A stretch of 64,000 nucleotides of DNA, taken from positions 272 through 64,271 of the forward strand of contig JAQCIU010000017.1 in NCBI GenBank assembly GCA_027593235.1. Direction: 5' to 3'. Source of the DNA: Chloroflexota bacterium (lineage in GTDB: Bacteria > Chloroflexota > Dehalococcoidia > UBA2979). Shown here one piece after another: positions 1 through 64,000 of the stretch (position 1 is the stretch's first letter; every line of letters starts with the position of its first letter). The notes beneath the pieces were generated by a model that was given only the letters and a program-made list of their open reading frames with translations, had not been told where the DNA came from and did no database searches. The position numbers were made by a program, and so were the translations under genes.

Positions 1-2
1 CC

Positions 3-656
3 GCCGAGGCCGGTGCACCAACCACCGCCACCGCGGTCCCGTTCACCCCCACCCCACCGATCAGTGACCTCATCCCCGACGTCCTCACCGGCTTCGCCTA
101 CCCGATCGCCGATGCCTGCCTCCCCTCCCGAGACGAAGTCATGCCCAACGCCCCGCGCACCTACCGCAACGGCTTCCACGAAGGCGTCGACTTCTACAAC
201 GGCGACGTCTGCACCGAGATCTCCCGCGACCTCCCCGTCCTCGCCATGTACGACGGCGTCGTGGTCCGCGCGCTCCACGACTACGTCGACATCACCCCGG
301 ACGTCGTCGCCACCCTCACCGCCCGCACCGCCGATCAAGGCTTCACTGACCCCGAAGCGCTCGACATCTACCGCGGTCGCCAGGTCTGGATCGACCACGG
401 CAACGGCATCGTCAGCCGTTACTGCCACCTCGAAAGCATCGATCTCGCCGTAGCCGTCGGGGTCGCGGTCCGCCAGGGCGACCTGCTTGGCGGCGTCGGC
501 GATTCGGGCACCCCCGAGTCCATCACCGACCCTGGCGTTGAACTCCATCTCCACGCCGAAGTCCGCATCGGCGAAAGCTTCCTCGGCGACGGACTCGACC
601 CCGTCACCGTCCGCGCCCTCTACGAGCAGCTCTTCACGCCGCCGCCCGCCGAATAA
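3..656 (+). CDS. M23/LytM-family metallopeptidase (5' end outside window)
   Basis: The reading frame is open from the window edge. It has the zinc-ligand motifs HEGVDF (HxxxD) and HLHAEV (HxH) plus the IDHGNGIVSRYCHL core. Confidence 0.75.
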   Translation, partial: AEAGAPTTATAVPFTPTPPISDLIPDVLTGFAYPIADACLPSRDEVMPNAPRTYRNGFHEGVDFYNGDVCTEISRDLPVLAMYDGVVVRALHDYVDITPDVVATLTARTADQGFTDPEALDIYRGRQVWIDHGNGIVSRYCHLESIDLAVAVGVAVRQGDLLGGVGDSGTPESITDPGVELHLHAEVRIGESFLGDGLDPVTVRALYEQLFTPPPAE

Positions 657-763
657 CGCGAGCCGTCCCCAGAACCGCCGCCCACCGCCCGCCCGAGCGA
701 TCGCGTCGTACCATCGAGGGTGCATGCGACCGCGCTCCCACCCCGGATGAAAGCTCGATAGAC

Positions 764-1639
764 GTGACCCCACTGCTCGTAATCGAGATCCCCTGGGGAC
801 CCAACATCACCACCGTCGCCGGGTTCCTGCTGACCTGGCACGGCCTCTTCACCGCCGTAGGCATCCTCGTCGGCGTCCAGGTCGCCCTCCGCATCGGCCG
901 TGCCACCGGCGTCGACGAGGACGACATGTACACGCTCGCCCTCGTCGCCGTCCCCGCCGGGATCGTCGGCGCGCGCGGCCTCTACGTCATCGAGAACTGG
1001 GACTTCTTCGGATCCAATCTCGGTCAAATCATCGCCATCACCGAGGGTGGCATCTCTGTGTGGGGCTCCCTGATCACGGGCGTCCTTGGCGCTGCCGCCT
1101 TCGCCGTCTGGCGCGGCTACCAGGTTCGTCCCACCCTCGATGCCGCCGCGTTCGGGATGATCCTCGGGCTCGGCATCGGTCGCCTCGGCGACCTCATCAA
1201 CGGCGAACACCTCTCGCGCCCCACCGACCTGCCCTGGGGCGTCGTCTACACCTCGCCCGACTCACCCGCCTTCGCTCACTCCATCGCCGTCGGCGCCCAC
1301 CACCCCGCCACGAGCTACGAAATGATCCTTGGCGGACTGATCTTCGCTGCACTCTTCCCGCTCTTCTTCCGCTGGCTCTACCGCTACCCCGGCGTCACCT
1401 TCATGGTCACCGCGGCTGCCTACGCGCTCGTCCGCTTCATGCTCACCTACCTGCGCGTCGATTCCGCCGATCTCGCACTCGGGATCCGCGTGCCCCAGAT
1501 CGTCTCCATCCTCACCTGGCTCATCGTCATCCCGCTCGCCATCTACTGGCTCCGCCAGGGCGCCGACGAGGATCGCCCCGTCCCCCACGTGCCCGGGCGC
1601 ATCCCGATCGCCCGCCCGGAGCCGAGCGCGCGTCGGTGA
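764..1639 (+). CDS. lgt: prolipoprotein diacylglyceryl transferase
   Basis: 291-aa polytopic membrane ORF with the GISVWGSLITG, GRLGDLINGEH and PWGV motifs characteristic of Lgt. GTG start. Confidence 0.85.
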   Translation: MTPLLVIEIPWGPNITTVAGFLLTWHGLFTAVGILVGVQVALRIGRATGVDEDDMYTLALVAVPAGIVGARGLYVIENWDFFGSNLGQIIAITEGGISVWGSLITGVLGAAAFAVWRGYQVRPTLDAAAFGMILGLGIGRLGDLINGEHLSRPTDLPWGVVYTSPDSPAFAHSIAVGAHHPATSYEMILGGLIFAALFPLFFRWLYRYPGVTFMVTAAAYALVRFMLTYLRVDSADLALGIRVPQIVSILTWLIVIPLAIYWLRQGADEDRPVPHVPGRIPIARPEPSARR

Positions 1640-1911
1640 CCGTCCCCGGCGGATCCCCACCAGTTCCCGTCACCCTCTACACCCGCGCCGGCTGCCACCT
1701 CTGCGAGGAAGCCGCCACCGACCTGGCCACGCTCGCCCGCGCCCTCCCCATCGCCGTCACGACCATCGACGTCGATCTCGATCTCCAGCTCCTTGAGCGA
1801 TTCAACGACCTCGTACCCGTGATCGCCGTCGCTGACGAGATCGTGACGACCGCCCCGATCGACCTCGCAGCAGTCCGTGCGGCTGTCCGATCCGCCAACT
1901 CCGTTCGATAA
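1636..1911 (+). CDS. glutaredoxin-like thioredoxin-fold protein (DUF836-type)
   Basis: Only the 3' part of long ORF 1060..1911 looks genuine. A GTG at 1636 overlaps the lgt stop. The sequence VTLYTRAGCHLCEE contains a CxxC, and the protein is about 91 aa. Confidence 0.6.
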   Translation: MTVPGGSPPVPVTLYTRAGCHLCEEAATDLATLARALPIAVTTIDVDLDLQLLERFNDLVPVIAVADEIVTTAPIDLAAVRAAVRSANSVR

Positions 1912-1971
1912 TCGATTGACAGTCGGCGAGGCCACTTCTAGCCTCGTCACACACGGTTCCGTTCGCGGAGC

Positions 1972-2095
1972 CGGTTCATCAAGAGCGGCAGAGGGCTCGG
2001 CCCTGCGAAGCCGCGGCAACCGGTGATCCCTTCGCCAGGGGTCAACACGGTGCCAAGTCCGGCCTGCTGGCAAGTCCAGCGGGGACGATGAACGG
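1972..2095 (+). promoter_or_regulatory. SAM-I (S-box) riboswitch aptamer
   Basis: The P1 stem pairs GTTCATC (1974-1980) with GATGAAC (2087-2093). The conserved core reads AAGAG-CGGCA-GAGGG-CTC-GGCCC ... GGCAACC ... GGTGCCAAGTCC. It lies about 190 nt upstream of the ThrC-like gene. Confidence 0.8.
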
Positions 2096-2285
2096 AAGGC
2101 GCCTCATATGACTCACCTCTGCATCCACCTCACACTCCGCTCCTCGGACGAGATGGACATGCGCTAGCCCGACCCCTGACCTTTCGAGGTCGGCCGGCTC
2201 GGGCGCCCCTGCTCCGCCATCACCCAGCACACCTCGCGCCGTCAGCCCCTTGCGGCTGCGCCGCACCGTTTCCGAGGAACCAACG

Positions 2286-3542
2286 ATGTCCTATAGCCAC
2301 GCGCTCCGCTGTCGCGAATGTGGTCGGGAGTACCCGCTCGACCCGATCTTCTCCTGCGAGTTCTGCTTCGGCCCCCTCGAGGTCGCCTACGACTACGAGG
2401 CCATCGCCGCCAACACCACCCGCGCAAGCATCGAGGCTGGCCCCACCACCCTCTGGCGCTACGCCAACCTCCTGCCCTGCGACGTCGAATACAAGGTCGA
2501 TATCGGCACCGGCTTCACCCCGCTCATCAAGGCGGATCGCCTCGCCAAGGCCGTCGGCCTCGACACCCTCTGGGTGAAGAACGACACCGTGAACCCCACC
2601 TGGTCGTTCAAGGATCGCGTCGTCAGCGTAGCCATCGCCCGCGCCCGCGAATTCGGGTTCGACGCCATGGCCTGCGCCAGCACCGGCAACCTCGCCAACT
2701 CCGTTGCCGCCCACTCCGCCGCCGCCGGCATGGACTGCTACGTCTTCATCCCGGACGACCTGGAGCAGGGCAAGGTCGTCGGCAGCGGCATCTACAACCC
2801 GACGCTAGTCATGATCGAAGGCTCCTACGACGACGTGAACCGCCTCTGCACGGAGGTCGCCTCCGTCCGCCCCTGGGCCTTCGTCAACATCAACGTGCGC
2901 CCGTACTACGCCGAAGGATCGCGCACCCTCGGCTTCGAAATCGCCGAGCAGCTCGGCTGGCGCACGCCCGATCACGTTATCGCCCCCATGGCCTCCGGAT
3001 CCCTCTTCACCAAGATCTGGAAGGGCTTCCAGGAGTTCCACAAGGTCGGCCTGATCGACGCGCCAACCACCCGCATGTCTGGTGCGCAGGCCGCCGGCTG
3101 CTCGCCGATCACCACCGCCTACGAGGCCGGCACGCTCAACTTCGTGCCTCAGAAGCCCAACACCATCGCCCGCTCGCTCGCGATCGGAAACCCGGCGGAC
3201 GGCTACTACGCCCTCAAGGTCATCGAGGACACCAACGGCGGCGCCGCCATGGTCACCGACGACGAAATCGTCGATGGCATCAAGCTCCTCGCCGAAACCG
3301 AAGGCATCTTCGCCGAGACCGCCGGTGGCGTAACCGTCGCCTGCCTCAAGAAGATGGTGGAGTCCGGCCACATCCGCCGCGACGAAGAGTCAGTCGCCGT
3401 CATCACCGGCGGTGGACTCAAAACCATCGAGGCCGTCCGCGACCACGTCTCCGAGCCGCTTCGCATCCCCGCCCGCGTCGCCGATTTCGACGCCGCGTTG
3501 GCTGCCCGCGAAGCTGCCCCGGTTCCCGTGGGCGCGAGCTAA
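2286..3542 (+). CDS. threonine-synthase-family PLP enzyme, candidate homocysteine-forming MetM-like enzyme
   Basis: It has an N-terminal Cys4 ribbon (CRECG...CEFC) and a SFKDR PLP-lysine motif. The ATG at 2286 follows a GAGGA Shine-Dalgarno. Context is a SAM riboswitch upstream and a sulfur carrier downstream. A separate housekeeping thrC sits at 51563. Confidence 0.7.
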   Translation: MSYSHALRCRECGREYPLDPIFSCEFCFGPLEVAYDYEAIAANTTRASIEAGPTTLWRYANLLPCDVEYKVDIGTGFTPLIKADRLAKAVGLDTLWVKNDTVNPTWSFKDRVVSVAIARAREFGFDAMACASTGNLANSVAAHSAAAGMDCYVFIPDDLEQGKVVGSGIYNPTLVMIEGSYDDVNRLCTEVASVRPWAFVNINVRPYYAEGSRTLGFEIAEQLGWRTPDHVIAPMASGSLFTKIWKGFQEFHKVGLIDAPTTRMSGAQAAGCSPITTAYEAGTLNFVPQKPNTIARSLAIGNPADGYYALKVIEDTNGGAAMVTDDEIVDGIKLLAETEGIFAETAGGVTVACLKKMVESGHIRRDEESVAVITGGGLKTIEAVRDHVSEPLRIPARVADFDAALAAREAAPVPVGAS

Positions 3543-3585
3543 CCTCCCGGCGCTGTCGCAGCGAACGAAATCTGAGGACACCGAC

Positions 3586-3831
3586 ATGGCTTCCCGACAC
3601 ATCCGCTTCACCTTCTCCGGTGACCAGGTGAAGCGACCACTCATCTACGAATTGGGTCACCAGTTCAAAGTCGTCACCAACATCCGCATGGCCGACGTCG
3701 GCCAGACCACCGGCTGGGTCGTCCTCGAAATCGAGGGCGACGACGACGAAATCAAAAAGAGCCTCGCCTGGGCCCGCGAACAGGGCGCACGCGTCGACGA
3801 AGCAACCCTCGGCGACGTCGTCGAAGGCTAG
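3586..3831 (+). CDS. stand-alone NIL-domain protein
   Basis: 81-aa protein. HIRFTFSGDQVKRPLIYELGHQFKVVTNIRMADV...GWVVLEIEGDDDEI matches the NIL domain pattern found at the C-terminus of MetN. Confidence 0.7.
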   Translation: MASRHIRFTFSGDQVKRPLIYELGHQFKVVTNIRMADVGQTTGWVVLEIEGDDDEIKKSLAWAREQGARVDEATLGDVVEG

Positions 3832-3918
3832 AGAACCCCAAACTCCGGACCCCGGCGGCGCCTGCCGCCGGCGGTCCGCGACACCACCGCACCCGTCCAC
3901 CGAAAGGACCGCGCCACC

Positions 3919-4197
3919 ATGGCCGTCACCGTCAAAATCCCCACCCCGCTCCGCAACCTCACCGGCGATGCCTCCGAGTACAGCGCCGACAGCGCCTCCC
4001 TCACCGCCCTCGTCGAAGAGCTCGAAGGCGCCTACCCCGGCATGCGAGAACGCCTCGTTGACGACGCCGGCGAACTCCGCCGCTTCGTCAACCTCTTCGT
4101 CAACGGCGAAGACATCCGCTTCCTCCAGGGCCTCGCCACCACCCTCAACCCCGGCGACGAAGTCTCCATCGTCCCCGCCGTAGCCGGCGGCGCCTAG
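3919..4197 (+). CDS. MoaD/ThiS-family sulfur carrier (carrier 1), C-terminus AGG-A
   Basis: 92-aa beta-grasp protein with RFVNLFVNGEDIRF and a terminal VAGGA. It is a paralog of the ORFs at 7281 and 8651. Confidence 0.8.
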   Translation: MAVTVKIPTPLRNLTGDASEYSADSASLTALVEELEGAYPGMRERLVDDAGELRRFVNLFVNGEDIRFLQGLATTLNPGDEVSIVPAVAGGA

Positions 4198-4252
4198 CGC
4201 CAACCGGCAGCGCCACACCTGCCGCGGGACCGGTCGCAGAGCGAGTCCCCTC

Positions 4253-4420
4253 CGCCCGGAGGCCAAGCCCGGGAACGCCCGAGGACAATCAACCCGGGTT
4301 TGCAAGGGGGTCGTAGGGGGACAGCCCCCGCGCGTAGCGCGATCAAATCCTCGATTCGCCCGGAGGCCAAGCGAGAAGCGCCCGAGGACAATCAACCCGG
4401 GTGGGTCGTAGGGGGACAGC
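4253..4420. repeat. imperfect tandem duplication (about 104-bp period) with GC-rich hairpins
   Basis: CGCCCGGAGGCCAAGC-N7/8-CGCCCGAGGACAATCAACCCGGGT...GGGTCGTAGGGGGACAGC occurs at 4253-4324 and again at 4357-4420. A hairpin AGGGGGACA-GCTA-TGTCCCCCT follows. Confidence 0.6.
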
Positions 4421-4632
4421 TATGTCCCCCTGCTGGGGGGTCGCAGGGGGGCGAAGCCACCCTGATCCCAACCCGACCCCCGAGGCACGCACCCACCCGA
4501 GGATCGCCGCTCACGCAACAGCCGCGGAGGCCCGGCCATCCCTATCCCACCTAAGAAGCGCGCGAGGACAGCGCCCCGGAGCGAGCGCCGCGACCGGCGG
4601 CGGAACAGACAGCGCGCTGCGCCAGGTCGCCG

Positions 4633-5554
4633 CTACCCCGCGGCCGCAGCCACCCCAACCACCGGCCCCGCCGCCCGACTCTCCAACAACAACTCCACGA
4701 TCTCAGTCATGTGATCCAACATCAGCAAGTGCCCGGCATCCTCGATGTACCGCGTCTCCGCGTGAGGCAACGCCCCCGCCACCCACTCCGCCAGCCACAT
4801 CGGCACCACATCGTCTGCCGTCCCATGCCACAACTGCAGCGGCGCCTGCACCGAGGTCACATCGAACCCCCAGCGCCGCGCTAGCAACCGCAACTCCTGC
4901 GCCAGCGTCCCCCCGCCCCCCGCCCCGCGCCACCGAGGCCAGTAGGTCCTGTCGCATCACTGCATTGATCGCTGGCTGCCGGATCAGCGTCCGATCCGCC
5001 TCCGGCGCCGCATTCGATCGTCGCTGCAGGAACATCCCCACATCCGACTCGATCGCCCGCGCGACCTGCCGCGTTCGGAACCGCACTACCGGCGCCAGCC
5101 GTGCCATCGCGAACCGCTCCAGCCGCTGTCGTCGTGTCAGCCGCGCGTCCGCCTCGGGCGTGCGGAGCGGCCCCATCGCGCTCACATTCGCCACCGAGGC
5201 CACTCGATCCGGCATCGCCGCCGCCGTCGCCAGCGCGAACGGCCCCCCGCCCGAATACCCGAACACCGAGAACCGATCGATCCCCAGCACGTCTAGCGCG
5301 TCCGCCACATCCGTCGGCCAGTCGTGAATCTGCCGGCCCGGCAGCCGATCCGACAGCCCGTACCCCGGCCGATCGAACGCGATCACCCGCGCCCCGTGCG
5401 ATTGACCCACCAGCCCCGCCGAATGCGAGGAGTGTCGTGACCCGGGAATCCCGTGGAAAAACAGCACCGGCCAGCCGTCGTCAGCCCCGTACGAGGCGTA
5501 CCCGAGGCGGCGGCCGTCGGGCAGTGTGAGCTGGTTGTCTGTGTTGATCGGCAT
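4633..5554 (-). pseudogene. alpha/beta-fold hydrolase interrupted by a 1-nt frameshift
   Basis: The N-terminal part (from MPINTDNQ at 5554; HGIPGS oxyanion motif, GYSGGG nucleophile elbow) is in a different frame from the C-terminal part (GTADDVVP, AGHLLMLDH). The frames switch inside the C6-G-C6-G-C4 tract at 4909-4926. Removing one base restores ...ARGGGGGTLAQELRLLARRWGF... Confidence 0.55.
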
Positions 5555-5675
5555 AGATCGAGCCGTCCTGGAGCGGACCGGAGCCCCTCGATCGTACCAG
5601 CCCCTAGATCGGCGCCCGGGGCCCATTCCCGACCCCGTGCGCACCTCCCGAGGATGCACACCCGCTTACTGATCG

Positions 5676-5716
5676 TGCTACAATCTTGACCTAGCTAGTC
5701 GTGAATTATCCACGAC
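5676..5716 (+). promoter_or_regulatory. candidate extended -10 promoter and inverted-repeat operator upstream of the Rrf2 gene
   Basis: TG-C-TACAAT lies at 5676-5684. An inverted repeat GTCGTG-AATTATC-CACGAC lies at 5698-5716, 29 nt before the ATG at 5745. Confidence 0.35.
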
Positions 5717-5744
5717 CCGCAACACGACCAACCTCGGACGGCAC

Positions 5745-6188
5745 ATGCTCCTCAGTACCAAAGGCGACTACGGCGTTCGCGCCCTCATCGACCTCGCCAA
5801 ACACACCGGCGAGGGCCCGGTGCAGCGCGCCGAAATCGCCCGCCGTCGCAAGATTCCCGAGTCCTACCTCGATCACCTCCTCGCCCAGCTCCGCCGCGAC
5901 GGCTACCTGCGCAGCACGCGCGGCCCCGGCGGCGGACACGAACTTGCCAAGGCCCCAGACGACATCACCCTCCTCGAGGTCCTCGAAAGCCTCGAGGGCT
6001 CCCTCGTCCCCATGGAGTGCGTCAACGAAGCCCCCGGATCCGATGCCGGTGCGCTCTGTGGCCAGCAATGGGTCTGGCAGGACATCTACACCCAGATGCG
6101 CGAACGCCTCGCCCAAACCACGATCGCCGACCTCGTCGATCACGAACGCGACCACGAACGGCAAGCCGCCGCCATGTACAGCATCTAG
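5745..6188 (+). CDS. Rrf2-family transcriptional regulator (CymR/IscR-like)
   Basis: MLLSTKGDYGVRALIDLA...IPESYLDHLLAQLRRDGYLRSTRGPGGG is the canonical Rrf2 winged-helix N-terminus. It lies immediately upstream of cysK. Confidence 0.85.
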   Translation: MLLSTKGDYGVRALIDLAKHTGEGPVQRAEIARRRKIPESYLDHLLAQLRRDGYLRSTRGPGGGHELAKAPDDITLLEVLESLEGSLVPMECVNEAPGSDAGALCGQQWVWQDIYTQMRERLAQTTIADLVDHERDHERQAAAMYSI

Positions 6189-6205
6189 CCGCGGGCACAG
6201 GACGC

Positions 6206-7162
6206 ATGACCACCGACGCCCAGACACCTCCCCAGGCGCCCACCCACACCACGCCGCTGATCGCCGGCAGCGTGCTCGATCTCGTCGGCAACACCCCGCT
6301 CGTTCGCCTCAACCGCGTCGTCCCGCCAGACGCCGCCGAGGTGCTCGGCAAGTTCGAGGTCTTCAACCCCGCCGGTTCGGTCAAGGACCGGATCGCCCGC
6401 TCGATGGTCGAATCCGCTCAGGGCGCCGGCCTCATCAAGCCCGGTGACACCCTCGTCGAGCCCACCTCCGGCAACACCGGTATCGGCCTCGCCATGGTCT
6501 GCGCCGCGCTCGGCTACCACCTCGTCCTCACCATGCCGGACGACATGTCCGTCGAACGCCGCCGCCTCCTCCAGCGCTTCGGCGCGGACCTCGTCCTCAC
6601 CCCCGCCATCGATGGCATGACCGGCGCCATCCACGCCGCGCAACAGCTCGTCGATCAGCACGGCTACTTCATGCCGCAACAATTCCAGAACCCCGCCAAC
6701 CCGGAGATCCACCGCCAGACCACCGGCCCCGAAATCCTCGAAGCCACCGGCGGGAAGCTCGACGCCTTCGTCGCCGGCGTTGGCACCGGCGGCACCATCA
6801 CCGGCGTCGGTGAAACGCTCCGCGCCGCCGGGCTCGATGCACGCGTCGTCGCCGTCGAACCCGCCCGTGCCCCTGTCCTCCAGGGCGGCCGCGCCGGCCT
6901 CCACGGCATCCAGGGCATCGGCGCCTCGTTCGTCCCCGGCGTCCTCAATACCGATATCTACACCCAGGTCATCAGCGTCTCCGACGAAGACGCCTACGAC
7001 ATGACCGGCCGCCTCGCTCGCGAGGAAGGCCTGCTCGTCGGCGTCTCTTCCGGCGCCAACGTCGCGGCCGCGATCCAGATCGCGAAGGAACTCGGCCCCA
7101 GCAAACGCGTCGTCACCATGCTCTGCGACACCGGCGAGCGTTACCTGAGTCTCGATCTCTAA
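6206..7162 (+). CDS. cysK: cysteine synthase A (O-acetylserine sulfhydrylase)
   Basis: LVGNTPLVRLN, NPAGSVKDRIA (PLP lysine), EPTSGNTGIGLA and GVGTGGTITG motifs. The ATG at 6206 lies inside the longer ORF 6017..7162. Confidence 0.85.
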   Translation: MTTDAQTPPQAPTHTTPLIAGSVLDLVGNTPLVRLNRVVPPDAAEVLGKFEVFNPAGSVKDRIARSMVESAQGAGLIKPGDTLVEPTSGNTGIGLAMVCAALGYHLVLTMPDDMSVERRRLLQRFGADLVLTPAIDGMTGAIHAAQQLVDQHGYFMPQQFQNPANPEIHRQTTGPEILEATGGKLDAFVAGVGTGGTITGVGETLRAAGLDARVVAVEPARAPVLQGGRAGLHGIQGIGASFVPGVLNTDIYTQVISVSDEDAYDMTGRLAREEGLLVGVSSGANVAAAIQIAKELGPSKRVVTMLCDTGERYLSLDL

Positions 7163-7280
7163 TGCCGAGCCAGATCGCCGCGCGGCGCAGTCAATCCTTC
7201 ACCCGGAGCGGGTCCGCCCCGCCCCGGTGGCGTGAGCTGCCGCACATCCCGCCGCCCGCGCAACAGCGGACACTCCGCGC

Positions 7281-7574
7281 GTGACAGTGAAGGTCTATAT
7301 CCCCTCCACCTTCCGCCGCCTCACCGACAACCGCGAACACGTAGAAGTCGAAGGGAACTGCGTCGCTGATGTACTCGAATCGCTCGAGGCCGCCTACCCC
7401 GGCTTCGGCGAACTGGTCTTCGATCAGGATCGAAACGTCCCGCGGCACATCAACATCTTCGTGAACAACCAGGAAATTCATGACCTGAACGGCACCGCCA
7501 CCCCGGTGGTGGACGGTGATCAGGTCGCAGTCATTCCAGCGCTAGCAGGGGGTGTCCACCATGGTCAGCAGTAA
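7281..7574 (+). CDS. MoaD/ThiS-family sulfur carrier (carrier 2) with a 6-residue extension after GG
   Basis: 97-aa paralog of carriers 1 and 3. It ends ...IPALAGG-VHHGQQ, and the tail codons overlap the start of the E1 gene. Confidence 0.75.
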   Translation: MTVKVYIPSTFRRLTDNREHVEVEGNCVADVLESLEAAYPGFGELVFDQDRNVPRHINIFVNNQEIHDLNGTATPVVDGDQVAVIPALAGGVHHGQQ

Positions 7575-8448
7575 CGGAACCAGCGGCTCGGCAAGCGGCC
7601 CCGCAAGCGGCGCGCTCACCCCGGAAGAGGTCATGCGTTACTCGCGGCACATCATCATGCCGCAGGTCGGTTCCGAGGGTCAGCGCAAGCTCCGCAACGC
7701 CAAAGTGCTCGTCGTCGGCGCCGGCGGCCTCGGTGGCCCCGTCGCCCTCTACCTCGCCCTCGCCGGCGTTGGCACCATCGGCATCACCGAGTTCGATGTC
7801 GTTGATCTGTCCAACCTGCAGCGCCAGATCCTTCACCAGACACCGGACATCGACAAGCCGAAGCTCCAGTCGGCCAAGGAGTCGCTGTACGCCTACAACC
7901 CGCACGTCCAGGTCGTTGAGCACCCGATGCCCATCACCTCCGACAACGCGATGGACATCATCCCCAATTACGACATCGTCGTGAACGGCGCCGACAACTT
8001 CGCCACGCGCTACCTCGTCAACGACGCCTGCTACCTCGCGGGCAAGACCCTTGTCGACGGCGCCATCCTCCTCTTCGATGGCCAGCTCACCGTCTACAAG
8101 CCCGGCTTCGGCTGCTACCGCTGCCTCTACCCGGATCCCCCGCCCCCGGGCCTCGTGCCCTCGTGCGCGGAGGCCGGCGTCCTCGGCGCCATCACCGGCA
8201 TCGTCGGTTCCATGCAGGCCACCGAGGTCTTCAAGCAGATCCTCAACATCGGCGAGCCGATGGTGAACCGCCTGCTGCTGATCGACGCCCTCTCGATGCA
8301 GTTCCGCGAGATGAAGCTGCGGCGCGACCCCAGTTGCCCGCTCTGCGGCGACAACCCGACCGTCACCGAGCTGATCGACTACGACGCCTTCTGCGGCTCA
8401 CCGCCGCTGGAGATGCCTGCACCCGCGACGGCAGGAGCATCGCATTAG
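7561..8448 (+). CDS. ThiF/MoeB/HesA-family E1-like adenylyltransferase without a rhodanese domain
   Basis: RYSRHIIMPQVG, the nucleotide loop VVGAGGLGG, and Zn motifs CYRC and CPLC. The ATG at 7561 follows AGGGGG; a GTG at 7552 is an alternative start. The protein stops about 45 aa after the second CxxC, so there is no rhodanese module. Confidence 0.85.
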   Translation: MVSSNGTSGSASGPASGALTPEEVMRYSRHIIMPQVGSEGQRKLRNAKVLVVGAGGLGGPVALYLALAGVGTIGITEFDVVDLSNLQRQILHQTPDIDKPKLQSAKESLYAYNPHVQVVEHPMPITSDNAMDIIPNYDIVVNGADNFATRYLVNDACYLAGKTLVDGAILLFDGQLTVYKPGFGCYRCLYPDPPPPGLVPSCAEAGVLGAITGIVGSMQATEVFKQILNIGEPMVNRLLLIDALSMQFREMKLRRDPSCPLCGDNPTVTELIDYDAFCGSPPLEMPAPATAGASH

Positions 8449-8650
8449 GAACCGCGCGACGGCAGGAGCATCGAACGGATAGCAGCGGTTGGTACGGCCC
8501 ACTAGAAATCGCGTAGGCGCAGCCTACGAAGCTGCCGAGCGGCAACAACGGTCCGACCGCCCTGAGCGATCGGACCACTGACGAACGAACTATTGCGCTC
8601 GCGGCGCCTGCACCTCAGGCAGGACGCTCGCGAGGGGGAAGGACACGAAA

Positions 8651-8929
8651 ATGGCGGTAACTGTCCAGGTCACCTCGGTCATCCAGCGAGTTGTCGACGG
8701 CCAGCGTGAATTCGCTGCCGAAGGCGGCACCGTCGCCGAGCTCATCGAAAACATCGACGGCAAATACCCCGGCTTCCGAGGCCAAATCGCCGACGACAAG
8801 GGCGAACTGCACCGCTTCGTCAACATCTACCTCAACGACGAAGACATCCGCTTCCTCTCCGGCAAGGACACCGCCGTCTCCGAAGGCGACACCGTCTCCT
8901 TCTTGCCGGCGCTGGCCGGCGGCGCCTAA
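8651..8929 (+). CDS. cysO: CysO-like MoaD/ThiS-family sulfur carrier (carrier 3), C-terminus AGG-A
   Basis: 92 aa. HRFVNIYLNDEDIRFLSG...LPALAGGA closely resembles mycobacterial CysO. It sits directly upstream of a CysM-type synthase. Confidence 0.8.
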   Translation: MAVTVQVTSVIQRVVDGQREFAAEGGTVAELIENIDGKYPGFRGQIADDKGELHRFVNIYLNDEDIRFLSGKDTAVSEGDTVSFLPALAGGA

Positions 8930-9043
8930 GTCCGGCACGCCGGAGGCGAACAGGCCCGCCCAGCCGGGGCGGACAGATCTACGCCGCGGGTGGTCGCGGC
9001 ACGAGCGACTCAGACAGCGAACGGGACACGCGGAGGCGGCACG

Positions 9044-9979
9044 ATGCGCTACGACAGCATCCTTGATCTCGTCGGCAACACCCCCCTCGTCGAAATCTCC
9101 ACGCTCTCCCCGAACCCCGACGTCCAGATCTTCGCCAAGCTCGAAGGCCAGAACCCCACCGGATCCGTGAAGGACCGCATCGCCAAATTCATGATCGAAG
9201 CCGCCGAGGCCGATCACTCCCTCGCCCCCGGCCAGACCATCCTCGAACCCACCTCCGGCAACACCGGCATCGCGCTCGCCCTGATCGCCTCGCTGCGTGG
9301 CTACCCGCTCAAGGTCGTCATGCCTGACGCCGTCAGCCAGGAACGCATCGAACTGCTCGAAGCCTTCGGCGCCGAAATCATCTACTCGCCCGGCGACCTC
9401 GGCACCAACGGATCCGTTGCCATGGCCCGCCAGGTCGCCGCCGATCACCCCGACTGGTTCACCCCCTTCCAGTACGAGAACGAAAACAACCCCCGCGCCC
9501 ACTACGAAACCACCGGCCCCGAAATCATCGCCGACCTCCCGGACCTCGACGCCTTCGTCTCCGGCCTCGGCACCGGCGGCACCCTCACCGGCACCGGCCG
9601 CCGCCTCAAGGAATACAACCCCGCCATCCGCGTCATCGCTGCCGCTCCGCACCCCGGCGACCTCGTCCAGGGCCTCCGCAGCCTCGAGGAGGGCTACATC
9701 CCGCCCGTCTTCGACGAATCCGTCCTCGACGGCCGCATCGTCGTCGATTCCGAAACCTCCTTCCGCATGACCAAGGAACTGGCGCAGCGCGTCGGCATCT
9801 TCGCCGGCATCTCCAGCGGCGCCGCCGTCCGCGCCGCCCAGCGCACCGCCGAACGCATGGACCGAGGCAAAGTCGTCGTCCTCCTCGCCGACGGCGGCTG
9901 GAAGTACCTCAGCACCGGCCTCTGGAACCGCGACTACGCCGACATCGTCGAAGACGTCGGCGAAAAACTCTGGTGGTAG
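9044..9979 (+). CDS. cysM: CysM-type cysteine synthase (carrier-thiocarboxylate dependent, O-phosphoserine type)
   Basis: LVGNTPLVEI, NPTGSVKDRIA, EPTSGNTGIALA, GLGTGGTLTG and a C-terminal KYLSTGLW tail. The ATG at 9044 lies inside ORF 8990..9979. Confidence 0.8.
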   Translation: MRYDSILDLVGNTPLVEISTLSPNPDVQIFAKLEGQNPTGSVKDRIAKFMIEAAEADHSLAPGQTILEPTSGNTGIALALIASLRGYPLKVVMPDAVSQERIELLEAFGAEIIYSPGDLGTNGSVAMARQVAADHPDWFTPFQYENENNPRAHYETTGPEIIADLPDLDAFVSGLGTGGTLTGTGRRLKEYNPAIRVIAAAPHPGDLVQGLRSLEEGYIPPVFDESVLDGRIVVDSETSFRMTKELAQRVGIFAGISSGAAVRAAQRTAERMDRGKVVVLLADGGWKYLSTGLWNRDYADIVEDVGEKLWW

Positions 9980-10405
9980 CGACCGATTCCCGCTCCCACC
10001 GCTCCTCCCGTCCCCGAGAAGTTGGCCTAGCGGTACCAGAACCCCCTCCTCCGAGACGCCGATCGCAGATTCAGAGGCCAGCAAGCACACAACCCCATGC
10101 TCGCCGTCACCGAGGTACGAAAAGGCCAACGGCTCTCGGCTCGCGAGGGGGTCCGGGGGGCGCAGCCGCCCCCCGGCGGGGGTGTCGGGGGCAAGCGCCC
10201 CCGACGAACGAAACGTCACCCGACGCACTTCGCTGCAAAGCGATCGCCGTCCACCTCGCCACCGCTGCGCTCGATCTAGCTCCGACCCGGCTGCCCCACC
10301 ACTCCACCGCCGATTGCCACTAACCCCCCTTCTCCGCTTCCCTACCACTATCGACATTCCCGCGCAGGAAACCTCCACCACAGCGCAAGACCGCCGGAGC
10401 CCCCG

Positions 10406-10912
10406 ATGACCCTCTTCGACGAACTCCTAGAAGCCAACCAGCGCTACGCCAAAACCTTCCCCGGCACCCACCTCACCGCCGCGCCCTCGCGCCACATCGT
10501 CATCCTCACCTGCATGGACGCCCGCATCGACAACTTCGACGCCTTCGGCCTCGAAGTCGGCGACGCTCACATCCTCCGCAACGCCGGCGGCCGCGCCACC
10601 AGCGACGTGATCCGCTCGCTGCTGCTCTCCAGCGACATCCTCGACACCCGCTACGTGGCCGTCATCCACCACACTCAGTGCGGCCTCTTCCAGACCACCA
10701 ACGACGCCATCCGCCAGCGCATCCGCGACGACCGGGGCGTCGACGCCTCCGCCGTCGACTTCGACCCGATCCCCGACCTCGACGAATCCGTCCGCACCGA
10801 CATCGCCCGCCTCGAAGCCTCCCCGCTCCTCCGCAAAGACCTCACCTTCGCCGGCTTCGTCTACGACGTCGCCAACGGCCGCATGCGCCCCGTTGAGGCG
10901 GCAGCCTCGTGA
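10406..10912 (+). CDS. beta-class carbonic anhydrase-like protein
   Basis: Zinc ligand motifs ILTCMDARI and VIHHTQCG. 168 aa. Confidence 0.75.
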   Translation: MTLFDELLEANQRYAKTFPGTHLTAAPSRHIVILTCMDARIDNFDAFGLEVGDAHILRNAGGRATSDVIRSLLLSSDILDTRYVAVIHHTQCGLFQTTNDAIRQRIRDDRGVDASAVDFDPIPDLDESVRTDIARLEASPLLRKDLTFAGFVYDVANGRMRPVEAAAS

Positions 10913-10928
10913 CCGCCGACCGCCGCTC

Positions 10929-11381
10929 ATGACCTCCGCCACGAACCCCGCCAACGATGCTGCCTCGCGCGTCGCCCGCTTCCAGCGCTTCATCGACGAA
11001 TTCCGCGCCAACGCCGGCCAGCTCAGCGGGGACTACGAGGGCGTCCCGGTCCTGCTCCTCCACACCCTCGACAGCACCTCGGGCGAGCTGCATATCACCC
11101 CGCTCACCACCCAGCCGCTCGCCGACACCACCGGCTGGGCCGTCTTCGCCTCGAACGCCGGTCGCACCACCGACCCTGCCTGGTACCTCAGCCTCCTCGA
11201 CACTCCCGAGGTCACCATCGAGTTCGGCCCCGACACGATCCCCGTCACCGCGCGCGTAGCCGCAGGCGCGGAGCGCGAAGAGATCTGGTCGCGCCAGAAG
11301 CGCCAGAGCCCCTCGTTCGCCGGCTACGAGGCAAGCGCGAACCGCACAATCCCCGTCGTCGTGCTCGAACCGCGCCGCTAG
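10929..11381 (+). CDS. deazaflavin (F420)-dependent nitroreductase-family protein (DDN/PPOX-like)
   Basis: FRANAGQLSGDYEGVPVLLLHT..SG....PL...........VFASNAG....PAWYLSL pattern. It is a paralog of the next gene. Confidence 0.65.
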   Translation: MTSATNPANDAASRVARFQRFIDEFRANAGQLSGDYEGVPVLLLHTLDSTSGELHITPLTTQPLADTTGWAVFASNAGRTTDPAWYLSLLDTPEVTIEFGPDTIPVTARVAAGAEREEIWSRQKRQSPSFAGYEASANRTIPVVVLEPRR

Positions 11382-11486
11382 CCGGACGATCGGCCCGCAG
11401 TCGCGGCGGGGAGCCTCGGCACGTGGTGACTAACTACTGGTAAGCTTGACGTCGAAACCCACACACACCCCCGATAGGACGCCGAA

Positions 11487-11906
11487 ATGACCAACGACCC
11501 CAACGCGTGGAACCGCCAGATCATCGCCGAGTTCCGCGAGAACGCCGGCAAGGTCGGCGGCCAGTTTGAGGGCATGCCGATGCTCCTGCTCCACACCACC
11601 GGAGCAAAGAGCGGCGCCGCCCGCATCAACCCGCTCGCCTTCCAGGCGATTGGCGACACCTGGGCCGTCTTCGCCTCAAAGGCCGGCGCGACCTCCAACC
11701 CCGACTGGTACTACAACGTCGTCGCGAACCCCGATCTGGAGATCGAGGTCGGCACGGAGACCGTCCCCGCCCGCGCCCGTGTCGCCACCAGCGACGAGCG
11801 CGATCGCATCTGGAACACCCAGAAGGAGACGATCCCGCAGTTCGCTGAGTACGAGAAGACCGCGGGCAGTCGCACCATCCCCGTCATCGTCATCGAGCGC
11901 CGCTAG
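11487..11906 (+). CDS. deazaflavin (F420)-dependent nitroreductase-family protein (DDN/PPOX-like)
   Basis: NRQIIAEFRENAGKVGGQFEGMPMLLLHTTGAKSGAARINPL...ASKAGATSNPDWYYN is the classic family signature. Confidence 0.7.
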   Translation: MTNDPNAWNRQIIAEFRENAGKVGGQFEGMPMLLLHTTGAKSGAARINPLAFQAIGDTWAVFASKAGATSNPDWYYNVVANPDLEIEVGTETVPARARVATSDERDRIWNTQKETIPQFAEYEKTAGSRTIPVIVIERR

Positions 11907-12010
11907 CCCAGTTCGAGCCGCGCGCGCTGTCTCGGACTGCCCCGAGCAGCGCCGCGCCGCTCCGGCGCAACGCCCGTGCCGTGCGCGACGGCGATGACGG
12001 CCGGCCCTCG

Positions 12011-12589
12011 CTAGCTCGTCATCCCGCCCAGTCCGACCAGCGCACGCCCCAACTCAACCTCGCCCATGTGCCGCAACCCGTGCTGATAGACGAAGCACTC
12101 CAGCACCTCCAGCTTCCGCACCGGCGTGTCGACCCCACCCAGCACGATCGCGCAGTAGCTGTTCTTCATGCTCTCGCCCAGGCCCGCGCTCACGACCTCC
12201 AGTAGTCGTTCCTCCGTCAGATCCACCAGCGCCGTCTCCGTGCGAGCCAGCACCTGAGACTGGTACTCACGCCACGCGTCGATGTCGCCGAACCGGATCT
12301 GCTCCATCTCCTGGACCGTCTCTTCGCGCCCAATCGAATTCACCGTCACGCCGGTTTTTTCGGCCCAGCCACCCACCGCCCACAACGGCGGCGCCCCCAG
12401 GAACTGCATGCTGATCGAACCGTCCTGGATCTTGATGAAGTGAGCAAAGCTGAACGCCATCGGGATCACCCCGTTCCGCTCGTGGTGATTGATCTGGTCC
12501 AGCGTCAGGTCGCTCGCCGCCATCTCCCACAGGCGGTTCATCGCGCGGATCCGGTTGCGCAGGGATGTCACGAACACGTCGTTACTCAT
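12011..12589 (-). CDS. DinB/YfiT-like four-helix-bundle protein (putative thiol-dependent transferase family)
   Basis: 192 aa counted from the ATG at 12589. The length and the N-terminal RNRIRAMNRLWEMAASDLTLDQINH pattern resemble the DinB_2/MDMPI superfamily. The assignment is weak. Confidence 0.45.
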   Translation of the reverse strand: MSNDVFVTSLRNRIRAMNRLWEMAASDLTLDQINHHERNGVIPMAFSFAHFIKIQDGSISMQFLGAPPLWAVGGWAEKTGVTVNSIGREETVQEMEQIRFGDIDAWREYQSQVLARTETALVDLTEERLLEVVSAGLGESMKNSYCAIVLGGVDTPVRKLEVLECFVYQHGLRHMGEVELGRALVGLGGMTS

Positions 12590-12692
12590 GGGCGGCAGTC
12601 TAGTCGGCGTGCAAGCCGCCCTGCGGCCCCGGCGCCATCCTGCACACCACCCCGGTATGCTCACCACTGGAAGCTGCGACGAGGAGGCGAAC

Positions 12693-13535
12693 ATGGCCGT
12701 CGGCGACACCCAGATCGTAGAACTCGCGACCGGCGTCTACGCCCGACTCCACGAAGGCCTCACCAACGGCGGCATCATCGTCGGTGACGAGGGCGTCCTC
12801 CTCATCGACTCTCTCCGCGTCCCTTCCTTCGCCCGGGATCTCATCGCCGACGTCAAGAAACTCACCGACAAGCCCATCCGCTACGTCGTCGACACCCACT
12901 CCCACTGGGACCACTCCTGGGGCAACGAAGAGTTCCCGGACTCCACCATCATTGGCCACGCCAACTGCCGCGCCGAAATGGTCGACCTCGAAGCCCGCGC
13001 CTGGTGGATGAACCGCGTCGTCTCCGCCGGCGACCCCTGGTCCAAGGAAGCCGAGACCGTCCGCGTCACCCCACCCGACCTCACCTTCGACGAAAAGATG
13101 TCCCTGTACTTCGCCGGCCGTCGCATCGACCTCCTCTACCTCGGGCGCGCTCACACCAGCGGCGACATCTTCGTTCACCTCCCCGACGACCGACTCCTCT
13201 TCACCGGCGACGTCGCCCAGGACGGCGGAGTCCCTTTCATGCTCGACGGTTACCCCAAAGACTGGGTCGCCACTGACATCCGTCTCGCCCAGATCGACTG
13301 CGAGCGCTTCATGTCCGGCCACGGCCCGATCGGTGCCCCCAGCGCCCTCCTCGAAGCTCGCGACTTCATCGCCGCCATTGCTGACGGCACCACCACAGCC
13401 ATCGCCTCCGGCCAGGACCGCGACACCACCGCCACCGAAGTCACCGCCTCCATGACCGACCGCTTCGGCCACTGGCGCGGCTTCGAACGGGTCCACGACA
13501 GCGTCGCCTACACCTACGACCAGCTCACCGCCTAA
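12693..13535 (+). CDS. MBL-fold metallo-hydrolase
   Basis: THSHWDH (HxHxDH) motif, followed by GHANC and HTSGD metal-ligand positions. ATG at 12693. Confidence 0.75.
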   Translation: MAVGDTQIVELATGVYARLHEGLTNGGIIVGDEGVLLIDSLRVPSFARDLIADVKKLTDKPIRYVVDTHSHWDHSWGNEEFPDSTIIGHANCRAEMVDLEARAWWMNRVVSAGDPWSKEAETVRVTPPDLTFDEKMSLYFAGRRIDLLYLGRAHTSGDIFVHLPDDRLLFTGDVAQDGGVPFMLDGYPKDWVATDIRLAQIDCERFMSGHGPIGAPSALLEARDFIAAIADGTTTAIASGQDRDTTATEVTASMTDRFGHWRGFERVHDSVAYTYDQLTA

Positions 13536-13817
13536 CGCCGTTCCGGCGGCGAGGACCGGGGGAGGAACGGGCCACGCCCGGAGGGCGATCGAACCCCACC
13601 GCACTCCCGACGAACGAACCATCACCCGATGTCCGCGCGCAGCGCGGCACCAGCCGCTACCTCGCGCGACCTTTGTTCAGTCCCGCGGTTCGCCCACCGG
13701 CAAGCCCACCGCAACGGACGAATGTCCGGATCAGACGTGCAGCCCAGCCATTCCGCTGCCAATCTGGTCGCCGCGCCCCGGTCGGGACCGGCCCCCCACC
13801 CCGAGAGGACCCACCCC

Positions 13818-14258
13818 ATGCCCCGCATCCCCCGCCCCCTCATCGACGAAATGATCGCCCACGCTCGCCAGGACCTCCCCAACGAAGCCTGTGGCCAGCT
13901 CGACGGCCGCGACGGCGAAGCCGTCACCGCCCACCCCGTCAAGAACGTCGAGGCCAGTCCCTACCGCTATTCCATGGACCCGCTCTCGATGCTCAAACTC
14001 GAAAACGCCCGCGAGGCCAGTGGCGAGACCCTCTTCGCCATCTACCACTCCCACGTCGCCTCCGAGGCCTACCCATCCCCCACTGACATTCGCCAGGCCT
14101 TCTTCCCCCCCGGCGAAGTGGACCGCGACCCCATGTACCCCGACACCTACTACATCCTCATCTCCCTCAAGTACGACCCGCCCCACGTTCGCGCCTTCCA
14201 CATCCGCACCGGCGGCACCATCGAAGAAGAGCAAATCGACATCGAGGACCCCGCATGA
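13818..14258 (+). CDS. JAMM/MPN+ metalloprotease (Mec+/CysO-hydrolase-like)
   Basis: NEACG, then HSHVASEAYPSPTDI, which is the HxH-x7-S-xxD JAMM motif. 146 aa counted from the ATG at 13818. Confidence 0.8.
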   Translation: MPRIPRPLIDEMIAHARQDLPNEACGQLDGRDGEAVTAHPVKNVEASPYRYSMDPLSMLKLENAREASGETLFAIYHSHVASEAYPSPTDIRQAFFPPGEVDRDPMYPDTYYILISLKYDPPHVRAFHIRTGGTIEEEQIDIEDPA

Positions 14259-14665
14259 CCACGGATCCCAACGCGATCCCCGGCGGCCCGGACAGCCCCT
14301 TCGCTAGGTTCCTCGGCTTCCAGCCCGGCGAAGTCACCAGCGAGCAGTCCGTCACCCGCCTCGTCACCCAGCCGCACCACCTCAACCCAACCGGCGCCAT
14401 CCACGGCGGCGCCCTCATCTCCCTCGCCGACAACGTCGCCACGAGGATGGCCAACATCGCCCAGAACGGCGGCCCCAACGAGGGCAAATTCATGTCCGGC
14501 ATCGACCTCCATGCCACCTTCCTCTCCAACCAGCGCGGCGGCACCGTCACCGCCACCGCCCGCCCCGTCCGCGTCGGCGGCCGTGTCACCGTCATCCGCA
14601 CCCAGGTCACCGGCGAGGACGGCAAGCTCCTCCTCGAACTCACCACCACGCACATCCCCACTTAG
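14255..14665 (+). CDS. PaaI-family hotdog-fold thioesterase
   Basis: NPTGAIHGGALISLADNVA motif. The ATG overlaps the JAMM stop as ATGA. Confidence 0.7.
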   Translation: MTTDPNAIPGGPDSPFARFLGFQPGEVTSEQSVTRLVTQPHHLNPTGAIHGGALISLADNVATRMANIAQNGGPNEGKFMSGIDLHATFLSNQRGGTVTATARPVRVGGRVTVIRTQVTGEDGKLLLELTTTHIPT

Positions 14666-14721
14666 CGCGTCCGCTCCCTGACCCCGTCGCCACCGCCTCC
14701 CCTCAGCCGTAGCCTGATCCC

Positions 14722-15618
14722 ATGACCGCACCACCCTCCGAGGCCCAACCCGCCCCGATCCGGATCGGCGATCGCACCTTCATCTGGGGCGCCCGCACCT
14801 ACGTCATGGGCATCATCAACGTCACCCCCGACTCCTTCTCCGGCGACGGCATCCTCGATCCCGCCCGCGCCGGCGCCCTCGCCGTTCGCCTCGTCGAGGA
14901 CGGCGCCGACCTCGTCGACATCGGCGCCGAATCCACCCGCCCCGATCACGAGCCGATCGACGCCGCCGAGGAATGGCGTCGCCTCGAGCACTCCCTCCTC
15001 GCCGTCCGCCGCCTCGTCGACGTCCCCGTCACCGTCGACACCAGCAAAGCCGCTGTCGCCGAACGCGCCTTCCACGCCGGCGCCGACGCCCTCAACGACG
15101 TCCGAGGGCTGCGCGGCGATCCGGATCTCGCCGCCGTCCTCGCCGCCTCCGGCAAACCCGCCATCCTCATGCACAACCAGCGCGGCCGGGAATTCGGCGG
15201 CGACGTCATCGCCGACACCCACGCCGGCCTCGAGGTCAGCCTCAACCTCGCCCTCCGCGCCGGCGCCTCCGAGGCCAACCTCATCGTCGATCCCGGCTTC
15301 GGCTTCGGCTGGGGCCCCGCCCGCAACCTCGATCTCCTGCGCCGCCTCGGCGAACTCCGCTCGCTCGGACGCCCCCTCCTCCTCGGCACATCGAGGAAGT
15401 CCACCATTGGCACCGTGCTCGATCGCACCGCCAACCAGCGCCAGTGGGGCACCGCCGCCACCCTCGCCCTCGCTGTCGCGCAGGGCGTCGATATCGTGCG
15501 TGTCCACGAGGTCGCCGAAATGAAGCAGGTCGTACGTATGGCGGACGCCGTCGTCCGCGGCTGGCCCCCGCCGGATCAACCCGACCAACCGCAGTTCCGG
15601 AGCCTTCGAGGTGACTGA
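14722..15618 (+). CDS. folP: dihydropteroate synthase
   Basis: GIINVTPDSFSGDG, VDIGAESTRP and DPGFGFG motifs. Confidence 0.9.
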   Translation: MTAPPSEAQPAPIRIGDRTFIWGARTYVMGIINVTPDSFSGDGILDPARAGALAVRLVEDGADLVDIGAESTRPDHEPIDAAEEWRRLEHSLLAVRRLVDVPVTVDTSKAAVAERAFHAGADALNDVRGLRGDPDLAAVLAASGKPAILMHNQRGREFGGDVIADTHAGLEVSLNLALRAGASEANLIVDPGFGFGWGPARNLDLLRRLGELRSLGRPLLLGTSRKSTIGTVLDRTANQRQWGTAATLALAVAQGVDIVRVHEVAEMKQVVRMADAVVRGWPPPDQPDQPQFRSLRGD

Positions 15619-16072
15619 AACCCCGCGCCGGATCTACTTCGGCCTCGGCAGCAACCTCGGCGACCGACGCGCCCACCTGCGTGAGGCCGTCGCCGCGCTA
15701 CGCCGTGGCGGCGTCGCCATCGACGCGATCAGCGGCCTCTACGAAACCCCACCCTGGGGCGTCACCGATCAGCCCGCGTTCCTCAACGCCGTCGTCGCCG
15801 GCCCGTCCGCTCTCAGCCCCGCTGACCTGCTCCGCCTCGCCAAACGCATCGAAGCGGACGCCGGGCGCGACTTTCAGGCGCCACGCTGGACCGCCCGTCC
15901 GATCGACGTCGACATCCTGATCATCGAGGGCGAAATCGTCGCGACCGATGACCTCACCGTCCCCCACCCGCTCATGTACCAGCGCCCCTTCGTGCTCATC
16001 CCGCTGGCCGATCTCACGGGCGACAGTGGCGAGGTCATTCAACTCGAAGGCGCCGAGTGGCCCGAGGACTAA
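15611..16072 (+). CDS. folK: 2-amino-4-hydroxy-6-hydroxymethyldihydropteridine diphosphokinase
   Basis: YFGLGSNLGDR, YETPPWG, RPIDVDIL and VPHP motifs. It overlaps the folP 3' end by 8 nt. Confidence 0.9.
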   Translation: MTETPRRIYFGLGSNLGDRRAHLREAVAALRRGGVAIDAISGLYETPPWGVTDQPAFLNAVVAGPSALSPADLLRLAKRIEADAGRDFQAPRWTARPIDVDILIIEGEIVATDDLTVPHPLMYQRPFVLIPLADLTGDSGEVIQLEGAEWPED

Positions 16073-16113
16073 CGCATACCTGGCGCGCTAGTACCTGAAA
16101 CAGGCGCGAAGCG

Positions 16114-16350
16114 TCAGGAGGGGGTCGAAGACCCCTCGACACCGAAATCGTCCGGATCGTTCCAGTTCGTCGTCGCCATCGTGTAGCCGACCCAGAACGC
16201 CATCCCGGCGGCCGCCGCCAGCGCCGCGAACACTGGGATTGCCAGCACTACGTACGATCGCTTTGTGACCCCCAGCAGGAACGCACCCACCGTCAGGCCG
16301 GCAGCCCCCATCAGCGCCTGACCCGCGCGCCGCGTTTCCTCTTGCGTCAT
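16114..16350 (-). CDS. small two-TM membrane protein, function unknown
   Basis: 78 aa with two hydrophobic segments. Its start overlaps the stop of the upstream Trm112-like gene by 1 nt. Confidence 0.45.
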   Translation of the reverse strand: MTQEETRRAGQALMGAAGLTVGAFLLGVTKRSYVVLAIPVFAALAAAAGMAFWVGYTMATTNWNDPDDFGVEGSSTPS

Positions 16351-16568
16351 CAGGAACCGTGGCCGCTCGTCGGCGCAGCGCCGTCAATCGCCTCGCGCAG
16401 ATCCGGCGGCAGCAAGTTCGGGATCCCGTCCGCAATCGGGTAGCTGTGACCCTCGGCGCAGCGCAGCGTGCCTTCCAGCACCTCGCCGTCCGCCTCGCGC
16501 GTCACCTCCAGCGTCAGTGCGCTCTTCGTCACCGGGCAGACCAGGATGTCCATTAGGTCGCGTCGCAT
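16350..16568 (-). CDS. Trm112/YbaR-family zinc-ribbon-like protein
   Basis: LMDILVCPVTKSAL...LRCAEGHSYPIADGIPNLLP is the typical Trm112p-like (DUF343) pattern. Confidence 0.7.
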   Translation of the reverse strand: MRRDLMDILVCPVTKSALTLEVTREADGEVLEGTLRCAEGHSYPIADGIPNLLPPDLREAIDGAAPTSGHGS

Positions 16569-16734
16569 TCAGGATCCTCGGGCTTCCCGCCGGCGCTGAG
16601 TGGAACGACACACGCGGCGGCGCCGATCATAGGGAGCCGGTCCCAGCCGGGCAACGCGCGCCCAACGCCCGCTGGAGGCCACCAGCGCTCGCCGCTAGAC
16701 TCGCCCTGCTCCAGCAGCCTCCCGAGGTGCCATC

Positions 16735-17436
16735 TTGACCGATGCCGATCCGTCGCGGTCCCACGCCGGTACCTCGGTGATCCACCTGCACCGCGCCATC
16801 GCCCGCATCTCCCCGGATGTCATCGCCGTGAAGCAGGCGCGCACCGGCCTCGTCGGCCCCTTCATCGAAATCGTCCTCACCCTCCTCGCCGTGTTCGCCA
16901 TCGCCCGCTACATCAACTCACTCCCGCTCTTCGTCCTCTTCCTCCTGCTCCTGCTCGTCATCGTGCTCGGGCCGCTCGGGGTCATCGGCCTCGTCAACAA
17001 CGTCGCCGGCACCAGCTTCCTGATGGAACGCGCCAAATATTCCGCTCGCTGGCAGCAGGGCCTGCTCGGCATGGGCATCGGCACCTACGAACTCGTCCCC
17101 TTCAACCGCATCCAACACTTCGCCGTCATCACCGACTACGACGACGTCCTCGCCTCCGGCATCGAACAGGACGTCGTGCACTGGGAGATCGTCCTCGTCA
17201 AAGACAACGACCGCGAACTCGCCGTCGGCAGCGTCGTCGCCGCCCGCTCGCTCGCCCTCGAGGCCGGCCAGCGCGCCAACGCGCTTGCCACCGCCCTCGG
17301 CGAGATGTCGGCCGCCACCGTCCGCCTCGGCGACCTCGAGGGCATCGAGGATCCCGAGGCCGCTCCCCCGGAGGAGGTCACCACCTCCGAGGAGTACGAT
17401 GCCGGCAACACCCAAACATCGCCTGACCACCGCTGA
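16735..17436 (+). CDS. membrane protein, function unknown
   Basis: 233 aa with a TTG start after GAGGTG. It has two N-terminal TM helices, then a soluble domain and an acidic tail. No motif was recognised. Confidence 0.5.
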   Translation: MTDADPSRSHAGTSVIHLHRAIARISPDVIAVKQARTGLVGPFIEIVLTLLAVFAIARYINSLPLFVLFLLLLLVIVLGPLGVIGLVNNVAGTSFLMERAKYSARWQQGLLGMGIGTYELVPFNRIQHFAVITDYDDVLASGIEQDVVHWEIVLVKDNDRELAVGSVVAARSLALEAGQRANALATALGEMSAATVRLGDLEGIEDPEAAPPEEVTTSEEYDAGNTQTSPDHR

Positions 17437-17447
17437 CGGAGGTACCA

Positions 17448-17852
17448 ATGGACCGCGCGATCGAACTCATGCGGGACGCCCGCACCATCGCCGTCGTCGG
17501 CGTCTCCTCCAACCCCGACCGACCCTCCAACGAGGTCGCCAGCTATCTCATGGAGCACGGCTTCACCGTCTACATGGTCAACCCCACCGAGACCGAAGTG
17601 CTCGGCCAACCCGCCTACGCCAGCGTTCGTGACCTCCCGGAATCCGTCGACATCGTCGATATCTTCCGCCGCTCCGCGGACGTCCCGCCCGTCGTCGATG
17701 ACGCCATCGCCGCCGGTGCCAGAGCCGTCTGGATGCAGCTCGAGATCGTCCATGAGGAAGCCGCCGCCCTCGCCCGCACCGCCGGCCTGGAGGTCGTCAT
17801 GGACAAATGCACCAAGATCGAACACGCCCGCCTCGGCCGGGCGGAAGCCTGA
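17448..17852 (+). CDS. CoA-binding domain protein (YccU/YneT-like)
   Basis: IAVVGVSSNPDRPSNEVASYLMEHGFTVYMVNP...VDIVDIFR pattern. Confidence 0.75.
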   Translation: MDRAIELMRDARTIAVVGVSSNPDRPSNEVASYLMEHGFTVYMVNPTETEVLGQPAYASVRDLPESVDIVDIFRRSADVPPVVDDAIAAGARAVWMQLEIVHEEAAALARTAGLEVVMDKCTKIEHARLGRAEA

Positions 17853-17972
17853 ACGGGCTCATCGTCCGGGCGATCGAGCCGAAACTGTAACCACAGCTTC
17901 TCAATTCGACTCGAACCGGCGGAGCCGCGTGATACAATCTCCCTCTAGCGGGCCAGCTCGAAAGTCGCTCGG

Positions 17973-19460
17973 TTGACACATAGCCTTCGTGAGAAGTGCG
18001 GCGTGTTTGGTGTCTTCGCCCCGCGCGAGGACGTAGCGAGACTTACCTTCTTCGGGCTCCACGCCCTCCAACATCGCGGCCAGGAATCAGCAGGCATCGC
18101 CACCAGCGACGGTGAGCGGATCCGCGTCTTTGCCGAAATGGGCCTCGTCACCCAGATCTTCGATGAACGCGCGCTCGCTGGTCTTCCGGGCACCCACGCC
18201 ATCGGCCACACGCGCTATTCAACCAGCGGTTCCAGCAAGGTCGAGAACGCCCAGCCGTTCCTCGTCAAAGGACCCAACGGCCCCCTCGCTGTCGCCCACA
18301 ACGGCAACATCGTCAACGCCGAGCTGCTCCGCGAGGGCCTCGAATCCGAGGGCATCGCGTTCGAAGCCTCCAGCGACACCGAGGTCATCGCGCGCCTCCT
18401 CGTCAACGCCTCCGGCGAAAGCTGGGAACAGCGCTTCGCCCAACTCATGCGCCGCGCCAGCGGTGCCTACTCGCTCACCATCCTCTCGCCGGACGGTGTC
18501 TTCGCCGCCCGTGACCCCATGGGCGTCCGTCCGCTCTGCATCGGCGAACTGGACGGCGGCTACGTCTTCGCCTCCGAAACCTGCGCGCTTGATCACCTCG
18601 GTGCCCGCTTCGTGCGTGAAGTCGAGCCGGGCGAGGTCGTGCGCGCTGACGCGACCGGCCTGACCTCCTGGTTCCCCGTTGGTCGGCGTGATCTCACCGT
18701 CCTCAGCCCACAGCGCCTCTGCCTCCTCGAATTCATCTACTTCGCGCGTCCTGACTCCCACATGGGCGGGCAGCTGCTCCACCCCGTGCGCATGCGCCTC
18801 GGCGCCGCGCTCGCGCGCCAGCACCCCGTCGAGGCCGATCTCGTTATCGGTGTCCCGGACTCCGCCACCGCCGCCGCGATCGGCTACTCGCAGGAATCCG
18901 GGATCCAGTACGCCGAGGGCCTGATCAAGAACCGCTACGTTGGACGGACCTTCATCCAGCCCAACCAGCGCCTGCGCGAACAGGGCGTCCAGCTCAAATT
19001 CAATCCGCTCGCGGAAGTCATCAAGGGCAAGCGCCTCGTCGTCGTCGATGACTCAATCGTCCGCGGCACCACCACCCCGCGCGTCGTCAAGATGCTCCGC
19101 GACGCCGGCGCTGCCGAAATCCACCTCCGCATCACCTCCCCGCCGATCAAGCACCCCTGCTTCTACGGGGTCGACATGGCCACCCGCGGCGAACTCATCG
19201 CCGCGCACAACGATCTCGAGGAGATCCGCCAGCACGTCGGCGCGGACACGCTCGAGTACCTCTCCATCGAATCCACCGTCGAAGCCACCAATACCGGCGT
19301 CGGCACCCACTGCACCGCCTGCTTCACCGGCGACTACCCCGGTGAAGTCCCCCTCCAGCTCGACAAGTTCGCGCTCGAGGCCAGCGCCGAGGACATCGCC
19401 CGCGATCGACACGCCCTCCCCGTCATCGAGCGCGTCGAGTTGGAACGTGTCGAGGTCTGA
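17973..19460 (+). CDS. purF: amidophosphoribosyltransferase
   Basis: CGVFGVF active-site Cys after a short propeptide, the PRT motif VVVDDSIVRGTT, and C-terminal Cys residues. TTG start. An extended -10 TG-A-TACAAT lies at 17930-17938. Confidence 0.9.
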   Translation: MTHSLREKCGVFGVFAPREDVARLTFFGLHALQHRGQESAGIATSDGERIRVFAEMGLVTQIFDERALAGLPGTHAIGHTRYSTSGSSKVENAQPFLVKGPNGPLAVAHNGNIVNAELLREGLESEGIAFEASSDTEVIARLLVNASGESWEQRFAQLMRRASGAYSLTILSPDGVFAARDPMGVRPLCIGELDGGYVFASETCALDHLGARFVREVEPGEVVRADATGLTSWFPVGRRDLTVLSPQRLCLLEFIYFARPDSHMGGQLLHPVRMRLGAALARQHPVEADLVIGVPDSATAAAIGYSQESGIQYAEGLIKNRYVGRTFIQPNQRLREQGVQLKFNPLAEVIKGKRLVVVDDSIVRGTTTPRVVKMLRDAGAAEIHLRITSPPIKHPCFYGVDMATRGELIAAHNDLEEIRQHVGADTLEYLSIESTVEATNTGVGTHCTACFTGDYPGEVPLQLDKFALEASAEDIARDRHALPVIERVELERVEV

Positions 19461-19559
19461 GCACGCTCGCAATCAACCGCTGCCCCGGCCACTGTCGTCA
19501 GCCGTGATCGACGCGTACCCTCCGCACCTGCAACAGCCCCCTCCCCGCGGGACGACGGC

Positions 19560-20633
19560 ATGACCGACTCACCTCAAACCACTCCACTGCGCTACGTCGA
19601 CGCTGGCGTCGATGTCGACGCTGCCGATGCCACCGTGCGCCAGTTCGCGGCCATCGCCCGCCGCACCATGCGCCCCGAAGTGTTGTCCGGCGTCGGATTG
19701 TTCGCGGGTTTGTTTCGCGTCCCAGAGGGCTACCGCGATCCGGTGCTGGTCGCGAGCGCGGACGGCGTTGGCACCAAGCTGCTGATCGCCGCCGCGCTCG
19801 AACGCTTCGACACCATCGGCGCCGATCTCGTCAATCACTGCGTCAACGACATCCTCACCACCGGCGCCCGACCGCTCTTCTTCCTGGACTACCTCGCCAC
19901 CGCCGATCTCTCGCAGGAGCGCCGTGTCGAACTCGTCGGCGGCATCGGCGAAGCCTGCCGCGCCCAGAACGTCGCCCTCCTCGGCGGCGAGACCGCCGAC
20001 ATGCCAGACGTCTATCGCTCCGGCGACTTCGATCTCGCCGGCTTCATCGTCGGCATCGTCGAACGCGATCAGGCCATCGAGAGCTCTCGCCTCACCGTCG
20101 GTGACGTCCTCGTCGCCCTCCCCTCTGGTGGCCTCCAGACCAACGGCTACTCGCTCGTCCGCGAAATCTGGGCCATCGGCAAGGGCCTCGGCGCTGACCA
20201 CGATCGCGCGGCGCTCGAGACCACCTACGAGGAGCTGGGCGGCACCCTGGGCGACGCCCTACTCGCCATTCACCCCTCCTTCGTCACCGAGCTGGAGCCC
20301 CACCTCGGCGCCCTCCACGGCATCGCCCACATCACGGGTGGTGGCATCCCCGGCAACCTCTCTCGCCTCTTCACCGGCCCCGCCGAACACCTCGGCGCCC
20401 GCATCGACGCCAGCTCGTGGGAGATCCCCGCGATCTTCCAGCTCATCCAACGCACCGGCGGCATCGAGGATGGCGAGATGTACCGCGCCTTCAACATGGG
20501 CGCCGGCATCATCGTTGCCATGGACCAGGCCGCGGCCAGCAGCCTCATCGCCGATCAGCCCCAGGCCTGGCGCATCGGTGAGATCGTCCAGCGTGCCCCG
20601 GGTGCTCCCCCTGTCGCCGGGCTTCCCGCCTAG
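19560..20633 (+). CDS. purM: phosphoribosylformylglycinamidine cyclo-ligase
   Basis: DGVGTKL, DLVNHCVNDIL and LLGGETA motifs. Confidence 0.9.
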   Translation: MTDSPQTTPLRYVDAGVDVDAADATVRQFAAIARRTMRPEVLSGVGLFAGLFRVPEGYRDPVLVASADGVGTKLLIAAALERFDTIGADLVNHCVNDILTTGARPLFFLDYLATADLSQERRVELVGGIGEACRAQNVALLGGETADMPDVYRSGDFDLAGFIVGIVERDQAIESSRLTVGDVLVALPSGGLQTNGYSLVREIWAIGKGLGADHDRAALETTYEELGGTLGDALLAIHPSFVTELEPHLGALHGIAHITGGGIPGNLSRLFTGPAEHLGARIDASSWEIPAIFQLIQRTGGIEDGEMYRAFNMGAGIIVAMDQAAASSLIADQPQAWRIGEIVQRAPGAPPVAGLPA

Positions 20634-20698
20634 CGCCACCCCGCCGGACGCACCCGCGGACCGCCCGCGCCAGGGGTAGCAACGGAACAGGAACAGCA

Positions 20699-22276
20699 AT
20701 GCGCGCCATCCTCGCCGTCTACGACAAGCGCGACATCGTCGACTTCGCCCGTGGCCTCCACGACATGGGCTGGGAACTCGTCGGCACCGGCGGCACCGCC
20801 CGCACGATCGCCGAAGCCGGACTCCCCATCACCGAGGTCGCCGATCTCACCGGCAGCCCGGAAATGCTCGGCGGCCGCGTCAAGACGCTCCACCCCGCCG
20901 TCCACGGCGGCATCCTCTACCGCCGCGGCCACGCCGGCGATGAAGCAGAAGTCGCCCTCTACGAAGTCCCCGCCATCGACCTCGTCGCCGGGAACCTCTA
21001 CCCCTTTATCGAGACGGTCACCGGCCGCACCGTCGATCTCGCCGAAGCACTCGAACAAATCGACATCGGCGGCCCCACCATGATCCGCGCCGCCGCCAAG
21101 AATCACCCGTGGGTGCTCCCCGTCGTCAGCCCGGATGACTACCCGACCGTCCTCGAAGCGCTCCGCGCTGCCGGTGGCCCCGAGGGCGTCCCGCTCGACC
21201 TCCGCCGTCGCCTCGCCGCGAAAGCCTTCCAGCACGTCGCCCACTACGACACCGCGGTCGCCGAATACCTCCGCGAAGACGACGACCCCTTCCCCGCCCA
21301 GTTCACCACCGCCGCCACGCTCATCCAGCAGAACCGCTACGGCGAGAACCCCCACCAGCGCGGCGCCTTCTACCGCGCCGACTCCGTCCACGCCCCCGCC
21401 GAAGGCATCGGCGGCTTCCGCCAGCACCACGGCAAAGCCATGTCCTACGTCAACTTCCTGGACGCCGACGCCGCCTACAACCTCGCCGCCGACTTCGAAA
21501 CCCCCGCCGTCGCGATCATCAAACACACCAACCCCGCTTGCTTCGCGACCTCCGCCGACTCGAGCACCGTCAGCGCCCTCTACGAACGCGCTCTCGCCGA
21601 AGGCGACTTCGTCTCCGCCTACGGCGGCATCGTCGCCACCAACCGCGTCGTCGACATGGCCTTCGCCACCGCGCTCCGCGACGTCCGCAGCCCCGGATCC
21701 GACACCCGCATGTTCTACGAAATCGTCATCGCCCCCGGTTACGAACCGGACGCCCTCGAGCACCTCAAGAAGAAGTCCAAAGACCTCCGCATCCTCACCG
21801 CCCCGCTCGGCGACCCCCACCGCCCCCACCTCGAAGTGCGATCCGTCCGCGGCGGCCTCCTCGTCCAGGACAGCGACGTCTCCATCGACACCCGCTTCGA
21901 CCTCGTCAGCGACCGCCCCCTCACCCCCGCCGAGGACCGCGACCTCCGGGTCGGCTGGATCGTCTCCAAGCACGTCAAATCCAACGCCGTGGTCTTCGTC
22001 AAAGACGGCGTCATGATCGGCATGGGCGCCGGCCAGCCCAACCGCGTCGGCAGCGCCAGACTCTGCGCCGAACAAGCCGGCGAACGCGCCCGCGGCGCCG
22101 TCGCCGCCACCGACGCCCTCATCCCCTTCCCCGACACCGTGGAGGTCTGCGCCGCCGCCGGCTGCACCGTCGTCGCCCACACCGGCGGATCAATCCGCGA
22201 CGACGAATCCATCGCCGCCGCCAACCGCCTCAACGTCTCCCTCGTCACCACCGGCGTCCGCCACTTCCGCCACTAG
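20699..22276 (+). CDS. purH: bifunctional AICAR transformylase / IMP cyclohydrolase
   Basis: N-terminal MGS-like domain (SVYDK-type start, GTGGTA, GGRVKTLHP), a C-terminal AICARFT domain and the terminal HFRH. Confidence 0.9.
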   Translation: MRAILAVYDKRDIVDFARGLHDMGWELVGTGGTARTIAEAGLPITEVADLTGSPEMLGGRVKTLHPAVHGGILYRRGHAGDEAEVALYEVPAIDLVAGNLYPFIETVTGRTVDLAEALEQIDIGGPTMIRAAAKNHPWVLPVVSPDDYPTVLEALRAAGGPEGVPLDLRRRLAAKAFQHVAHYDTAVAEYLREDDDPFPAQFTTAATLIQQNRYGENPHQRGAFYRADSVHAPAEGIGGFRQHHGKAMSYVNFLDADAAYNLAADFETPAVAIIKHTNPACFATSADSSTVSALYERALAEGDFVSAYGGIVATNRVVDMAFATALRDVRSPGSDTRMFYEIVIAPGYEPDALEHLKKKSKDLRILTAPLGDPHRPHLEVRSVRGGLLVQDSDVSIDTRFDLVSDRPLTPAEDRDLRVGWIVSKHVKSNAVVFVKDGVMIGMGAGQPNRVGSARLCAEQAGERARGAVAATDALIPFPDTVEVCAAAGCTVVAHTGGSIRDDESIAAANRLNVSLVTTGVRHFRH

Positions 22277-22504
22277 CCCCCGCTCCGTCTACCGCTAGTT
22301 CCGAATCCCAGCGCGACACCGCCTGTTCCCGGTCCGTTTCCGTCGTAGGTGGGTCTAGCGGTACGTAACAGCCTCCGCACCAGCCGACGCCTTCACCCTA
22401 AACGCGACACTCCGCCCGCAACGCGAGAGACTGAAACCCCGGTCGAAACCCACCCCCCGCCCACGAGCGCGCGCCCACTCGGCCCGCAGGGAGGACCAGC
22501 ACCC

Positions 22505-23245
22505 GTGGCCACAGTCGACCTCGTCATCCCCTGCTACAACGAAGCCCACGTCCTCCCGACCAGCATCAAACAAACCCTCGCCTTCCTCGACGGGCACCCC
22601 GAACACCAGTGGCGCGTCGTCATCGCCGACAACGCCTCCACCGATCGCACCCTTGCCGTCGCTCAAGAACTCCAGGCGGCCAACCCCGGTCGCGTCGTCG
22701 CGCTCCACATTCCCGTCAAAGGCCGCGGCCTCGCCCTCCGCACCGCCTGGATCACCTCAGATGCCGACGTCTGCGCCTACATGGACGTCGACCTCTCCAC
22801 CGACCTCAATCACCTACCCGCCCTCGTCGACCCACTCGCCGCCGGCCAGGGCGACCTCTCCTACGGCACCCGGCTCCATCGCGACTCCCAGACCACCCGC
22901 GGCTGGAAGCGCGAAATCATCTCCCGTTGCTACATCCAGATCCTCAGGTGGGGTGGCGGCCTTCGCGCCAGCGACGCCCAGTGCGGATTCAAAGGCATCC
23001 GTACCGACGCCGCCCGCGCCCTGCTTCCCGTCGTCGAAGACACCGGCTTCTTCTTTGACTCCGAGTTGCTGCTGATCGCCCAGCACAACGGCTACCGTCT
23101 GATCGAAGTCCCCGTGAAGTGGACCGACGACCCCGACACCCGGGTCAACGTCTGGCGAACCGCCGTCGCTAACCTCAAAGGCCTCTGGCGCCTGCGCCGT
23201 GGCGGCTTCCCCAAAGCGGTCCGCGCATCCGACGACTTGACGTAA
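22505..23245 (+). CDS. family-2 glycosyltransferase (polyprenyl-phosphate sugar synthase-like)
   Basis: VDLVIPCYNE, DNASTDRT and YMDVDLS (DxD) motifs. The GTG at 22505 follows AGGGAGGA. The ORF is open from 22349, so the start is uncertain. Confidence 0.7.
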   Translation: MATVDLVIPCYNEAHVLPTSIKQTLAFLDGHPEHQWRVVIADNASTDRTLAVAQELQAANPGRVVALHIPVKGRGLALRTAWITSDADVCAYMDVDLSTDLNHLPALVDPLAAGQGDLSYGTRLHRDSQTTRGWKREIISRCYIQILRWGGGLRASDAQCGFKGIRTDAARALLPVVEDTGFFFDSELLLIAQHNGYRLIEVPVKWTDDPDTRVNVWRTAVANLKGLWRLRRGGFPKAVRASDDLT

Positions 23246-23303
23246 CAAAGCGGCCGCGCGATCGAACCGCGACCTGTCAGAACTCGCTCGTGGGACGGTT
23301 TCC

Positions 23304-23332
23304 TTGACCCTACATGGGGCGATGGCTAATTT
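23304..23332 (+). promoter_or_regulatory. candidate sigma-70-type promoter of the bc-complex operon
   Basis: TTGACC (23304-23309), a 17-bp spacer, then TAATTT (23327-23332). Confidence 0.4.
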
Positions 23333-23407
23333 CGCCATACCTTCGACGGCGCCGCCGTGCGGAGGACGGGTTTGTGAGCGCCGAATCTCCGGCGGTAGGA
23401 GGCAATC

Positions 23408-23509
23408 GTGATTGGTGAAGGCGAAGGGCTAGAACTGCTCGCCGTGTTTGTCACCTTCATGCTTGGCCTCGGAATCATGGTCGTGCTCGGGAAATGGTGG
23501 GAGGCGTAG
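23408..23509 (+). CDS. 33-aa single-TM mini-protein upstream of cytochrome b
   Basis: The GTG follows AGGAGG at a 5-nt spacing. The product is VIGEGEGLELLAVFVTFMLGLGIMVVLGKWWEA, with one hydrophobic helix. It is too short for the supplied ORF track. Confidence 0.35.
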   Translation: MIGEGEGLELLAVFVTFMLGLGIMVVLGKWWEA

Positions 23510-23556
23510 CCATGCTGCGTCGCCGACAATCCGTGAACGAGAAGCTGGGGTAACTG

Positions 23557-24312
23557 ATGGCGACGAGTGAGCAGCCACAGGGCCGATCGCTTGGTGATCG
23601 TCTCTATGACGGGGCCTTCAAGAACCGCCTCTGGAAGTCCATCTTCCGATCCGGCTACCCCAACACCCCCCGTAACCAGATGCTTGCCGTTGCCACCAAC
23701 GTCTTCCTGCACCTCCACCCCACCCGCATTCACCGCACCCACGTCAAGATCACCCACACTTTCTGCCTGGGTGGCCTCTCCTTCTTCCTCTTCCTCGGCC
23801 TCACCATCACCGGCGTCCTGCTGATGTTCTATTACGTCCCCTCCATCGAACGGGCGTACGGCGACATCCTCGCGCTCGATACCGACGTCCGCTTCGGCAA
23901 GCTCATGCGCAACATGCACCGCTGGATGGCGCACGGCATGGTGCTCACCGTCCTCATGCACATGATGCGAGTCTTCTACACCGGCGCGTACAAGCCGCCG
24001 CGCGAATTCAACTGGGTCGTCGGCGTCGTGCTGCTCGTCCTCACCCTGCTGCTCTCCTTCACCGGCTACCTCTTGCCGTGGGACCAGCTCGCCCTCTGGG
24101 CCATCACCGTCGGTACCAACATGATTGGTTCCGCCCCGCTGCTCGGTGAGCCCAACCGCTTCATCCTCGTCGGTGGATTCCAGGTCGGACAGTCCGCCCT
24201 CATCCGCTTCTACACCCTCCATGTCATCGGATTGCCGTTACTCGCGGCAGTCTTCATGACCGTTCACTTCTGGCGAATCCGCCGCGACGGCGGCCTGGCA
24301 CGGCCGCTCTAG
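23557..24312 (+). CDS. cytochrome b (b6-type, N-terminal four-helix haem-binding half)
   Basis: [27 protein letters not shown] and [12 protein letters not shown] provide the haem-ligand His pairs, plus PWDQLALWA. 251 aa, the size of a split cytochrome b. Confidence 0.85.
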
Positions 24313-24360
24313 TGGCCAGCGTGACGAAGCCGTACGGGCAGGATCAGAACGGGAGCCATC

Positions 24361-25278
24361 ATGGCGGTTGCTGAACAGGCACAGCCGGCTTCACGAGCGG
24401 TACGCGCTCGCGCGCGCCGCGTCCGTGAGGAAGAACTGCTCGTCTGGCCGGATCTCGTCTTCGTCGAGTTCATCTCGGCCGTGCTCTTCCTCGGCCTCAT
24501 CGCCATTCTCTCGATCATGGTCGACGCCATCCTCCTCGATCAGGCGAACCCCGCCGTCACCCCGAACCCCTCCAAGGCGCCCTGGTACTTCCTCAACCTC
24601 CAGGAACTGCTGCTCCACATGCACCCGGCCCTCGCCGGCGTCATCGTCCCGACCGTTGCCTTGATCGCGCTCGGCGCGATCCCCTACTTCGACACCTCCA
24701 ACGAGTACCAGGGCGAATGGCTCTCGAGCCCCCGCGCCTGGCCGAACCTCATCACCGGCGCCATCGTCGGTGCCATCGGCACCACCCTGCTGATCTTCTA
24801 CGACGCCTCCTTCCACGTTCGTATCTTCGAATGGATCGCCAACCCTGGCGAAAACCGCTTCCTCCCCGGCACCACCGAGGACAACCCCGCCTTCAACGGC
24901 TGGCCGGAGAAACTCAACTTCCTCAAGAGCCTCCGTTCACTCCAGACCGAAGTGAACTGGCCCGACGAACTCACCCAAATCCCCCTGGGATCGAAGGTGC
25001 TGCGGACCGACCTCCTCGGCCTCCCAGCGATCGACCTCGACGTCAATTTCCCGGCGATGATTGTCGAGCAGATCATTCCCGTGACGATGATGGTCGGCCT
25101 CCCGCTCCTGCTGTCGGCGGTGGCCTGGAAGCTCAAACTTGCGCAGACGAAGCGCGATCACATGATTCTGCAGTTCAGCGGCTTCATCGCCGTCTACGTG
25201 ACCCTGACCATCATCGGAACGTTCTTCCGCGGGCAGGGGCTCGAGCTGGTGCCGTACACGATCTTCGCGGAACACTAG
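24361..25278 (+). CDS. cytochrome b C-terminal/subunit IV-like protein with an extended C-terminus
   Basis: WPDLVFVEF and the NPSKAPWYFLNLQELL (PEWY-region-like) motif. About 200 further residues carry additional TM helices. Confidence 0.75.
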   Translation: MAVAEQAQPASRAVRARARRVREEELLVWPDLVFVEFISAVLFLGLIAILSIMVDAILLDQANPAVTPNPSKAPWYFLNLQELLLHMHPALAGVIVPTVALIALGAIPYFDTSNEYQGEWLSSPRAWPNLITGAIVGAIGTTLLIFYDASFHVRIFEWIANPGENRFLPGTTEDNPAFNGWPEKLNFLKSLRSLQTEVNWPDELTQIPLGSKVLRTDLLGLPAIDLDVNFPAMIVEQIIPVTMMVGLPLLLSAVAWKLKLAQTKRDHMILQFSGFIAVYVTLTIIGTFFRGQGLELVPYTIFAEH

Positions 25279-25332
25279 GGAACGGCCACCCCGCCGCCGC
25301 GCTGAGGTGCGGCTGCTGGAGGGAGCATCGAA

Positions 25333-26019
25333 GTGGCGAACGAGACACAGACACCGGACGCTCCGGCGGAACGCGCCTCGGCTACCGATGCCTGGCGCGA
25401 GGCGCTCGCCTCGCGTCGGACAGAGTTGGCTGCGCCCGAGTCGGTGCCGACGACCCAGGCTGCGCCGATCGAGATGGATGTATCGCGCCGCAACTTCCTG
25501 CGCGCGTCGTTCTGGACCGGGCTCGGCGTCACGCTTGGCGGCGGCGTTGCGCTCTTCGTCGACTTCTTCTATCCGCGGAACGTGAAGGGGTTCGGTGGCC
25601 CGGTGGCTGCCGGCAACGTGACCGAGTACCTGCGTGGCGCTCCGCCGGTGGCGAACAGCGCCGGCCAGTTCTGGATCGCCAACCTCGATCCGACCGACAT
25701 GGCCGACAACGGCACCGGCGGCGGCGAGGGCCTGATCGCGCTCTGGCGGAAGTGCCCGCACCTCGGATGCACGGTGCCGTGGCTGCCCGGTGCGAGCGTC
25801 GAGGTGTCCAGTGACACGAGCTGGTATCAGTGCCCGTGCCATGGATCCACGTACACCAAGTCAGGGATCCGCGTGTTCGGCCCGGCGCCGCGCTCGATGG
25901 ACACCATGGCGATCGAGATTGACGACGCCGGCAACGTCACCGTCCAGACCGGCTCCATCACATCCGGTGGTCCCGACAATCCGGAGCGCGCGGTCACGCA
26001 CCCGCTGCTTCCCACCTAG
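25333..26019 (+). CDS. Rieske [2Fe-2S] subunit
   Basis: CPHLGCTV and CPCHGSTY boxes, and a twin-arginine motif SRRNFLRAS about 50 aa from the proposed GTG start. An alternative ATG lies at 25474. Confidence 0.85.
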   Translation: MANETQTPDAPAERASATDAWREALASRRTELAAPESVPTTQAAPIEMDVSRRNFLRASFWTGLGVTLGGGVALFVDFFYPRNVKGFGGPVAAGNVTEYLRGAPPVANSAGQFWIANLDPTDMADNGTGGGEGLIALWRKCPHLGCTVPWLPGASVEVSSDTSWYQCPCHGSTYTKSGIRVFGPAPRSMDTMAIEIDDAGNVTVQTGSITSGGPDNPERAVTHPLLPT

Positions 26020-26063
26020 GCGAGCATCTTGCAGACCCACCCGGCCCGCGGAACGGTGATCGC

Positions 26064-27008
26064 ATGAATACGAGCAAGCAAGTCAACGCGATGATCGGCC
26101 TCCTCTTCCTGGTGGCCCTCTTCTTCGCGGCCAACGTGCTCAACGAGCCGAATCGCCAGGAGGCCGCGGTCGAGAATCAGACCGAGGTCTTCTCCGAGCG
26201 CGGCGCCGAGATCTTTGTGCAGAACTGCCGCGGCTGTCACGGCCTCGAAGGCCTTGGGCCGGACGAAGGCGCCATCGGCGCGAAGCTCAACACGCCGGCG
26301 TTCCTGATCCTCGGCGAGGAGAACGCGTTCAATTCCGACGCGACGGCGATCGGCGTGGCTGATGGCATTCGCGGCTTCCTGGGCGACAGCATCGCCTGCG
26401 GGCGCACCAACACGGTGATGCCGGTCTGGTCCGAGCGGTACGGCGGCCCGTTGTCCGATCGTCAGATCGAATACCTGGTGACGCTGATTACCGAGGGCCG
26501 CTGGGACCTCGTCGTCGAACTGGGCCACGAGAACGACACGCACCAGATTCCTGAGTTGACCCGCGAGAGCATCATTCTGGATGGCGCCGGTCTGGCGCCG
26601 ACCAAGGAGAACTGCGGGCAGTACAACGGCATCACCGCGAAGCCGTTCCGTGACCGCGACCCGTTCGCCTCGGGGGCGATCGCGTCCGAGACGCCGGGCG
26701 CGGACGGCACCGCCGAGCCTGGCGGCACCGCCACTGCTGGCGGCGGGCCGGAAGACGCGATGGTCCAGACCCTGCCGGTTCGTGAGTACTTTGCTTCGCT
26801 CTGCGCCGGTTGTCACGGTCAGAACCGCGAAGGCGGCGTTGGCCTGCCGCTGACAAGGGATGTGCTCACCGAGTCCGATGACTTCTACATCGACGTCCTC
26901 ACCAACGGTCGTGCGGGGACTGCGATGTCGCCGTTCGGGGGTGGCGCGGAACTGACGCCGGACGAGGTCGCGGGGATCGTGACCTGGCTGAAGAACACCG
27001 ATCCGTAG
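26064..27008 (+). CDS. membrane-anchored dihaem c-type cytochrome
   Basis: N-terminal TM helix and two CxxCH motifs (CRGCHG and CAGCHG). Confidence 0.85.
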   Translation: MNTSKQVNAMIGLLFLVALFFAANVLNEPNRQEAAVENQTEVFSERGAEIFVQNCRGCHGLEGLGPDEGAIGAKLNTPAFLILGEENAFNSDATAIGVADGIRGFLGDSIACGRTNTVMPVWSERYGGPLSDRQIEYLVTLITEGRWDLVVELGHENDTHQIPELTRESIILDGAGLAPTKENCGQYNGITAKPFRDRDPFASGAIASETPGADGTAEPGGTATAGGGPEDAMVQTLPVREYFASLCAGCHGQNREGGVGLPLTRDVLTESDDFYIDVLTNGRAGTAMSPFGGGAELTPDEVAGIVTWLKNTDP

Positions 27009-27108
27009 CGGCCCGCGGGGGTTCGGGATGGATCGTGAGCGCGACGGTCACTAGGCTGACCGTTCGACGTAATGCGTCCGCACTGACTGACGGAATGACG
27101 GGGGTACC

Positions 27109-27228
27109 ATGGCAGCGATCACGGGCAAGCGATACCGATGCCAGAGCTGCGGCGCGGAGTTCATCGTGACCCGCGGCGCCGACGAGGGCGAACTGCGCTG
27201 CGGCGAAGAGCCGCTCGAGCAGCTGTAA
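27109..27228 (+). CDS. 39-aa desulforedoxin-like mini-protein with 3 Cys
   Basis: MAAITGKRYRCQSCGAEFIVTRGADEGELRCGEEPLEQL resembles the desulforedoxin pattern Y-x-C-x-x-C-G...CC-G, but has RCG in place of CCG. Third-position GC is very high, consistent with coding. Not in the ORF track because it is under 60 aa. Confidence 0.4.
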   Translation: MAAITGKRYRCQSCGAEFIVTRGADEGELRCGEEPLEQL

Positions 27229-27246
27229 GCGCAGGAGGACATAACC

Positions 27247-27390
27247 GTGGCCGTTGCACTGGGTAAGCGCTACAAGGACGAGAACACCGGCATCGAGGTG
27301 CTCTGCATCAAGCCGGGCGACTGCAACCTCAACGTTGACGGTCGTGGCATGGAAGAACTGCAGCCGAAGGTGCTGCCTTCCGCCGACTAG
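27247..27390 (+). CDS. 47-aa paralogous mini-protein with a degenerate Cys pattern
   Basis: The GTG follows AGGAGG at an 8-nt spacing. VAVALGKRYKDENTGIEVLCIKPGDCNLNVDG...KVLPSAD shares the GKRY...E(F/V)(I/L) core with the preceding ORF but lacks the CxxC. Third-position GC is high. Confidence 0.4.
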   Translation: MAVALGKRYKDENTGIEVLCIKPGDCNLNVDGRGMEELQPKVLPSAD

Positions 27391-27539
27391 TTCCACAGCC
27401 GAGGGACCACTCGCGTTGACGCGCGGGCGGTCCCTCTCTACGCTCGCAGATGCGCACCTCGTGGTGCGCATCGTTACGATCGGCGTCGACGCGACCACAC
27501 TGGGGTCGGACCGCGCTGAAGAAGGGTCCCCTGGAGAAC

Positions 27540-27752
27540 GTGGCCGAAGTCACCATTGCCGAATCCGAATCACTCGACGCAGCACTGCGCCGTTTCAATA
27601 AGCGCGTGCAGTCCGAGGGCATCCTGACGGCTGCCCGCCGGCACGAGTTCTACGAGAAGCCGTCCGAAAAGCGGAAGAAGAAGGACGCCGCCCGCCGGCG
27701 CAAGCTCCGCAAGTCCATCATCAAGGCGCAGAAGCGGCGCGAGTTCTTCTAG
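27540..27752 (+). CDS. rpsU: 30S ribosomal protein S21
   Basis: ESLDAALRRFNKRVQSEGIL...RRHEFYEKPSEKRKKK. GTG at 27540 inside ORF 27450..27752. Confidence 0.85.
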   Translation: MAEVTIAESESLDAALRRFNKRVQSEGILTAARRHEFYEKPSEKRKKKDAARRRKLRKSIIKAQKRREFF

Positions 27753-27900
27753 GCTCGCGCTCCGTTCCCGTTCCGCCATCCGGTCATCTCTCAACTCGAT
27801 CACGAGTACGCCGTAAACCCACGCCGCGCTGGCGCGGGTTCGGCGTTCGCGCAGCGCCCCCGGCTATGATGGGCACCACCCGCGCCGAACTGGAGATGTC

Positions 27901-28350
27901 GTGAGCTCGATTGCCACAACGATCCGCCAGGAAATGGTGGCCGCGACCAAGGCGGGCGAACGATTTCAGCGTGACACGCTGCGGCTGCTGATCGCGGCGA
28001 TCGAGAATGGCCGCATCGAGGCCGGGCACGAGCTGTCCGACGACGAGACGCTGAAGGTCCTCCAGAAAGAGGCGAAGCAGCGCCGCGACTCCATCGAGGA
28101 GTACCGCAAGGGCGCCCGCGAAGACCTCGTGGCATCCGAGGAAGCGGAACTCGCGATCATCGCGACCTTCCTCCCGGAACAGCTCGATGACGCCGCCGTC
28201 CGTCTCCTCGTGGAAGCGACCATCGCCGAGGTGGGCGCGTCCGGGATGGACGATCTTGGCAAGGTGATGGGACCACTCATGCAGAAGCTGGATGGTCGAG
28301 CCGACGGTCGCGCCGCCAACGCGATTGTTCGGGAACTGCTCTCCGGCTGA
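27901..28350 (+). CDS. GatB/YqeY-domain protein
   Basis: LRLLIAAIEN, KQRRDSIEEYRKGAREDLV and MGPLMQKLDGRADG match the YqeY pattern. It follows rpsU, as in many bacteria. Confidence 0.8.
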   Translation: MSSIATTIRQEMVAATKAGERFQRDTLRLLIAAIENGRIEAGHELSDDETLKVLQKEAKQRRDSIEEYRKGAREDLVASEEAELAIIATFLPEQLDDAAVRLLVEATIAEVGASGMDDLGKVMGPLMQKLDGRADGRAANAIVRELLSG

Positions 28351-28382
28351 TCGAAGCGGGCTTCCGCCCGAGAAGCGTTCGC

Positions 28383-30701
28383 ATGACGAAGCAGCCAGCG
28401 CGCCCCCAATTCCTCCAGTTGACGCCTTCCGAGGGCCACAACTCGATCATCTTCTTCGGTGGCTTGCTGGCCGCGCTCTTGTTCGCCGTGCTGTTCCCGT
28501 GGTTCCCCGGCGGCCAGTTGCTGGACGTTGGTGCCACGGTCAACCGCGACATCCTGGCGCCGCGCGCCGTCAACTACGAGTCGACGGTCCTCACCGAGCA
28601 GCTCCGCGCGGAACGGGCCGCCGAGGTCGCCGACGTACTGGTGCTGGACACCGATGCCCGCGACACACAGCTCTCTCAGCTCGATGCGATCCTCGCCGAG
28701 ATCGATCAGATTCGCGGGGACACCTCGCTGTCCGCGTCCGCCCGCGAGACCGAAGTGCGGGCGATCCCGGGCACCGAACTGTCACAGCGCGCGGCCGCCA
28801 CCGTCGTCGGTTCGGACTTTGCCCAGTGGCGCACGCTCTCCGACGAGGCCCGCAGCTCGCTGGGCAGCACGCTCGCCGGCGCGATCGGCGAAGACGAAGT
28901 CGCAGCCGCGCGCAGCCGCGCCGCCGGCCTGCTGTCGCCGGCGCTCGAGGCGGATCAGATCATCGCGCTCCGCGAGCTGATCGATCCGTTGATCGTTGCG
29001 ACCGTAACCGTGGACGCCGTGAACACGGAGCAACTCCGTGAGGAGGCGCGCCAGAACACCCCGCCGGTGCTGATCGACTTCGCGCGCGGCGAGATCGTGA
29101 TCGAATCCGGCGCGGTCCTCACGCAAGCCGACGTGGAGGCGCTGGACGAGTTGGAGCTCCGCTCCACTGGAATCGATCCAAAACGCATCGCCGCGACGGC
29201 GATCATCGCGCTGCTCTCCGGAGCGGCCCTCGTTGGTTACCTGCTGATCGCGAAGCCGGCTTCGGTGCGCGGTCCGCGGCGAATCGTCCTGGTCGGTCTG
29301 CTGCTGATCGTGCCGGCGGCCATCGCGAAGTTCGCGTTGCCGATCGTATCGCCAGACCTCGATCGTCACTTCCTCGCTCATGCGTTGCCGCTTGCCGCCG
29401 GTCCGATCGCCGCGGCGGTGCTCTTGGACGTGGGCGTCGCGGTGTTGCTCTCCGCGATCCTCGCGGGGTTGGTGCTCTTTACCAGCGGCTACGCGCCGGG
29501 CCTCGAATCCGGCGGCTCCGCGGCGCAGCTCGAGACCGCGCGGCTTGCGCTGGCGACGATCGCGGGTTCGTTGGCCGGGGTGTTTGTCGCGGCGAACGCG
29601 GACCAGCTTCAACGCTTCCTCGCCGCTGGAATAGCGGCGGCGATCGCCTCGGGTTTGGCGGTGCTGCCGATCTGGTTGATCGATACGGACGGCGGGTTCG
29701 TCGATCTCTTCTGGCTCGTCGGCGCGGTGGCGGCGAACGGGCTGCTCTCCGCCTTGATCGGCGTCGGCGCGTTCGTCTTGCTCAGCCGACCGTTCGGGAT
29801 CATCACGCGTGTCGAACTGATGGAGCTGGCGCAGCTCAGCCGGCCAGTGTTGCGGCGGCTCCAGGACGAAGCGCCGGGGACGTTCCAGCACTCGATCCTC
29901 GTTGGCAACCTCGCGGAGCGCGCAGCCGATCGGATCGGCGCGGACCCGCTGCTCGCGCGTGTCGGCGCTTACTACCACGACATCGGCAAGCTCACGGCGC
30001 CCGGCTTCTTTGTGGAGAACACCGGCGGCGAGGCCAATCCGCACGAGGGCCTCGATCCGCTGCAGAGCACGCGCGTGATCATGCAGCACGTGACCGGCGG
30101 CGTGGAGCTGGCCCGGAAGTCCGGTCTGCCGGAAGTGCTGATTCAGTTCATCCGCCAGCACCACGGCCAGCGCCTGGTGACCTTCTTCTACCGTCGTGCG
30201 GCGGAGGTCGATCCCGACATCGACCCGGAGCTGTTCCGCTACCCGGGCCCGCGGCCGCAGTCACGCGAAGCGGCGCTGGTGATGCTGGCGGACAGTTGCG
30301 AGGCAGCGACCCGCGCGAGTTCTGATCACAGCACTGAGCGCATTCGCACGATCGTTTCGAACACGTTCCGCGAACGGATCGACGAGGGCGAATTCGACGA
30401 GTCCCCGATCTCGCTGCGCGACCTGGGGATCGTGCGCGAGACCTATATCGCCACGCTGACTGCGGTGTTCCATCCGCGCGTCGAGTACCCCGATCCGACC
30501 CAACGGGAGCTTGAGGCACGCGGCCGTGCGGTTGGAAGCAGCGCGCCGGCGACCAGCGCCGCGGGCGCGAACGGCGCGGGACGCGGTTCCGCGAGCGCGG
30601 CGCGTCGAGGGGCGGACGTGATCATCGAGCCACCCGAGCCGCGGCGCGCGGCAGCCGAGGCCGATCGCGGGGAGAATGAGCTGAGCGAGGACGACAGCTA
30701 A
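28383..30701 (+). CDS. 7TM-receptor-linked HD/HDIG phosphohydrolase (PgpH/YqfF-like)
   Basis: It has a large extracytoplasmic N-domain, seven predicted TM helices, and an HD domain with HSILVGNLAE, YYHDIGK and RQHHG. Confidence 0.8.
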   Translation: MTKQPARPQFLQLTPSEGHNSIIFFGGLLAALLFAVLFPWFPGGQLLDVGATVNRDILAPRAVNYESTVLTEQLRAERAAEVADVLVLDTDARDTQLSQLDAILAEIDQIRGDTSLSASARETEVRAIPGTELSQRAAATVVGSDFAQWRTLSDEARSSLGSTLAGAIGEDEVAAARSRAAGLLSPALEADQIIALRELIDPLIVATVTVDAVNTEQLREEARQNTPPVLIDFARGEIVIESGAVLTQADVEALDELELRSTGIDPKRIAATAIIALLSGAALVGYLLIAKPASVRGPRRIVLVGLLLIVPAAIAKFALPIVSPDLDRHFLAHALPLAAGPIAAAVLLDVGVAVLLSAILAGLVLFTSGYAPGLESGGSAAQLETARLALATIAGSLAGVFVAANADQLQRFLAAGIAAAIASGLAVLPIWLIDTDGGFVDLFWLVGAVAANGLLSALIGVGAFVLLSRPFGIITRVELMELAQLSRPVLRRLQDEAPGTFQHSILVGNLAERAADRIGADPLLARVGAYYHDIGKLTAPGFFVENTGGEANPHEGLDPLQSTRVIMQHVTGGVELARKSGLPEVLIQFIRQHHGQRLVTFFYRRAAEVDPDIDPELFRYPGPRPQSREAALVMLADSCEAATRASSDHSTERIRTIVSNTFRERIDEGEFDESPISLRDLGIVRETYIATLTAVFHPRVEYPDPTQRELEARGRAVGSSAPATSAAGANGAGRGSASAARRGADVIIEPPEPRRAAAEADRGENELSEDDS

Positions 30702-30803
30702 GGCCGCGTTCGAGCGAACGCGCGCCCGCCGCTATCCTCGATGCGTCGCCCTCGGACCACTGCGATCCGCGAGGGCGTGCCACTCCCCGAGCTTGGAGGC
30801 GCG

Positions 30804-31499
30804 ATGCGCGCGGCGGTTCTGGTCTTTCCCGGTACGTGGAGTGATCGCGACTGCGAATGGGCCCTCCAGCAGGTGGGGATCGAGTCGCGCCGCATCTGGC
30901 ACCGCGACCCAATCAGCTTTGACCGTGACGAGTTGGTGGTGCTGCCGGGTGGCTTCTCCTACGGCGACTACCTGCGCTGTGGCGCGATCGCCCGCTTCTC
31001 GCCGGTGATGGACGCGGTCCGCGATCACGCCGCCGCCGGCGGACTGGTGATCGGGATCTGCAACGGATTCCAGATCCTCTGTGAGGCACAGCTCCTGCCC
31101 GGCGTCTTGATGCGCAACGACAGCCTCCAGTTCCGCTGCCAGGACGCGCTGCTCCAGGTCGGTAACCGGCGGTCGCCGTTCACCTCTGCAATCGATCCGG
31201 CGCGATTGCTGCGCGTGCCGGTCTCCCATGGCGAGGGCAACTACTACGCGGATGCCGCGACCCTCGATCGCCTCGAAGCCGAGGACCGCGTCGCCTTCCG
31301 CTACGTGGACGCCGCGGGCAACGCGACGCCCGAGGCCAACCCGAACGGTTCGCTCCGCAACATCGCCGGCATCGTCAACGAGGGCGGCAACGTCCTCGGG
31401 ATGATGCCGCACCCGGAGCGGGCCTGTGAGGCGCTCCTCGGCAACGAGGATGGCAACGCGATCTGGGAGTCGGCGCTCAGTTCGCTCGTTCCTGCCTAG
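30804..31499 (+). CDS. purQ: phosphoribosylformylglycinamidine synthase, glutaminase subunit
   Basis: [32 protein letters not shown] (catalytic Cys) and MPHPER. The ATG at 30804 follows GGAGG. Confidence 0.9.
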
Positions 31500-31594
31500 C
31501 TGACGTTGCTGGCCCGCGGGCGACGATCGAGGTGACTGACCCTCCGGCGGGCCAGTGCTAGCCTGACGATCTCCCCCGCCGAGCAGGAGTTCCG

Positions 31595-33805
31595 ATGGAC
31601 GTCGACGACCACACGTTGGCCCAGGTGGCGATGTCTCGCGCGGAGTACGCGCGGTTGCTCGACATGCTCGATCGCGAACCGACCGAGGTGGAGTTGGGGA
31701 TCGTTGGCGCGCTCTGGTCAGAGCACTGCGGCTACAAGCACTCGCGGCCGTTGTTCCACCATTTCCCGACGGAGGGACCGTTTGTCCTGACAAAGGTCGG
31801 CGAAGAGAACGCCGGGGCGATCGACCTCGGTGACGGGTGGTGCGCCGTCTTCAAGATGGAGTCGCACAACCACCCGTCCGCGATCGAGCCTTACGAGGGC
31901 GCGGCGACCGGCGTCGGTGGCATCCTGCGCGACATTTTCGCGATGGGGATGCGACCGGTGGCGTTGCTCGACTCGCTGCGCTTCGGACCGCTGACCGACG
32001 CGACGAACCGTCACCTCTTCAACGGGGTGGTGGCTGGCATCGGTGGCTACGGCAACTGCATCGGCGTGCCGACCGTCGGCGGCGAAGTGCAGTTCGACGA
32101 GTCCTATTCCGGGAACCCACTGGTCAACGCGATGTGCGTGGGGGTCGGGCGGATCGAACATCTGCTCTCCGCGAGCGCGGCCGGGCCCGGCAACCCGCTG
32201 GTGCTGGTCGGCGCCGACACCGGGCGCGACGGCATCCACGGCGCGACGTTCGCGTCGGTCGAGCTGGACGAGAACTCGGGCGAGCGCCGCCCCGCGGTCC
32301 AGGTGGGCAACCCGTTCCTGGAGAAGCTGCTGCTCGAGGCCTGCGTGGAGCTGGCGGAGCAGCACGGCGACTGGATCGAGGGCCTGCAGGACCTCGGCGC
32401 CGCCGGGCTCACCTCGAGCGCCGTGGAGGCGGCGGCGCGGGCGGGGACCGGCATCGAGATCGACGTCGCGCTCGTCCCCCGCCGCGAGCAGGGGATGACC
32501 GCCTACGAGGTGATGCTGTCCGAGTCGCAGGAGCGGATGCTCGTGATCCCGAAGCGTGAGCACCTCGATGACGTGCTCGCGCTGTTCCGCCGCTGGGAGA
32601 TCCACGCCGATGTGATCGGCACCGTGACCGACGACAGCATGGTGACGATCCGCGATGGCGACAGCGTGGTGGCGCGCCTCCCGGTCGGGGTGCCGACCGA
32701 CCCGCCGATGTACCCGCCCGAGGGCGTGCGCCCGGCCGAGCTGGATCGCTGGCAGTCGGAAGACCTCGAGGCCGTATCGGACCTCACCGATCCGAGCGCG
32801 GCGCTGCTGACGCTGCTGGCCGATCCGAACATCGCGAGTCGCCGCGCGATCTACCGCCAGTACGACCACCAGGTGCTGAACAACACCGTCGTGAAGCCGG
32901 GCGGCGACGCCGCGGTGATCAGGGTGAAGGGTTCGACCAAGGGGATCGCCGCGACCACGGACTGCAACGCGCGCTTCGTCGCCCTCGAACCGCGCGTCGG
33001 TGCGGCGATCGCGGTGGCGGAGGCGGCGCGCAACATCGTGGCGACCGGAGCGCGCCCGGCGGCGGTGACGGACTGCCTGAACTTCGGTAACCCCGAGAAG
33101 CCCGAGGTCGGCTACCAGCTCGAGCAGGCGATCCTCGGGATCTCCGACGCCTGTCGGGTGCTGGGGACGCCGGTGATCTCCGGCAACGCCTCGCTCTACA
33201 ACGAGACGCCCAGCGGCCAGGTGCTGCCGACACCGGGCATCGGCATGATCGGCGTGATCGACGACGTCCAGACGCGGCTGACCGCGACGCCCGCCGAGGG
33301 CGATCGGCTGGTGCTGATCGGAGCTCCGCTCGCGCAGCCGGCAGCGACGCTGGCCGGATCGCAGTACCTCACGGAGAAGCTGGGCCGGCTGGCCGGACGG
33401 CCGACGATCGACCTGGCGCATGAGGCCGCCGTGCAACAGTTGGTCCTCGAAGCGCACGCGGCGGGGCTGCTGTCCGCCGCGCACGACTGCTCCGACGGCG
33501 GCCTGGCGATCGCGGTGAGCGAGATGTGCCTGGCCGCGGGCGCGGGGATCGACGGCGCTGCCCTCGATGTGGGCCCGCGGCTCGATGCCGCGCTCTTCGG
33601 TGAGGCGCAGTCGCGCTTCGTGCTGGCGGCGGCGTCCGAGGCGGCAGTGGCGGATCTGCTGGCGCGATCGGCGGCAGCCGGCATCAGCGCAACGCGGCTT
33701 GGGACCGTGGGCGGGTCGCGTATCCAGATCGGGCCGGTCGACATCGACCTTGCAGCGGCGGGCGCTGCCTACGATGGCGGCCTCGAGCGCGCGCTCGCCG
33801 GGTAG
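31595..33805 (+). CDS. purL: phosphoribosylformylglycinamidine synthase subunit PurL
   Basis: SEHCGYKHS, ESHNHPS, GVGGILRD and the duplicated AIRS-like domains. 736 aa. Confidence 0.9.
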   Translation: MDVDDHTLAQVAMSRAEYARLLDMLDREPTEVELGIVGALWSEHCGYKHSRPLFHHFPTEGPFVLTKVGEENAGAIDLGDGWCAVFKMESHNHPSAIEPYEGAATGVGGILRDIFAMGMRPVALLDSLRFGPLTDATNRHLFNGVVAGIGGYGNCIGVPTVGGEVQFDESYSGNPLVNAMCVGVGRIEHLLSASAAGPGNPLVLVGADTGRDGIHGATFASVELDENSGERRPAVQVGNPFLEKLLLEACVELAEQHGDWIEGLQDLGAAGLTSSAVEAAARAGTGIEIDVALVPRREQGMTAYEVMLSESQERMLVIPKREHLDDVLALFRRWEIHADVIGTVTDDSMVTIRDGDSVVARLPVGVPTDPPMYPPEGVRPAELDRWQSEDLEAVSDLTDPSAALLTLLADPNIASRRAIYRQYDHQVLNNTVVKPGGDAAVIRVKGSTKGIAATTDCNARFVALEPRVGAAIAVAEAARNIVATGARPAAVTDCLNFGNPEKPEVGYQLEQAILGISDACRVLGTPVISGNASLYNETPSGQVLPTPGIGMIGVIDDVQTRLTATPAEGDRLVLIGAPLAQPAATLAGSQYLTEKLGRLAGRPTIDLAHEAAVQQLVLEAHAAGLLSAAHDCSDGGLAIAVSEMCLAAGAGIDGAALDVGPRLDAALFGEAQSRFVLAAASEAAVADLLARSAAAGISATRLGTVGGSRIQIGPVDIDLAAAGAAYDGGLERALAG

Positions 33806-33812
33806 CTGCACC

Positions 33813-34331
33813 GTGCGCTGGCTAGAGTTCAAGGCGGTCGCGCCCAACCTCGTGGCCCTGGAGCAACGCGCCCGCGACTTCGAAGCCGACTTCCTCTCCG
33901 AACGTCGTGAGCAGGACGTGCACTTCAACTTCCCCGACGGGATGTTGCTGTTGCGCGAACTCGAGCAGCCGCCCGGCGACCTGATCACCTACCAGCGCGT
34001 GGAGTACGAGGGCTTCCACCTGGCCGAGGCCGAGGTCGCCGCGGTCGAGGACGTGCGCGAGGTGAAGGCGATGCTGCGCGGTCGCTTCGGCGCGCGGGTC
34101 GAGGTGGAGAAGTCACGCAAGACCTTCCAGTGGCGTGCGACCCGTATCCATCTCGATCAGGTGTTTCGGCTCGGCATGTTCGTCGAGCTGGTGAGCGCGG
34201 TGGACGGGCGCGACGAGGCGGAGACCGCCGTCGAGCTGCGCGAGGTGCTGGTGCGGCTCGGGATGGAGCACGTCACCTCGGAGTTGCGCGGGTACGCGGA
34301 TCTGATGCTGGCGCGCGAGACAGGCCTGTAG
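33813..34331 (+). CDS. CYTH-domain protein (class IV adenylate cyclase/CyaB-like)
   Basis: LEFKAV start of the beta-barrel, EQDVHF, KSRKTFQW and IHLDQVFRLGMFVELV resemble CyaB-type CYTH proteins. The GTG at 33813 lies 8 nt after the purL stop. Confidence 0.6.
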   Translation: MRWLEFKAVAPNLVALEQRARDFEADFLSERREQDVHFNFPDGMLLLRELEQPPGDLITYQRVEYEGFHLAEAEVAAVEDVREVKAMLRGRFGARVEVEKSRKTFQWRATRIHLDQVFRLGMFVELVSAVDGRDEAETAVELREVLVRLGMEHVTSELRGYADLMLARETGL

Positions 34332-34437
34332 GCGAGCCGCGTTAGCCCTCGACGTTCCGATCGAGCAACACGGGCGCGTTCGGGACGCGCACAATAGTGA
34401 GGTGCAATTCGCCGCGACGGCGAAGCGGGAGGCGCGG

Positions 34438-34605
34438 ATGGCGTCGACAGTCCTCGATCGATGGCGGTTCGGCGGCGCTGGTGCGAGCGGACGCGCGCTC
34501 TGGAAGCGGCTGGGCGCGATCGCGCTGCGGCTCAACGGCACGCAACTCCCGATCTACCTCGATCGATCCGACCGCGCGGAGCTACAGCGCACGATCGACG
34601 GCTGA
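34438..34605 (+). CDS. 55-aa hypothetical protein
   Basis: The ATG follows GGGAGG at a 5-nt spacing, and third-position GC is high. No recognisable motif. The ORF track lists a longer GTG-started version (34402). Confidence 0.3.
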   Translation: MASTVLDRWRFGGAGASGRALWKRLGAIALRLNGTQLPIYLDRSDRAELQRTIDG

Positions 34606-34741
34606 GACGACATCGCCCTGGCCGTTGGCCGGGTCTACGAACTGCACGGGATGCGCGGGCTGGGGAATCGATCGCTGTACTAGCGGGCGATCGGTCGAGC
34701 GCTGCGGACCGTCGAGGCGAGTGGCCTCGATGGTTGATTTA

Positions 34742-34780
34742 GAACAGATGTTTGACACGAGCGAACGTCTGTTCTACGCT
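34742..34780 (+). promoter_or_regulatory. candidate promoter overlapped by two LexA (Cheo/SOS-box-like) sites
   Basis: -35 TTGACA (34752-34757), a 17-bp spacer, then -10 TACGCT (34775-34780). Box 1 is GAACAGATGTTT (34742-34753). Box 2 is CGAACGTCTGTTCT (34762-34775), which fills the spacer. Both fit GAAC-N4-GTTY. Confidence 0.45.
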
Positions 34781-35048
34781 GCTCGACGAGTCCGTTGCCG
34801 CGGGTGACGACTCGGTTCCGATTGCGTGACTCGAAGGGCATCGATAACCTGTCGAACTCATGCGGTGCGATGGTCCGGTTCCGGATACTCACCGTCTGTC
34901 CACGACAGGGACCACAGACAGACCGGGGAATTGCGGGATAACTCCCGCAGTCTGTGGACTGGCCCGTCGATAAGTTGCGTTCGGTACCGGGTCACTCCCC
35001 CAAGATGACGGCAGTCCCGGCTCCGACACACCGAGAGGGTCATTCGAC

Positions 35049-35720
35049 GTGAAGGTCGTGTTTCTGGAGACCGTTGAAGGATCGGGCACCATGGGCGAGG
35101 TGCGAACCGTACGCCCAGGGTATGCCCGTAACTATCTGTTGCCGCGCGGCCTAGCCGCACCGGCAACTCCTGACGTCCTCGCACGAGCCGAAAGGCTTCG
35201 TGAGATCGAGGAGGAACGGCAGCGTGCCCAGGATGAGCACGCCCAAGAGCTTGTCGGCAAGCTCGAAGGCACACCGCTCGTCATGGCTGTACGCGTCGGA
35301 GAGCAGGGACGTCTGTACGGCTCCGTCACCAGTGCGGACGTCGCCGAGAAGGCTGGGGAGATTCTCGGCGAAGAGTTGGACAGACGTCGCATCCTGCTGC
35401 CCGAGGTGATCAGAAGCGTTGGGTTGTACACCGTACCGATCCGGCTCTCACGTAATGTGGTGCCGGAGGTTCAGGTGGTGGTCGTGGATGCAGAAGCGCC
35501 GGAAGGCGTGGAAGCAGCCGTTGACCTGTTACTGAATCCGCCGCTTGCGGTGGAGTACGTAGCAGCCATCTTGCCAGGTAAGGCTGAAACTCCCGATGTG
35601 GCCGAGGTGGAGGCATCCGCCGAGGATCTGGTAACCGCCGGTGCGTCGGAGTCGGGCTACTCAGCTCCGGACGCGGAGGCTCCTGCCGCCGCGACGGAAG
35701 AAGACACCTCGACCACGTAG
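35049..35720 (+). CDS. rplI: 50S ribosomal protein L9 with a roughly 75-aa acidic C-terminal extension
   Basis: MKVVFLETVEGSGTMGEVRTVRPGYARNYLLPRGLA is the canonical L9 N-domain. The protein is 223 aa against a usual length of about 148. Confidence 0.9.
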   Translation: MKVVFLETVEGSGTMGEVRTVRPGYARNYLLPRGLAAPATPDVLARAERLREIEEERQRAQDEHAQELVGKLEGTPLVMAVRVGEQGRLYGSVTSADVAEKAGEILGEELDRRRILLPEVIRSVGLYTVPIRLSRNVVPEVQVVVVDAEAPEGVEAAVDLLLNPPLAVEYVAAILPGKAETPDVAEVEASAEDLVTAGASESGYSAPDAEAPAAATEEDTSTT

Positions 35721-35760
35721 GTCGCGGCCGAACGGCCGCCGACCTCGACGGATTTGTCGT

Positions 35761-35782
35761 ACGGCCCCGCTGGCGGGGCCGT
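35761..35782 (+). terminator. perfect 10-bp GC hairpin between rplI and dnaB
   Basis: ACGGCCCCGC-TG-GCGGGGCCGT followed by CTTC, a weak U-tract. It could be a terminator or an attenuator. Confidence 0.4.
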
Positions 35783-35838
35783 CTTCATGTCGCCGCGCGC
35801 GCGGCGAGGTGCTTCCAAGTAGATGAGGGAGCGCCGCT

Positions 35839-37296
35839 GTGGTCTCGGACAGCCGGCCCGCGCAGATTCTGCGCGACACACGCCCACAACAGACCGGCTT
35901 GCCGCCGCACGATATCGCCGCCGAGGAAGCCGTCATCGCCGCGATGCTGCTCGACGACGAGACCTACGCGCGCGTGCTGCCGGTTGTCCAGCCAAAAGAC
36001 TTCTTCCGTGAGCAGAACGGGTGGGTCTTCGAGGCCTGCCTGAGCCTCGCCGAGCGCGGCGAAGCCGTGACCGTCCCGACGGTGGCCCACGAGCTCGAGC
36101 GTGCTGGCCACCTCGAGACGGTCGGCGGTGAGCCGTTCCTGCAGGAGATCGCGGGCAAGTACTTCACGGCGATCGGTGTCGAGGCACACGCGCGGATCGT
36201 CGCGCGGGACGCGCTCTACCGGCGGCTGATGCAGGTCGCCGGCAACATCGCGCAGCTTGCCAGCGCCGGCGGTCCGGACGCCGCGCGCGTGCTGGGCGAG
36301 GCGGAATCGCTGCTGCTCGGCCTGCGCACCGCCGAGGGCTCGGGCGACTTCAAGCGCCTGCGCGAGCTACTGGACGCGTTCCTCGAGGCGCCCTCGGAGG
36401 ACGAGGACGGCGAGCTGGCGTCCTCGGTGCGCTCTGGCTTCATGGATCTGGACGAGCATCTTGGCGGCGGATTCAAGCGCGGCGATCTGATCATCCTCGC
36501 CGCGCGTACCGGTGTCGGGAAGACCTCGTTGATGCTCAACTTCGCGCGCAACGGCGCAGTGGGGCAGCACGCGACGATCGCGATGTTCAGCCTGGAGATG
36601 GGCGGCGAGCAGCTTGCAATGCGCATGCTCTCCTCCGAGGCCGGCGTGAAGATGGCGCGTCTGCGCCTCGGGCGACATGGCGAGGACGAAGAAGCGCGGG
36701 TGATGCACGCGCACGGACAGCTCGGTGGTGCGCCGGTTTTCATCGATGACTCGGCGGCGCTGACGGTGCCGGAGATCCGCGCGAAGTGCCGCCGGCTCCA
36801 GGCGGATCACGGCCTGGACCTCGTGATCGTCGACTACCTGCAGTTGCTCCACGGCGCGGGCCGGATGGACACGCGCGCGAACGAGATCGGGCAGATCTCG
36901 CGATCGCTCAAGGAGCTGGCGCGCGAGTTGAACGTGCCAGTGATCGCCGCCGCGCAGCTCTCGCGAGCGGTCGAGACGCGCCAGCCACACATCCCGATGC
37001 TCTCCGACCTGCGTGAGTCCGGCTCGATCGAGCAGGACGCGGACATCGTGATGTTCATCTATCGCGAAGACGTGTACCTGCAGGCCGAGGACTGGCAGCA
37101 GCAGCACCCGGGGCAGCCCGGCGGCGCGCACCCAACCGGCCTCGCGCAGATCATCGTGGCGAAGCACCGTAACGGCCCGACCGGCACGGTCACCGTGCGC
37201 TGGGTGGGCGAGACCGCCAGCTTCCAGGATCTGCTGCTGCGATCCGAGCCGGTGCCGCCCGGGTACGACGACTACGATCCGGACTTCCTGAACTGA
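35839..37296 (+). CDS. dnaB: replicative DNA helicase
   Basis: PPHDIAAEEAVIAAMLLD, Walker A ARTGVGKTS, DYLQLL and ESGSIEQDADIVMFIYR. No intein insertion. Confidence 0.9.
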   Translation: MVSDSRPAQILRDTRPQQTGLPPHDIAAEEAVIAAMLLDDETYARVLPVVQPKDFFREQNGWVFEACLSLAERGEAVTVPTVAHELERAGHLETVGGEPFLQEIAGKYFTAIGVEAHARIVARDALYRRLMQVAGNIAQLASAGGPDAARVLGEAESLLLGLRTAEGSGDFKRLRELLDAFLEAPSEDEDGELASSVRSGFMDLDEHLGGGFKRGDLIILAARTGVGKTSLMLNFARNGAVGQHATIAMFSLEMGGEQLAMRMLSSEAGVKMARLRLGRHGEDEEARVMHAHGQLGGAPVFIDDSAALTVPEIRAKCRRLQADHGLDLVIVDYLQLLHGAGRMDTRANEIGQISRSLKELARELNVPVIAAAQLSRAVETRQPHIPMLSDLRESGSIEQDADIVMFIYREDVYLQAEDWQQQHPGQPGGAHPTGLAQIIVAKHRNGPTGTVTVRWVGETASFQDLLLRSEPVPPGYDDYDPDFLN

Positions 37297-38141
37297 TGTC
37301 CGGCCTACAGCCGCCATTCGTGCCGGCTTCCCCCGGCGACCTCGCCGACCCTGCCGCGGCGCGCGGCGTTCGCGAAGACCCTGCCGCGGCACGCGGCGCT
37401 CCTGATGGGCAGGCCGTGCCGCGCGTTACCCCCGAGGGCGCGCCGCTCGGCGCCTTGCCCGCCCCCCGACCGTTCGAGGGCTTCCGTACCGGGACGAGGC
37501 CGATCACGCTCCCGGCGGAACTGTTCGCGGAGCTGCTCCCGAGCATCGACGACGAGGCGGAGCTGCGGGTGACGCTGCATACGCTGTTCGCGATCGGCCG
37601 ATCGCGCGGTCCGTTGCGTGCGGTGCGCCAGAGCGAACTGGCGCGCGAGACCGCGCTCACGCGCGGCCTCGAACACTGCGGCGGCGCGGACGCGCTGCCG
37701 CGGGCGCTCGCCGGCGCGGTAGCGCGCGGATCGCTCCTCGACTGCCCGCTCGACGACGGCGACGTCCTCTACCTGGTGAACAACGAGGGTGGGCGACGGC
37801 TGCGTACGCGCATCATCACCGGCACCCAGCCGTTGCCGGACGGCCGGCGCCCGCGCCCGGAGCCACTACCCGCGGAGCGCAGTGGGCCCGCCACCGTCTA
37901 CGAGCAGGAGATCGGCACGCTGACACCGGCGATCGCCTCGCTGCTGGCGGAGGCGCAGGAGCGCTACGCCGGCGACTGGATCATCGAAGCGCTGCAGCTT
38001 GCCGCGACGAACAACGCACGCTCCTGGCGCTACGCGGAGGCGATCCTCCGCCGCTGGGAGACCGAAGGGCGAGATGATGAGGCAACTCGGGGAGATGCTC
38101 GAACCGCCGACCCGTACGGCCATGTCTACCGACGCGAGTAG
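37296..38141 (+). CDS. DnaD-domain replication/helicase-loading protein
   Basis: The C-terminal YEQEIGTLTPAIASLLAEAQERYAGDWIIEALQLAATNNARSWRYAEAILRRWETEG matches the DnaD/DnaB_2 domain pattern. Its start overlaps the dnaB stop (TGATG). Confidence 0.65.
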   Translation: MSGLQPPFVPASPGDLADPAAARGVREDPAAARGAPDGQAVPRVTPEGAPLGALPAPRPFEGFRTGTRPITLPAELFAELLPSIDDEAELRVTLHTLFAIGRSRGPLRAVRQSELARETALTRGLEHCGGADALPRALAGAVARGSLLDCPLDDGDVLYLVNNEGGRRLRTRIITGTQPLPDGRRPRPEPLPAERSGPATVYEQEIGTLTPAIASLLAEAQERYAGDWIIEALQLAATNNARSWRYAEAILRRWETEGRDDEATRGDARTADPYGHVYRRE

Positions 38142-39441
38142 GGTCGCGACGCCGGCGGGCGTTCCCGCTCCGGCGCCGGAGGCTGCTTGCCCGTTCTGCG
38201 CCGGTGCCCGCTTCGTGCGCGTGACGTCCGATCCGCAGGACCCGCGCTTCGGCCACCCGGTGCCCTGCCGCTGCGCGCTGAACGAGGACCCGGACGAGCG
38301 CCGCGCGCGGTTGCTCCGCTACTCCCAGCTCGGCCCGTTGCGACGGATGACCTTCGAGGCGCTCGATCGCCGAGGGCGCAGCGACGATCCCTCGGAGCAG
38401 GCGCACTTCAGCGAGGCGGTCGCGATCGCGGAGCGCTACGCCGAGCACCCGGAGGGGTGGCTGGTGCTCACCGGCGCGCACGGCCGGGGCAAGACGCACC
38501 TGGCGGCGGCGATCGCCAACCGCGCGATCGATCGCGGCGATCCGGCTCTCTTCCTCAGCATCGCCGATCTCCTCGACGCGCTGCGCGCCGGGTACGACGA
38601 GGACGCCGAGGATGACTACGACCGCGTGCTGGAACAGGTGCGCCGCGCGCCGCTGCTGATTCTCGACGACCTCGATGGCTACTCGGAAACCGCCTGGGCG
38701 CGCGAGAAGTTCCTGCAGGTGATCACGCATCGCTTCAACGCGCTGCTCCCGACCGTCTTCACCGGCGTCCGGCCGACCGAGGAAACCGAGGCGCGGCTCG
38801 CGAGCCGGCTGAGCGATCCCGGCGTGACACAGCAGATCGAGCTGGGCTCGGGCAACGGTCCGCGCTTCTTCGGCGTCGGTGCGATGGGCCGCGAACAACT
38901 CGACCAGTTCACGCTCGATCAGTTCGACCCGGCCGGGCGCGGCCTGCGCGGTGAATCGCGACGCAACCTGGAAGGTGCGTTCCGGCTCGCCCGCCAGTGG
39001 GCGGCCTCACCGGACGGCTGGTTGGTATTCCTCGGCGGCAACGGCTGCGGCAAGACGCACCTGGCGGCGGGGATCGCCGCGGAACGCCTCGCCGCGGGCG
39101 ACGCGGTCGCCTTCGCGAACGTGCCGGACCTCCTCGATGAGCTGCGCGCGACGTTCGCACCGGGATCGCGCGAGCGCTTCGATCATCGCTTCCGGCGGTT
39201 ACTCGACGCGCCGGTGCTGGTGCTCGATGACCTGGGCGCGCAGCAGACGAGCGCCTGGGCGGAGGAGAAGCTCTACCAGATCCTCAATCACCGGCACCTG
39301 CAACGGAAGCCGACGATCGTTACGACGAACTGCGAGCTGAAGATGATGGAGCCGCGCATCGCTTCGCGGCTGGCGGATCTGCAGACCTCGACGGTCTACC
39401 AGATCACCGCGCCGGACTACCGGACCGGCGCGGGCGGCTAG
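38074..39441 (+). CDS. DnaC/DnaI/IstB-like helicase loader with two tandem AAA+ modules and an N-terminal Cys4 motif
   Basis: CPFC...CRC near the N-terminus. Module 1 has GAHGRGKTHLAAAI and LLILDDLD. Module 2 has GGNGCGKTHLAAGI and VLVLDDLG...TTN. The start is ATG 38074 or 38122, and both overlap the upstream gene. Confidence 0.7.
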   Translation: MMRQLGEMLEPPTRTAMSTDASRVATPAGVPAPAPEAACPFCAGARFVRVTSDPQDPRFGHPVPCRCALNEDPDERRARLLRYSQLGPLRRMTFEALDRRGRSDDPSEQAHFSEAVAIAERYAEHPEGWLVLTGAHGRGKTHLAAAIANRAIDRGDPALFLSIADLLDALRAGYDEDAEDDYDRVLEQVRRAPLLILDDLDGYSETAWAREKFLQVITHRFNALLPTVFTGVRPTEETEARLASRLSDPGVTQQIELGSGNGPRFFGVGAMGREQLDQFTLDQFDPAGRGLRGESRRNLEGAFRLARQWAASPDGWLVFLGGNGCGKTHLAAGIAAERLAAGDAVAFANVPDLLDELRATFAPGSRERFDHRFRRLLDAPVLVLDDLGAQQTSAWAEEKLYQILNHRHLQRKPTIVTTNCELKMMEPRIASRLADLQTSTVYQITAPDYRTGAGG

Positions 39442-39470
39442 CGAGGAACGCGCGGCGAGGCTACCGGGCG

Positions 39471-40199
39471 CTAGTCGACCGAACCGACGGGCTTCGGCCG
39501 CACGCCCTCTTGCCAGTGCGTGCCGTCGGTGCCGTGTTCCTTCTTCCAGACCGGCACCGTCTCCTTGACGCGATCGACCGTCCGCGAGGCGGCGTCGAAG
39601 GCGTCCTGCCGGTGCGCGGCGGAGACGGCGACTACCAGCGAGGTGTCGCCGATCTCCAGCGTGCCGATGCGGTGGTGGATCGCGATCGCGTGCACCTCGC
39701 GATCGGCGAAGTCGCGCATCACCTCGCCGGCGACGGCGCGGAGCTGCTTCTCGGCCATCGGTACGTAGGCCTCGTACTCCAGGCGCAGCACTGCACGGCC
39801 CTCGTGGTGATCGCGCACGACGCCCTCGAAGACCACGGCCGCGCCGCTGGCGCGCGTCGTCACGAGGTCGCGCAGCGCGCGCACCTCGAGCGGTGTGTCG
39901 GTGACGAGGAATGGCGGGAGTTCGCCGCCTTCGCCGTGAGGCGGGTCGTCGGACCCGCCGGCGATCGGCGGGATCAGCGCGACGGTGTCGCCGTCCTTCA
40001 GCGGCTCGCTGTCGTCGAGGATGTAGTCCTCGTTGACGGCGATCGCGACGCCGGTCAGGTAGGGGCGGAGCTTGTCGTGACGTTCACCGAGCCGCTCGCG
40101 AAGGGCGGCAACGGTGATCGACTCAGCCTCGAACTCCTCGGTGAGGTCGCCGCCCATGACGTCTCGCAGCCCGGCGAAGAGGTGAACGGTGATGCGCAA
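39471..40199 (-). CDS. fused MoaD-MoaE molybdopterin synthase (MoaX-like)
   Basis: The N-terminal 82 aa form a MoaD beta-grasp ending IPPIAGG. A linker follows, then a MoaE domain (VFEGVVRDHHEGR, IHHRIG.LEIGD, VWKKE). Confidence 0.8.
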   Translation of the reverse strand: MRITVHLFAGLRDVMGGDLTEEFEAESITVAALRERLGERHDKLRPYLTGVAIAVNEDYILDDSEPLKDGDTVALIPPIAGGSDDPPHGEGGELPPFLVTDTPLEVRALRDLVTTRASGAAVVFEGVVRDHHEGRAVLRLEYEAYVPMAEKQLRAVAGEVMRDFADREVHAIAIHHRIGTLEIGDTSLVVAVSAAHRQDAFDAASRTVDRVKETVPVWKKEHGTDGTHWQEGVRPKPVGSVD

Positions 40200-40302
40200 G
40201 AGTGCCCCCGCGGTAGTTCGCGTCCGGCGCCGCGCCGGTCGCTCCCGATAAGTATAAGGAGGGCGATCGCGCTCCTTCAGGGGCGCACAGCGGAGCGAGC
40301 AG

Positions 40303-41604
40303 CTACGTCGCCTCGCGCAGTGGCCGTTGTCGTGCGGCGATCACCAGCATCAGCACGATGATCGAGATGCCGGCGGCGCTGTACACGACCTCCAACCCCA
40401 GCGCCTGCGCGAGCAGCCCGGCGCCCAGCCCGGCGATTTGCATCAACCCACCAGCGAGCATCAACAGTCCCGTGACGCGCCCCAGCAGCCGATTTGGCAC
40501 CTGCCGCTGCACCAGCGTGGTGCTGAAGGTGAGGACAAGCTGGTGGGAGAAGCCGACCATCCCGTTGAAGAGGAACGCCGCGATGACGATCCGGCTGAGG
40601 CTGAATCCGAGGACGGCGACACCGATCAGCACGCAAGCGACGAGGAAGCCCGCGCCGATGTGCCGGACGTCCGAGCGCACGCTCAGCCAGAGCGAGGCGA
40701 CGATGCCGCCGATCCCCCAGAAGACCACCAACACGCCCCAGCCTGAGGCGTCCAGATCGAGGATCTCGCTGACCCAGGCGGAGATCAGTCCGCCCATCAC
40801 GCTGAGGCCCAGCGCCGTCACGCCCCAGGTGGAGAGCACCGTCCAGCGCACCACCGCGTCCGTGCGCAGCACCGCGATACCGGCGCGCAGGTTGGAGAGC
40901 ACGGACTCGCGCGCGGCGTCCGGATCGCTCGCCAGCCGCGACGAGATCCTCGTCAGTGCGAGCAACACGGCGACGTGGCCCAGGCCCGCGATGAGGTAGG
41001 TGGTTGCGAAGCCGAGCCGTTCGACGGAGAGGCCGGCCAGCGGCGCGACGATCAGCAGCGCGAGCGACATCACCAGCTGGTGCTGCGTGATCGCGCGGGT
41101 CAGCAGGTGCGCCGGTACGGAGTCGCGGATCATCGCTGAGCGCGTCGGCTGATCCTGGCCGCTGATCAGGCCGAAGCTGGCGAACATCACGAGCATGACG
41201 AGGAGCCAGGGGCCCTCGCCGTTCGAGACGGCGGGGAACGTCAGCAGGCCGCCAACGATGAGGACGCTGGCCAGCCCGACGATGTGGCTGATCGTGAGGA
41301 CGCGCGTCCGCGGGAAGCGATCGGCGAACGTGCCGCCGAACAGCGTGTAGCTGAGGAAGGCCGCACCGCGCAGCCCGGAGAGCAGGCCAAGCATCAGCAG
41401 CCGCTGCGATTCCGCCGCCGCCTCGTTCACGTACCAGGCCTGCGTGATGAACAGCGTCGGCTCGCGCATGCTCGATGTGAGCTGCATGAAGAGCAGCAGC
41501 CGGAAGTCCCGATGTTGGAGCGTGGCGAGGCGACCCGGTGTGCTCATGACCGCGACGCGTTGCGATGCGGCAGTCTCCGCGGGGGAGACCTCGGGTGCTG
41601 GCAT
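40303..41604 (-). CDS. MFS transporter (EntS/MFS_3-like)
   Basis: 433 aa with about 12 TM segments. RDFRLLL...FGGTFADRFPR is the loop 2-3 signature. Confidence 0.75.
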   Translation of the reverse strand: MPAPEVSPAETAASQRVAVMSTPGRLATLQHRDFRLLLFMQLTSSMREPTLFITQAWYVNEAAAESQRLLMLGLLSGLRGAAFLSYTLFGGTFADRFPRTRVLTISHIVGLASVLIVGGLLTFPAVSNGEGPWLLVMLVMFASFGLISGQDQPTRSAMIRDSVPAHLLTRAITQHQLVMSLALLIVAPLAGLSVERLGFATTYLIAGLGHVAVLLALTRISSRLASDPDAARESVLSNLRAGIAVLRTDAVVRWTVLSTWGVTALGLSVMGGLISAWVSEILDLDASGWGVLVVFWGIGGIVASLWLSVRSDVRHIGAGFLVACVLIGVAVLGFSLSRIVIAAFLFNGMVGFSHQLVLTFSTTLVQRQVPNRLLGRVTGLLMLAGGLMQIAGLGAGLLAQALGLEVVYSAAGISIIVLMLVIAARQRPLREAT

Positions 41605-41702
41605 CGGAGAATCGTAGCGCTCGGCTGACTGAAGGAGACGCGCCGGGAACGGGCAAATCGTCGCCGGTCGGGGCGGAGTTGCCGGCGGCTCTTCGTCAGC
41701 CG

Positions 41703-42998
41703 CTAGTCGAGTTCGCGAAGTGGTCGCTGTCGCCAGCTAAGCAGCGCGATGAAGACGACGATCGCGAGGCCCGCGAGCGGGTAGACGGTCTCGATCCCGA
41801 GCTGTTTCGCGAGCAGGCCCATGCCCAGCCCCGCGATCTGCATCAGGCCGCCGGCGAGCAGGAGGAGGCCGGTCACGCGGCCCAGCAGCCGGTTCGGAAC
41901 CTCCCGCTGCACGATCGTGACGCCCCAGGTGAGGATGAGTTGATAGGCCATCCCGACGACGCCGTTGAAGAAGAACGCGACGACGATCGCGCGGCTGAAC
42001 CCGAACGCCATCACGCCGCACCCCATCAACGCGCCGGCGCCGAGGTACCACGCGCCCATGTGCCGGACGTCACCCCGCCAGTTCAGCCAGATGGAGCCGA
42101 CCACCCCGCCGATGCCCCAGGTGACGACCATCACGCCCCAGCCGAGCGCGTCGAGTTCGAGCACGTCGCTGACCCAGTTGGCGACGAGGACACCCATCAC
42201 GCTCATGCCGAGCGCCGCGACCGCCCAGTTGGTGAAGACGGTCCAACGCACGACCGCGTTCGTCCTCAGGACCGCGATCCCATCGCCGAGATTCCGCAGC
42301 ACCGAGGTACGCGAGGCGCCGGGGTCGGCGGCGGTTCGTGTCGAGATCCCGCGCAGCGTGATCAACACCACGACGTGGCCGAGCCCGGCGAGCAGATAGG
42401 TCACGCCGAAGCCGAGCGCGTCGATCGACCAGCCCGCGAATGGAGCGGCGACCACACCGAAGGACATCACCATCTGGTGCTGCGTGATCGCGCGCGACAG
42501 CAAGTGTTCGGGCACGGCGTCGCGCACCATCGCCGTGCGCGTCGGCTGATCCTGCGCGGTCATCAATCCGAAGCTGGCGAACAGTGCCAGCATCACCCAG
42601 AGCCACGGTCCGTCACCGTCCGCGATCGAGGGGATCAGCAGCAGGCTGCCGACGATGAGGATGCTGACCAGGCCGACGGCGTGACTGGCGGTGAGCACGG
42701 TGACGCGGGGGAAGCGATCGGCGAAGGTGCCGCCGAAGAGCACGTAGCTCAGAAACGCGATGCCGCGGAGGGCGGCGAGCAGACCGAGCAGCACGACCCG
42801 TTGCGATTCGGGCGCGACCGTGTTCACGTACCAGGCCTGTGTCAGGAAGAGCGTGGGCTGGCGCATGCTCGACGCGAGCTGCATCACGAGCAGCAACCGG
42901 AAGTCGCGGTACTGCAGAGCGGCCAGGCGGCTCGTCGGGAGAGTTGCCGCCTCGCCCGGGCTTCGGGCAGGCTCTTCGCTGGTGTCCGATTCAGACAT
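41703..42998 (-). CDS. MFS transporter, tandem paralog of the preceding gene
   Basis: 431 aa, colinear with 40303..41604 along its whole length (for example LQYRDFRLLLVMQLASSMRQPTLFLTQAWYVN against LQHRDFRLLLFMQLTSSMREPTLFITQAWYVN). Confidence 0.75.
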   Translation of the reverse strand: MSESDTSEEPARSPGEAATLPTSRLAALQYRDFRLLLVMQLASSMRQPTLFLTQAWYVNTVAPESQRVVLLGLLAALRGIAFLSYVLFGGTFADRFPRVTVLTASHAVGLVSILIVGSLLLIPSIADGDGPWLWVMLALFASFGLMTAQDQPTRTAMVRDAVPEHLLSRAITQHQMVMSFGVVAAPFAGWSIDALGFGVTYLLAGLGHVVVLITLRGISTRTAADPGASRTSVLRNLGDGIAVLRTNAVVRWTVFTNWAVAALGMSVMGVLVANWVSDVLELDALGWGVMVVTWGIGGVVGSIWLNWRGDVRHMGAWYLGAGALMGCGVMAFGFSRAIVVAFFFNGVVGMAYQLILTWGVTIVQREVPNRLLGRVTGLLLLAGGLMQIAGLGMGLLAKQLGIETVYPLAGLAIVVFIALLSWRQRPLRELD

Positions 42999-43039
42999 CG
43001 GCGCATCGTAGCCGCTCGAACCGAGGATGCGTGCTCGAC

Positions 43040-43762
43040 ATGATCGACGTTCAGCCGCGGTCGTTCCCGGCGCGCGCCCTCGAATTCCTGCTGCCGCAGC
43101 GCTGCCTGGAGTGCGGCCGCTTCGGCGCGTCGCTTCACGAGGAGTGCGTCGCGACCCTCGTCCGCGCCGAGCGCCCGCGCTGTCGGGTCTGCTGGGCGCC
43201 TTCGCGGGTGCTCGTCTGCGCCCGCTGCCTCGCTGCCGAGGACCACTCCGGGTTCGATGAGCTGCGGACGCCGCTGCGCTTCACCGGTACGGCGCGACGC
43301 GCCCTGCTGGAGGCGAAGTTCCGAGGCGTGACGACCCTGCTCCCGCCGCTCGCCCGGCTCGCCGCTACCTCGGTCGAGCCGGTATGGCGTCCGGAGGTCG
43401 TGATCCCGATCCCGCTGGCGCGGCAACGGGAGCGCCGACGTGGGTTCAACCAGGCGCAGCTCATCGCCGCCGAGGTCGCCGCGGCGCTCGCGTTGCCGTT
43501 GGACGAGCGTGGCCTCACACGCTTGCGCGCCTCGGCGGCTCAGGCCTCGCTGGGCGCTGCTGAACGCGCGACCAACCTCGAGGACGCGTTTCGAGCGGCG
43601 CAGCTCGAACCCACCTCGCGCGCGAGGGGACTCGTCGGAGCGCGTGTCCTGCTCGTCGACGACGTGACGACGACCGGCTCGACGCTCAACGAGGCGGCGC
43701 GGGCGTTGCGCGCCGGCGGTGCCGCGGCGGTGTTCGCCCTCGCGGTCGCGCGCGAGGATTGA
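43040..43762 (+). CDS. comF: ComF-family phosphoribosyltransferase-domain protein
   Basis: N-terminal CxxC...CxxC ribbon (CLECG, CRVC) and the PRT motif LLVDDVTTTGSTL. Confidence 0.75.
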   Translation: MIDVQPRSFPARALEFLLPQRCLECGRFGASLHEECVATLVRAERPRCRVCWAPSRVLVCARCLAAEDHSGFDELRTPLRFTGTARRALLEAKFRGVTTLLPPLARLAATSVEPVWRPEVVIPIPLARQRERRRGFNQAQLIAAEVAAALALPLDERGLTRLRASAAQASLGAAERATNLEDAFRAAQLEPTSRARGLVGARVLLVDDVTTTGSTLNEAARALRAGGAAAVFALAVARED

Positions 43763-43798
43763 GGCGCGAGCCTCCGTAGCTCGCGGAGGTCCTAGGCT

Positions 43799-44965
43799 GT
43801 GTCGATGGCAGATCTCTCCCCCCGTTCCTCCGCGGATCGCCCGTTGTTCGTCGTGATGTTCGGCGGCGTCGATGGCGATGGCCTCGAGGCGTTGATGCGG
43901 CGCGCGCTGGAGGCCTCGGCGCTCGATCTGCTGGAGACGGCGCTGGAGAGCGGCCGCTTCGTGGACTGCGTGCTGGTCGCCGATCGACCTCCGCTCGGGC
44001 GGTTGCCCGAGGGTGCACGGCTGCTCTTGGATGACGGCACCCAGCCGTTCCAGTTCGGCCAGCGGCTGACCGCGGTCGTTGCGGAGTCTGGCGCCACCCG
44101 CTTCGTCTACGCGGGCGCGGGTGCGGCTCCGCTGCTGGAAGCGGCGGAACTCGAAGCGCTCGCGCAGGGTGTCGCTGGCGCGGACACCGTCTGTGTCACC
44201 AACAATTTCTACTCGGCGGACCTGTTTGGCCTGCACCCGGCGGAGCTACTGGGGCGCCTCGACCCGTGGCCGTCCGCCGACAACGGCGTGCCGCGCGCGC
44301 TGAAGGAACAGCTTGGCGTCGAGGTGCGCGAGATCGCGCGCACGACTGCGACGCAGTTCAACCTCGATTCACCGATCGATCTGCTGGCGATCGCGCTCGC
44401 TGGTGCCGGCGGGCCGCGGCTACGCGCCGTCCTCGATGCCTGGGCGCCGGACACCAGCCGCGTGCGCGCGGTCGCCTGGAAGCTGACCGATCGCCACGCC
44501 GAGGTGCTGATCGCGGGCCGCGCGAACTCGCGCGCGTGGCGGTACCTGGAGCAGGAGACCGCCTGCCGCGTCCGCCTCCTGGCCGAGGAACGCGGGATGA
44601 CCGCGGCCGGACGCGATAGCGACGGCAGCGCCCGCTCGCTGCTCGGTCAGCTCGTGGAAGCGGTCGGGGCTGAGCGCTGTTTCGGTGAATTGGTGCCGCA
44701 GCTCTGCGACGCGGCGTTCATCGACATGCGTCCGCTGCTCGCGCACCTCGGGATCCACGCCTCGCGGGCCGATCGGTTCGCGGCCGATCTCGGCGACAGC
44801 GAGGCGATCGAGGACCCGCGACTGCGCGCGTTGATCGCCGCGGTTGTCGCCTCGCCGGTCCCGATCGTCCTCGGCGGTCACTCGCTGATCGCGGCGTCAC
44901 TCCAGTTGCTGAACCAGTGGGTGTGGGACGAGCACGATCGGATTGCGGCGGGCAACGAGGGCTGA
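43799..44965 (+). CDS. hypothetical protein (388 aa)
   Basis: Long ORF with a coding-like third-position GC bias. No catalytic or binding motif was recognised by eye. Confidence 0.5.
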   Translation: MSMADLSPRSSADRPLFVVMFGGVDGDGLEALMRRALEASALDLLETALESGRFVDCVLVADRPPLGRLPEGARLLLDDGTQPFQFGQRLTAVVAESGATRFVYAGAGAAPLLEAAELEALAQGVAGADTVCVTNNFYSADLFGLHPAELLGRLDPWPSADNGVPRALKEQLGVEVREIARTTATQFNLDSPIDLLAIALAGAGGPRLRAVLDAWAPDTSRVRAVAWKLTDRHAEVLIAGRANSRAWRYLEQETACRVRLLAEERGMTAAGRDSDGSARSLLGQLVEAVGAERCFGELVPQLCDAAFIDMRPLLAHLGIHASRADRFAADLGDSEAIEDPRLRALIAAVVASPVPIVLGGHSLIAASLQLLNQWVWDEHDRIAAGNEG

Positions 44966-45122
44966 TCACCTCGTGAATCGTGCCGGAGTCGTGCCTCAGG
45001 CGTGCCTGAGGCGCGCAACACGTGCACGGCACTCGACGCGCCTAGCCGGTGCCTCCGCTACGATCGAAACCCACAGCCGCCCGCACCGAAGCCACGGCAG
45101 GGCACAACAGGAGTGACTACCC

Positions 45123-46388
45123 ATGTCCGCCAGAACGATGATTGAACCGGCCCTCGCCGAGACCGATCCCGCGATCGCCGACATCATCCGCCGCGAAGAG
45201 GCCCGCCAGGGCACTGTCCTGGAGATGATCCCGTCGGAGAACTACGCCAGTCGCGCGGTGATCGAGGCCGTCGGCAGCGTGCTGACGAACAAGTACGCGG
45301 AGGGCTACCCGGGCGCTCGCTACTACCAGGGCAACGACATCGTCGACGAGGCCGAGAATCTGGCCCGCGATCGCGCGACGGAGTTGTTCGGGTTCGATCA
45401 CGCGAATGTGCAGCCGCACTCCGGCACGCAGGCGAACATGGCCGTCTACCTGGGGCTCCTGAAGCCCGGCGATACGGTGATGGGGATGCAGCTCGACGCC
45501 GGCGGGCACCTCACCCACGGGCACCCGGTCAACGCGAGCGGCAAGCTCTACCACTTCGTCTCCTACGGCGTGGATCGCGCGACCGAGCGGATCGATTACG
45601 ACGCGATGCTGGCGCTGGCGAAGGAACACCGACCGAAGGTGATCGTCGTCGGGGCGACGGCTTATCCACGGCAGATCGATTTCGCGCGCGCGCGCGCAAT
45701 CGCTGACGAGGTTGATGCGGTGCTGATGGCGGACATCGCGCACATCTCCGGCCTGATCGCCGGGGGTGCGCACCCGAGTCCGGCCGGGCACGCCCAGATC
45801 GTGACCAGTTCGACCCACAAGACGCTGCGCGGCCCGCGCGGCGGCCTCGTAATCTGCGACGCGAAGTACGCACGGCGGGTCGATCGCGGAGTGTTCCCGG
45901 GCTCGCAGGGCGGTCCGATGATGAATGTGATTGCCGCCAAGGCCGTAATGCTGAAGGAAGCGGCGACGCCGGAGTTCCGCCAGTACGCCCGCCAAACGGT
46001 CGAGAACGCCCGCATCCTGGCCGAGACGCTGGAGGACGCCGGCTTGCGGCTGGTCTCCGGCGGTACCGAGACGCACCTGGTGCTGGTCGACGTGACCCCG
46101 CTGAAGCTGGTCGGCAACGTCGCCGCGACGGCGCTCGAGGTGGCCGGCATCGTGACGAACTACAACACGATCCCCTTCGACCCACAGCCGCCGACGATCG
46201 GCTCTGGCGTGCGGATGGGCACGCCGGCGCTGACGACGCGCGGGATGGGCGCGCAGGAGATGCGCAAGGTCGCGGGATTCATCGCGCGCGCCCTCGAAGC
46301 GCACGAGGACACGGCGGAACTGGGGCGGATCCGCGCCGAGGTGAGCACGCTCTGCGAGGCGTTCCCGGCGCCGGCACTGCCTCGCTAG
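45123..46388 (+). CDS. glyA: serine hydroxymethyltransferase
   Basis: LEMIPSENY, YAEGYPG.RYY, GGHLTHG and TSSTHKTLRGPRGG (PLP lysine). Confidence 0.92.
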   Translation: MSARTMIEPALAETDPAIADIIRREEARQGTVLEMIPSENYASRAVIEAVGSVLTNKYAEGYPGARYYQGNDIVDEAENLARDRATELFGFDHANVQPHSGTQANMAVYLGLLKPGDTVMGMQLDAGGHLTHGHPVNASGKLYHFVSYGVDRATERIDYDAMLALAKEHRPKVIVVGATAYPRQIDFARARAIADEVDAVLMADIAHISGLIAGGAHPSPAGHAQIVTSSTHKTLRGPRGGLVICDAKYARRVDRGVFPGSQGGPMMNVIAAKAVMLKEAATPEFRQYARQTVENARILAETLEDAGLRLVSGGTETHLVLVDVTPLKLVGNVAATALEVAGIVTNYNTIPFDPQPPTIGSGVRMGTPALTTRGMGAQEMRKVAGFIARALEAHEDTAELGRIRAEVSTLCEAFPAPALPR

Positions 46389-46652
46389 CGGTTTCCTCGG
46401 AGCCTCGCGGACCTCGATCGTCGCGAAACGGCGTGATTGATTGGGGCGCGGGTTTGGCCGTGCGCATTGATCGCGCGGGATGCGCTCCATACACTCGCTA
46501 CTTCGAGACGGGGTGACGAACCAACCGAAGCCCGGTCGCCGGCAACGGCACCGGGCCTTCGTATGCTCCCCGTCGCTGGTCGGGGCGTCGATTGCGCGGC
46601 AAGACCGCGCCTCGAGGCGGCGCTCCCATCGTCCATGATCAGCGGAGGATCC

Positions 46653-47189
46653 GTGAACGAATACGAATTGATGTATGTGCTCCACCCGCGCCTGACCGCG
46701 GAGGAGCTTGACGCCGCCGTCGAGCGCATCTCCGCGCTCGTTTCCGGCCCCGGTGGACAAATCCTGAGCGTCGACCGTTGGGGTCGCCGCCGGTTGGCGT
46801 ACCCGATCGACCGCAACCTCGAGGGCTATTACGTGCTCTCGACGTTCCGCGCGTCGCCGGAGATCTGCCAGCCGCTGGAGAACCAGCTCAACCTCTCCGA
46901 GGATGTGCTCCGGCATCTCCTCATTCGTGGCATTATTCCTTACGAGGAGCCGCCGCGTGACGAGCGCGTTGCCGCCGATCGTGAACGACCGTCGCGTCCG
47001 CCCCGGGACGACGATCGGCGTCCGCGTGACGACGACGGCGATGACGACAACGACGACAACGACGACGACGAGGCGACCGAGGATGCTCCAGTGGCAGTCG
47101 CAGCGGCTCCGGTCGCCGCGGCTCCTGTTGAAGCAGCGGCCCCGGTGGCTGCGGCTCCCGCTGAAGCGACGGCTCCGACCGACGAGTAA
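46653..47189 (+). CDS. rpsF: 30S ribosomal protein S6 with a long acidic/Ala-Pro C-terminal tail
   Basis: YELMYVLHP...WGRRRLAYPI is the S6 core. The GTG at 46653 follows GGAGGA. The tail is rich in D, N, A, P and V. Confidence 0.88.
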   Translation: MNEYELMYVLHPRLTAEELDAAVERISALVSGPGGQILSVDRWGRRRLAYPIDRNLEGYYVLSTFRASPEICQPLENQLNLSEDVLRHLLIRGIIPYEEPPRDERVAADRERPSRPPRDDDRRPRDDDGDDDNDDNDDDEATEDAPVAVAAAPVAAAPVEAAAPVAAAPAEATAPTDE

Positions 47190-47240
47190 CCGTCGGTCGG
47201 GAGTCACGACCGAGACACTCTCCCCGTTCGGAGCGCTGCA

Positions 47241-47654
47241 ATGCTGAACAAGTGCATGATTATTGGAAACCTGGGCGCCGATCCGGAGATGCGTTACACG
47301 GCAAATGGCACAGCCGTGACCAACTTCAACGTCGCGACGTCCCGCAACTACACCAACACCCAGGGTGAACGGGTCGACGAAACGGAATGGTTCTCCGTCG
47401 TCGCCTGGAATCGCCTGGGAGAAACCTGTGCGCAATACCTCGCGAAGGGCCGACAGGTCTACGTGGAGGGGCGCATGCAGACCCGATCCTGGGACGGCCA
47501 GGATGGGCAGAAGCGCTATAAGACCGAGCTCGTCGCGGAGACGGTGAAGTTCCTGGGTGGTCGTGGCGACCGTCCAGCGGAAGGCTTCACGCCCGGGATG
47601 GCGGTCGGCGCTGATACCGAGGGCGACCTCGATCCAGACGACCTTCCCTTCTAG
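47241..47654 (+). CDS. ssb: single-stranded DNA-binding protein
   Basis: MLNKCMIIGNLGADPEMRYT, TEWFSVVAWNRLGE and the C-terminal acidic tip DDLPF. Confidence 0.92.
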   Translation: MLNKCMIIGNLGADPEMRYTANGTAVTNFNVATSRNYTNTQGERVDETEWFSVVAWNRLGETCAQYLAKGRQVYVEGRMQTRSWDGQDGQKRYKTELVAETVKFLGGRGDRPAEGFTPGMAVGADTEGDLDPDDLPF

Positions 47655-47678
47655 CGACCCCCAGAGCAGGAGCGACCG

Positions 47679-48044
47679 ATGACCTTTGACCGAGACGACC
47701 GTGGAGACCGCGGGGATCGTGGCGATCGCGGAGACCGTGGAGATCGCGGCGACCGCGGTGACCGCGGCGGCGATGACCGGCCGCGCCGCGGGCGCCGTCG
47801 CTGTGACATCTGCATGGCGAAGCCGCTGGTCGTCGACTACAAAGACATCGCGTCGCTGCGCCGCTTCCTGAACGAGCACGGGCAGATCGAGGGCCGCCGC
47901 AAGGTTGGCTGCAGTGCGAAGTGCCAGCGCGCGATCGCGACCGCTGTGAAGCGGGCGCGTCAGGTGGCGCTGTTGCCGTACACCTCGGAGCACGTGCGGG
48001 TCAGCGGCATCGCCGTTGGTCGCCCGAGTCCAACGCGCCGGTAG
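47679..48044 (+). CDS. rpsR: 30S ribosomal protein S18 with an N-terminal (DRG)8 repeat
   Basis: The VVDYKDIASLRRFLNEHGQIEGRRKVGCSAKCQRAIATAVKRARQVALLPY core is canonical S18. It is preceded by DRDDRGDRGDRG... Confidence 0.9.
   Translation: MTFDRDDRGDRGDRGDRGDRGDRGDRGDRGGDDRPRRGRRRCDICMAKPLVVDYKDIASLRRFLNEHGQIEGRRKVGCSAKCQRAIATAVKRARQVALLPYTSEHVRVSGIAVGRPSPTRR
47697..47768 (+). repeat. eight tandem 9-nt units (GAY-CGN-GGN) encoding (Asp-Arg-Gly)8
   Basis: Read directly: gaccgtgga gaccgcggg gatcgtggc gatcgcgga gaccgtgga gatcgcggc gaccgcggt gaccgcggc. The units differ only at synonymous positions. Confidence 0.9.
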
Positions 48045-48143
48045 CCGATTCGCCGAGTTCGACACCACCACCAGCGCCGCCACTGACGCTCCCCACGGCC
48101 ATCAGTTGTTTTCGGCGGCGCGCCAGGGGAGGACAGAACGCGC

Positions 48144-49259
48144 ATGGCGCGTGAGCGGGAGCGTCGAGGGCGCGCGGCTGAGCGAGAGCGAGCCGAACGC
48201 CAGACCAGACTGATTACGATGGGCGTCGTGGCGGTCCTTGCGATCGCCGGGTTGCTGATCCTGTCCGGGCTGTATGTCACCAAGTACTTGCCGCCGCGTG
48301 CGCGGGTCCTGACCGTCGAGGATCACAGCTACCAGGCGCGCCAAATTGCTGATCGCGCCGTGTACCTGGCCTTCTTCGAGGGCAGCGTTTCCGGGATCGG
48401 CGACATCGCCCGCGAGATCCTCGATCACGTGATCGAGGAAGAGGCGCTGCGCCGCGTCGGCGCCACCACCGTGGACGCCGTGACACCCGCCGATATCGAG
48501 CGCGAACTCAACCTCGATCTCGGCCTGATCGAGGACGATCCCAGCCCAACCGCGACTCCCGAGGCAACTGCCACCGCGGATCCGTCGGCTACCGCCGAGG
48601 GCACCGCCACCGCCGAGGCGACTGGCACGGCAGAGGCGACCGCCGATCCGACGGCCGAAGCGACGATCGATCCCCAGGCGTTCGCCGATGCGTTGACGAC
48701 GTTCCTGCGAAACACCGGCCTCAGTCGCGCCGAGTACGAGGCAATTATCGAGGCGCGCCTGTACCGCCAGCGGTTGCGCGATCACTTCAAAGCAGAGGTC
48801 GGCAGCTCCGGCGTGCAGGTGCGCCTGCAGCGGATCCGCGTCAGCACGCAGCTCGCGGCTGATCAGACGATCGCGGCGCTCGAGGCCGGCGGTGACTTCG
48901 CGCTCCTCGCCGACGAGCAGTCGGTCGCCACCGAGGACGGCGAAGGCGGCGAGATCGGTTGGACCGCTGGCGTACTGCAGAGCGACGACGTTCAGGCGGC
49001 GATCGCCGATCTGGAGCCGGGCCAGTGGACGGCGCCGATCACCTCCGGGCTGTTCTTCGAGATTTACCTCGTTGCCGAGGTCGCCGAGGATCGCGCGTAC
49101 GAAACCGCGATCGTGACTTCACTGACGCGCGTGCGGCTCGATGACTGGCTGGCGACGACGATCGCGTCACTCGACGTGGACGAGGACCTGTCCGCCGACG
49201 AGGAATCGTGGATTAACGATCGGGTGCTGGCGGACGTAACCTCGCGGCTGGGGGGTTAG
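48144..49259 (+). CDS. membrane-anchored parvulin-type peptidyl-prolyl isomerase (PrsA/SurA-like)
   Basis: N-terminal TM helix, an Ala/Thr/Glu/Pro low-complexity linker, and a rotamase domain with GGEIGWTAG...GQWTAPITSGLFFEIYLV. Confidence 0.7.
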   Translation: MARERERRGRAAERERAERQTRLITMGVVAVLAIAGLLILSGLYVTKYLPPRARVLTVEDHSYQARQIADRAVYLAFFEGSVSGIGDIAREILDHVIEEEALRRVGATTVDAVTPADIERELNLDLGLIEDDPSPTATPEATATADPSATAEGTATAEATGTAEATADPTAEATIDPQAFADALTTFLRNTGLSRAEYEAIIEARLYRQRLRDHFKAEVGSSGVQVRLQRIRVSTQLAADQTIAALEAGGDFALLADEQSVATEDGEGGEIGWTAGVLQSDDVQAAIADLEPGQWTAPITSGLFFEIYLVAEVAEDRAYETAIVTSLTRVRLDDWLATTIASLDVDEDLSADEESWINDRVLADVTSRLGG

Positions 49260-49263
49260 TGGC

Positions 49264-50565
49264 GTGACCGAGCCGGTCGGGGTCTCAATGCTGGGCGCGG
49301 GGAACGTGGGTGGCGGCGTGATCGCCGCCGTGACCGCGTCTGCCGCCCGCTACGAACGCACGATCGGTCGCCCGCTGGAACTGCGCCGCGCCCTCGTGCG
49401 CGACGTCGGCCGGGCGCGCCCGGGCCTCGATCGGTCGCAGCTCACCACGGATCTGGCGGACATTCTCGCGGACGCGGGGACGCAGATCGTGATCGAGCTG
49501 ATGGGCGGCGAGGATCCCGCTCACGACTACATCGCACAGGTGCTCGCCTCCGGTCGTCACGTCGTGACGGCGAACAAAGAGGTGATGGCGAAGCACGGCG
49601 CGGAGCTGCTGGCGCTCGCTGCGAAGCACGACGTACGGCTGCTCTACGAAGCCTCGGTTGGCGGCGGCATCCCGATCATCAGCCCGCTCTCCCGCGATCT
49701 GCTGGCGAACGAGGTCACGGCCGTGACCGCCATCATCAACGGCACCACCAACTTCATGCTGACCGCGATGGCGACCGAGGGCGCCGACTACGCCGATGTG
49801 CTGGCGGAGGCGCAGCGCCTGGGCTACGCCGAGCCCGATCCGACGGCCGACGTCGAGGGCTTCGACGCGGCGTACAAGCTCGCGATCCTCTGTGGCCTCG
49901 CCTTCGGGCTGGAGATCGCGCCCGACGCGATCGATCGCCAGGGCATCTCGTCGCTGACCGCGCGTGACTTCGAGTACGCGGCGGAGCTGGGTTACACGAT
50001 CAAGCTGCTCGCCGGCGCGCGCCTCAACGACGGCGCGCTGATCGCGAGCGTCCGGCCGACGCTGATCGATCGCGACGAACCGCTGGCCAAGGTCGACGGG
50101 GTGCTGAACGCGGTGCAGATCGAGGGCGACCTCGTGGGCCGCGTGCTCTTCGAGGGCCCCGGCGCCGGTGCGGCGCCGACCGCGAGTGCGGTCTTGGCCG
50201 ACGTGCTGGAGCTGGTCCGCGACATCGTCGCCGGGCGCGCTCCGCTCCCGGTCGCGCCGCTTGCGCCGGGTCGCGTGGTCCCGCCCGCCTCGCACCGTTC
50301 GCGCTACTACGTGCGGCTGACGGTGCCGGATCAGGCTGGCGTACTGGCGCAGATCGCCGGCGCGCTGGGCGACCGCGACGTGAGCATCGCTTCCGTGCTC
50401 CAGTTCGAAGATGACGAGGACGCCGGTACCGCGGAGCTGGTCCTCACCACCCACCTCGCCGCGGGCGGCGACGTGCTCGAGGCGTTGCACCAGATCGAGA
50501 GCGCGGGCGTCGTGCAGCGGGTCGGCAACGTGCTGCCGATCGCCGGCCAGGGTGGCGCGCGGTGA
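49264..50565 (+). CDS. hom: homoserine dehydrogenase
   Basis: LGAGNVGGGV NAD loop, TANK, GGIPII, GI.NGTTNF and a C-terminal ACT domain. Confidence 0.9.
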   Translation: MTEPVGVSMLGAGNVGGGVIAAVTASAARYERTIGRPLELRRALVRDVGRARPGLDRSQLTTDLADILADAGTQIVIELMGGEDPAHDYIAQVLASGRHVVTANKEVMAKHGAELLALAAKHDVRLLYEASVGGGIPIISPLSRDLLANEVTAVTAIINGTTNFMLTAMATEGADYADVLAEAQRLGYAEPDPTADVEGFDAAYKLAILCGLAFGLEIAPDAIDRQGISSLTARDFEYAAELGYTIKLLAGARLNDGALIASVRPTLIDRDEPLAKVDGVLNAVQIEGDLVGRVLFEGPGAGAAPTASAVLADVLELVRDIVAGRAPLPVAPLAPGRVVPPASHRSRYYVRLTVPDQAGVLAQIAGALGDRDVSIASVLQFEDDEDAGTAELVLTTHLAAGGDVLEALHQIESAGVVQRVGNVLPIAGQGGAR

Positions 50566-51566
50566 CCGCCGATCGCCCGATCCCGATCCCGCTTGGCGTC
50601 GCGCGCATCGACGAGCTGGCACGCGAACTGAGCCACTCACGGGCGATGCTCGAGGTGCTGCGTACCGAGGTGACCGCCCTCGAGGGCCAACTCCAGACCG
50701 TCGAGGGCCGCACGCTCCGCCACGAGGCCGGACAGGATCTTGCGCGCGAGGTAAAGAGCGAACTCGCGGGCCTCGACGAGCGGCTCGCCTCCGAGGCGAC
50801 GCTGCGCCGCGATCTGGGTGCGCTCGTCGAGCGGGCGGCGACCCGCGACCGTGAGTTCGAGTCGGAGCTGCGGCGCGCGCTGGAGGTGATCGCCTCACGC
50901 CTCGATCTGTTCGAGGGCCACCAGACGGCGGGAGAGGAACGTCAGCGAGCGCTTCGCGCGGTCGCGGCGGAACGCAGCGGCGTCGATCAACTGCACGACG
51001 AACGGCTGGTCACCCTCGAGCGGCAGGTGGCGGCACAGCGTGACGCGGCGATCGAGAACGCGCAGGAGCTGGCGACCGTGAGCGCGCGGCTGCCAGATCT
51101 GGATCGGCGGCTCGACGAGCTGACCAGCGAAGCGGCTGCGGCGCGCGTGGCGCGACAGCGGATGGAGGCGGAGATCGCCTCGCTCCGCTCGATTCGTGAT
51201 CGCGAAGCCGAGGTGCTCGATCTCCTCGAACAGCAGCGGGCGACGCGCACCCGTCACGAAAGCCGGCTCTCGGAGATCGAGGAACTGGTCGCGGCGAGCC
51301 AGATCGCGCTGGGCGAGGCCGCCGAGGAACGCGCGCGGCTCGTCCGCGAGCAAGCGGGCGCGGCGGAGCGGCTCGGCCGGCTCGGCGAACGGCTGGAGGG
51401 GCTGCGCATCTCGATCGTCGAGCACATGCGCCGTCAGGTGCGCGCCGAAGAGCAGTCCGGTCGGAGGATCGTCGAAGAGACCGAGCGGGAGTTGCGCGTC
51501 TCGCGCACGCTGCTGACGAGAATGTCCGAACAGACAGAGGACGCCGTGATGGAGCAACCGCTGTGA
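50562..51566 (+). CDS. 334-aa coiled-coil protein of unknown function
   Basis: Almost entirely heptad-like and rich in E, R, L and A, with no TM segment. Its GTG overlaps the hom stop (GTGA), and its own stop overlaps the thrC GTG (GTGA). Confidence 0.55.
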
Positions 51567-52651
51567 GCGCGCCGTCGGTTGCCGCGCACCCGTTGAGCGG
51601 TGACAGCCGCTTCATCCTCCAGCGCTACCGCGACTTGCTGCCGATTACCGATGAGACGCCGATGGTCACGCTGGGCGAGGGCGGCACGCCGCTGATCCGC
51701 TCGCGTGTCCTGGAGCGAGAGCTGGGCCTCGAGGCGCTCTACTTCAAGGCGGAGTTCACCAACCCGACCGGTTCGTTTAAGGATCGCGGGATGGTGCTGG
51801 CGGTCGCGAAAGCGGCCGAGGCCGGCGCGCAGGCGGTGATTTGCGCCTCCACGGGCAACACCTCGGCCTCGGCGGCTGCGTACGCGGTGCGGCACGGGCT
51901 GGAGGCGATCGTCGTCGTGCCCTCGGGCAACATCGCGATGGGGAAGCTGGCCCAGGCGGTCGCCCACGGCGCGACGATCGTTGGCATCGACGGGTCGTTC
52001 GACGACGCGCTGCGGATCGTGCGCGAGCTATCGGAGCGCCACCCGGTCGCGCTCGTGAACTCGGTGAACCCGCACCGTATCGAAGGTCAGAAGACGGGCG
52101 CATTCGAGATCGCGGACGAACTGGAACGCGCGCCCGATCTGCTCTGCATCCCGGTCGGCAACGCGGGCAACATCACCGCCTACTGGCGCGGATTCACGGA
52201 GTACTACCACCTGGAGAAGATCGCGACGCGACCGCGAATGCGGGGGTTCCAGGCGGCCGGCGCGGCGCCGCTGGTCTCCGGATCGCCCGTGGCGAAGCCG
52301 GAGACGATCGCGACCGCGATCCGGATCGGCAACCCGGCCTCGTGGGATGGCGCGATCAGCGCCCGCGACGAGTCTGGCGGCACGATCACTGCGGTGACCG
52401 ACGACGAGATCCTGAACGCGTACCGCCGGCTGGCGGCGGACGAAGGGATCTTCTGCGAGCCGGCCTCCGCCGCCTCGGTCGCCGGCCTGCTTCAGCGTCG
52501 TGCCGCGGGTGAGGATTTCGGCGGCCAGACGGCCGTCTGCATCATCACCGGCGCGGGCCTCAAGGATCCGGATACGGCACTGCAGATCGACGCGCGCCGC
52601 GTCGAATCAGCCGCCGAGACCGCCGCCGTGGAGCACGCGCTGGGTTGGTGA
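51563..52651 (+). CDS. thrC: threonine synthase (housekeeping type)
   Basis: [17 protein letters not shown] (PLP lysine), [14 protein letters not shown] and GNAGN. It sits downstream of hom. Confidence 0.9.
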
Positions 52652-52776
52652 CAGCCCCGACCCTCCTCGATTGGTCCGCGTGATACGCTGAAGGTTACAG
52701 GGCACATGCATTTCTACTGTGCCCTCGGCGACTGATCGTCGTGCATGCCCGTCCGCTGAGAATGAGGCCCCCGCGC

Positions 52777-54075
52777 ATGACCCCGGTTCCGCGCGTCACC
52801 CCCTCCGAGGCTTCGCGCATCGCCGTGCTCTCAATGCACACCTCGCCGCTGGCGCCGCTGGGCGGCGCCGCGACCGGCGGGATGAACGTCTACGTCCACG
52901 AGGTGTCGGAGCGGCTTGCCGAGCGCGGTCGGACGATCGACGTGTTTACGCGCCGCGACGATCCCGCAGCCCCAATGATCACCGAGTTCGCGCCCGGTGC
53001 GCGGCTCATTCAGATCGAGGCCGGACCGGCGGCGCCACTGCCGAAGACCGACCTCATTCACCACACCGCGGCGTTCGCCGCTGGGATCGAGGCGTTCCGG
53101 GCCAGTGAGGGCACCCACTACGACCTGATTCACTCGCACTACTGGCTGTCCGGCGTCGCCGGCGAGCGGCTGACGGCCGAATGGGGCGTCCCACACGTCG
53201 CTATGTTCCACACGCTGGGCGAGGTGAAGTTGCGCGCACGCGCGTCCGAGCACGAGCCGCCCGAGCGCCTCGAGGCTGAGCGCCGGCTCGTGCAGTCGCT
53301 GGACCGCGTGATCGCCGCCACGAGCTACGAGGAGCGCCTGCTGCGCCAGGTCTACGGCGTTCCGGCGGACCGCATCGACGTGATCCCGCTGGGCGTCGAT
53401 CCGGAACGGTTCCACCCCGGTTCGCGCGAAGCGGCGCGACGGCAGCTTGGGATCGCCGCCGAAGACCGTATCGTGCTCGCCGTCGGCAGAATTGAGCCGC
53501 TCAAAGGCCTCGACATCCTGATCCGCGCGATCGCGCAGATCACGGATCAGCGGGCATTGCGGCTGCTGATCATCGGTGGCGACGAGCAGGCACGCCCGGA
53601 GTTCGATCGCCTCAGCGCAATCGCCGAAGAGGTTGGCGTTCGCCACCTGGTCTCCTTCGTCGGCGCGATCGCGCACCACGAATTGCCTGAGTACTACCGC
53701 GCGGCGGACGTGGTGGTGATGCCCTCGTTCTCCGAGTCGTTCGGGCTGGTTGCGGTCGAGGCGATGGCCTCGGGCGTTCCGGTGGTCGTCTCGCGCGTCG
53801 GTGGGCTGGCCTCGACGGTGGCGGACGGGCGGACCGGGTACCTGGTGCCGTGGCGCTGCCCGGAGCCATTCGCGGAAAAGATCGAGCTGCTGCTGCGAAA
53901 CGAACCACTACGCAAGGCCCTCGGCGCCGCCGGGGTGGAGCGGATGCGCGACTTCTCATGGCATTCGGTCGCTGAACGGCTGCTGCTGCTCTACGACGAA
54001 TTGGCGCGCGACGGCGTGGCGCGGACCGCGGAAACCGCACAAGTCGCGGACGCCGCCAGTGCGGCGGGGGGATAG
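52777..54075 (+). CDS. GT4 glycosyltransferase, MshA/BshA-like
   Basis: RIAVLSMHTSPLAPLGGAATGGMNVYV is nearly identical in pattern to the MshA N-terminus. The C-terminal half carries the E-x7-E region PSFSESFGLVAVEAMASG. The ORF is open from 52741, so the start is uncertain. Confidence 0.75.
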   Translation: MTPVPRVTPSEASRIAVLSMHTSPLAPLGGAATGGMNVYVHEVSERLAERGRTIDVFTRRDDPAAPMITEFAPGARLIQIEAGPAAPLPKTDLIHHTAAFAAGIEAFRASEGTHYDLIHSHYWLSGVAGERLTAEWGVPHVAMFHTLGEVKLRARASEHEPPERLEAERRLVQSLDRVIAATSYEERLLRQVYGVPADRIDVIPLGVDPERFHPGSREAARRQLGIAAEDRIVLAVGRIEPLKGLDILIRAIAQITDQRALRLLIIGGDEQARPEFDRLSAIAEEVGVRHLVSFVGAIAHHELPEYYRAADVVVMPSFSESFGLVAVEAMASGVPVVVSRVGGLASTVADGRTGYLVPWRCPEPFAEKIELLLRNEPLRKALGAAGVERMRDFSWHSVAERLLLLYDELARDGVARTAETAQVADAASAAGG

Positions 54076-54078
54076 CCG

Positions 54079-54870
54079 ATGACCAGCGCTCCGGACGTGG
54101 CCGTCCAGGTCGACGTGATCGAGGAGATGACGGAAGCCGGCACGCGCAGCGCGATGGTGGTGATGGCGCACCCGGATGACAACGAATTCGTCTGCGGTGG
54201 CACCGTGGCGCGGCTCTGCGAGCTGGGCTGGGCTGTACACATCGTGGTCACGACCAGCGGCAACAAGGGTACGAAAGACATCGATATGACGCCGCAGCGG
54301 TTGGCGGCGACCCGCGAGGAGGAGCAGCGCCGCGCGGCGGCGATCCTGGGCGCGGACGAACCGACCTTCCTCGGCTTCCCGGACGGCTACATCGAGAACA
54401 CCAACGAGCTACGCGGGCTGATCGTCCGCCAGTTGCGGATCCACCGGCCCGATCTGGTGATCACGTGGGACGGGTTCCGCCCCGGCTTCAACCACCGCGA
54501 TCACCGGCGGACGGGACGCGCCACCTACGACGCGATTTACCCGGCCGGCGACGATCATCTCTACTACCCGCGCGACAAGGACGAGGGCTTCGAGCCCTAC
54601 CGCCCTCGGGTGTTGTTGCTGGCGGGGACGAACGAGCCTGACTACCACGTCGACATCAGCGGCGTGCTGCGGACGAAGGTGCGCTCGATCATGGCGCACG
54701 AATCGCAGATGGGCGGGCGCGACGAAGAAGCGATGCTCGATCGGTACCGAACGCGGGCGATCGAGGATGCGCGTCAGCGGGCTGTCAGGGAGTCGCGTGA
54801 GTTTGAGCCCGAGTTAGAGGCAGAGGGGTTACTCTTTCAAGAGTCGTTTCGCCTGGTGCGATTCGGCTGA
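54079..54870 (+). CDS. PIG-L/LmbE-family deacetylase (MshB/BshB-like)
   Basis: VVMAHPDDNEFVCGGT (the AHPDD zinc motif) and the downstream HRDH. Confidence 0.8.
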   Translation: MTSAPDVAVQVDVIEEMTEAGTRSAMVVMAHPDDNEFVCGGTVARLCELGWAVHIVVTTSGNKGTKDIDMTPQRLAATREEEQRRAAAILGADEPTFLGFPDGYIENTNELRGLIVRQLRIHRPDLVITWDGFRPGFNHRDHRRTGRATYDAIYPAGDDHLYYPRDKDEGFEPYRPRVLLLAGTNEPDYHVDISGVLRTKVRSIMAHESQMGGRDEEAMLDRYRTRAIEDARQRAVRESREFEPELEAEGLLFQESFRLVRFG

Positions 54871-54915
54871 CCCCGCGCGCAAGCGCAGACGTTGATCGGT
54901 GCGTTCGCGCCTCGG

Positions 54916-54943
54916 TTGACACTCCCCAGACTGTCGGTAGACT
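54916..54943 (+). promoter_or_regulatory. candidate str-operon promoter
   Basis: TTGACA (54916-54921), a 16-bp spacer, then TAGACT (54938-54943). An untranslated leader of about 300 nt follows before rpsL. Confidence 0.4.
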
Positions 54944-55253
54944 CAGAGGTCGCGCCTCCCGGGGTGCGCGTCCCCATCGCGGTCGATTGGGCATCGTGTA
55001 GTGAGGACCGGCGGCAATGTGCGTTCGCGCACGCCGTGGCGAGGCTCATTACCAGCCATTCGGCCGTTCGTTGTGTCCGGGAACAGACGCCCGGTTACGC
55101 CGGAAATGTGGATGAACCGAGACGTTGACGGGCGCTTCCGTTGGAGGCGCTCGACGGCGATCGATCCGCTGACGGGTTGGTCGACGCAGACGGTTCGGAC
55201 GAGCGGTAAACGAAGCGTGCCGGCATCCGCCGGAAACTGGAAGTGGAGGCGAC

Positions 55254-55667
55254 GTGCCGACGATTAGTCAGCTCGTTCGCAACGGCCGTCAGCCGGTCCG
55301 AAAGAAGACGAAGGCGCCCGCGTTGCGCTTCCGGTTCAACACGCTCAACAACCGCATGCGTCGATCGCCCAAGGGCTCGCCGCAGAAGCGTGGCGTGTGC
55401 ACCCAGGTGCGAACCGTCACCCCCAAGAAGCCGAACTCCGCGCTCCGCAAGGTGGCGCGTGTGCGGTTGTCCAACGGGATTGAGGTCACGGCCTACATTC
55501 CCGGTGAGGGGCACTCGCTGCAGGAGCACTCCGTAGTGCTGATTCGCGGCGGTCGAGTCAAGGATCTCCCAGGCGTGCGATATCACATCGTACGTGGTGC
55601 TCTGGACGCTACTGGCGTCTCGGGCCGTAAGCGTGGTCGTAGCAAGTACGGCACCCGGAAGAGTTAG
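55254..55667 (+). CDS. rpsL: 30S ribosomal protein S12
   Basis: [26 protein letters not shown] and [14 protein letters not shown]. Confidence 0.95.
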
Positions 55668-55669
55668 CA

Positions 55670-56137
55670 ATGCGGCGTAACCAGGCCCCCCAGCGTCCGG
55701 TCACGCCGGATCCCCGTTACAACTCGCGGTTGGTGGCGAAGTTCATCAACAGCGTGATGGTGAGCGGCAAGAAAAGCACCGCCGAGCGCGTGGTTTACAC
55801 CGCGTTCGCGCAGGTGGAAGAGCGATCCGGTCGCCAGGGTATCGACATTTTCGAACAAGCCGTTCGAAATGTGACCCCGGTGATTGAGGTCAAGCCGCGC
55901 CGCGTCGGCGGTACGACTTACCAGGTCCCGATCGACATCCGCAGCGAGCGCCGCCAGGCGCTCGCGCTGCGTTGGCTGTTGACGGCCGCGCGGAACCGCG
56001 GTGGCCGGTCGATGGGCGAGAAGCTGGCATCCGAACTGCTGGATGCCGCGAACAATGCCGGAAATGCGGTGCGTCGCAAGGAAGAAGTGCACCGCATGGC
56101 GGAGGCGAACCGCGCGTTCGTGCACTACCGCTGGTAG
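55670..56137 (+). CDS. rpsG: 30S ribosomal protein S7
   Basis: DPRYNS, LVAKFIN.VM..GKKS and the terminal ANRAFVHYRW. Confidence 0.95.
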   Translation: MRRNQAPQRPVTPDPRYNSRLVAKFINSVMVSGKKSTAERVVYTAFAQVEERSGRQGIDIFEQAVRNVTPVIEVKPRRVGGTTYQVPIDIRSERRQALALRWLLTAARNRGGRSMGEKLASELLDAANNAGNAVRRKEEVHRMAEANRAFVHYRW

Positions 56138-56264
56138 CGCCACTGAACCGGTAGGCCCGCCCCTGCTTGAGCGGGGACGGATCGTCCCCGGACTCACGGA
56201 CGCAACGAAGAGAAGTTAGAACGAGCGCTGGCCCACGCTGTGGGCCGGTGGACATGAGGAACCG

Positions 56265-58349
<2,085 letters not shown>

Positions 58350-58439
58350 ACGCAGCCTGCGGGATATGAGCAATACGCATTGCGTCCCAGAGGGGCGTGA
58401 TGGGGAGGCGCCGGGAGACCGGCTGGAGACGACGAAGCG

Positions 58440-58748
58440 ATGTCACAACAGAGAATTCGAATCAAGCTTCGCGCCTTCGATCATCGCGTGCTCGACGCAT
58501 CTGCCCGGCAGATCGTGGAGTCCGCTGAGCGAACCGGTGCGGTGGTCGCGGGCCCGGTCCCGTTGCCGACACGCATCCGGAAGTACACGGTGATCCGATC
58601 GCCGTTCATCGACAAGGACTCGCGGGATCAGTTCGAGACGCGCACGCACAAGCGTCTGATCGACATCCTCGAACCAACGTCTCGCACCGTCGACACGCTG
58701 ATGCGGCTGCAACTGCCGTCCGGTGTCGACATCGAGATCAAGCTGTAG
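58440..58748 (+). CDS. rpsJ: 30S ribosomal protein S10
   Basis: [16 protein letters not shown]...GPVPLPT....[25 protein letters not shown]. Confidence 0.95.
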
Positions 58749-58756
58749 GGCCTGGC

Positions 58757-59638
58757 ATGCCGAGCGTAACCGCACTTCCTGGACTAATCGGCCGCAAGGT
58801 CGGGATGATGACCCTCTACGACGGGGCCGGTCGCGCCCGTGGCGTGACGGTGCTGGAGATGGTGGGCAACCGTGTCACCCAGATCCGGACCTCCGATCGC
58901 GACGGCTACGAGGCCGTCCAGGTCGGGGCACCGGGGCGTCGCAAGCGCCTGACGCAGCCGGAGCGCGGTCACCTGCGCCTCGCCGGCCTTGAGCGTAAGG
59001 TGTTGAGCGAGCTGAAAGAGTTCCGCGTTACCAACATCGGCGCGTTCGAGCTGGGTCAGACGCTGGACGTCGATCAGTTCGAGCCCGGTGTTTACCTGAA
59101 CGTCACCGCGACCTCCAAGGGGCGCGGCTTCGCCGGCGTTGTGAAGCGCTGGAACTTCCGAGGTGGCCCGAAGACCCACGGTCAGTCAGACCGTCACCGC
59201 GCCCCCGGTTCGATCGGCGCCGGTACGACGCCCGGACGCGTGTGGAAGGGCCAGAAAATGGGCGGCCACATGGGTGCCCGCCGGACTACCGAGGTCAATC
59301 ACCTGCTGGTCTACGTGGACGCCGGCCGCCAGTTGCTGTTCATCGAAGGTTCCGTTCCGGGACCGCGTGATGGCATCGTCGCCGTCTCCGTCGCACGCAA
59401 GCGCGCGGTCGTTGACTATGCGCCGCCCGTGCTCTCAATCCCCGAGGTGGAGCAGGTGCTCGCCGAGGAGCCGGAACTCGTCGCCGATGACGCGGCAGAA
59501 CTGGACGCCGCGGCCGCCACCGCCGAACTGACGACGGACGAGAGCGCCGCCGCGGACGCACCAGCCGCCGAGGCCGCCGAGGCCGCTGCGGACGACGCGC
59601 CTTCCGAGGACGAAGCGAAGGACGAGGCAGGCGCATGA
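58757..59638 (+). CDS. rplC: 50S ribosomal protein L3 with an acidic Ala-rich C-terminal tail
   Basis: [28 protein letters not shown] and HRAPGSIG. 293 aa against a usual length of about 210. Confidence 0.93.
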
Positions 59639-60297
59639 AGTTGCAGGTCTTCGACGCCGCCGGGCAGTCGGTCGAAGAGATCGACGCCGACGACCTGGTG
59701 TTCGGCATTGAGCCGAACGAACCGGTCGTACACCAGACGCTGCTGGCGCAGCTTGCCGCGCGCCGCAGTGGTTCAGCCAACACGAAGAGCCGTGGCGAGG
59801 TGAATGGTTCGACGCGCAAGCTGCGTCGCCAGAAGGGCCTCGGCATGGCGCGCGTCGGCTCGGCAAACTCGCCGATCCGTCGTGGCGGTGGCGTGGCCTT
59901 CGGCCCGCACCAGCGCTCCTACGTGCAGAAGCTGCCGAAGCGCATGCGCCGGCTGGCGATCCGTTCGGTGCTCTCCTCGCGGGTGGCCGAAGGTCGGCTG
60001 CGGGTGCTGAGCGACTTTGGCTTCGATCAGCCGTCGACGCAGAAGATGGCTGGCGTGCTGGCCGCTGCCGAGGCTGGTCGATCGGTGCTGATCGTGACTG
60101 GCACCTCGGACTCGATGGTGCTGCGCTCCGCGCGGAACCTGCCGGGCGCGGATGTCACCCCTGCGGACACGTTGAACGTGGCCGACATGCTGGCCCACGG
60201 CACGATGCTGGTCACGGTGGACGCCATCCGCCGCATCGAAGCCCTCTGGGGCGGCGAGCGCGCGAGCGGTCGCTCGCCCGTCGCGATGGAGGCGTAG
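59635..60297 (+). CDS. rplD: 50S ribosomal protein L4
   Basis: G.A.TK.RGEV.GS.RK..RQKG.G.AR.G and PQRSY. It overlaps the rplC stop (ATGA). Confidence 0.93.
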   Translation: MKLQVFDAAGQSVEEIDADDLVFGIEPNEPVVHQTLLAQLAARRSGSANTKSRGEVNGSTRKLRRQKGLGMARVGSANSPIRRGGGVAFGPHQRSYVQKLPKRMRRLAIRSVLSSRVAEGRLRVLSDFGFDQPSTQKMAGVLAAAEAGRSVLIVTGTSDSMVLRSARNLPGADVTPADTLNVADMLAHGTMLVTVDAIRRIEALWGGERASGRSPVAMEA

Positions 60298-60600
60298 ATG
60301 TCGAAGCCGATCCATCCCTACGAGGTGCTGCGGCGCCCGGTGGTCACGGAGAAGAGCACGATGCTGTCCGCACAGGGCAAGTACGTGTTCGAAGTGATGC
60401 CGGCCGCGAACAAGCATCAGATCAAAGCAGCCGTTGAAAAGGCCTTCGACGTGAAGGTGCTGGCGGTGAACACCTCGAACGAGCGTGGCCGCCGGCCGCG
60501 CTCGCGGAACGGCCGTCGTGACGGCAACCCGCCGACGTACAAGAAGGCCATTGTGACCGTCGCGCCCGGCGATCAAATTGAATTCTTCGAGGGCGTCTAG
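60298..60600 (+). CDS. rplW: 50S ribosomal protein L23
   Basis: [14 protein letters not shown] and [17 protein letters not shown]. Confidence 0.93.
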
Positions 60601-60602
60601 TC

Positions 60603-61436
60603 ATGCCAATCCGAAACTTCCGCCCCACCTCGCCCGGCCGTCGTAATGCGTCCGGCTACACCTTCGAAGAGCTGACCAAGAAGAAGCCCGAGAAGCGGCT
60701 GCTGGTCGCCAAGAAGCGAAGTTCCGGCCGCAGCCAGGGTCGGATCAGCGTCCGTCGCCGTGGTGGTGGTCACAAGCGCCACATCCGTATCGTTGACTTC
60801 AAGCGCGACAAGATCGGCGTGCCCGGTCGCGTCGCCGCGATCGAGTACGACCCCAACCGCAGCGCGCGCCTGGCGTTGATCTTCTACGCCGACGGCGACA
60901 AGCGGTACATCCTGGCCCCGGATGGGCTGAAAGTGGATGCGAACATCGTCGCCGGGCCGGAAGCGCCGGTCGCGGTCGGCAACGCGCTGCCGCTGTCGAT
61001 CATCCCGACAGGTACGCCTGTGCATAACGTGGAGTTGCAGCCCGGACGTGGTGGCCAGCTTGGCCGTTCCGCCGGCGCGAACATCCGCTTGATGGCCCGC
61101 GACCAGGGTTACGCGCTGCTGCGCATGCCCTCCGGCGAGATGCGCCAGGTGGCGGAAGCCTGCCTCGCGACCATCGGCACCGTTGGGAACGCGGAGCACA
61201 GCCAGGTCAAGTTGGGTAAGGCCGGACGTAACCGGCACCGTGGTCGCCGACCGTCGGTGCGTGGTTCCGCGATGAACCCCGTAGATCACCCGCACGGCGG
61301 CGGCGAGGGCAAGGCCCCCGTTGGTATGCCGGGACCGAAAACACCGTGGGGCAAGCCCGCACTGGGATTCCGCACCCGCCGCAACAAGCGCACGGACAAA
61401 TACATCGTGCGCCGTCGCGGCCAGGGTCGTCGGTAG
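60603..61436 (+). CDS. rplB: 50S ribosomal protein L2
   Basis: [22 protein letters not shown] and [16 protein letters not shown]. Confidence 0.95.
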
Positions 61437-61445
61437 GAGGCTCGG

Positions 61446-61730
61446 ATGTCCCGTTCGACGAAAAAGGGCCCCTTCGTGCATCCGAAGCTGATGCGGAAGG
61501 TGCTCGAAGCACAGGCAGCGACCCGCAAGGAAGTGATCCGGACGTGGTCGCGTGCGTCCACGATCCTTCCGGAGATGGTTGGGCTGACGATCGCCGTTCA
61601 CGACGGTCGTCGCCACATCCCGGTGTTCTGCACGGAAAACATGGTTGGTCACAAGCTCGGCGAGTTCGCGTTCACGCGGACGTTCCGCGGTCACCGCGGG
61701 CGCTCGGAAGCTATCTCCCGCGCGCGCTAG
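61446..61730 (+). CDS. rpsS: 30S ribosomal protein S19
   Basis: [22 protein letters not shown] and V.NG......V...[11 protein letters not shown]. Confidence 0.95.
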
Positions 61731-61760
61731 CGCGCTGGACAAGGACTGCAGGAAATACCG

Positions 61761-62102
61761 ATGGAAGTCAGAGCGCTCGCCACCGATCAGCCAGTCTCAC
61801 CGCAGAAGGTGCGGCTGGTCCTCGCTCAAATCGAGGGGATGCCGGTCGCCGAGGCGCTCGCGCTCCTCGAGTTCCTGCCCGCGCCGTCGGCGCGGATGGT
61901 GCACAAGGTGGTGCGTTCCGCTGCGGCGAACGCGGAGAACAATTTCGATCTCAATCCGGACGCGCTGATCATCAAGCGAGCAATCGCAGGTGACGGACGG
62001 ATGCTGAAGCGGTTCAAGGCACGATCACGCGGACGCGTGGCGCCGCGCCTGAAGCGCTTCTCGCACATTGAGGTCGTGGTCGAAGGGGATGAGTACTACT
62101 AA
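61761..62102 (+). CDS. rplV: 50S ribosomal protein L22
   Basis: SPQKVRLV...I.G..V.EAL..L.F and KR...RA.GR.....R.SHI. Confidence 0.93.
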   Translation: MEVRALATDQPVSPQKVRLVLAQIEGMPVAEALALLEFLPAPSARMVHKVVRSAAANAENNFDLNPDALIIKRAIAGDGRMLKRFKARSRGRVAPRLKRFSHIEVVVEGDEYY

Positions 62103-62770
62103 TGGGTCGTAAAGTTCATCCCTACGGCTTCCGTGTCGGTGTCTACAAGGACTGGCAGTCCAAGTGGTTCGCCGAACGCGGATACGCCGGCCTCGTCGCC
62201 GAGGATCTGAAGCTGCGCAAAGTGATCCTGGACGCGCTGCCGGACGCCGGTGTGTCGCAGATCCTGATCGACCGCAATGCCAACCAGATCACCATGACCG
62301 TGAAGACCGCCAAGCCCGGTATCGTCATCGGACGCGGCGGTCAGAACGCGGAGATGCTGCGCACGCTGCTGCAGAACTCCACCGACAAGCGGATTCGCCT
62401 CAACATCGAAGAGATTCGCGTGCCGGAGCTGGACGCCTACCTGGTGGCGCGCTCCGTCGCGGATCAGCTCGAGCGCCGTGTCGCCTTCCGCCGTGCGATG
62501 AAGCAGGGCGTGCAGCGCACGATGCAGCGCGGCGCCCTCGGTTGTCGCGTGAAGATCGGCGGCCGCCTCGGCGGTTCCGAGATGTCGCGGGTGGAGCAGG
62601 AGATGCAGGGCCGCGTGCCGTTGCACACGCTGCGCGCGGACATCGACTTCGGCCTCGCCGAAGCGCGGACATCGTTCGGCGTCATCGGCGTGAAGTGCTG
62701 GATTTACAAGGGCGACGTCACGCCGGAGTCGAACCCGCTGAGCCTGATTACCGTTGAAGGTTCGGAGTAG
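62102..62770 (+). CDS. rpsC: 30S ribosomal protein S3
   Basis: MGRKVHPYGFR.G, KPGIVIGRGG and the GGRLGG.EM.R KH/S3-C motifs. Confidence 0.95.
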   Translation: MGRKVHPYGFRVGVYKDWQSKWFAERGYAGLVAEDLKLRKVILDALPDAGVSQILIDRNANQITMTVKTAKPGIVIGRGGQNAEMLRTLLQNSTDKRIRLNIEEIRVPELDAYLVARSVADQLERRVAFRRAMKQGVQRTMQRGALGCRVKIGGRLGGSEMSRVEQEMQGRVPLHTLRADIDFGLAEARTSFGVIGVKCWIYKGDVTPESNPLSLITVEGSE

Positions 62771-62776
62771 CTCGCC

Positions 62777-63193
62777 ATGTTGATGCCACGACGGACCAAA
62801 TATCGAAAGCAGTTCCGCGGCAAGCGCCGCGGTGCCGCGCAGACCGGCAACGCCGTCGCTTTCGGCGAGTTCGGCCTGCAAGCGCAAACGACTGCCTGGA
62901 TCGATGCCCGCCAGATCGAGGCCGCACGACGTGCGATCACCGGATCGTTGAAGCGCGGCGGCAAGGTCTGGATCCGGATTTTCCCGGACAAGCCGGTCAC
63001 CAAGAAGCCGGTCGAAGTGCGCATGGGTAAAGGTAAGGGCGCCACCGATCGTTGGGTCGCCGTGGTCAAGCGTGGTCGCGTGATCTTCGAGGTCGCCGGC
63101 GTGCCTGAGGACGCCGCGCGCGAAGCGTTCCGCCGCGCCCACCACAAGCTGCCCGTGAAGACGCGAATCATCACCCGCGAGGAGGCGTTCTAG
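62777..63193 (+). CDS. rplP: 50S ribosomal protein L16
   Basis: [20 protein letters not shown] and W.AVVK.GR..FE. Confidence 0.95.
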
Positions 63194-63423
63194 TGGCGTC
63201 CCCACAAGCAGTTGAACTGCGCGCCCGCACCGATGCGGAGCTGACCGCGGAGCTGGAAGAGGCGCACCAGGCGCTGTTCAACCTCCGCTTTCAGGCCGCG
63301 ACGCGCCAGTTGGCCAACGTCTCGCAGGTGGGCGCCGCGCGTCGACGAATCGCCCGGATCAAGACGCTGCTCAAGGAGCGCGCGATCCTGGCCGCCGTCG
63401 ACGCACAGAAGAACGAGGGGTAG
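63193..63423 (+). CDS. rpmC: 50S ribosomal protein L29
   Basis: ELR....EL...L.E....LFNLRFQ.AT.QL pattern. It overlaps the rplP stop. Confidence 0.9.
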   Translation: MASPQAVELRARTDAELTAELEEAHQALFNLRFQAATRQLANVSQVGAARRRIARIKTLLKERAILAAVDAQKNEG

Positions 63424-63432
63424 GAGACCGCT

Positions 63433-63918
63433 ATGACCCAAGAGCAGGCGGTCAACCGCAAGGCTCGTGTCGGCACCGTGGTGTCTGACATCAACGATCA
63501 GACCGTCGTGGTCGAGATCGAACGAGCCGCCCGTCACCGCATCTACCGCAAGGTGATCCGGCGGACGAAGAAGTACCACGTACACGACCCGAACAACGAG
63601 GCCACCCGTGGCGACCTCGTGCGTATCGAAGAGTGCCGGCCGATCAGCAAGCTGAAGCGCTGGCGCCTGGTCGAGGTGCTGACCGAACGTGCCGTCGCCG
63701 ACGTGGCGCCGGAAGCGATCGGCCAGGAACTCGTCGAGGAAGTGCAGCGCAGCGCCACCAACGCCGCGGCCGATGAAGCAGCAGCCGCCGAGGCCGCCGG
63801 CGAGTCGCCCGTTGCCGAAGCACCCGCCGCTGAAGCGCCCGTCGTTGAAGCGCCCGTCGCTGACGCAGTGACCGAGCCGGCTGCCGAGCCGACCGCAGAT
63901 GAGCAGAAGGCCGAGTAG
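63433..63918 (+). CDS. rpsQ: 30S ribosomal protein S17 with an acidic Ala/Glu/Pro C-terminal tail
   Basis: G.VVSD...QTVVV.IER...H..Y.K.I.R.KKY.VHD..NE...GD.V.I.ECRP.SK.KRW.LVEV core, then about 75 extra residues. Confidence 0.92.
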
Positions 63919-63920
63919 CG

Positions 63921-64000
63921 ATGATTCAGCAGGAATCACGGGTTGCAGTGGCCGATAACAGCGGCGCGCGCGAGGTGCTCTGCATCCGCGTGCTTGGTGG
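63921..64000 (+). CDS. rplN: 50S ribosomal protein L14 (3' end outside window)
   Basis: [27 protein letters not shown] is the canonical L14 N-terminus, truncated by the window edge. Confidence 0.9.

Follow-up and report, generated by a model that had tools for sequence, protein, structure and literature searches.

The CysO-CysM-Mec+-MoeZ pathway of Mycobacterium tuberculosis, whose genes are ordered mec-cysO-cysM, is the reference for cysteine synthesis on a protein thiocarboxylate, and its activating enzyme, MoeZR, serves both CysO and MoaD (PMC3227635). A unique MoeZ has also been found to work with several carriers, and in the same study a decapeptide following the GG of CxnE was removed by a JAMM protease (PMC5925218). 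For homocysteine, the Streptomyces albulus MetM/MetO system (Hasebe et al., 2024) has a non-housekeeping ThrC-like enzyme, MetM, an adjacent CysO-like carrier and a SAM riboswitch reported with metM (PMC12172450), and the MetM/MetO/Mec/MoeZ pathway includes Mec-type and MoeZ-type helpers that are encoded elsewhere (preprint 10.1101/2024.10.14.618325). The O-acetylhomoserine/MetY carrier pathway differs in having a single carrier and MetY in place of a ThrC-like enzyme. Lastly, Iyer, Burroughs and Aravind (2006) described ThiF-fused ubiquitin-like domains in which the beta-grasp precedes the E1 domain and a stand-alone carrier lies in the operon, and their Pelobacter ubiquitin-like-ThiF case sits with a cysteine synthase and an O-acetylhomoserine sulfhydrylase (PMC1779556).

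The locus described here, in a 64-kb stretch of DNA that was analyzed as a whole (the window), comes from a high-GC Chloroflexota bacterium of the class Dehalococcoidia and is a biosynthesis cluster for the sulfur amino acids cysteine and methionine. Our best overall explanation, which we consider rather likely, is that the cluster unites two already known protein-thiocarboxylate routes and that one activating enzyme and one protease are common to both. The comparison of gene order in related genomes that the initial annotation had proposed showed that about 55 of 80 related loci have the order Rrf2-cysK-carrier 2-E1-carrier 3-cysM, and that in about 35 a module of a ThrC-like gene, a NIL gene and carrier 1 lies upstream.

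Three paralogous carriers had been proposed, and all three are present and match Pfam ThiS (PF02597): carrier 1 (3919..4197, +; E 1.6e-16), carrier 2 (7281..7574, +; E 9.1e-13) and carrier 3 (8651..8929, +; E 1.3e-15). Their sequences make them true paralogues, 36-46% identical and belonging to the CysO branch within the ThiS/MoaD family; tblastn against the window gave 46% for carriers 1 and 3 (E 3e-27), 37% for carriers 1 and 2 (E 4e-18) and 36% for carriers 2 and 3 (E 1e-18). The nearest solved structure of each is either CysO of M. tuberculosis (3DWG_C) or a carrier of Amycolatopsis (4N6E_B). Their 91-residue cores are colinear, as had been stated, aligning three ways without a gap, with GG at residues 90-91 and 23 invariant columns. 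The conserved block noted within them is real (aligned as RFVNLFVNGEDIR, RHINIFVNNQEIH and RFVNIYLNDEDIR), but the residue pattern written for it is slightly out of register for carrier 2. The C-termini read AVAGG-A in carrier 1, ALAGG-VHHGQQ in carrier 2 and ALAGG-A in carrier 3, leaving A, VHHGQQ and A, respectively, beyond the GG. Among database representatives, members of the carrier family are fused at the GG junction to E1, E1-rhodanese, rhodanese, a sulfite-reductase-like domain, a CysM-like enzyme, NIL or a second carrier. The partner enzymes assigned to the three carriers (ThrC-like, CysK, E1 and CysM-type) were also recovered, as detailed below.

Carrier 1 (83 bits to 3DWG_C; dN/dS 0.12-0.45) belongs to an operon led by a SAM-I (S-box) riboswitch (1973..2094, +; Rfam RF00162), whose full-length model match of 75.2 bits exceeds the gathering score of 44.4. 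The riboswitch is followed by a MetM-like ThrC paralogue (2286..3542, +; Pfam PALP E 1e-70; a PLP enzyme whose N-terminus has a CxxC...CxxC zinc ribbon), whose ORF opens at TTG 2250, ATG 2286 being the likelier start, and by a stand-alone NIL-domain protein of 81 residues (3586..3831, +; PF09383, E 4.7e-16). The ThrC paralogue, with 302 bits to NF006050 against a cut-off of 303, has only 39% identity to the canonical ThrC (51563-52651), the second ThrC-family gene in the window, and is predicted from sequence to be a carrier-thiocarboxylate-dependent homocysteine synthase. The homocysteine role that the initial annotation suggested for carrier 1 is supported by this separate ThrC paralogue and by the riboswitch in the operon, which besides the window was found 5' of the ThrC-like gene in six of seven related loci tested. 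Compared by description, carrier 1, the ThrC paralogue, the NIL protein and the riboswitch appear to match the Streptomyces MetM/MetO homocysteine route, which likewise has an adjacent carrier, an upstream riboswitch and helpers encoded elsewhere. A difference from S. albulus is the conserved stand-alone NIL gene between enzyme and carrier, a position kept in every locus having the module; carrier-NIL fusions occur elsewhere (P0175, P0214). The ThrC paralogue would join the carrier 1 thiocarboxylate with O-phosphohomoserine and the JAMM protease would then free homocysteine, while SAM, acting on the riboswitch, would shut off the operon. The NIL protein may serve as a methionine-sensing subunit. 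The riboswitch and the NIL gene, like the MoaD-MoaE fusion described below, were absent from the initial annotation.

Carrier 3 (structure matches 4N6E_B, 80 bits, and 3DWG_C, 78 bits) adjoins CysM (9044..9979, +), whose ORF opens at 8990 and whose ATG at 9044 is preceded by GGAGG. The nearest solved structures to this enzyme are 3DKI, 3DWG_A and 3DWI (295-298 bits, versus 253 for the next family), and it keeps the equivalent of Arg220, in GLRSLEEGY. The cysteine role proposed earlier for carrier 3 thus agrees with a neighbor that is nearest to the M. tuberculosis O-phosphoserine sulfhydrylase. Based on these similarities, carrier 3 and its M. tuberculosis-type CysM, together with the JAMM protease, match the CysO/CysM/Mec+ cysteine route; CysM would join the carrier 3 thiocarboxylate to O-phosphoserine and the JAMM would then free cysteine. 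In a mirror-tree analysis carrier 3 served as the positive control, its strongest partial correlation being with CysM (0.48). Compared with M. tuberculosis, the gene order here is cysO-cysM-...-mec, and genes for an Rrf2 regulator and CysK stand at the head of the operon, which has an extra, E1-linked carrier.

The window encodes one MoeB/ThiF-type E1 (7552..8448, +; PF00899 E 5e-81), starting at GTG 7552 or ATG 7561, and one Mec+-like JAMM/MPN+ metalloprotease (13818..14258, +; PF14464 Prok-JAB E 7e-19) with an intact E...HSHx7SxxD motif in its translation, as the initial annotation had counted. Neither tblastn nor Pfam scans of GC3-selected ORFs found a second E1 or JAMM in the 64 kb, and these Pfam scans found no sulfurtransferase in the window. 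The JAMM gene lies directly 3' of CysM in nine related loci, and an intact JAMM in or near the operon is likewise a feature of the M. tuberculosis system. PF00899 spans residues 30-263 of the 298 of the E1 and Pfam finds no other domain, so that, unlike MoeZ, it is without a C-terminal rhodanese domain; it scores below the MoeB, MoeZ and UbaA equivalog cut-offs and above that of the PRK05690 subfamily. In two related genomes (L008 and L031) carrier 2 has been cleanly lost with all else kept, and the E1 still adjoins CysM and carriers 1 and 3. This retention, together with the MoeZ precedent, makes the suggestion that one E1/JAMM pair serves several carriers a plausible one. Based on family membership, we expect the JAMM to cut off the residues after the GG, that is Ala in carriers 1 and 3 and VHHGQQ in carrier 2, or the entire E1 in the fused form of carrier 2; a residue after the GG is similarly removed by a JAMM-type protease in the MetY pathway. 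The rhodanese-less E1 would then adenylate the exposed Gly, and sulfide or the persulfide of an unlinked enzyme would yield the thiocarboxylate. A fourth ThiS-family domain occurs in a MoaD-MoaE fusion (39471..40199, -) that has PF02597 at residues 4-81 and PF02391 MoaE at 98-212, matches TIGR01682 moaD and MoaE families, and has the junction IAGG-SDDPP. This protein probably uses the same E1 and JAMM as the cluster carriers, the shared E1 recalling the M. tuberculosis system; MoaD-MoaE fusions are cleaved by JAMM or otherwise (PMC8832034, PMC4326299).

Carrier 2 (56 bits to CysO) had been taken for a stand-alone protein lacking an obvious acceptor other than E1 or CysK, and so for the best candidate for a role such as protein modification. 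This view is not supported: in 49 of 63 related loci, among them the chromosome of the cultured Tepidiforma flava (L039), carrier 2 forms the in-frame N-terminal part of the E1. The window is one of the 14 loci in which the two are split; the carrier 2 and E1 ORFs here share 23 nt, read in different frames, and a small indel has probably separated them. In the E1 tree the fused forms are basal, with at least four fissions and the two clean losses. Sequence comparison identifies carrier 2 in the window as the ubiquitin-like N-terminal domain of the E1, now detached. Purifying selection acts on it (dN/dS 0.06-0.22), and VIPA[LI]AGG is invariant across its forms, with linkers of 3 to 25 residues. 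We believe it to be a genuine E1-activated carrier whose ancestral state would be a ubiquitin-style precursor; the JAMM would free the carrier and its own E1 would charge it. We infer the cleavage of the fused precursor solely from conservation of the GG and analogy. The analogy is with cleaved MoaD-MoaE proteins (M. tuberculosis MoaX; Deinococcus, DRJAMM), which also have a GG carrier N-terminal to a partner and a cut after the GG, although the partner of carrier 2 is its activating E1 and not an acceptor enzyme.

The fusion could instead mean that the domain is no carrier and that it stays uncleaved, regulating the E1 by docking or as a pseudo-substrate. Iyer et al. (2006) gave ThiF-fused ubiquitin-like domains with a solo ThiS in the operon a non-ThiS role (PMC1779556), and linkers as short as 3 residues precede the E1 N-terminal helix. 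We find this quite improbable, however, because free-standing versions ending at a stop codon of their own have arisen four or more times and are still under purifying selection, the invariant PA[LI]AGG end is that of carriers 1 and 3, and two lineages use the E1 without the domain. Compared with the 2006 fusions, those here are of the CysO branch with a strict GG in a cysteine rather than thiamin context, and fused and split states alternate within one clade.

If carrier 2 is a carrier, the adjacent CysK (6206..7162, +) is its most likely acceptor, on a weak signal whose mirror-tree value gene adjacency may inflate. Partial correlations for carrier 2 were 0.43 with CysK, 0.34 with E1 and 0.10 with CysM, a ranking that holds under three controls; CysK exceeded CysM in 96% of half-samples, the 95% interval of the difference just including zero. 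In that case each of the three PLP sulfhydrylases would have its own carrier, and the MetY pathway, in which an ordinary sulfhydrylase accepts a protein thiocarboxylate, is a precedent. Some overlap of carrier 2 with carrier 3 would account for its having been lost twice. CysK is nevertheless a textbook sulfide-using O-acetylserine sulfhydrylase A (TIGR01139, 430 bits against a cut-off of 351; nearest solved structures OASS-A enzymes such as 2EGU and M. tuberculosis CysK1 2Q3B), and its retention in both genomes lacking carrier 2 implies that it does not need the carrier. No fusion of a carrier with OASS-A was found among database representatives, and P0164, the sole carrier-PLP fusion, lies equally far from CysK and CysM.

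Carrier 2 could instead be a back-up CysO, redundant in function with carrier 3 and feeding the same CysM, in which case being fused to the E1 would do no more than keep the two expressed one to one. The two clean losses fit this, CysO is the nearest relative of all three carriers, and E1 fusions with carrier 1-like and carrier 3-like domains are known elsewhere, so the fused carrier can serve as a system's sole CysO. Yet carrier 2 has diverged furthest among the three (36-37% identity) and, with its distinct signature, makes up a conserved subfamily apart from the other two. Its distances correlate least with CysM (partial r 0.04-0.23), and it is maintained beside carrier 3 under purifying selection in more than 60 genomes, so we view redundancy as unlikely. 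That carrier 2 supplies sulfur to a process whose genes lie elsewhere, such as tRNA 2-thiolation or the synthesis of thiamin or another cofactor, with the E1 as its activator only, we regard as distinctly unlikely. One E1 does serve carriers of unrelated pathways in Thermus, archaea and actinomycetes (PMC6225789, PMC11323500, PMC5925218), and the tightest physical link of carrier 2 is to the E1 and not to an acceptor; however, Pfam scans found no TtuA/NcsA or ThiG acceptor in the window, MoaD already has its own fused copy, and carrier 2 is confined to the Rrf2-cysK-...-cysM operon in 63 of 63 loci.

Protein modification, with carrier 2 attached to lysines like SAMP, TtuB or Urm1 and the JAMM as deconjugase, is very improbable in our estimation. 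A GG end, an E1 with the conserved loop cysteine (SCAEAG) and a JAMM suffice for archaeal SAMPylation, Thermococcus sulfur-carrier ubiquitin-like proteins also conjugate (PMC11323500), and carrier 2, at 61.1, just clears the cut-off of 60 of the NCBIfam SAMP1 model. This match is not specific, since carrier 1, a clear biosynthetic carrier, passes as well (62.6), and both marginal scores reflect general CysO/MoaD similarity. Moreover, the E1 fails the UbaA model (316 against 450) and the JAMM the desampylase model (63 against 130), the context is purely cysteine and methionine biosynthesis, and the locus has no E2, E3, target-like gene or any conjugation-specific component.

The Rrf2-family regulator (5745..6188, +; PF02082 E 1e-38) has the same position at the head of the cysteine operon in about 65 loci, and a promoter-like site (5655-5684) lies ahead of its gene. 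Its best specific family is CymR (NF047409; 104 bits, below the cut-off of 195), and it would govern the cysteine operon, possibly with CysK, as in the Bacillus CymR-CysK pair.

The three small ORFs at 3919-4197 (carrier 1), 7281-7574 (carrier 2) and 8651-8929 (carrier 3) match the Pfam ThiS family (PF02597; E values of 1.6e-16, 9.1e-13 and 1.3e-15, respectively) and align without gaps over 91 residues with Gly-Gly at residues 90-91, in agreement with the initial annotation, which described them as three paralogous 91-residue carriers. The GG is followed by a single A in carriers 1 and 3 and by the tail VHHGQQ in carrier 2. By tblastn inside the window, carriers 1 and 3 are 46% identical (E 3e-27), and carrier 2 is 36-37% identical to either (E about 1e-18). 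For all three, the nearest solved structures are M. tuberculosis CysO (3DWG_C) and an Amycolatopsis carrier (4N6E_B), with bit scores of 83, 56 and 80 and full-length phmmer alignments at E values of 1e-22, 4.6e-14 and 8e-22 for carriers 1, 2 and 3, respectively. The GG is invariant across 37, 62 and 64 orthologues of the three carriers, the only exceptions being two truncated copies. All three proteins fit the CysO branch of the ThiS/MoaD beta-grasp family, having a domain of ~90 aa and a C-terminal Gly-Gly. The partners assigned to them, a ThrC-like enzyme for carrier 1 (2286-3542), CysK (6206-7162) and the E1 for carrier 2 and a CysM-type synthase for carrier 3 (9044-9979), were correct by family searches. 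In two related loci the C-terminal ends are tandemly repeated, with three copies of SAIPALAGG in the carrier 2 tail of L032 and two copies of SQPALAGG in the carrier 3 tail of L055. In addition, the database protein P0138 is a head-to-tail di-carrier with GG between its units, reminiscent of polyubiquitin precursors.

The claim that a single E1 and a single JAMM protease accompany these carriers holds for the entire 64 kb, as tblastn with the local proteins and Pfam scans of GC3-selected ORFs detected no second copy of either in the window. The same Pfam scans found no rhodanese, cysteine desulfurase, TtuA or ThiG there. The E1, a ThiF/MoeB-type adenylyltransferase of 298 aa, has ThiF at residues 30-263 and no further domain. 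With the MoeZ model NF005902 it reaches 361 bits (cut-off 647), matching only profile positions 13-276 of 392, and it differs from MoeZ in lacking a C-terminal rhodanese domain. The JAMM protease (13818-14258) matches PF14464 (E 7e-19) and its translation has an intact E...HxHx7SxxD motif. A MoaD-MoaE fusion missed by the initial annotation (39471-40199, minus strand) has a ThiS-family domain and the junction ...IAGG-SDDPP; as a fourth GG carrier needing cleavage and an E1, it probably uses the same E1 and JAMM, raising the load on this single pair to four carriers. That one E1 can serve several carriers is established (PMC3227635, PMC5925218, PMC11323500). At the end of the E1 gene an exact 19-nt direct repeat (CGCGACGGCAGGAGCATCG), located at 8424-8442 and 8455-8473, 31 nt apart, straddles the stop codon (8446-8448) and represents a small tandem duplication. 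The spacer between E1 and carrier 3 is 202 nt in the window, far longer than in relatives.

We retrieved 80 related loci with the E1, nearly all of them from metagenome-assembled Dehalococcoidia-class Chloroflexota; the best related E1 is 94% identical and that of the cultured Tepidiforma flava 74%. The gene order Rrf2-cysK-carrier 2-E1-carrier 3-cysM recurs in about 55 of the 80 loci, with the ThrC-like gene, a NIL-domain gene and carrier 1 upstream in about 35 and the JAMM gene directly after cysM in nine. Carrier 2, a separate protein in the initial annotation, is fused to the E1 in 49 of 63 loci. Thirteen more distant loci (L050-L052, L060-L062, L064, L065, L073, L074 and L078-L080), a sister group of lower-GC Dehalococcoidia, lack any CysO-like carrier within 10 kb. 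Rrf2-E1-cysM, with a cysM of the M. tuberculosis type, is kept in eight of these, and the remaining five yielded E1 alone; the E1 of L074 has a low-complexity N-terminal extension where the carrier domain would be. Repeat and promoter scans of the intergenic regions for a shared Rrf2 operator or repeat yielded a single promoter-like site, ahead of Rrf2, and no convincing element at other positions.

Extension of the carrier 2 reading frame in every related locus showed that in those 49 loci carrier 2 and E1 form a single ORF of 363-393 aa, composed of a beta-grasp domain ending in VIPA[LI]AGG, a variable linker of 3-25 residues and an E1 core starting around RYSRH. In the other 14, as in the window, carrier 2 has a short tail that varies between loci, followed by a stop codon. 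Carrier 2 has been cleanly lost from two loci (L008 and L031), where cysK abuts E1 and carriers 1 and 3 are kept. The fusion is not an artefact of metagenome assembly, based on its presence in the finished chromosome of T. flava (L039; NZ_CP115149.1), where it is an ORF of 368 aa. In a neighbor-joining tree of the E1 core the fused forms are basal, implying at least four independent fissions, and the window is grouped with the split L002 and L014 and the fused L007. Carrier 2 dN/dS values of 0.06-0.22 are comparable to those of carriers 1 and 3, and purifying selection acts on the protein in both its fused and its split form. Ubiquitin-like domains N-terminal to ThiF, in operons with a solo carrier and in one case adjoining a cysteine synthase, were catalogued by Iyer et al. 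2006 (PMC1779556). The 49 fused loci share the single polypeptide of that architecture, and carrier 3, directly downstream of E1 in the window and its relatives, corresponds to the stand-alone carrier of those operons. The new element here is a CysO-branch carrier that alternates between being fused to and split from its E1 across one clade. As far as we searched, no experimental test of the architecture noted in 2006 was found in the literature.

The window departs from the Ubl-ThiF architecture in that its carrier 2 and E1 ORFs lie in different frames, with a 23-nt overlap: the last GG codon finishes at 7553, and the E1 frame is shifted by +1 and starts at GTG 7552 or ATG 7561. We rejected an assembly error as the cause of the split, because the nearest relatives L002 and L014 are split too, with different tails, and the 14 split loci are spread over four tree positions. 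We also judged it unlikely that programmed +1 frameshifting rebuilds the fusion, as a TAG in the E1 frame at 7543 leaves a window of only 26 nt and the split loci have no common overlap geometry. The carrier 2 family alignment has no conserved cysteine that could substitute for the absent rhodanese domain. A word-index search for carrier 2 relatives beyond the clade reached Chloroflexota only, and its weakest matches (P0044-P0046) proved to be frameshifted carrier 2 copies.

A search of 1.84 billion representative proteins with a carrier 2 family profile returned 8385 matches, and roughly a quarter of the best 150 exceed the length of a lone carrier domain. In the longer proteins among these best 150, the carrier was seen joined to an E1, to an E1 with a rhodanese (P0197), to a rhodanese only (P0241), to a sulfite-reductase-like domain (P0202), to a CysM/CBS-like enzyme (P0164), to NIL (P0175 and P0214) and to a second carrier in tandem (P0138), while in P0179 an E1 and a TusA-like domain precede a carrier at the C-terminal end. 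The longer proteins inspected keep the ...PA[IL]AGG junction, and such consistent retention of GG is understandable only if cleavage occurs there. There are precedents for such cleavage: the JAMM protease CxnF trims ten residues after the GG of CxnE (PMC5925218), and in both M. tuberculosis and Deinococcus a MoaD-MoaE fusion undergoes cleavage (PMC4326299, PMC8832034).

The CysM beside carrier 3 matches the three structures of M. tuberculosis CysM, an O-phosphoserine sulfhydrylase, at 295-298 bits, compared with 253 for the next family. It retains the equivalent of Arg220, and on its sequence it is predicted to be of the O-phosphoserine-specific, CysO-binding type. With its adjacent carrier and the intact JAMM, it matches the CysO/CysM/Mec+ route. 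In the window ~3.8 kb of unrelated genes lie between cysM and JAMM (carbonic-anhydrase-like, two deazaflavin-dependent nitroreductase-family, DinB-like and SoxH-like metallo-beta-lactamase).

The ThrC-like enzyme upstream of carrier 1 has an N-terminal zinc ribbon and is 39% identical by tblastn to the second ThrC-family gene of the window, a canonical thrC (51563-52651, after hom; 313 bits to TIGR00260). Carrier 1 lies 377 nt downstream of the ThrC-like gene in the same orientation, and a SAM-I riboswitch (1973-2094; RF00162, 75 bits) precedes the ThrC-like gene, as is also the case in six of seven related loci. Both the canonical thrC and the riboswitch were missed by the initial annotation. 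A non-housekeeping ThrC paralogue, an adjacent CysO-like carrier and a SAM riboswitch match the MetM/MetO pathway as described for Streptomyces albulus. In this pathway O-phosphohomoserine and MetO-thiocarboxylate give homocysteine with the helpers Mec and MoeZ (GapMind 2026 preprint, 10.1101/2024.10.14.618325), and a SAM riboswitch has been reported on S. albulus metM (PMC12172450). A PDB search found no MetM structure. Between the MetM-like gene and carrier 1 is a conserved stand-alone NIL-domain gene (3586-3831, 81 aa), also previously missed. In MetN, the NIL domain binds methionine and has a regulatory role, so the product of this gene may serve the pathway as a subunit that senses methionine. 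In proteins from elsewhere (P0175, P0214), a NIL domain is joined to a MetO-like carrier at its GG. Both the cysteine and the homocysteine module belong to known kinds, differing from the type systems by the rhodanese-less E1 and the added NIL gene.

Between hom (49264-50565) and thrC is about 1 kb (50562-51566) where thrB is often found, but its ORFs have no Pfam or NCBIfam match and are neither ThrB nor HomK. HomK, a non-canonical homoserine kinase, is phosphoglycerate-mutase-like, and we rejected this assignment for the ORF at 50562-51566. A source of O-phosphohomoserine for ThrC and the MetM-like enzyme was not identified in the window.

Carriers 1 and 2 marginally pass the cut-off of 60 of the NCBIfam SAMP1 model NF041918 (62.6 and 61.1), while carrier 3 fails (50.6). 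The E1 (316 against a cut-off of 450, UbaA) and the JAMM (63 against 130, desampylase) also fail, so that, unlike the archaeal SAMP/UbaA/desampylase system, the carrier, E1 and JAMM of the window do not all reach equivalog cut-offs. The suggestion that carrier 2 is a protein modifier found no specific support, as the SAMP1 matches include carrier 1 and neither the E1 nor the JAMM passes the models of the SAMP system. Public records name such bacterial carriers "ubiquitin-like small modifier protein 1" because proteins like carriers 1 and 2 pass NF041918; this is probably an over-annotation. Annotators should be aware that the SAMP1 model apparently mislabels biosynthetic carriers and that MetM-type enzymes are named threonine synthase.

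By family model and solved structures, CysK is a textbook O-acetylserine sulfhydrylase A, an enzyme that needs no carrier. Correlating the evolutionary distances of the proteins across 54 loci, with Rrf2 distances as the control, gave partial correlations of 0.48 for the known pair carrier 3-CysM (the positive control), 0.43 for carrier 2-CysK, 0.34 for carrier 2-E1 and 0.10 for carrier 2-CysM, a ranking unchanged with E1, or Rrf2 plus E1, as the control. Carrier 2-CysK exceeded carrier 2-CysM in 96% of half-samples, although the interval touches zero and gene adjacency may contribute, and we consider this co-evolution signal a hint, not proof, that CysK is the acceptor for carrier 2. Use of carrier 2 by CysK is chemically reasonable based on the fact that an ordinary sulfhydrylase, MetY, uses the protein thiocarboxylate of HcyS in Wolinella. 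No Rosetta-stone carrier-CysK fusion was found; the only carrier-PLP fusion was P0164, whose PLP domain is as distant from CysK as from CysM.

The scheme we propose takes the observed gene content, architecture, conservation and regulation elements as its basis, and all of its enzymology is inferred. The JAMM would expose the GG on each carrier, and the rhodanese-less E1 would adenylate it, with sulfur forming the thiocarboxylate. Carrier 3 and CysM would convert O-phosphoserine to cysteine, carrier 1 and the MetM-like enzyme would convert O-phosphohomoserine to homocysteine under SAM control, and the JAMM would free the amino acids from the carrier adducts. Carrier 2, freed from or encoded beside the E1, would most likely serve CysK, overlapping with carrier 3. 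A more specific proposal, which we hold tentatively and think rather doubtful, is that carrier 2 is a precursor resembling ubiquitin fusions: translated on the front of the E1, cut after GG by the JAMM, charged in place and then acting as a dedicated thiocarboxylate donor for CysK. If true, CysK, CysM and MetM would all work from protein-bound, not free, sulfide, and this would be the first CysK using a protein thiocarboxylate and the first characterized Ubl-E1 precursor; without such use of carrier 2 by CysK, the conceptual advance is a modest one. The recurrent switching of carrier 2 between fused and split forms is a natural experiment predicting JAMM-dependent maturation of a Ubl-E1 precursor, and this prediction is directly testable with proteins of the cultured T. 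flava. To our knowledge, work on cysteine and methionine synthesis through protein thiocarboxylates has been confined to a small number of organisms (M. tuberculosis, Wolinella and Streptomyces). At this locus both routes lie side by side, with one predicted shared E1 and protease, in aerobic Chloroflexota, a large group of environmental bacteria that are difficult to cultivate, and its practical value lies in better pathway reconstruction for Chloroflexota genomes.

The strand composition of the window breaks abruptly at about 25.3 kb (1-25300 vs 25300-64000). Up to this point every gene has a third-codon-position GC skew on the plus strand of -0.3 to -0.8, which for the two minus-strand genes is +0.3 in the coding sense; beyond it the skew is about 0, even though most genes on either side share one orientation. 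Among related loci, L039 (-0.22) and L002 (-0.13) are skewed and L001, L003 and L007 are not. A replication switch is disfavored because the sign would flip, not cancel, and a chimeric join or recent rearrangement is possible. Finally, an MshA-like glycosyltransferase (TIGR03449, 391 bits, below the cut-off of 462) followed by a PIG-L-family deacetylase (52741-54870), along with a DinB/mycothiol-transferase-like gene on the minus strand between cysM and JAMM (12011-12709), hints that this bacterium has a low-molecular-weight thiol similar to mycothiol or bacillithiol.
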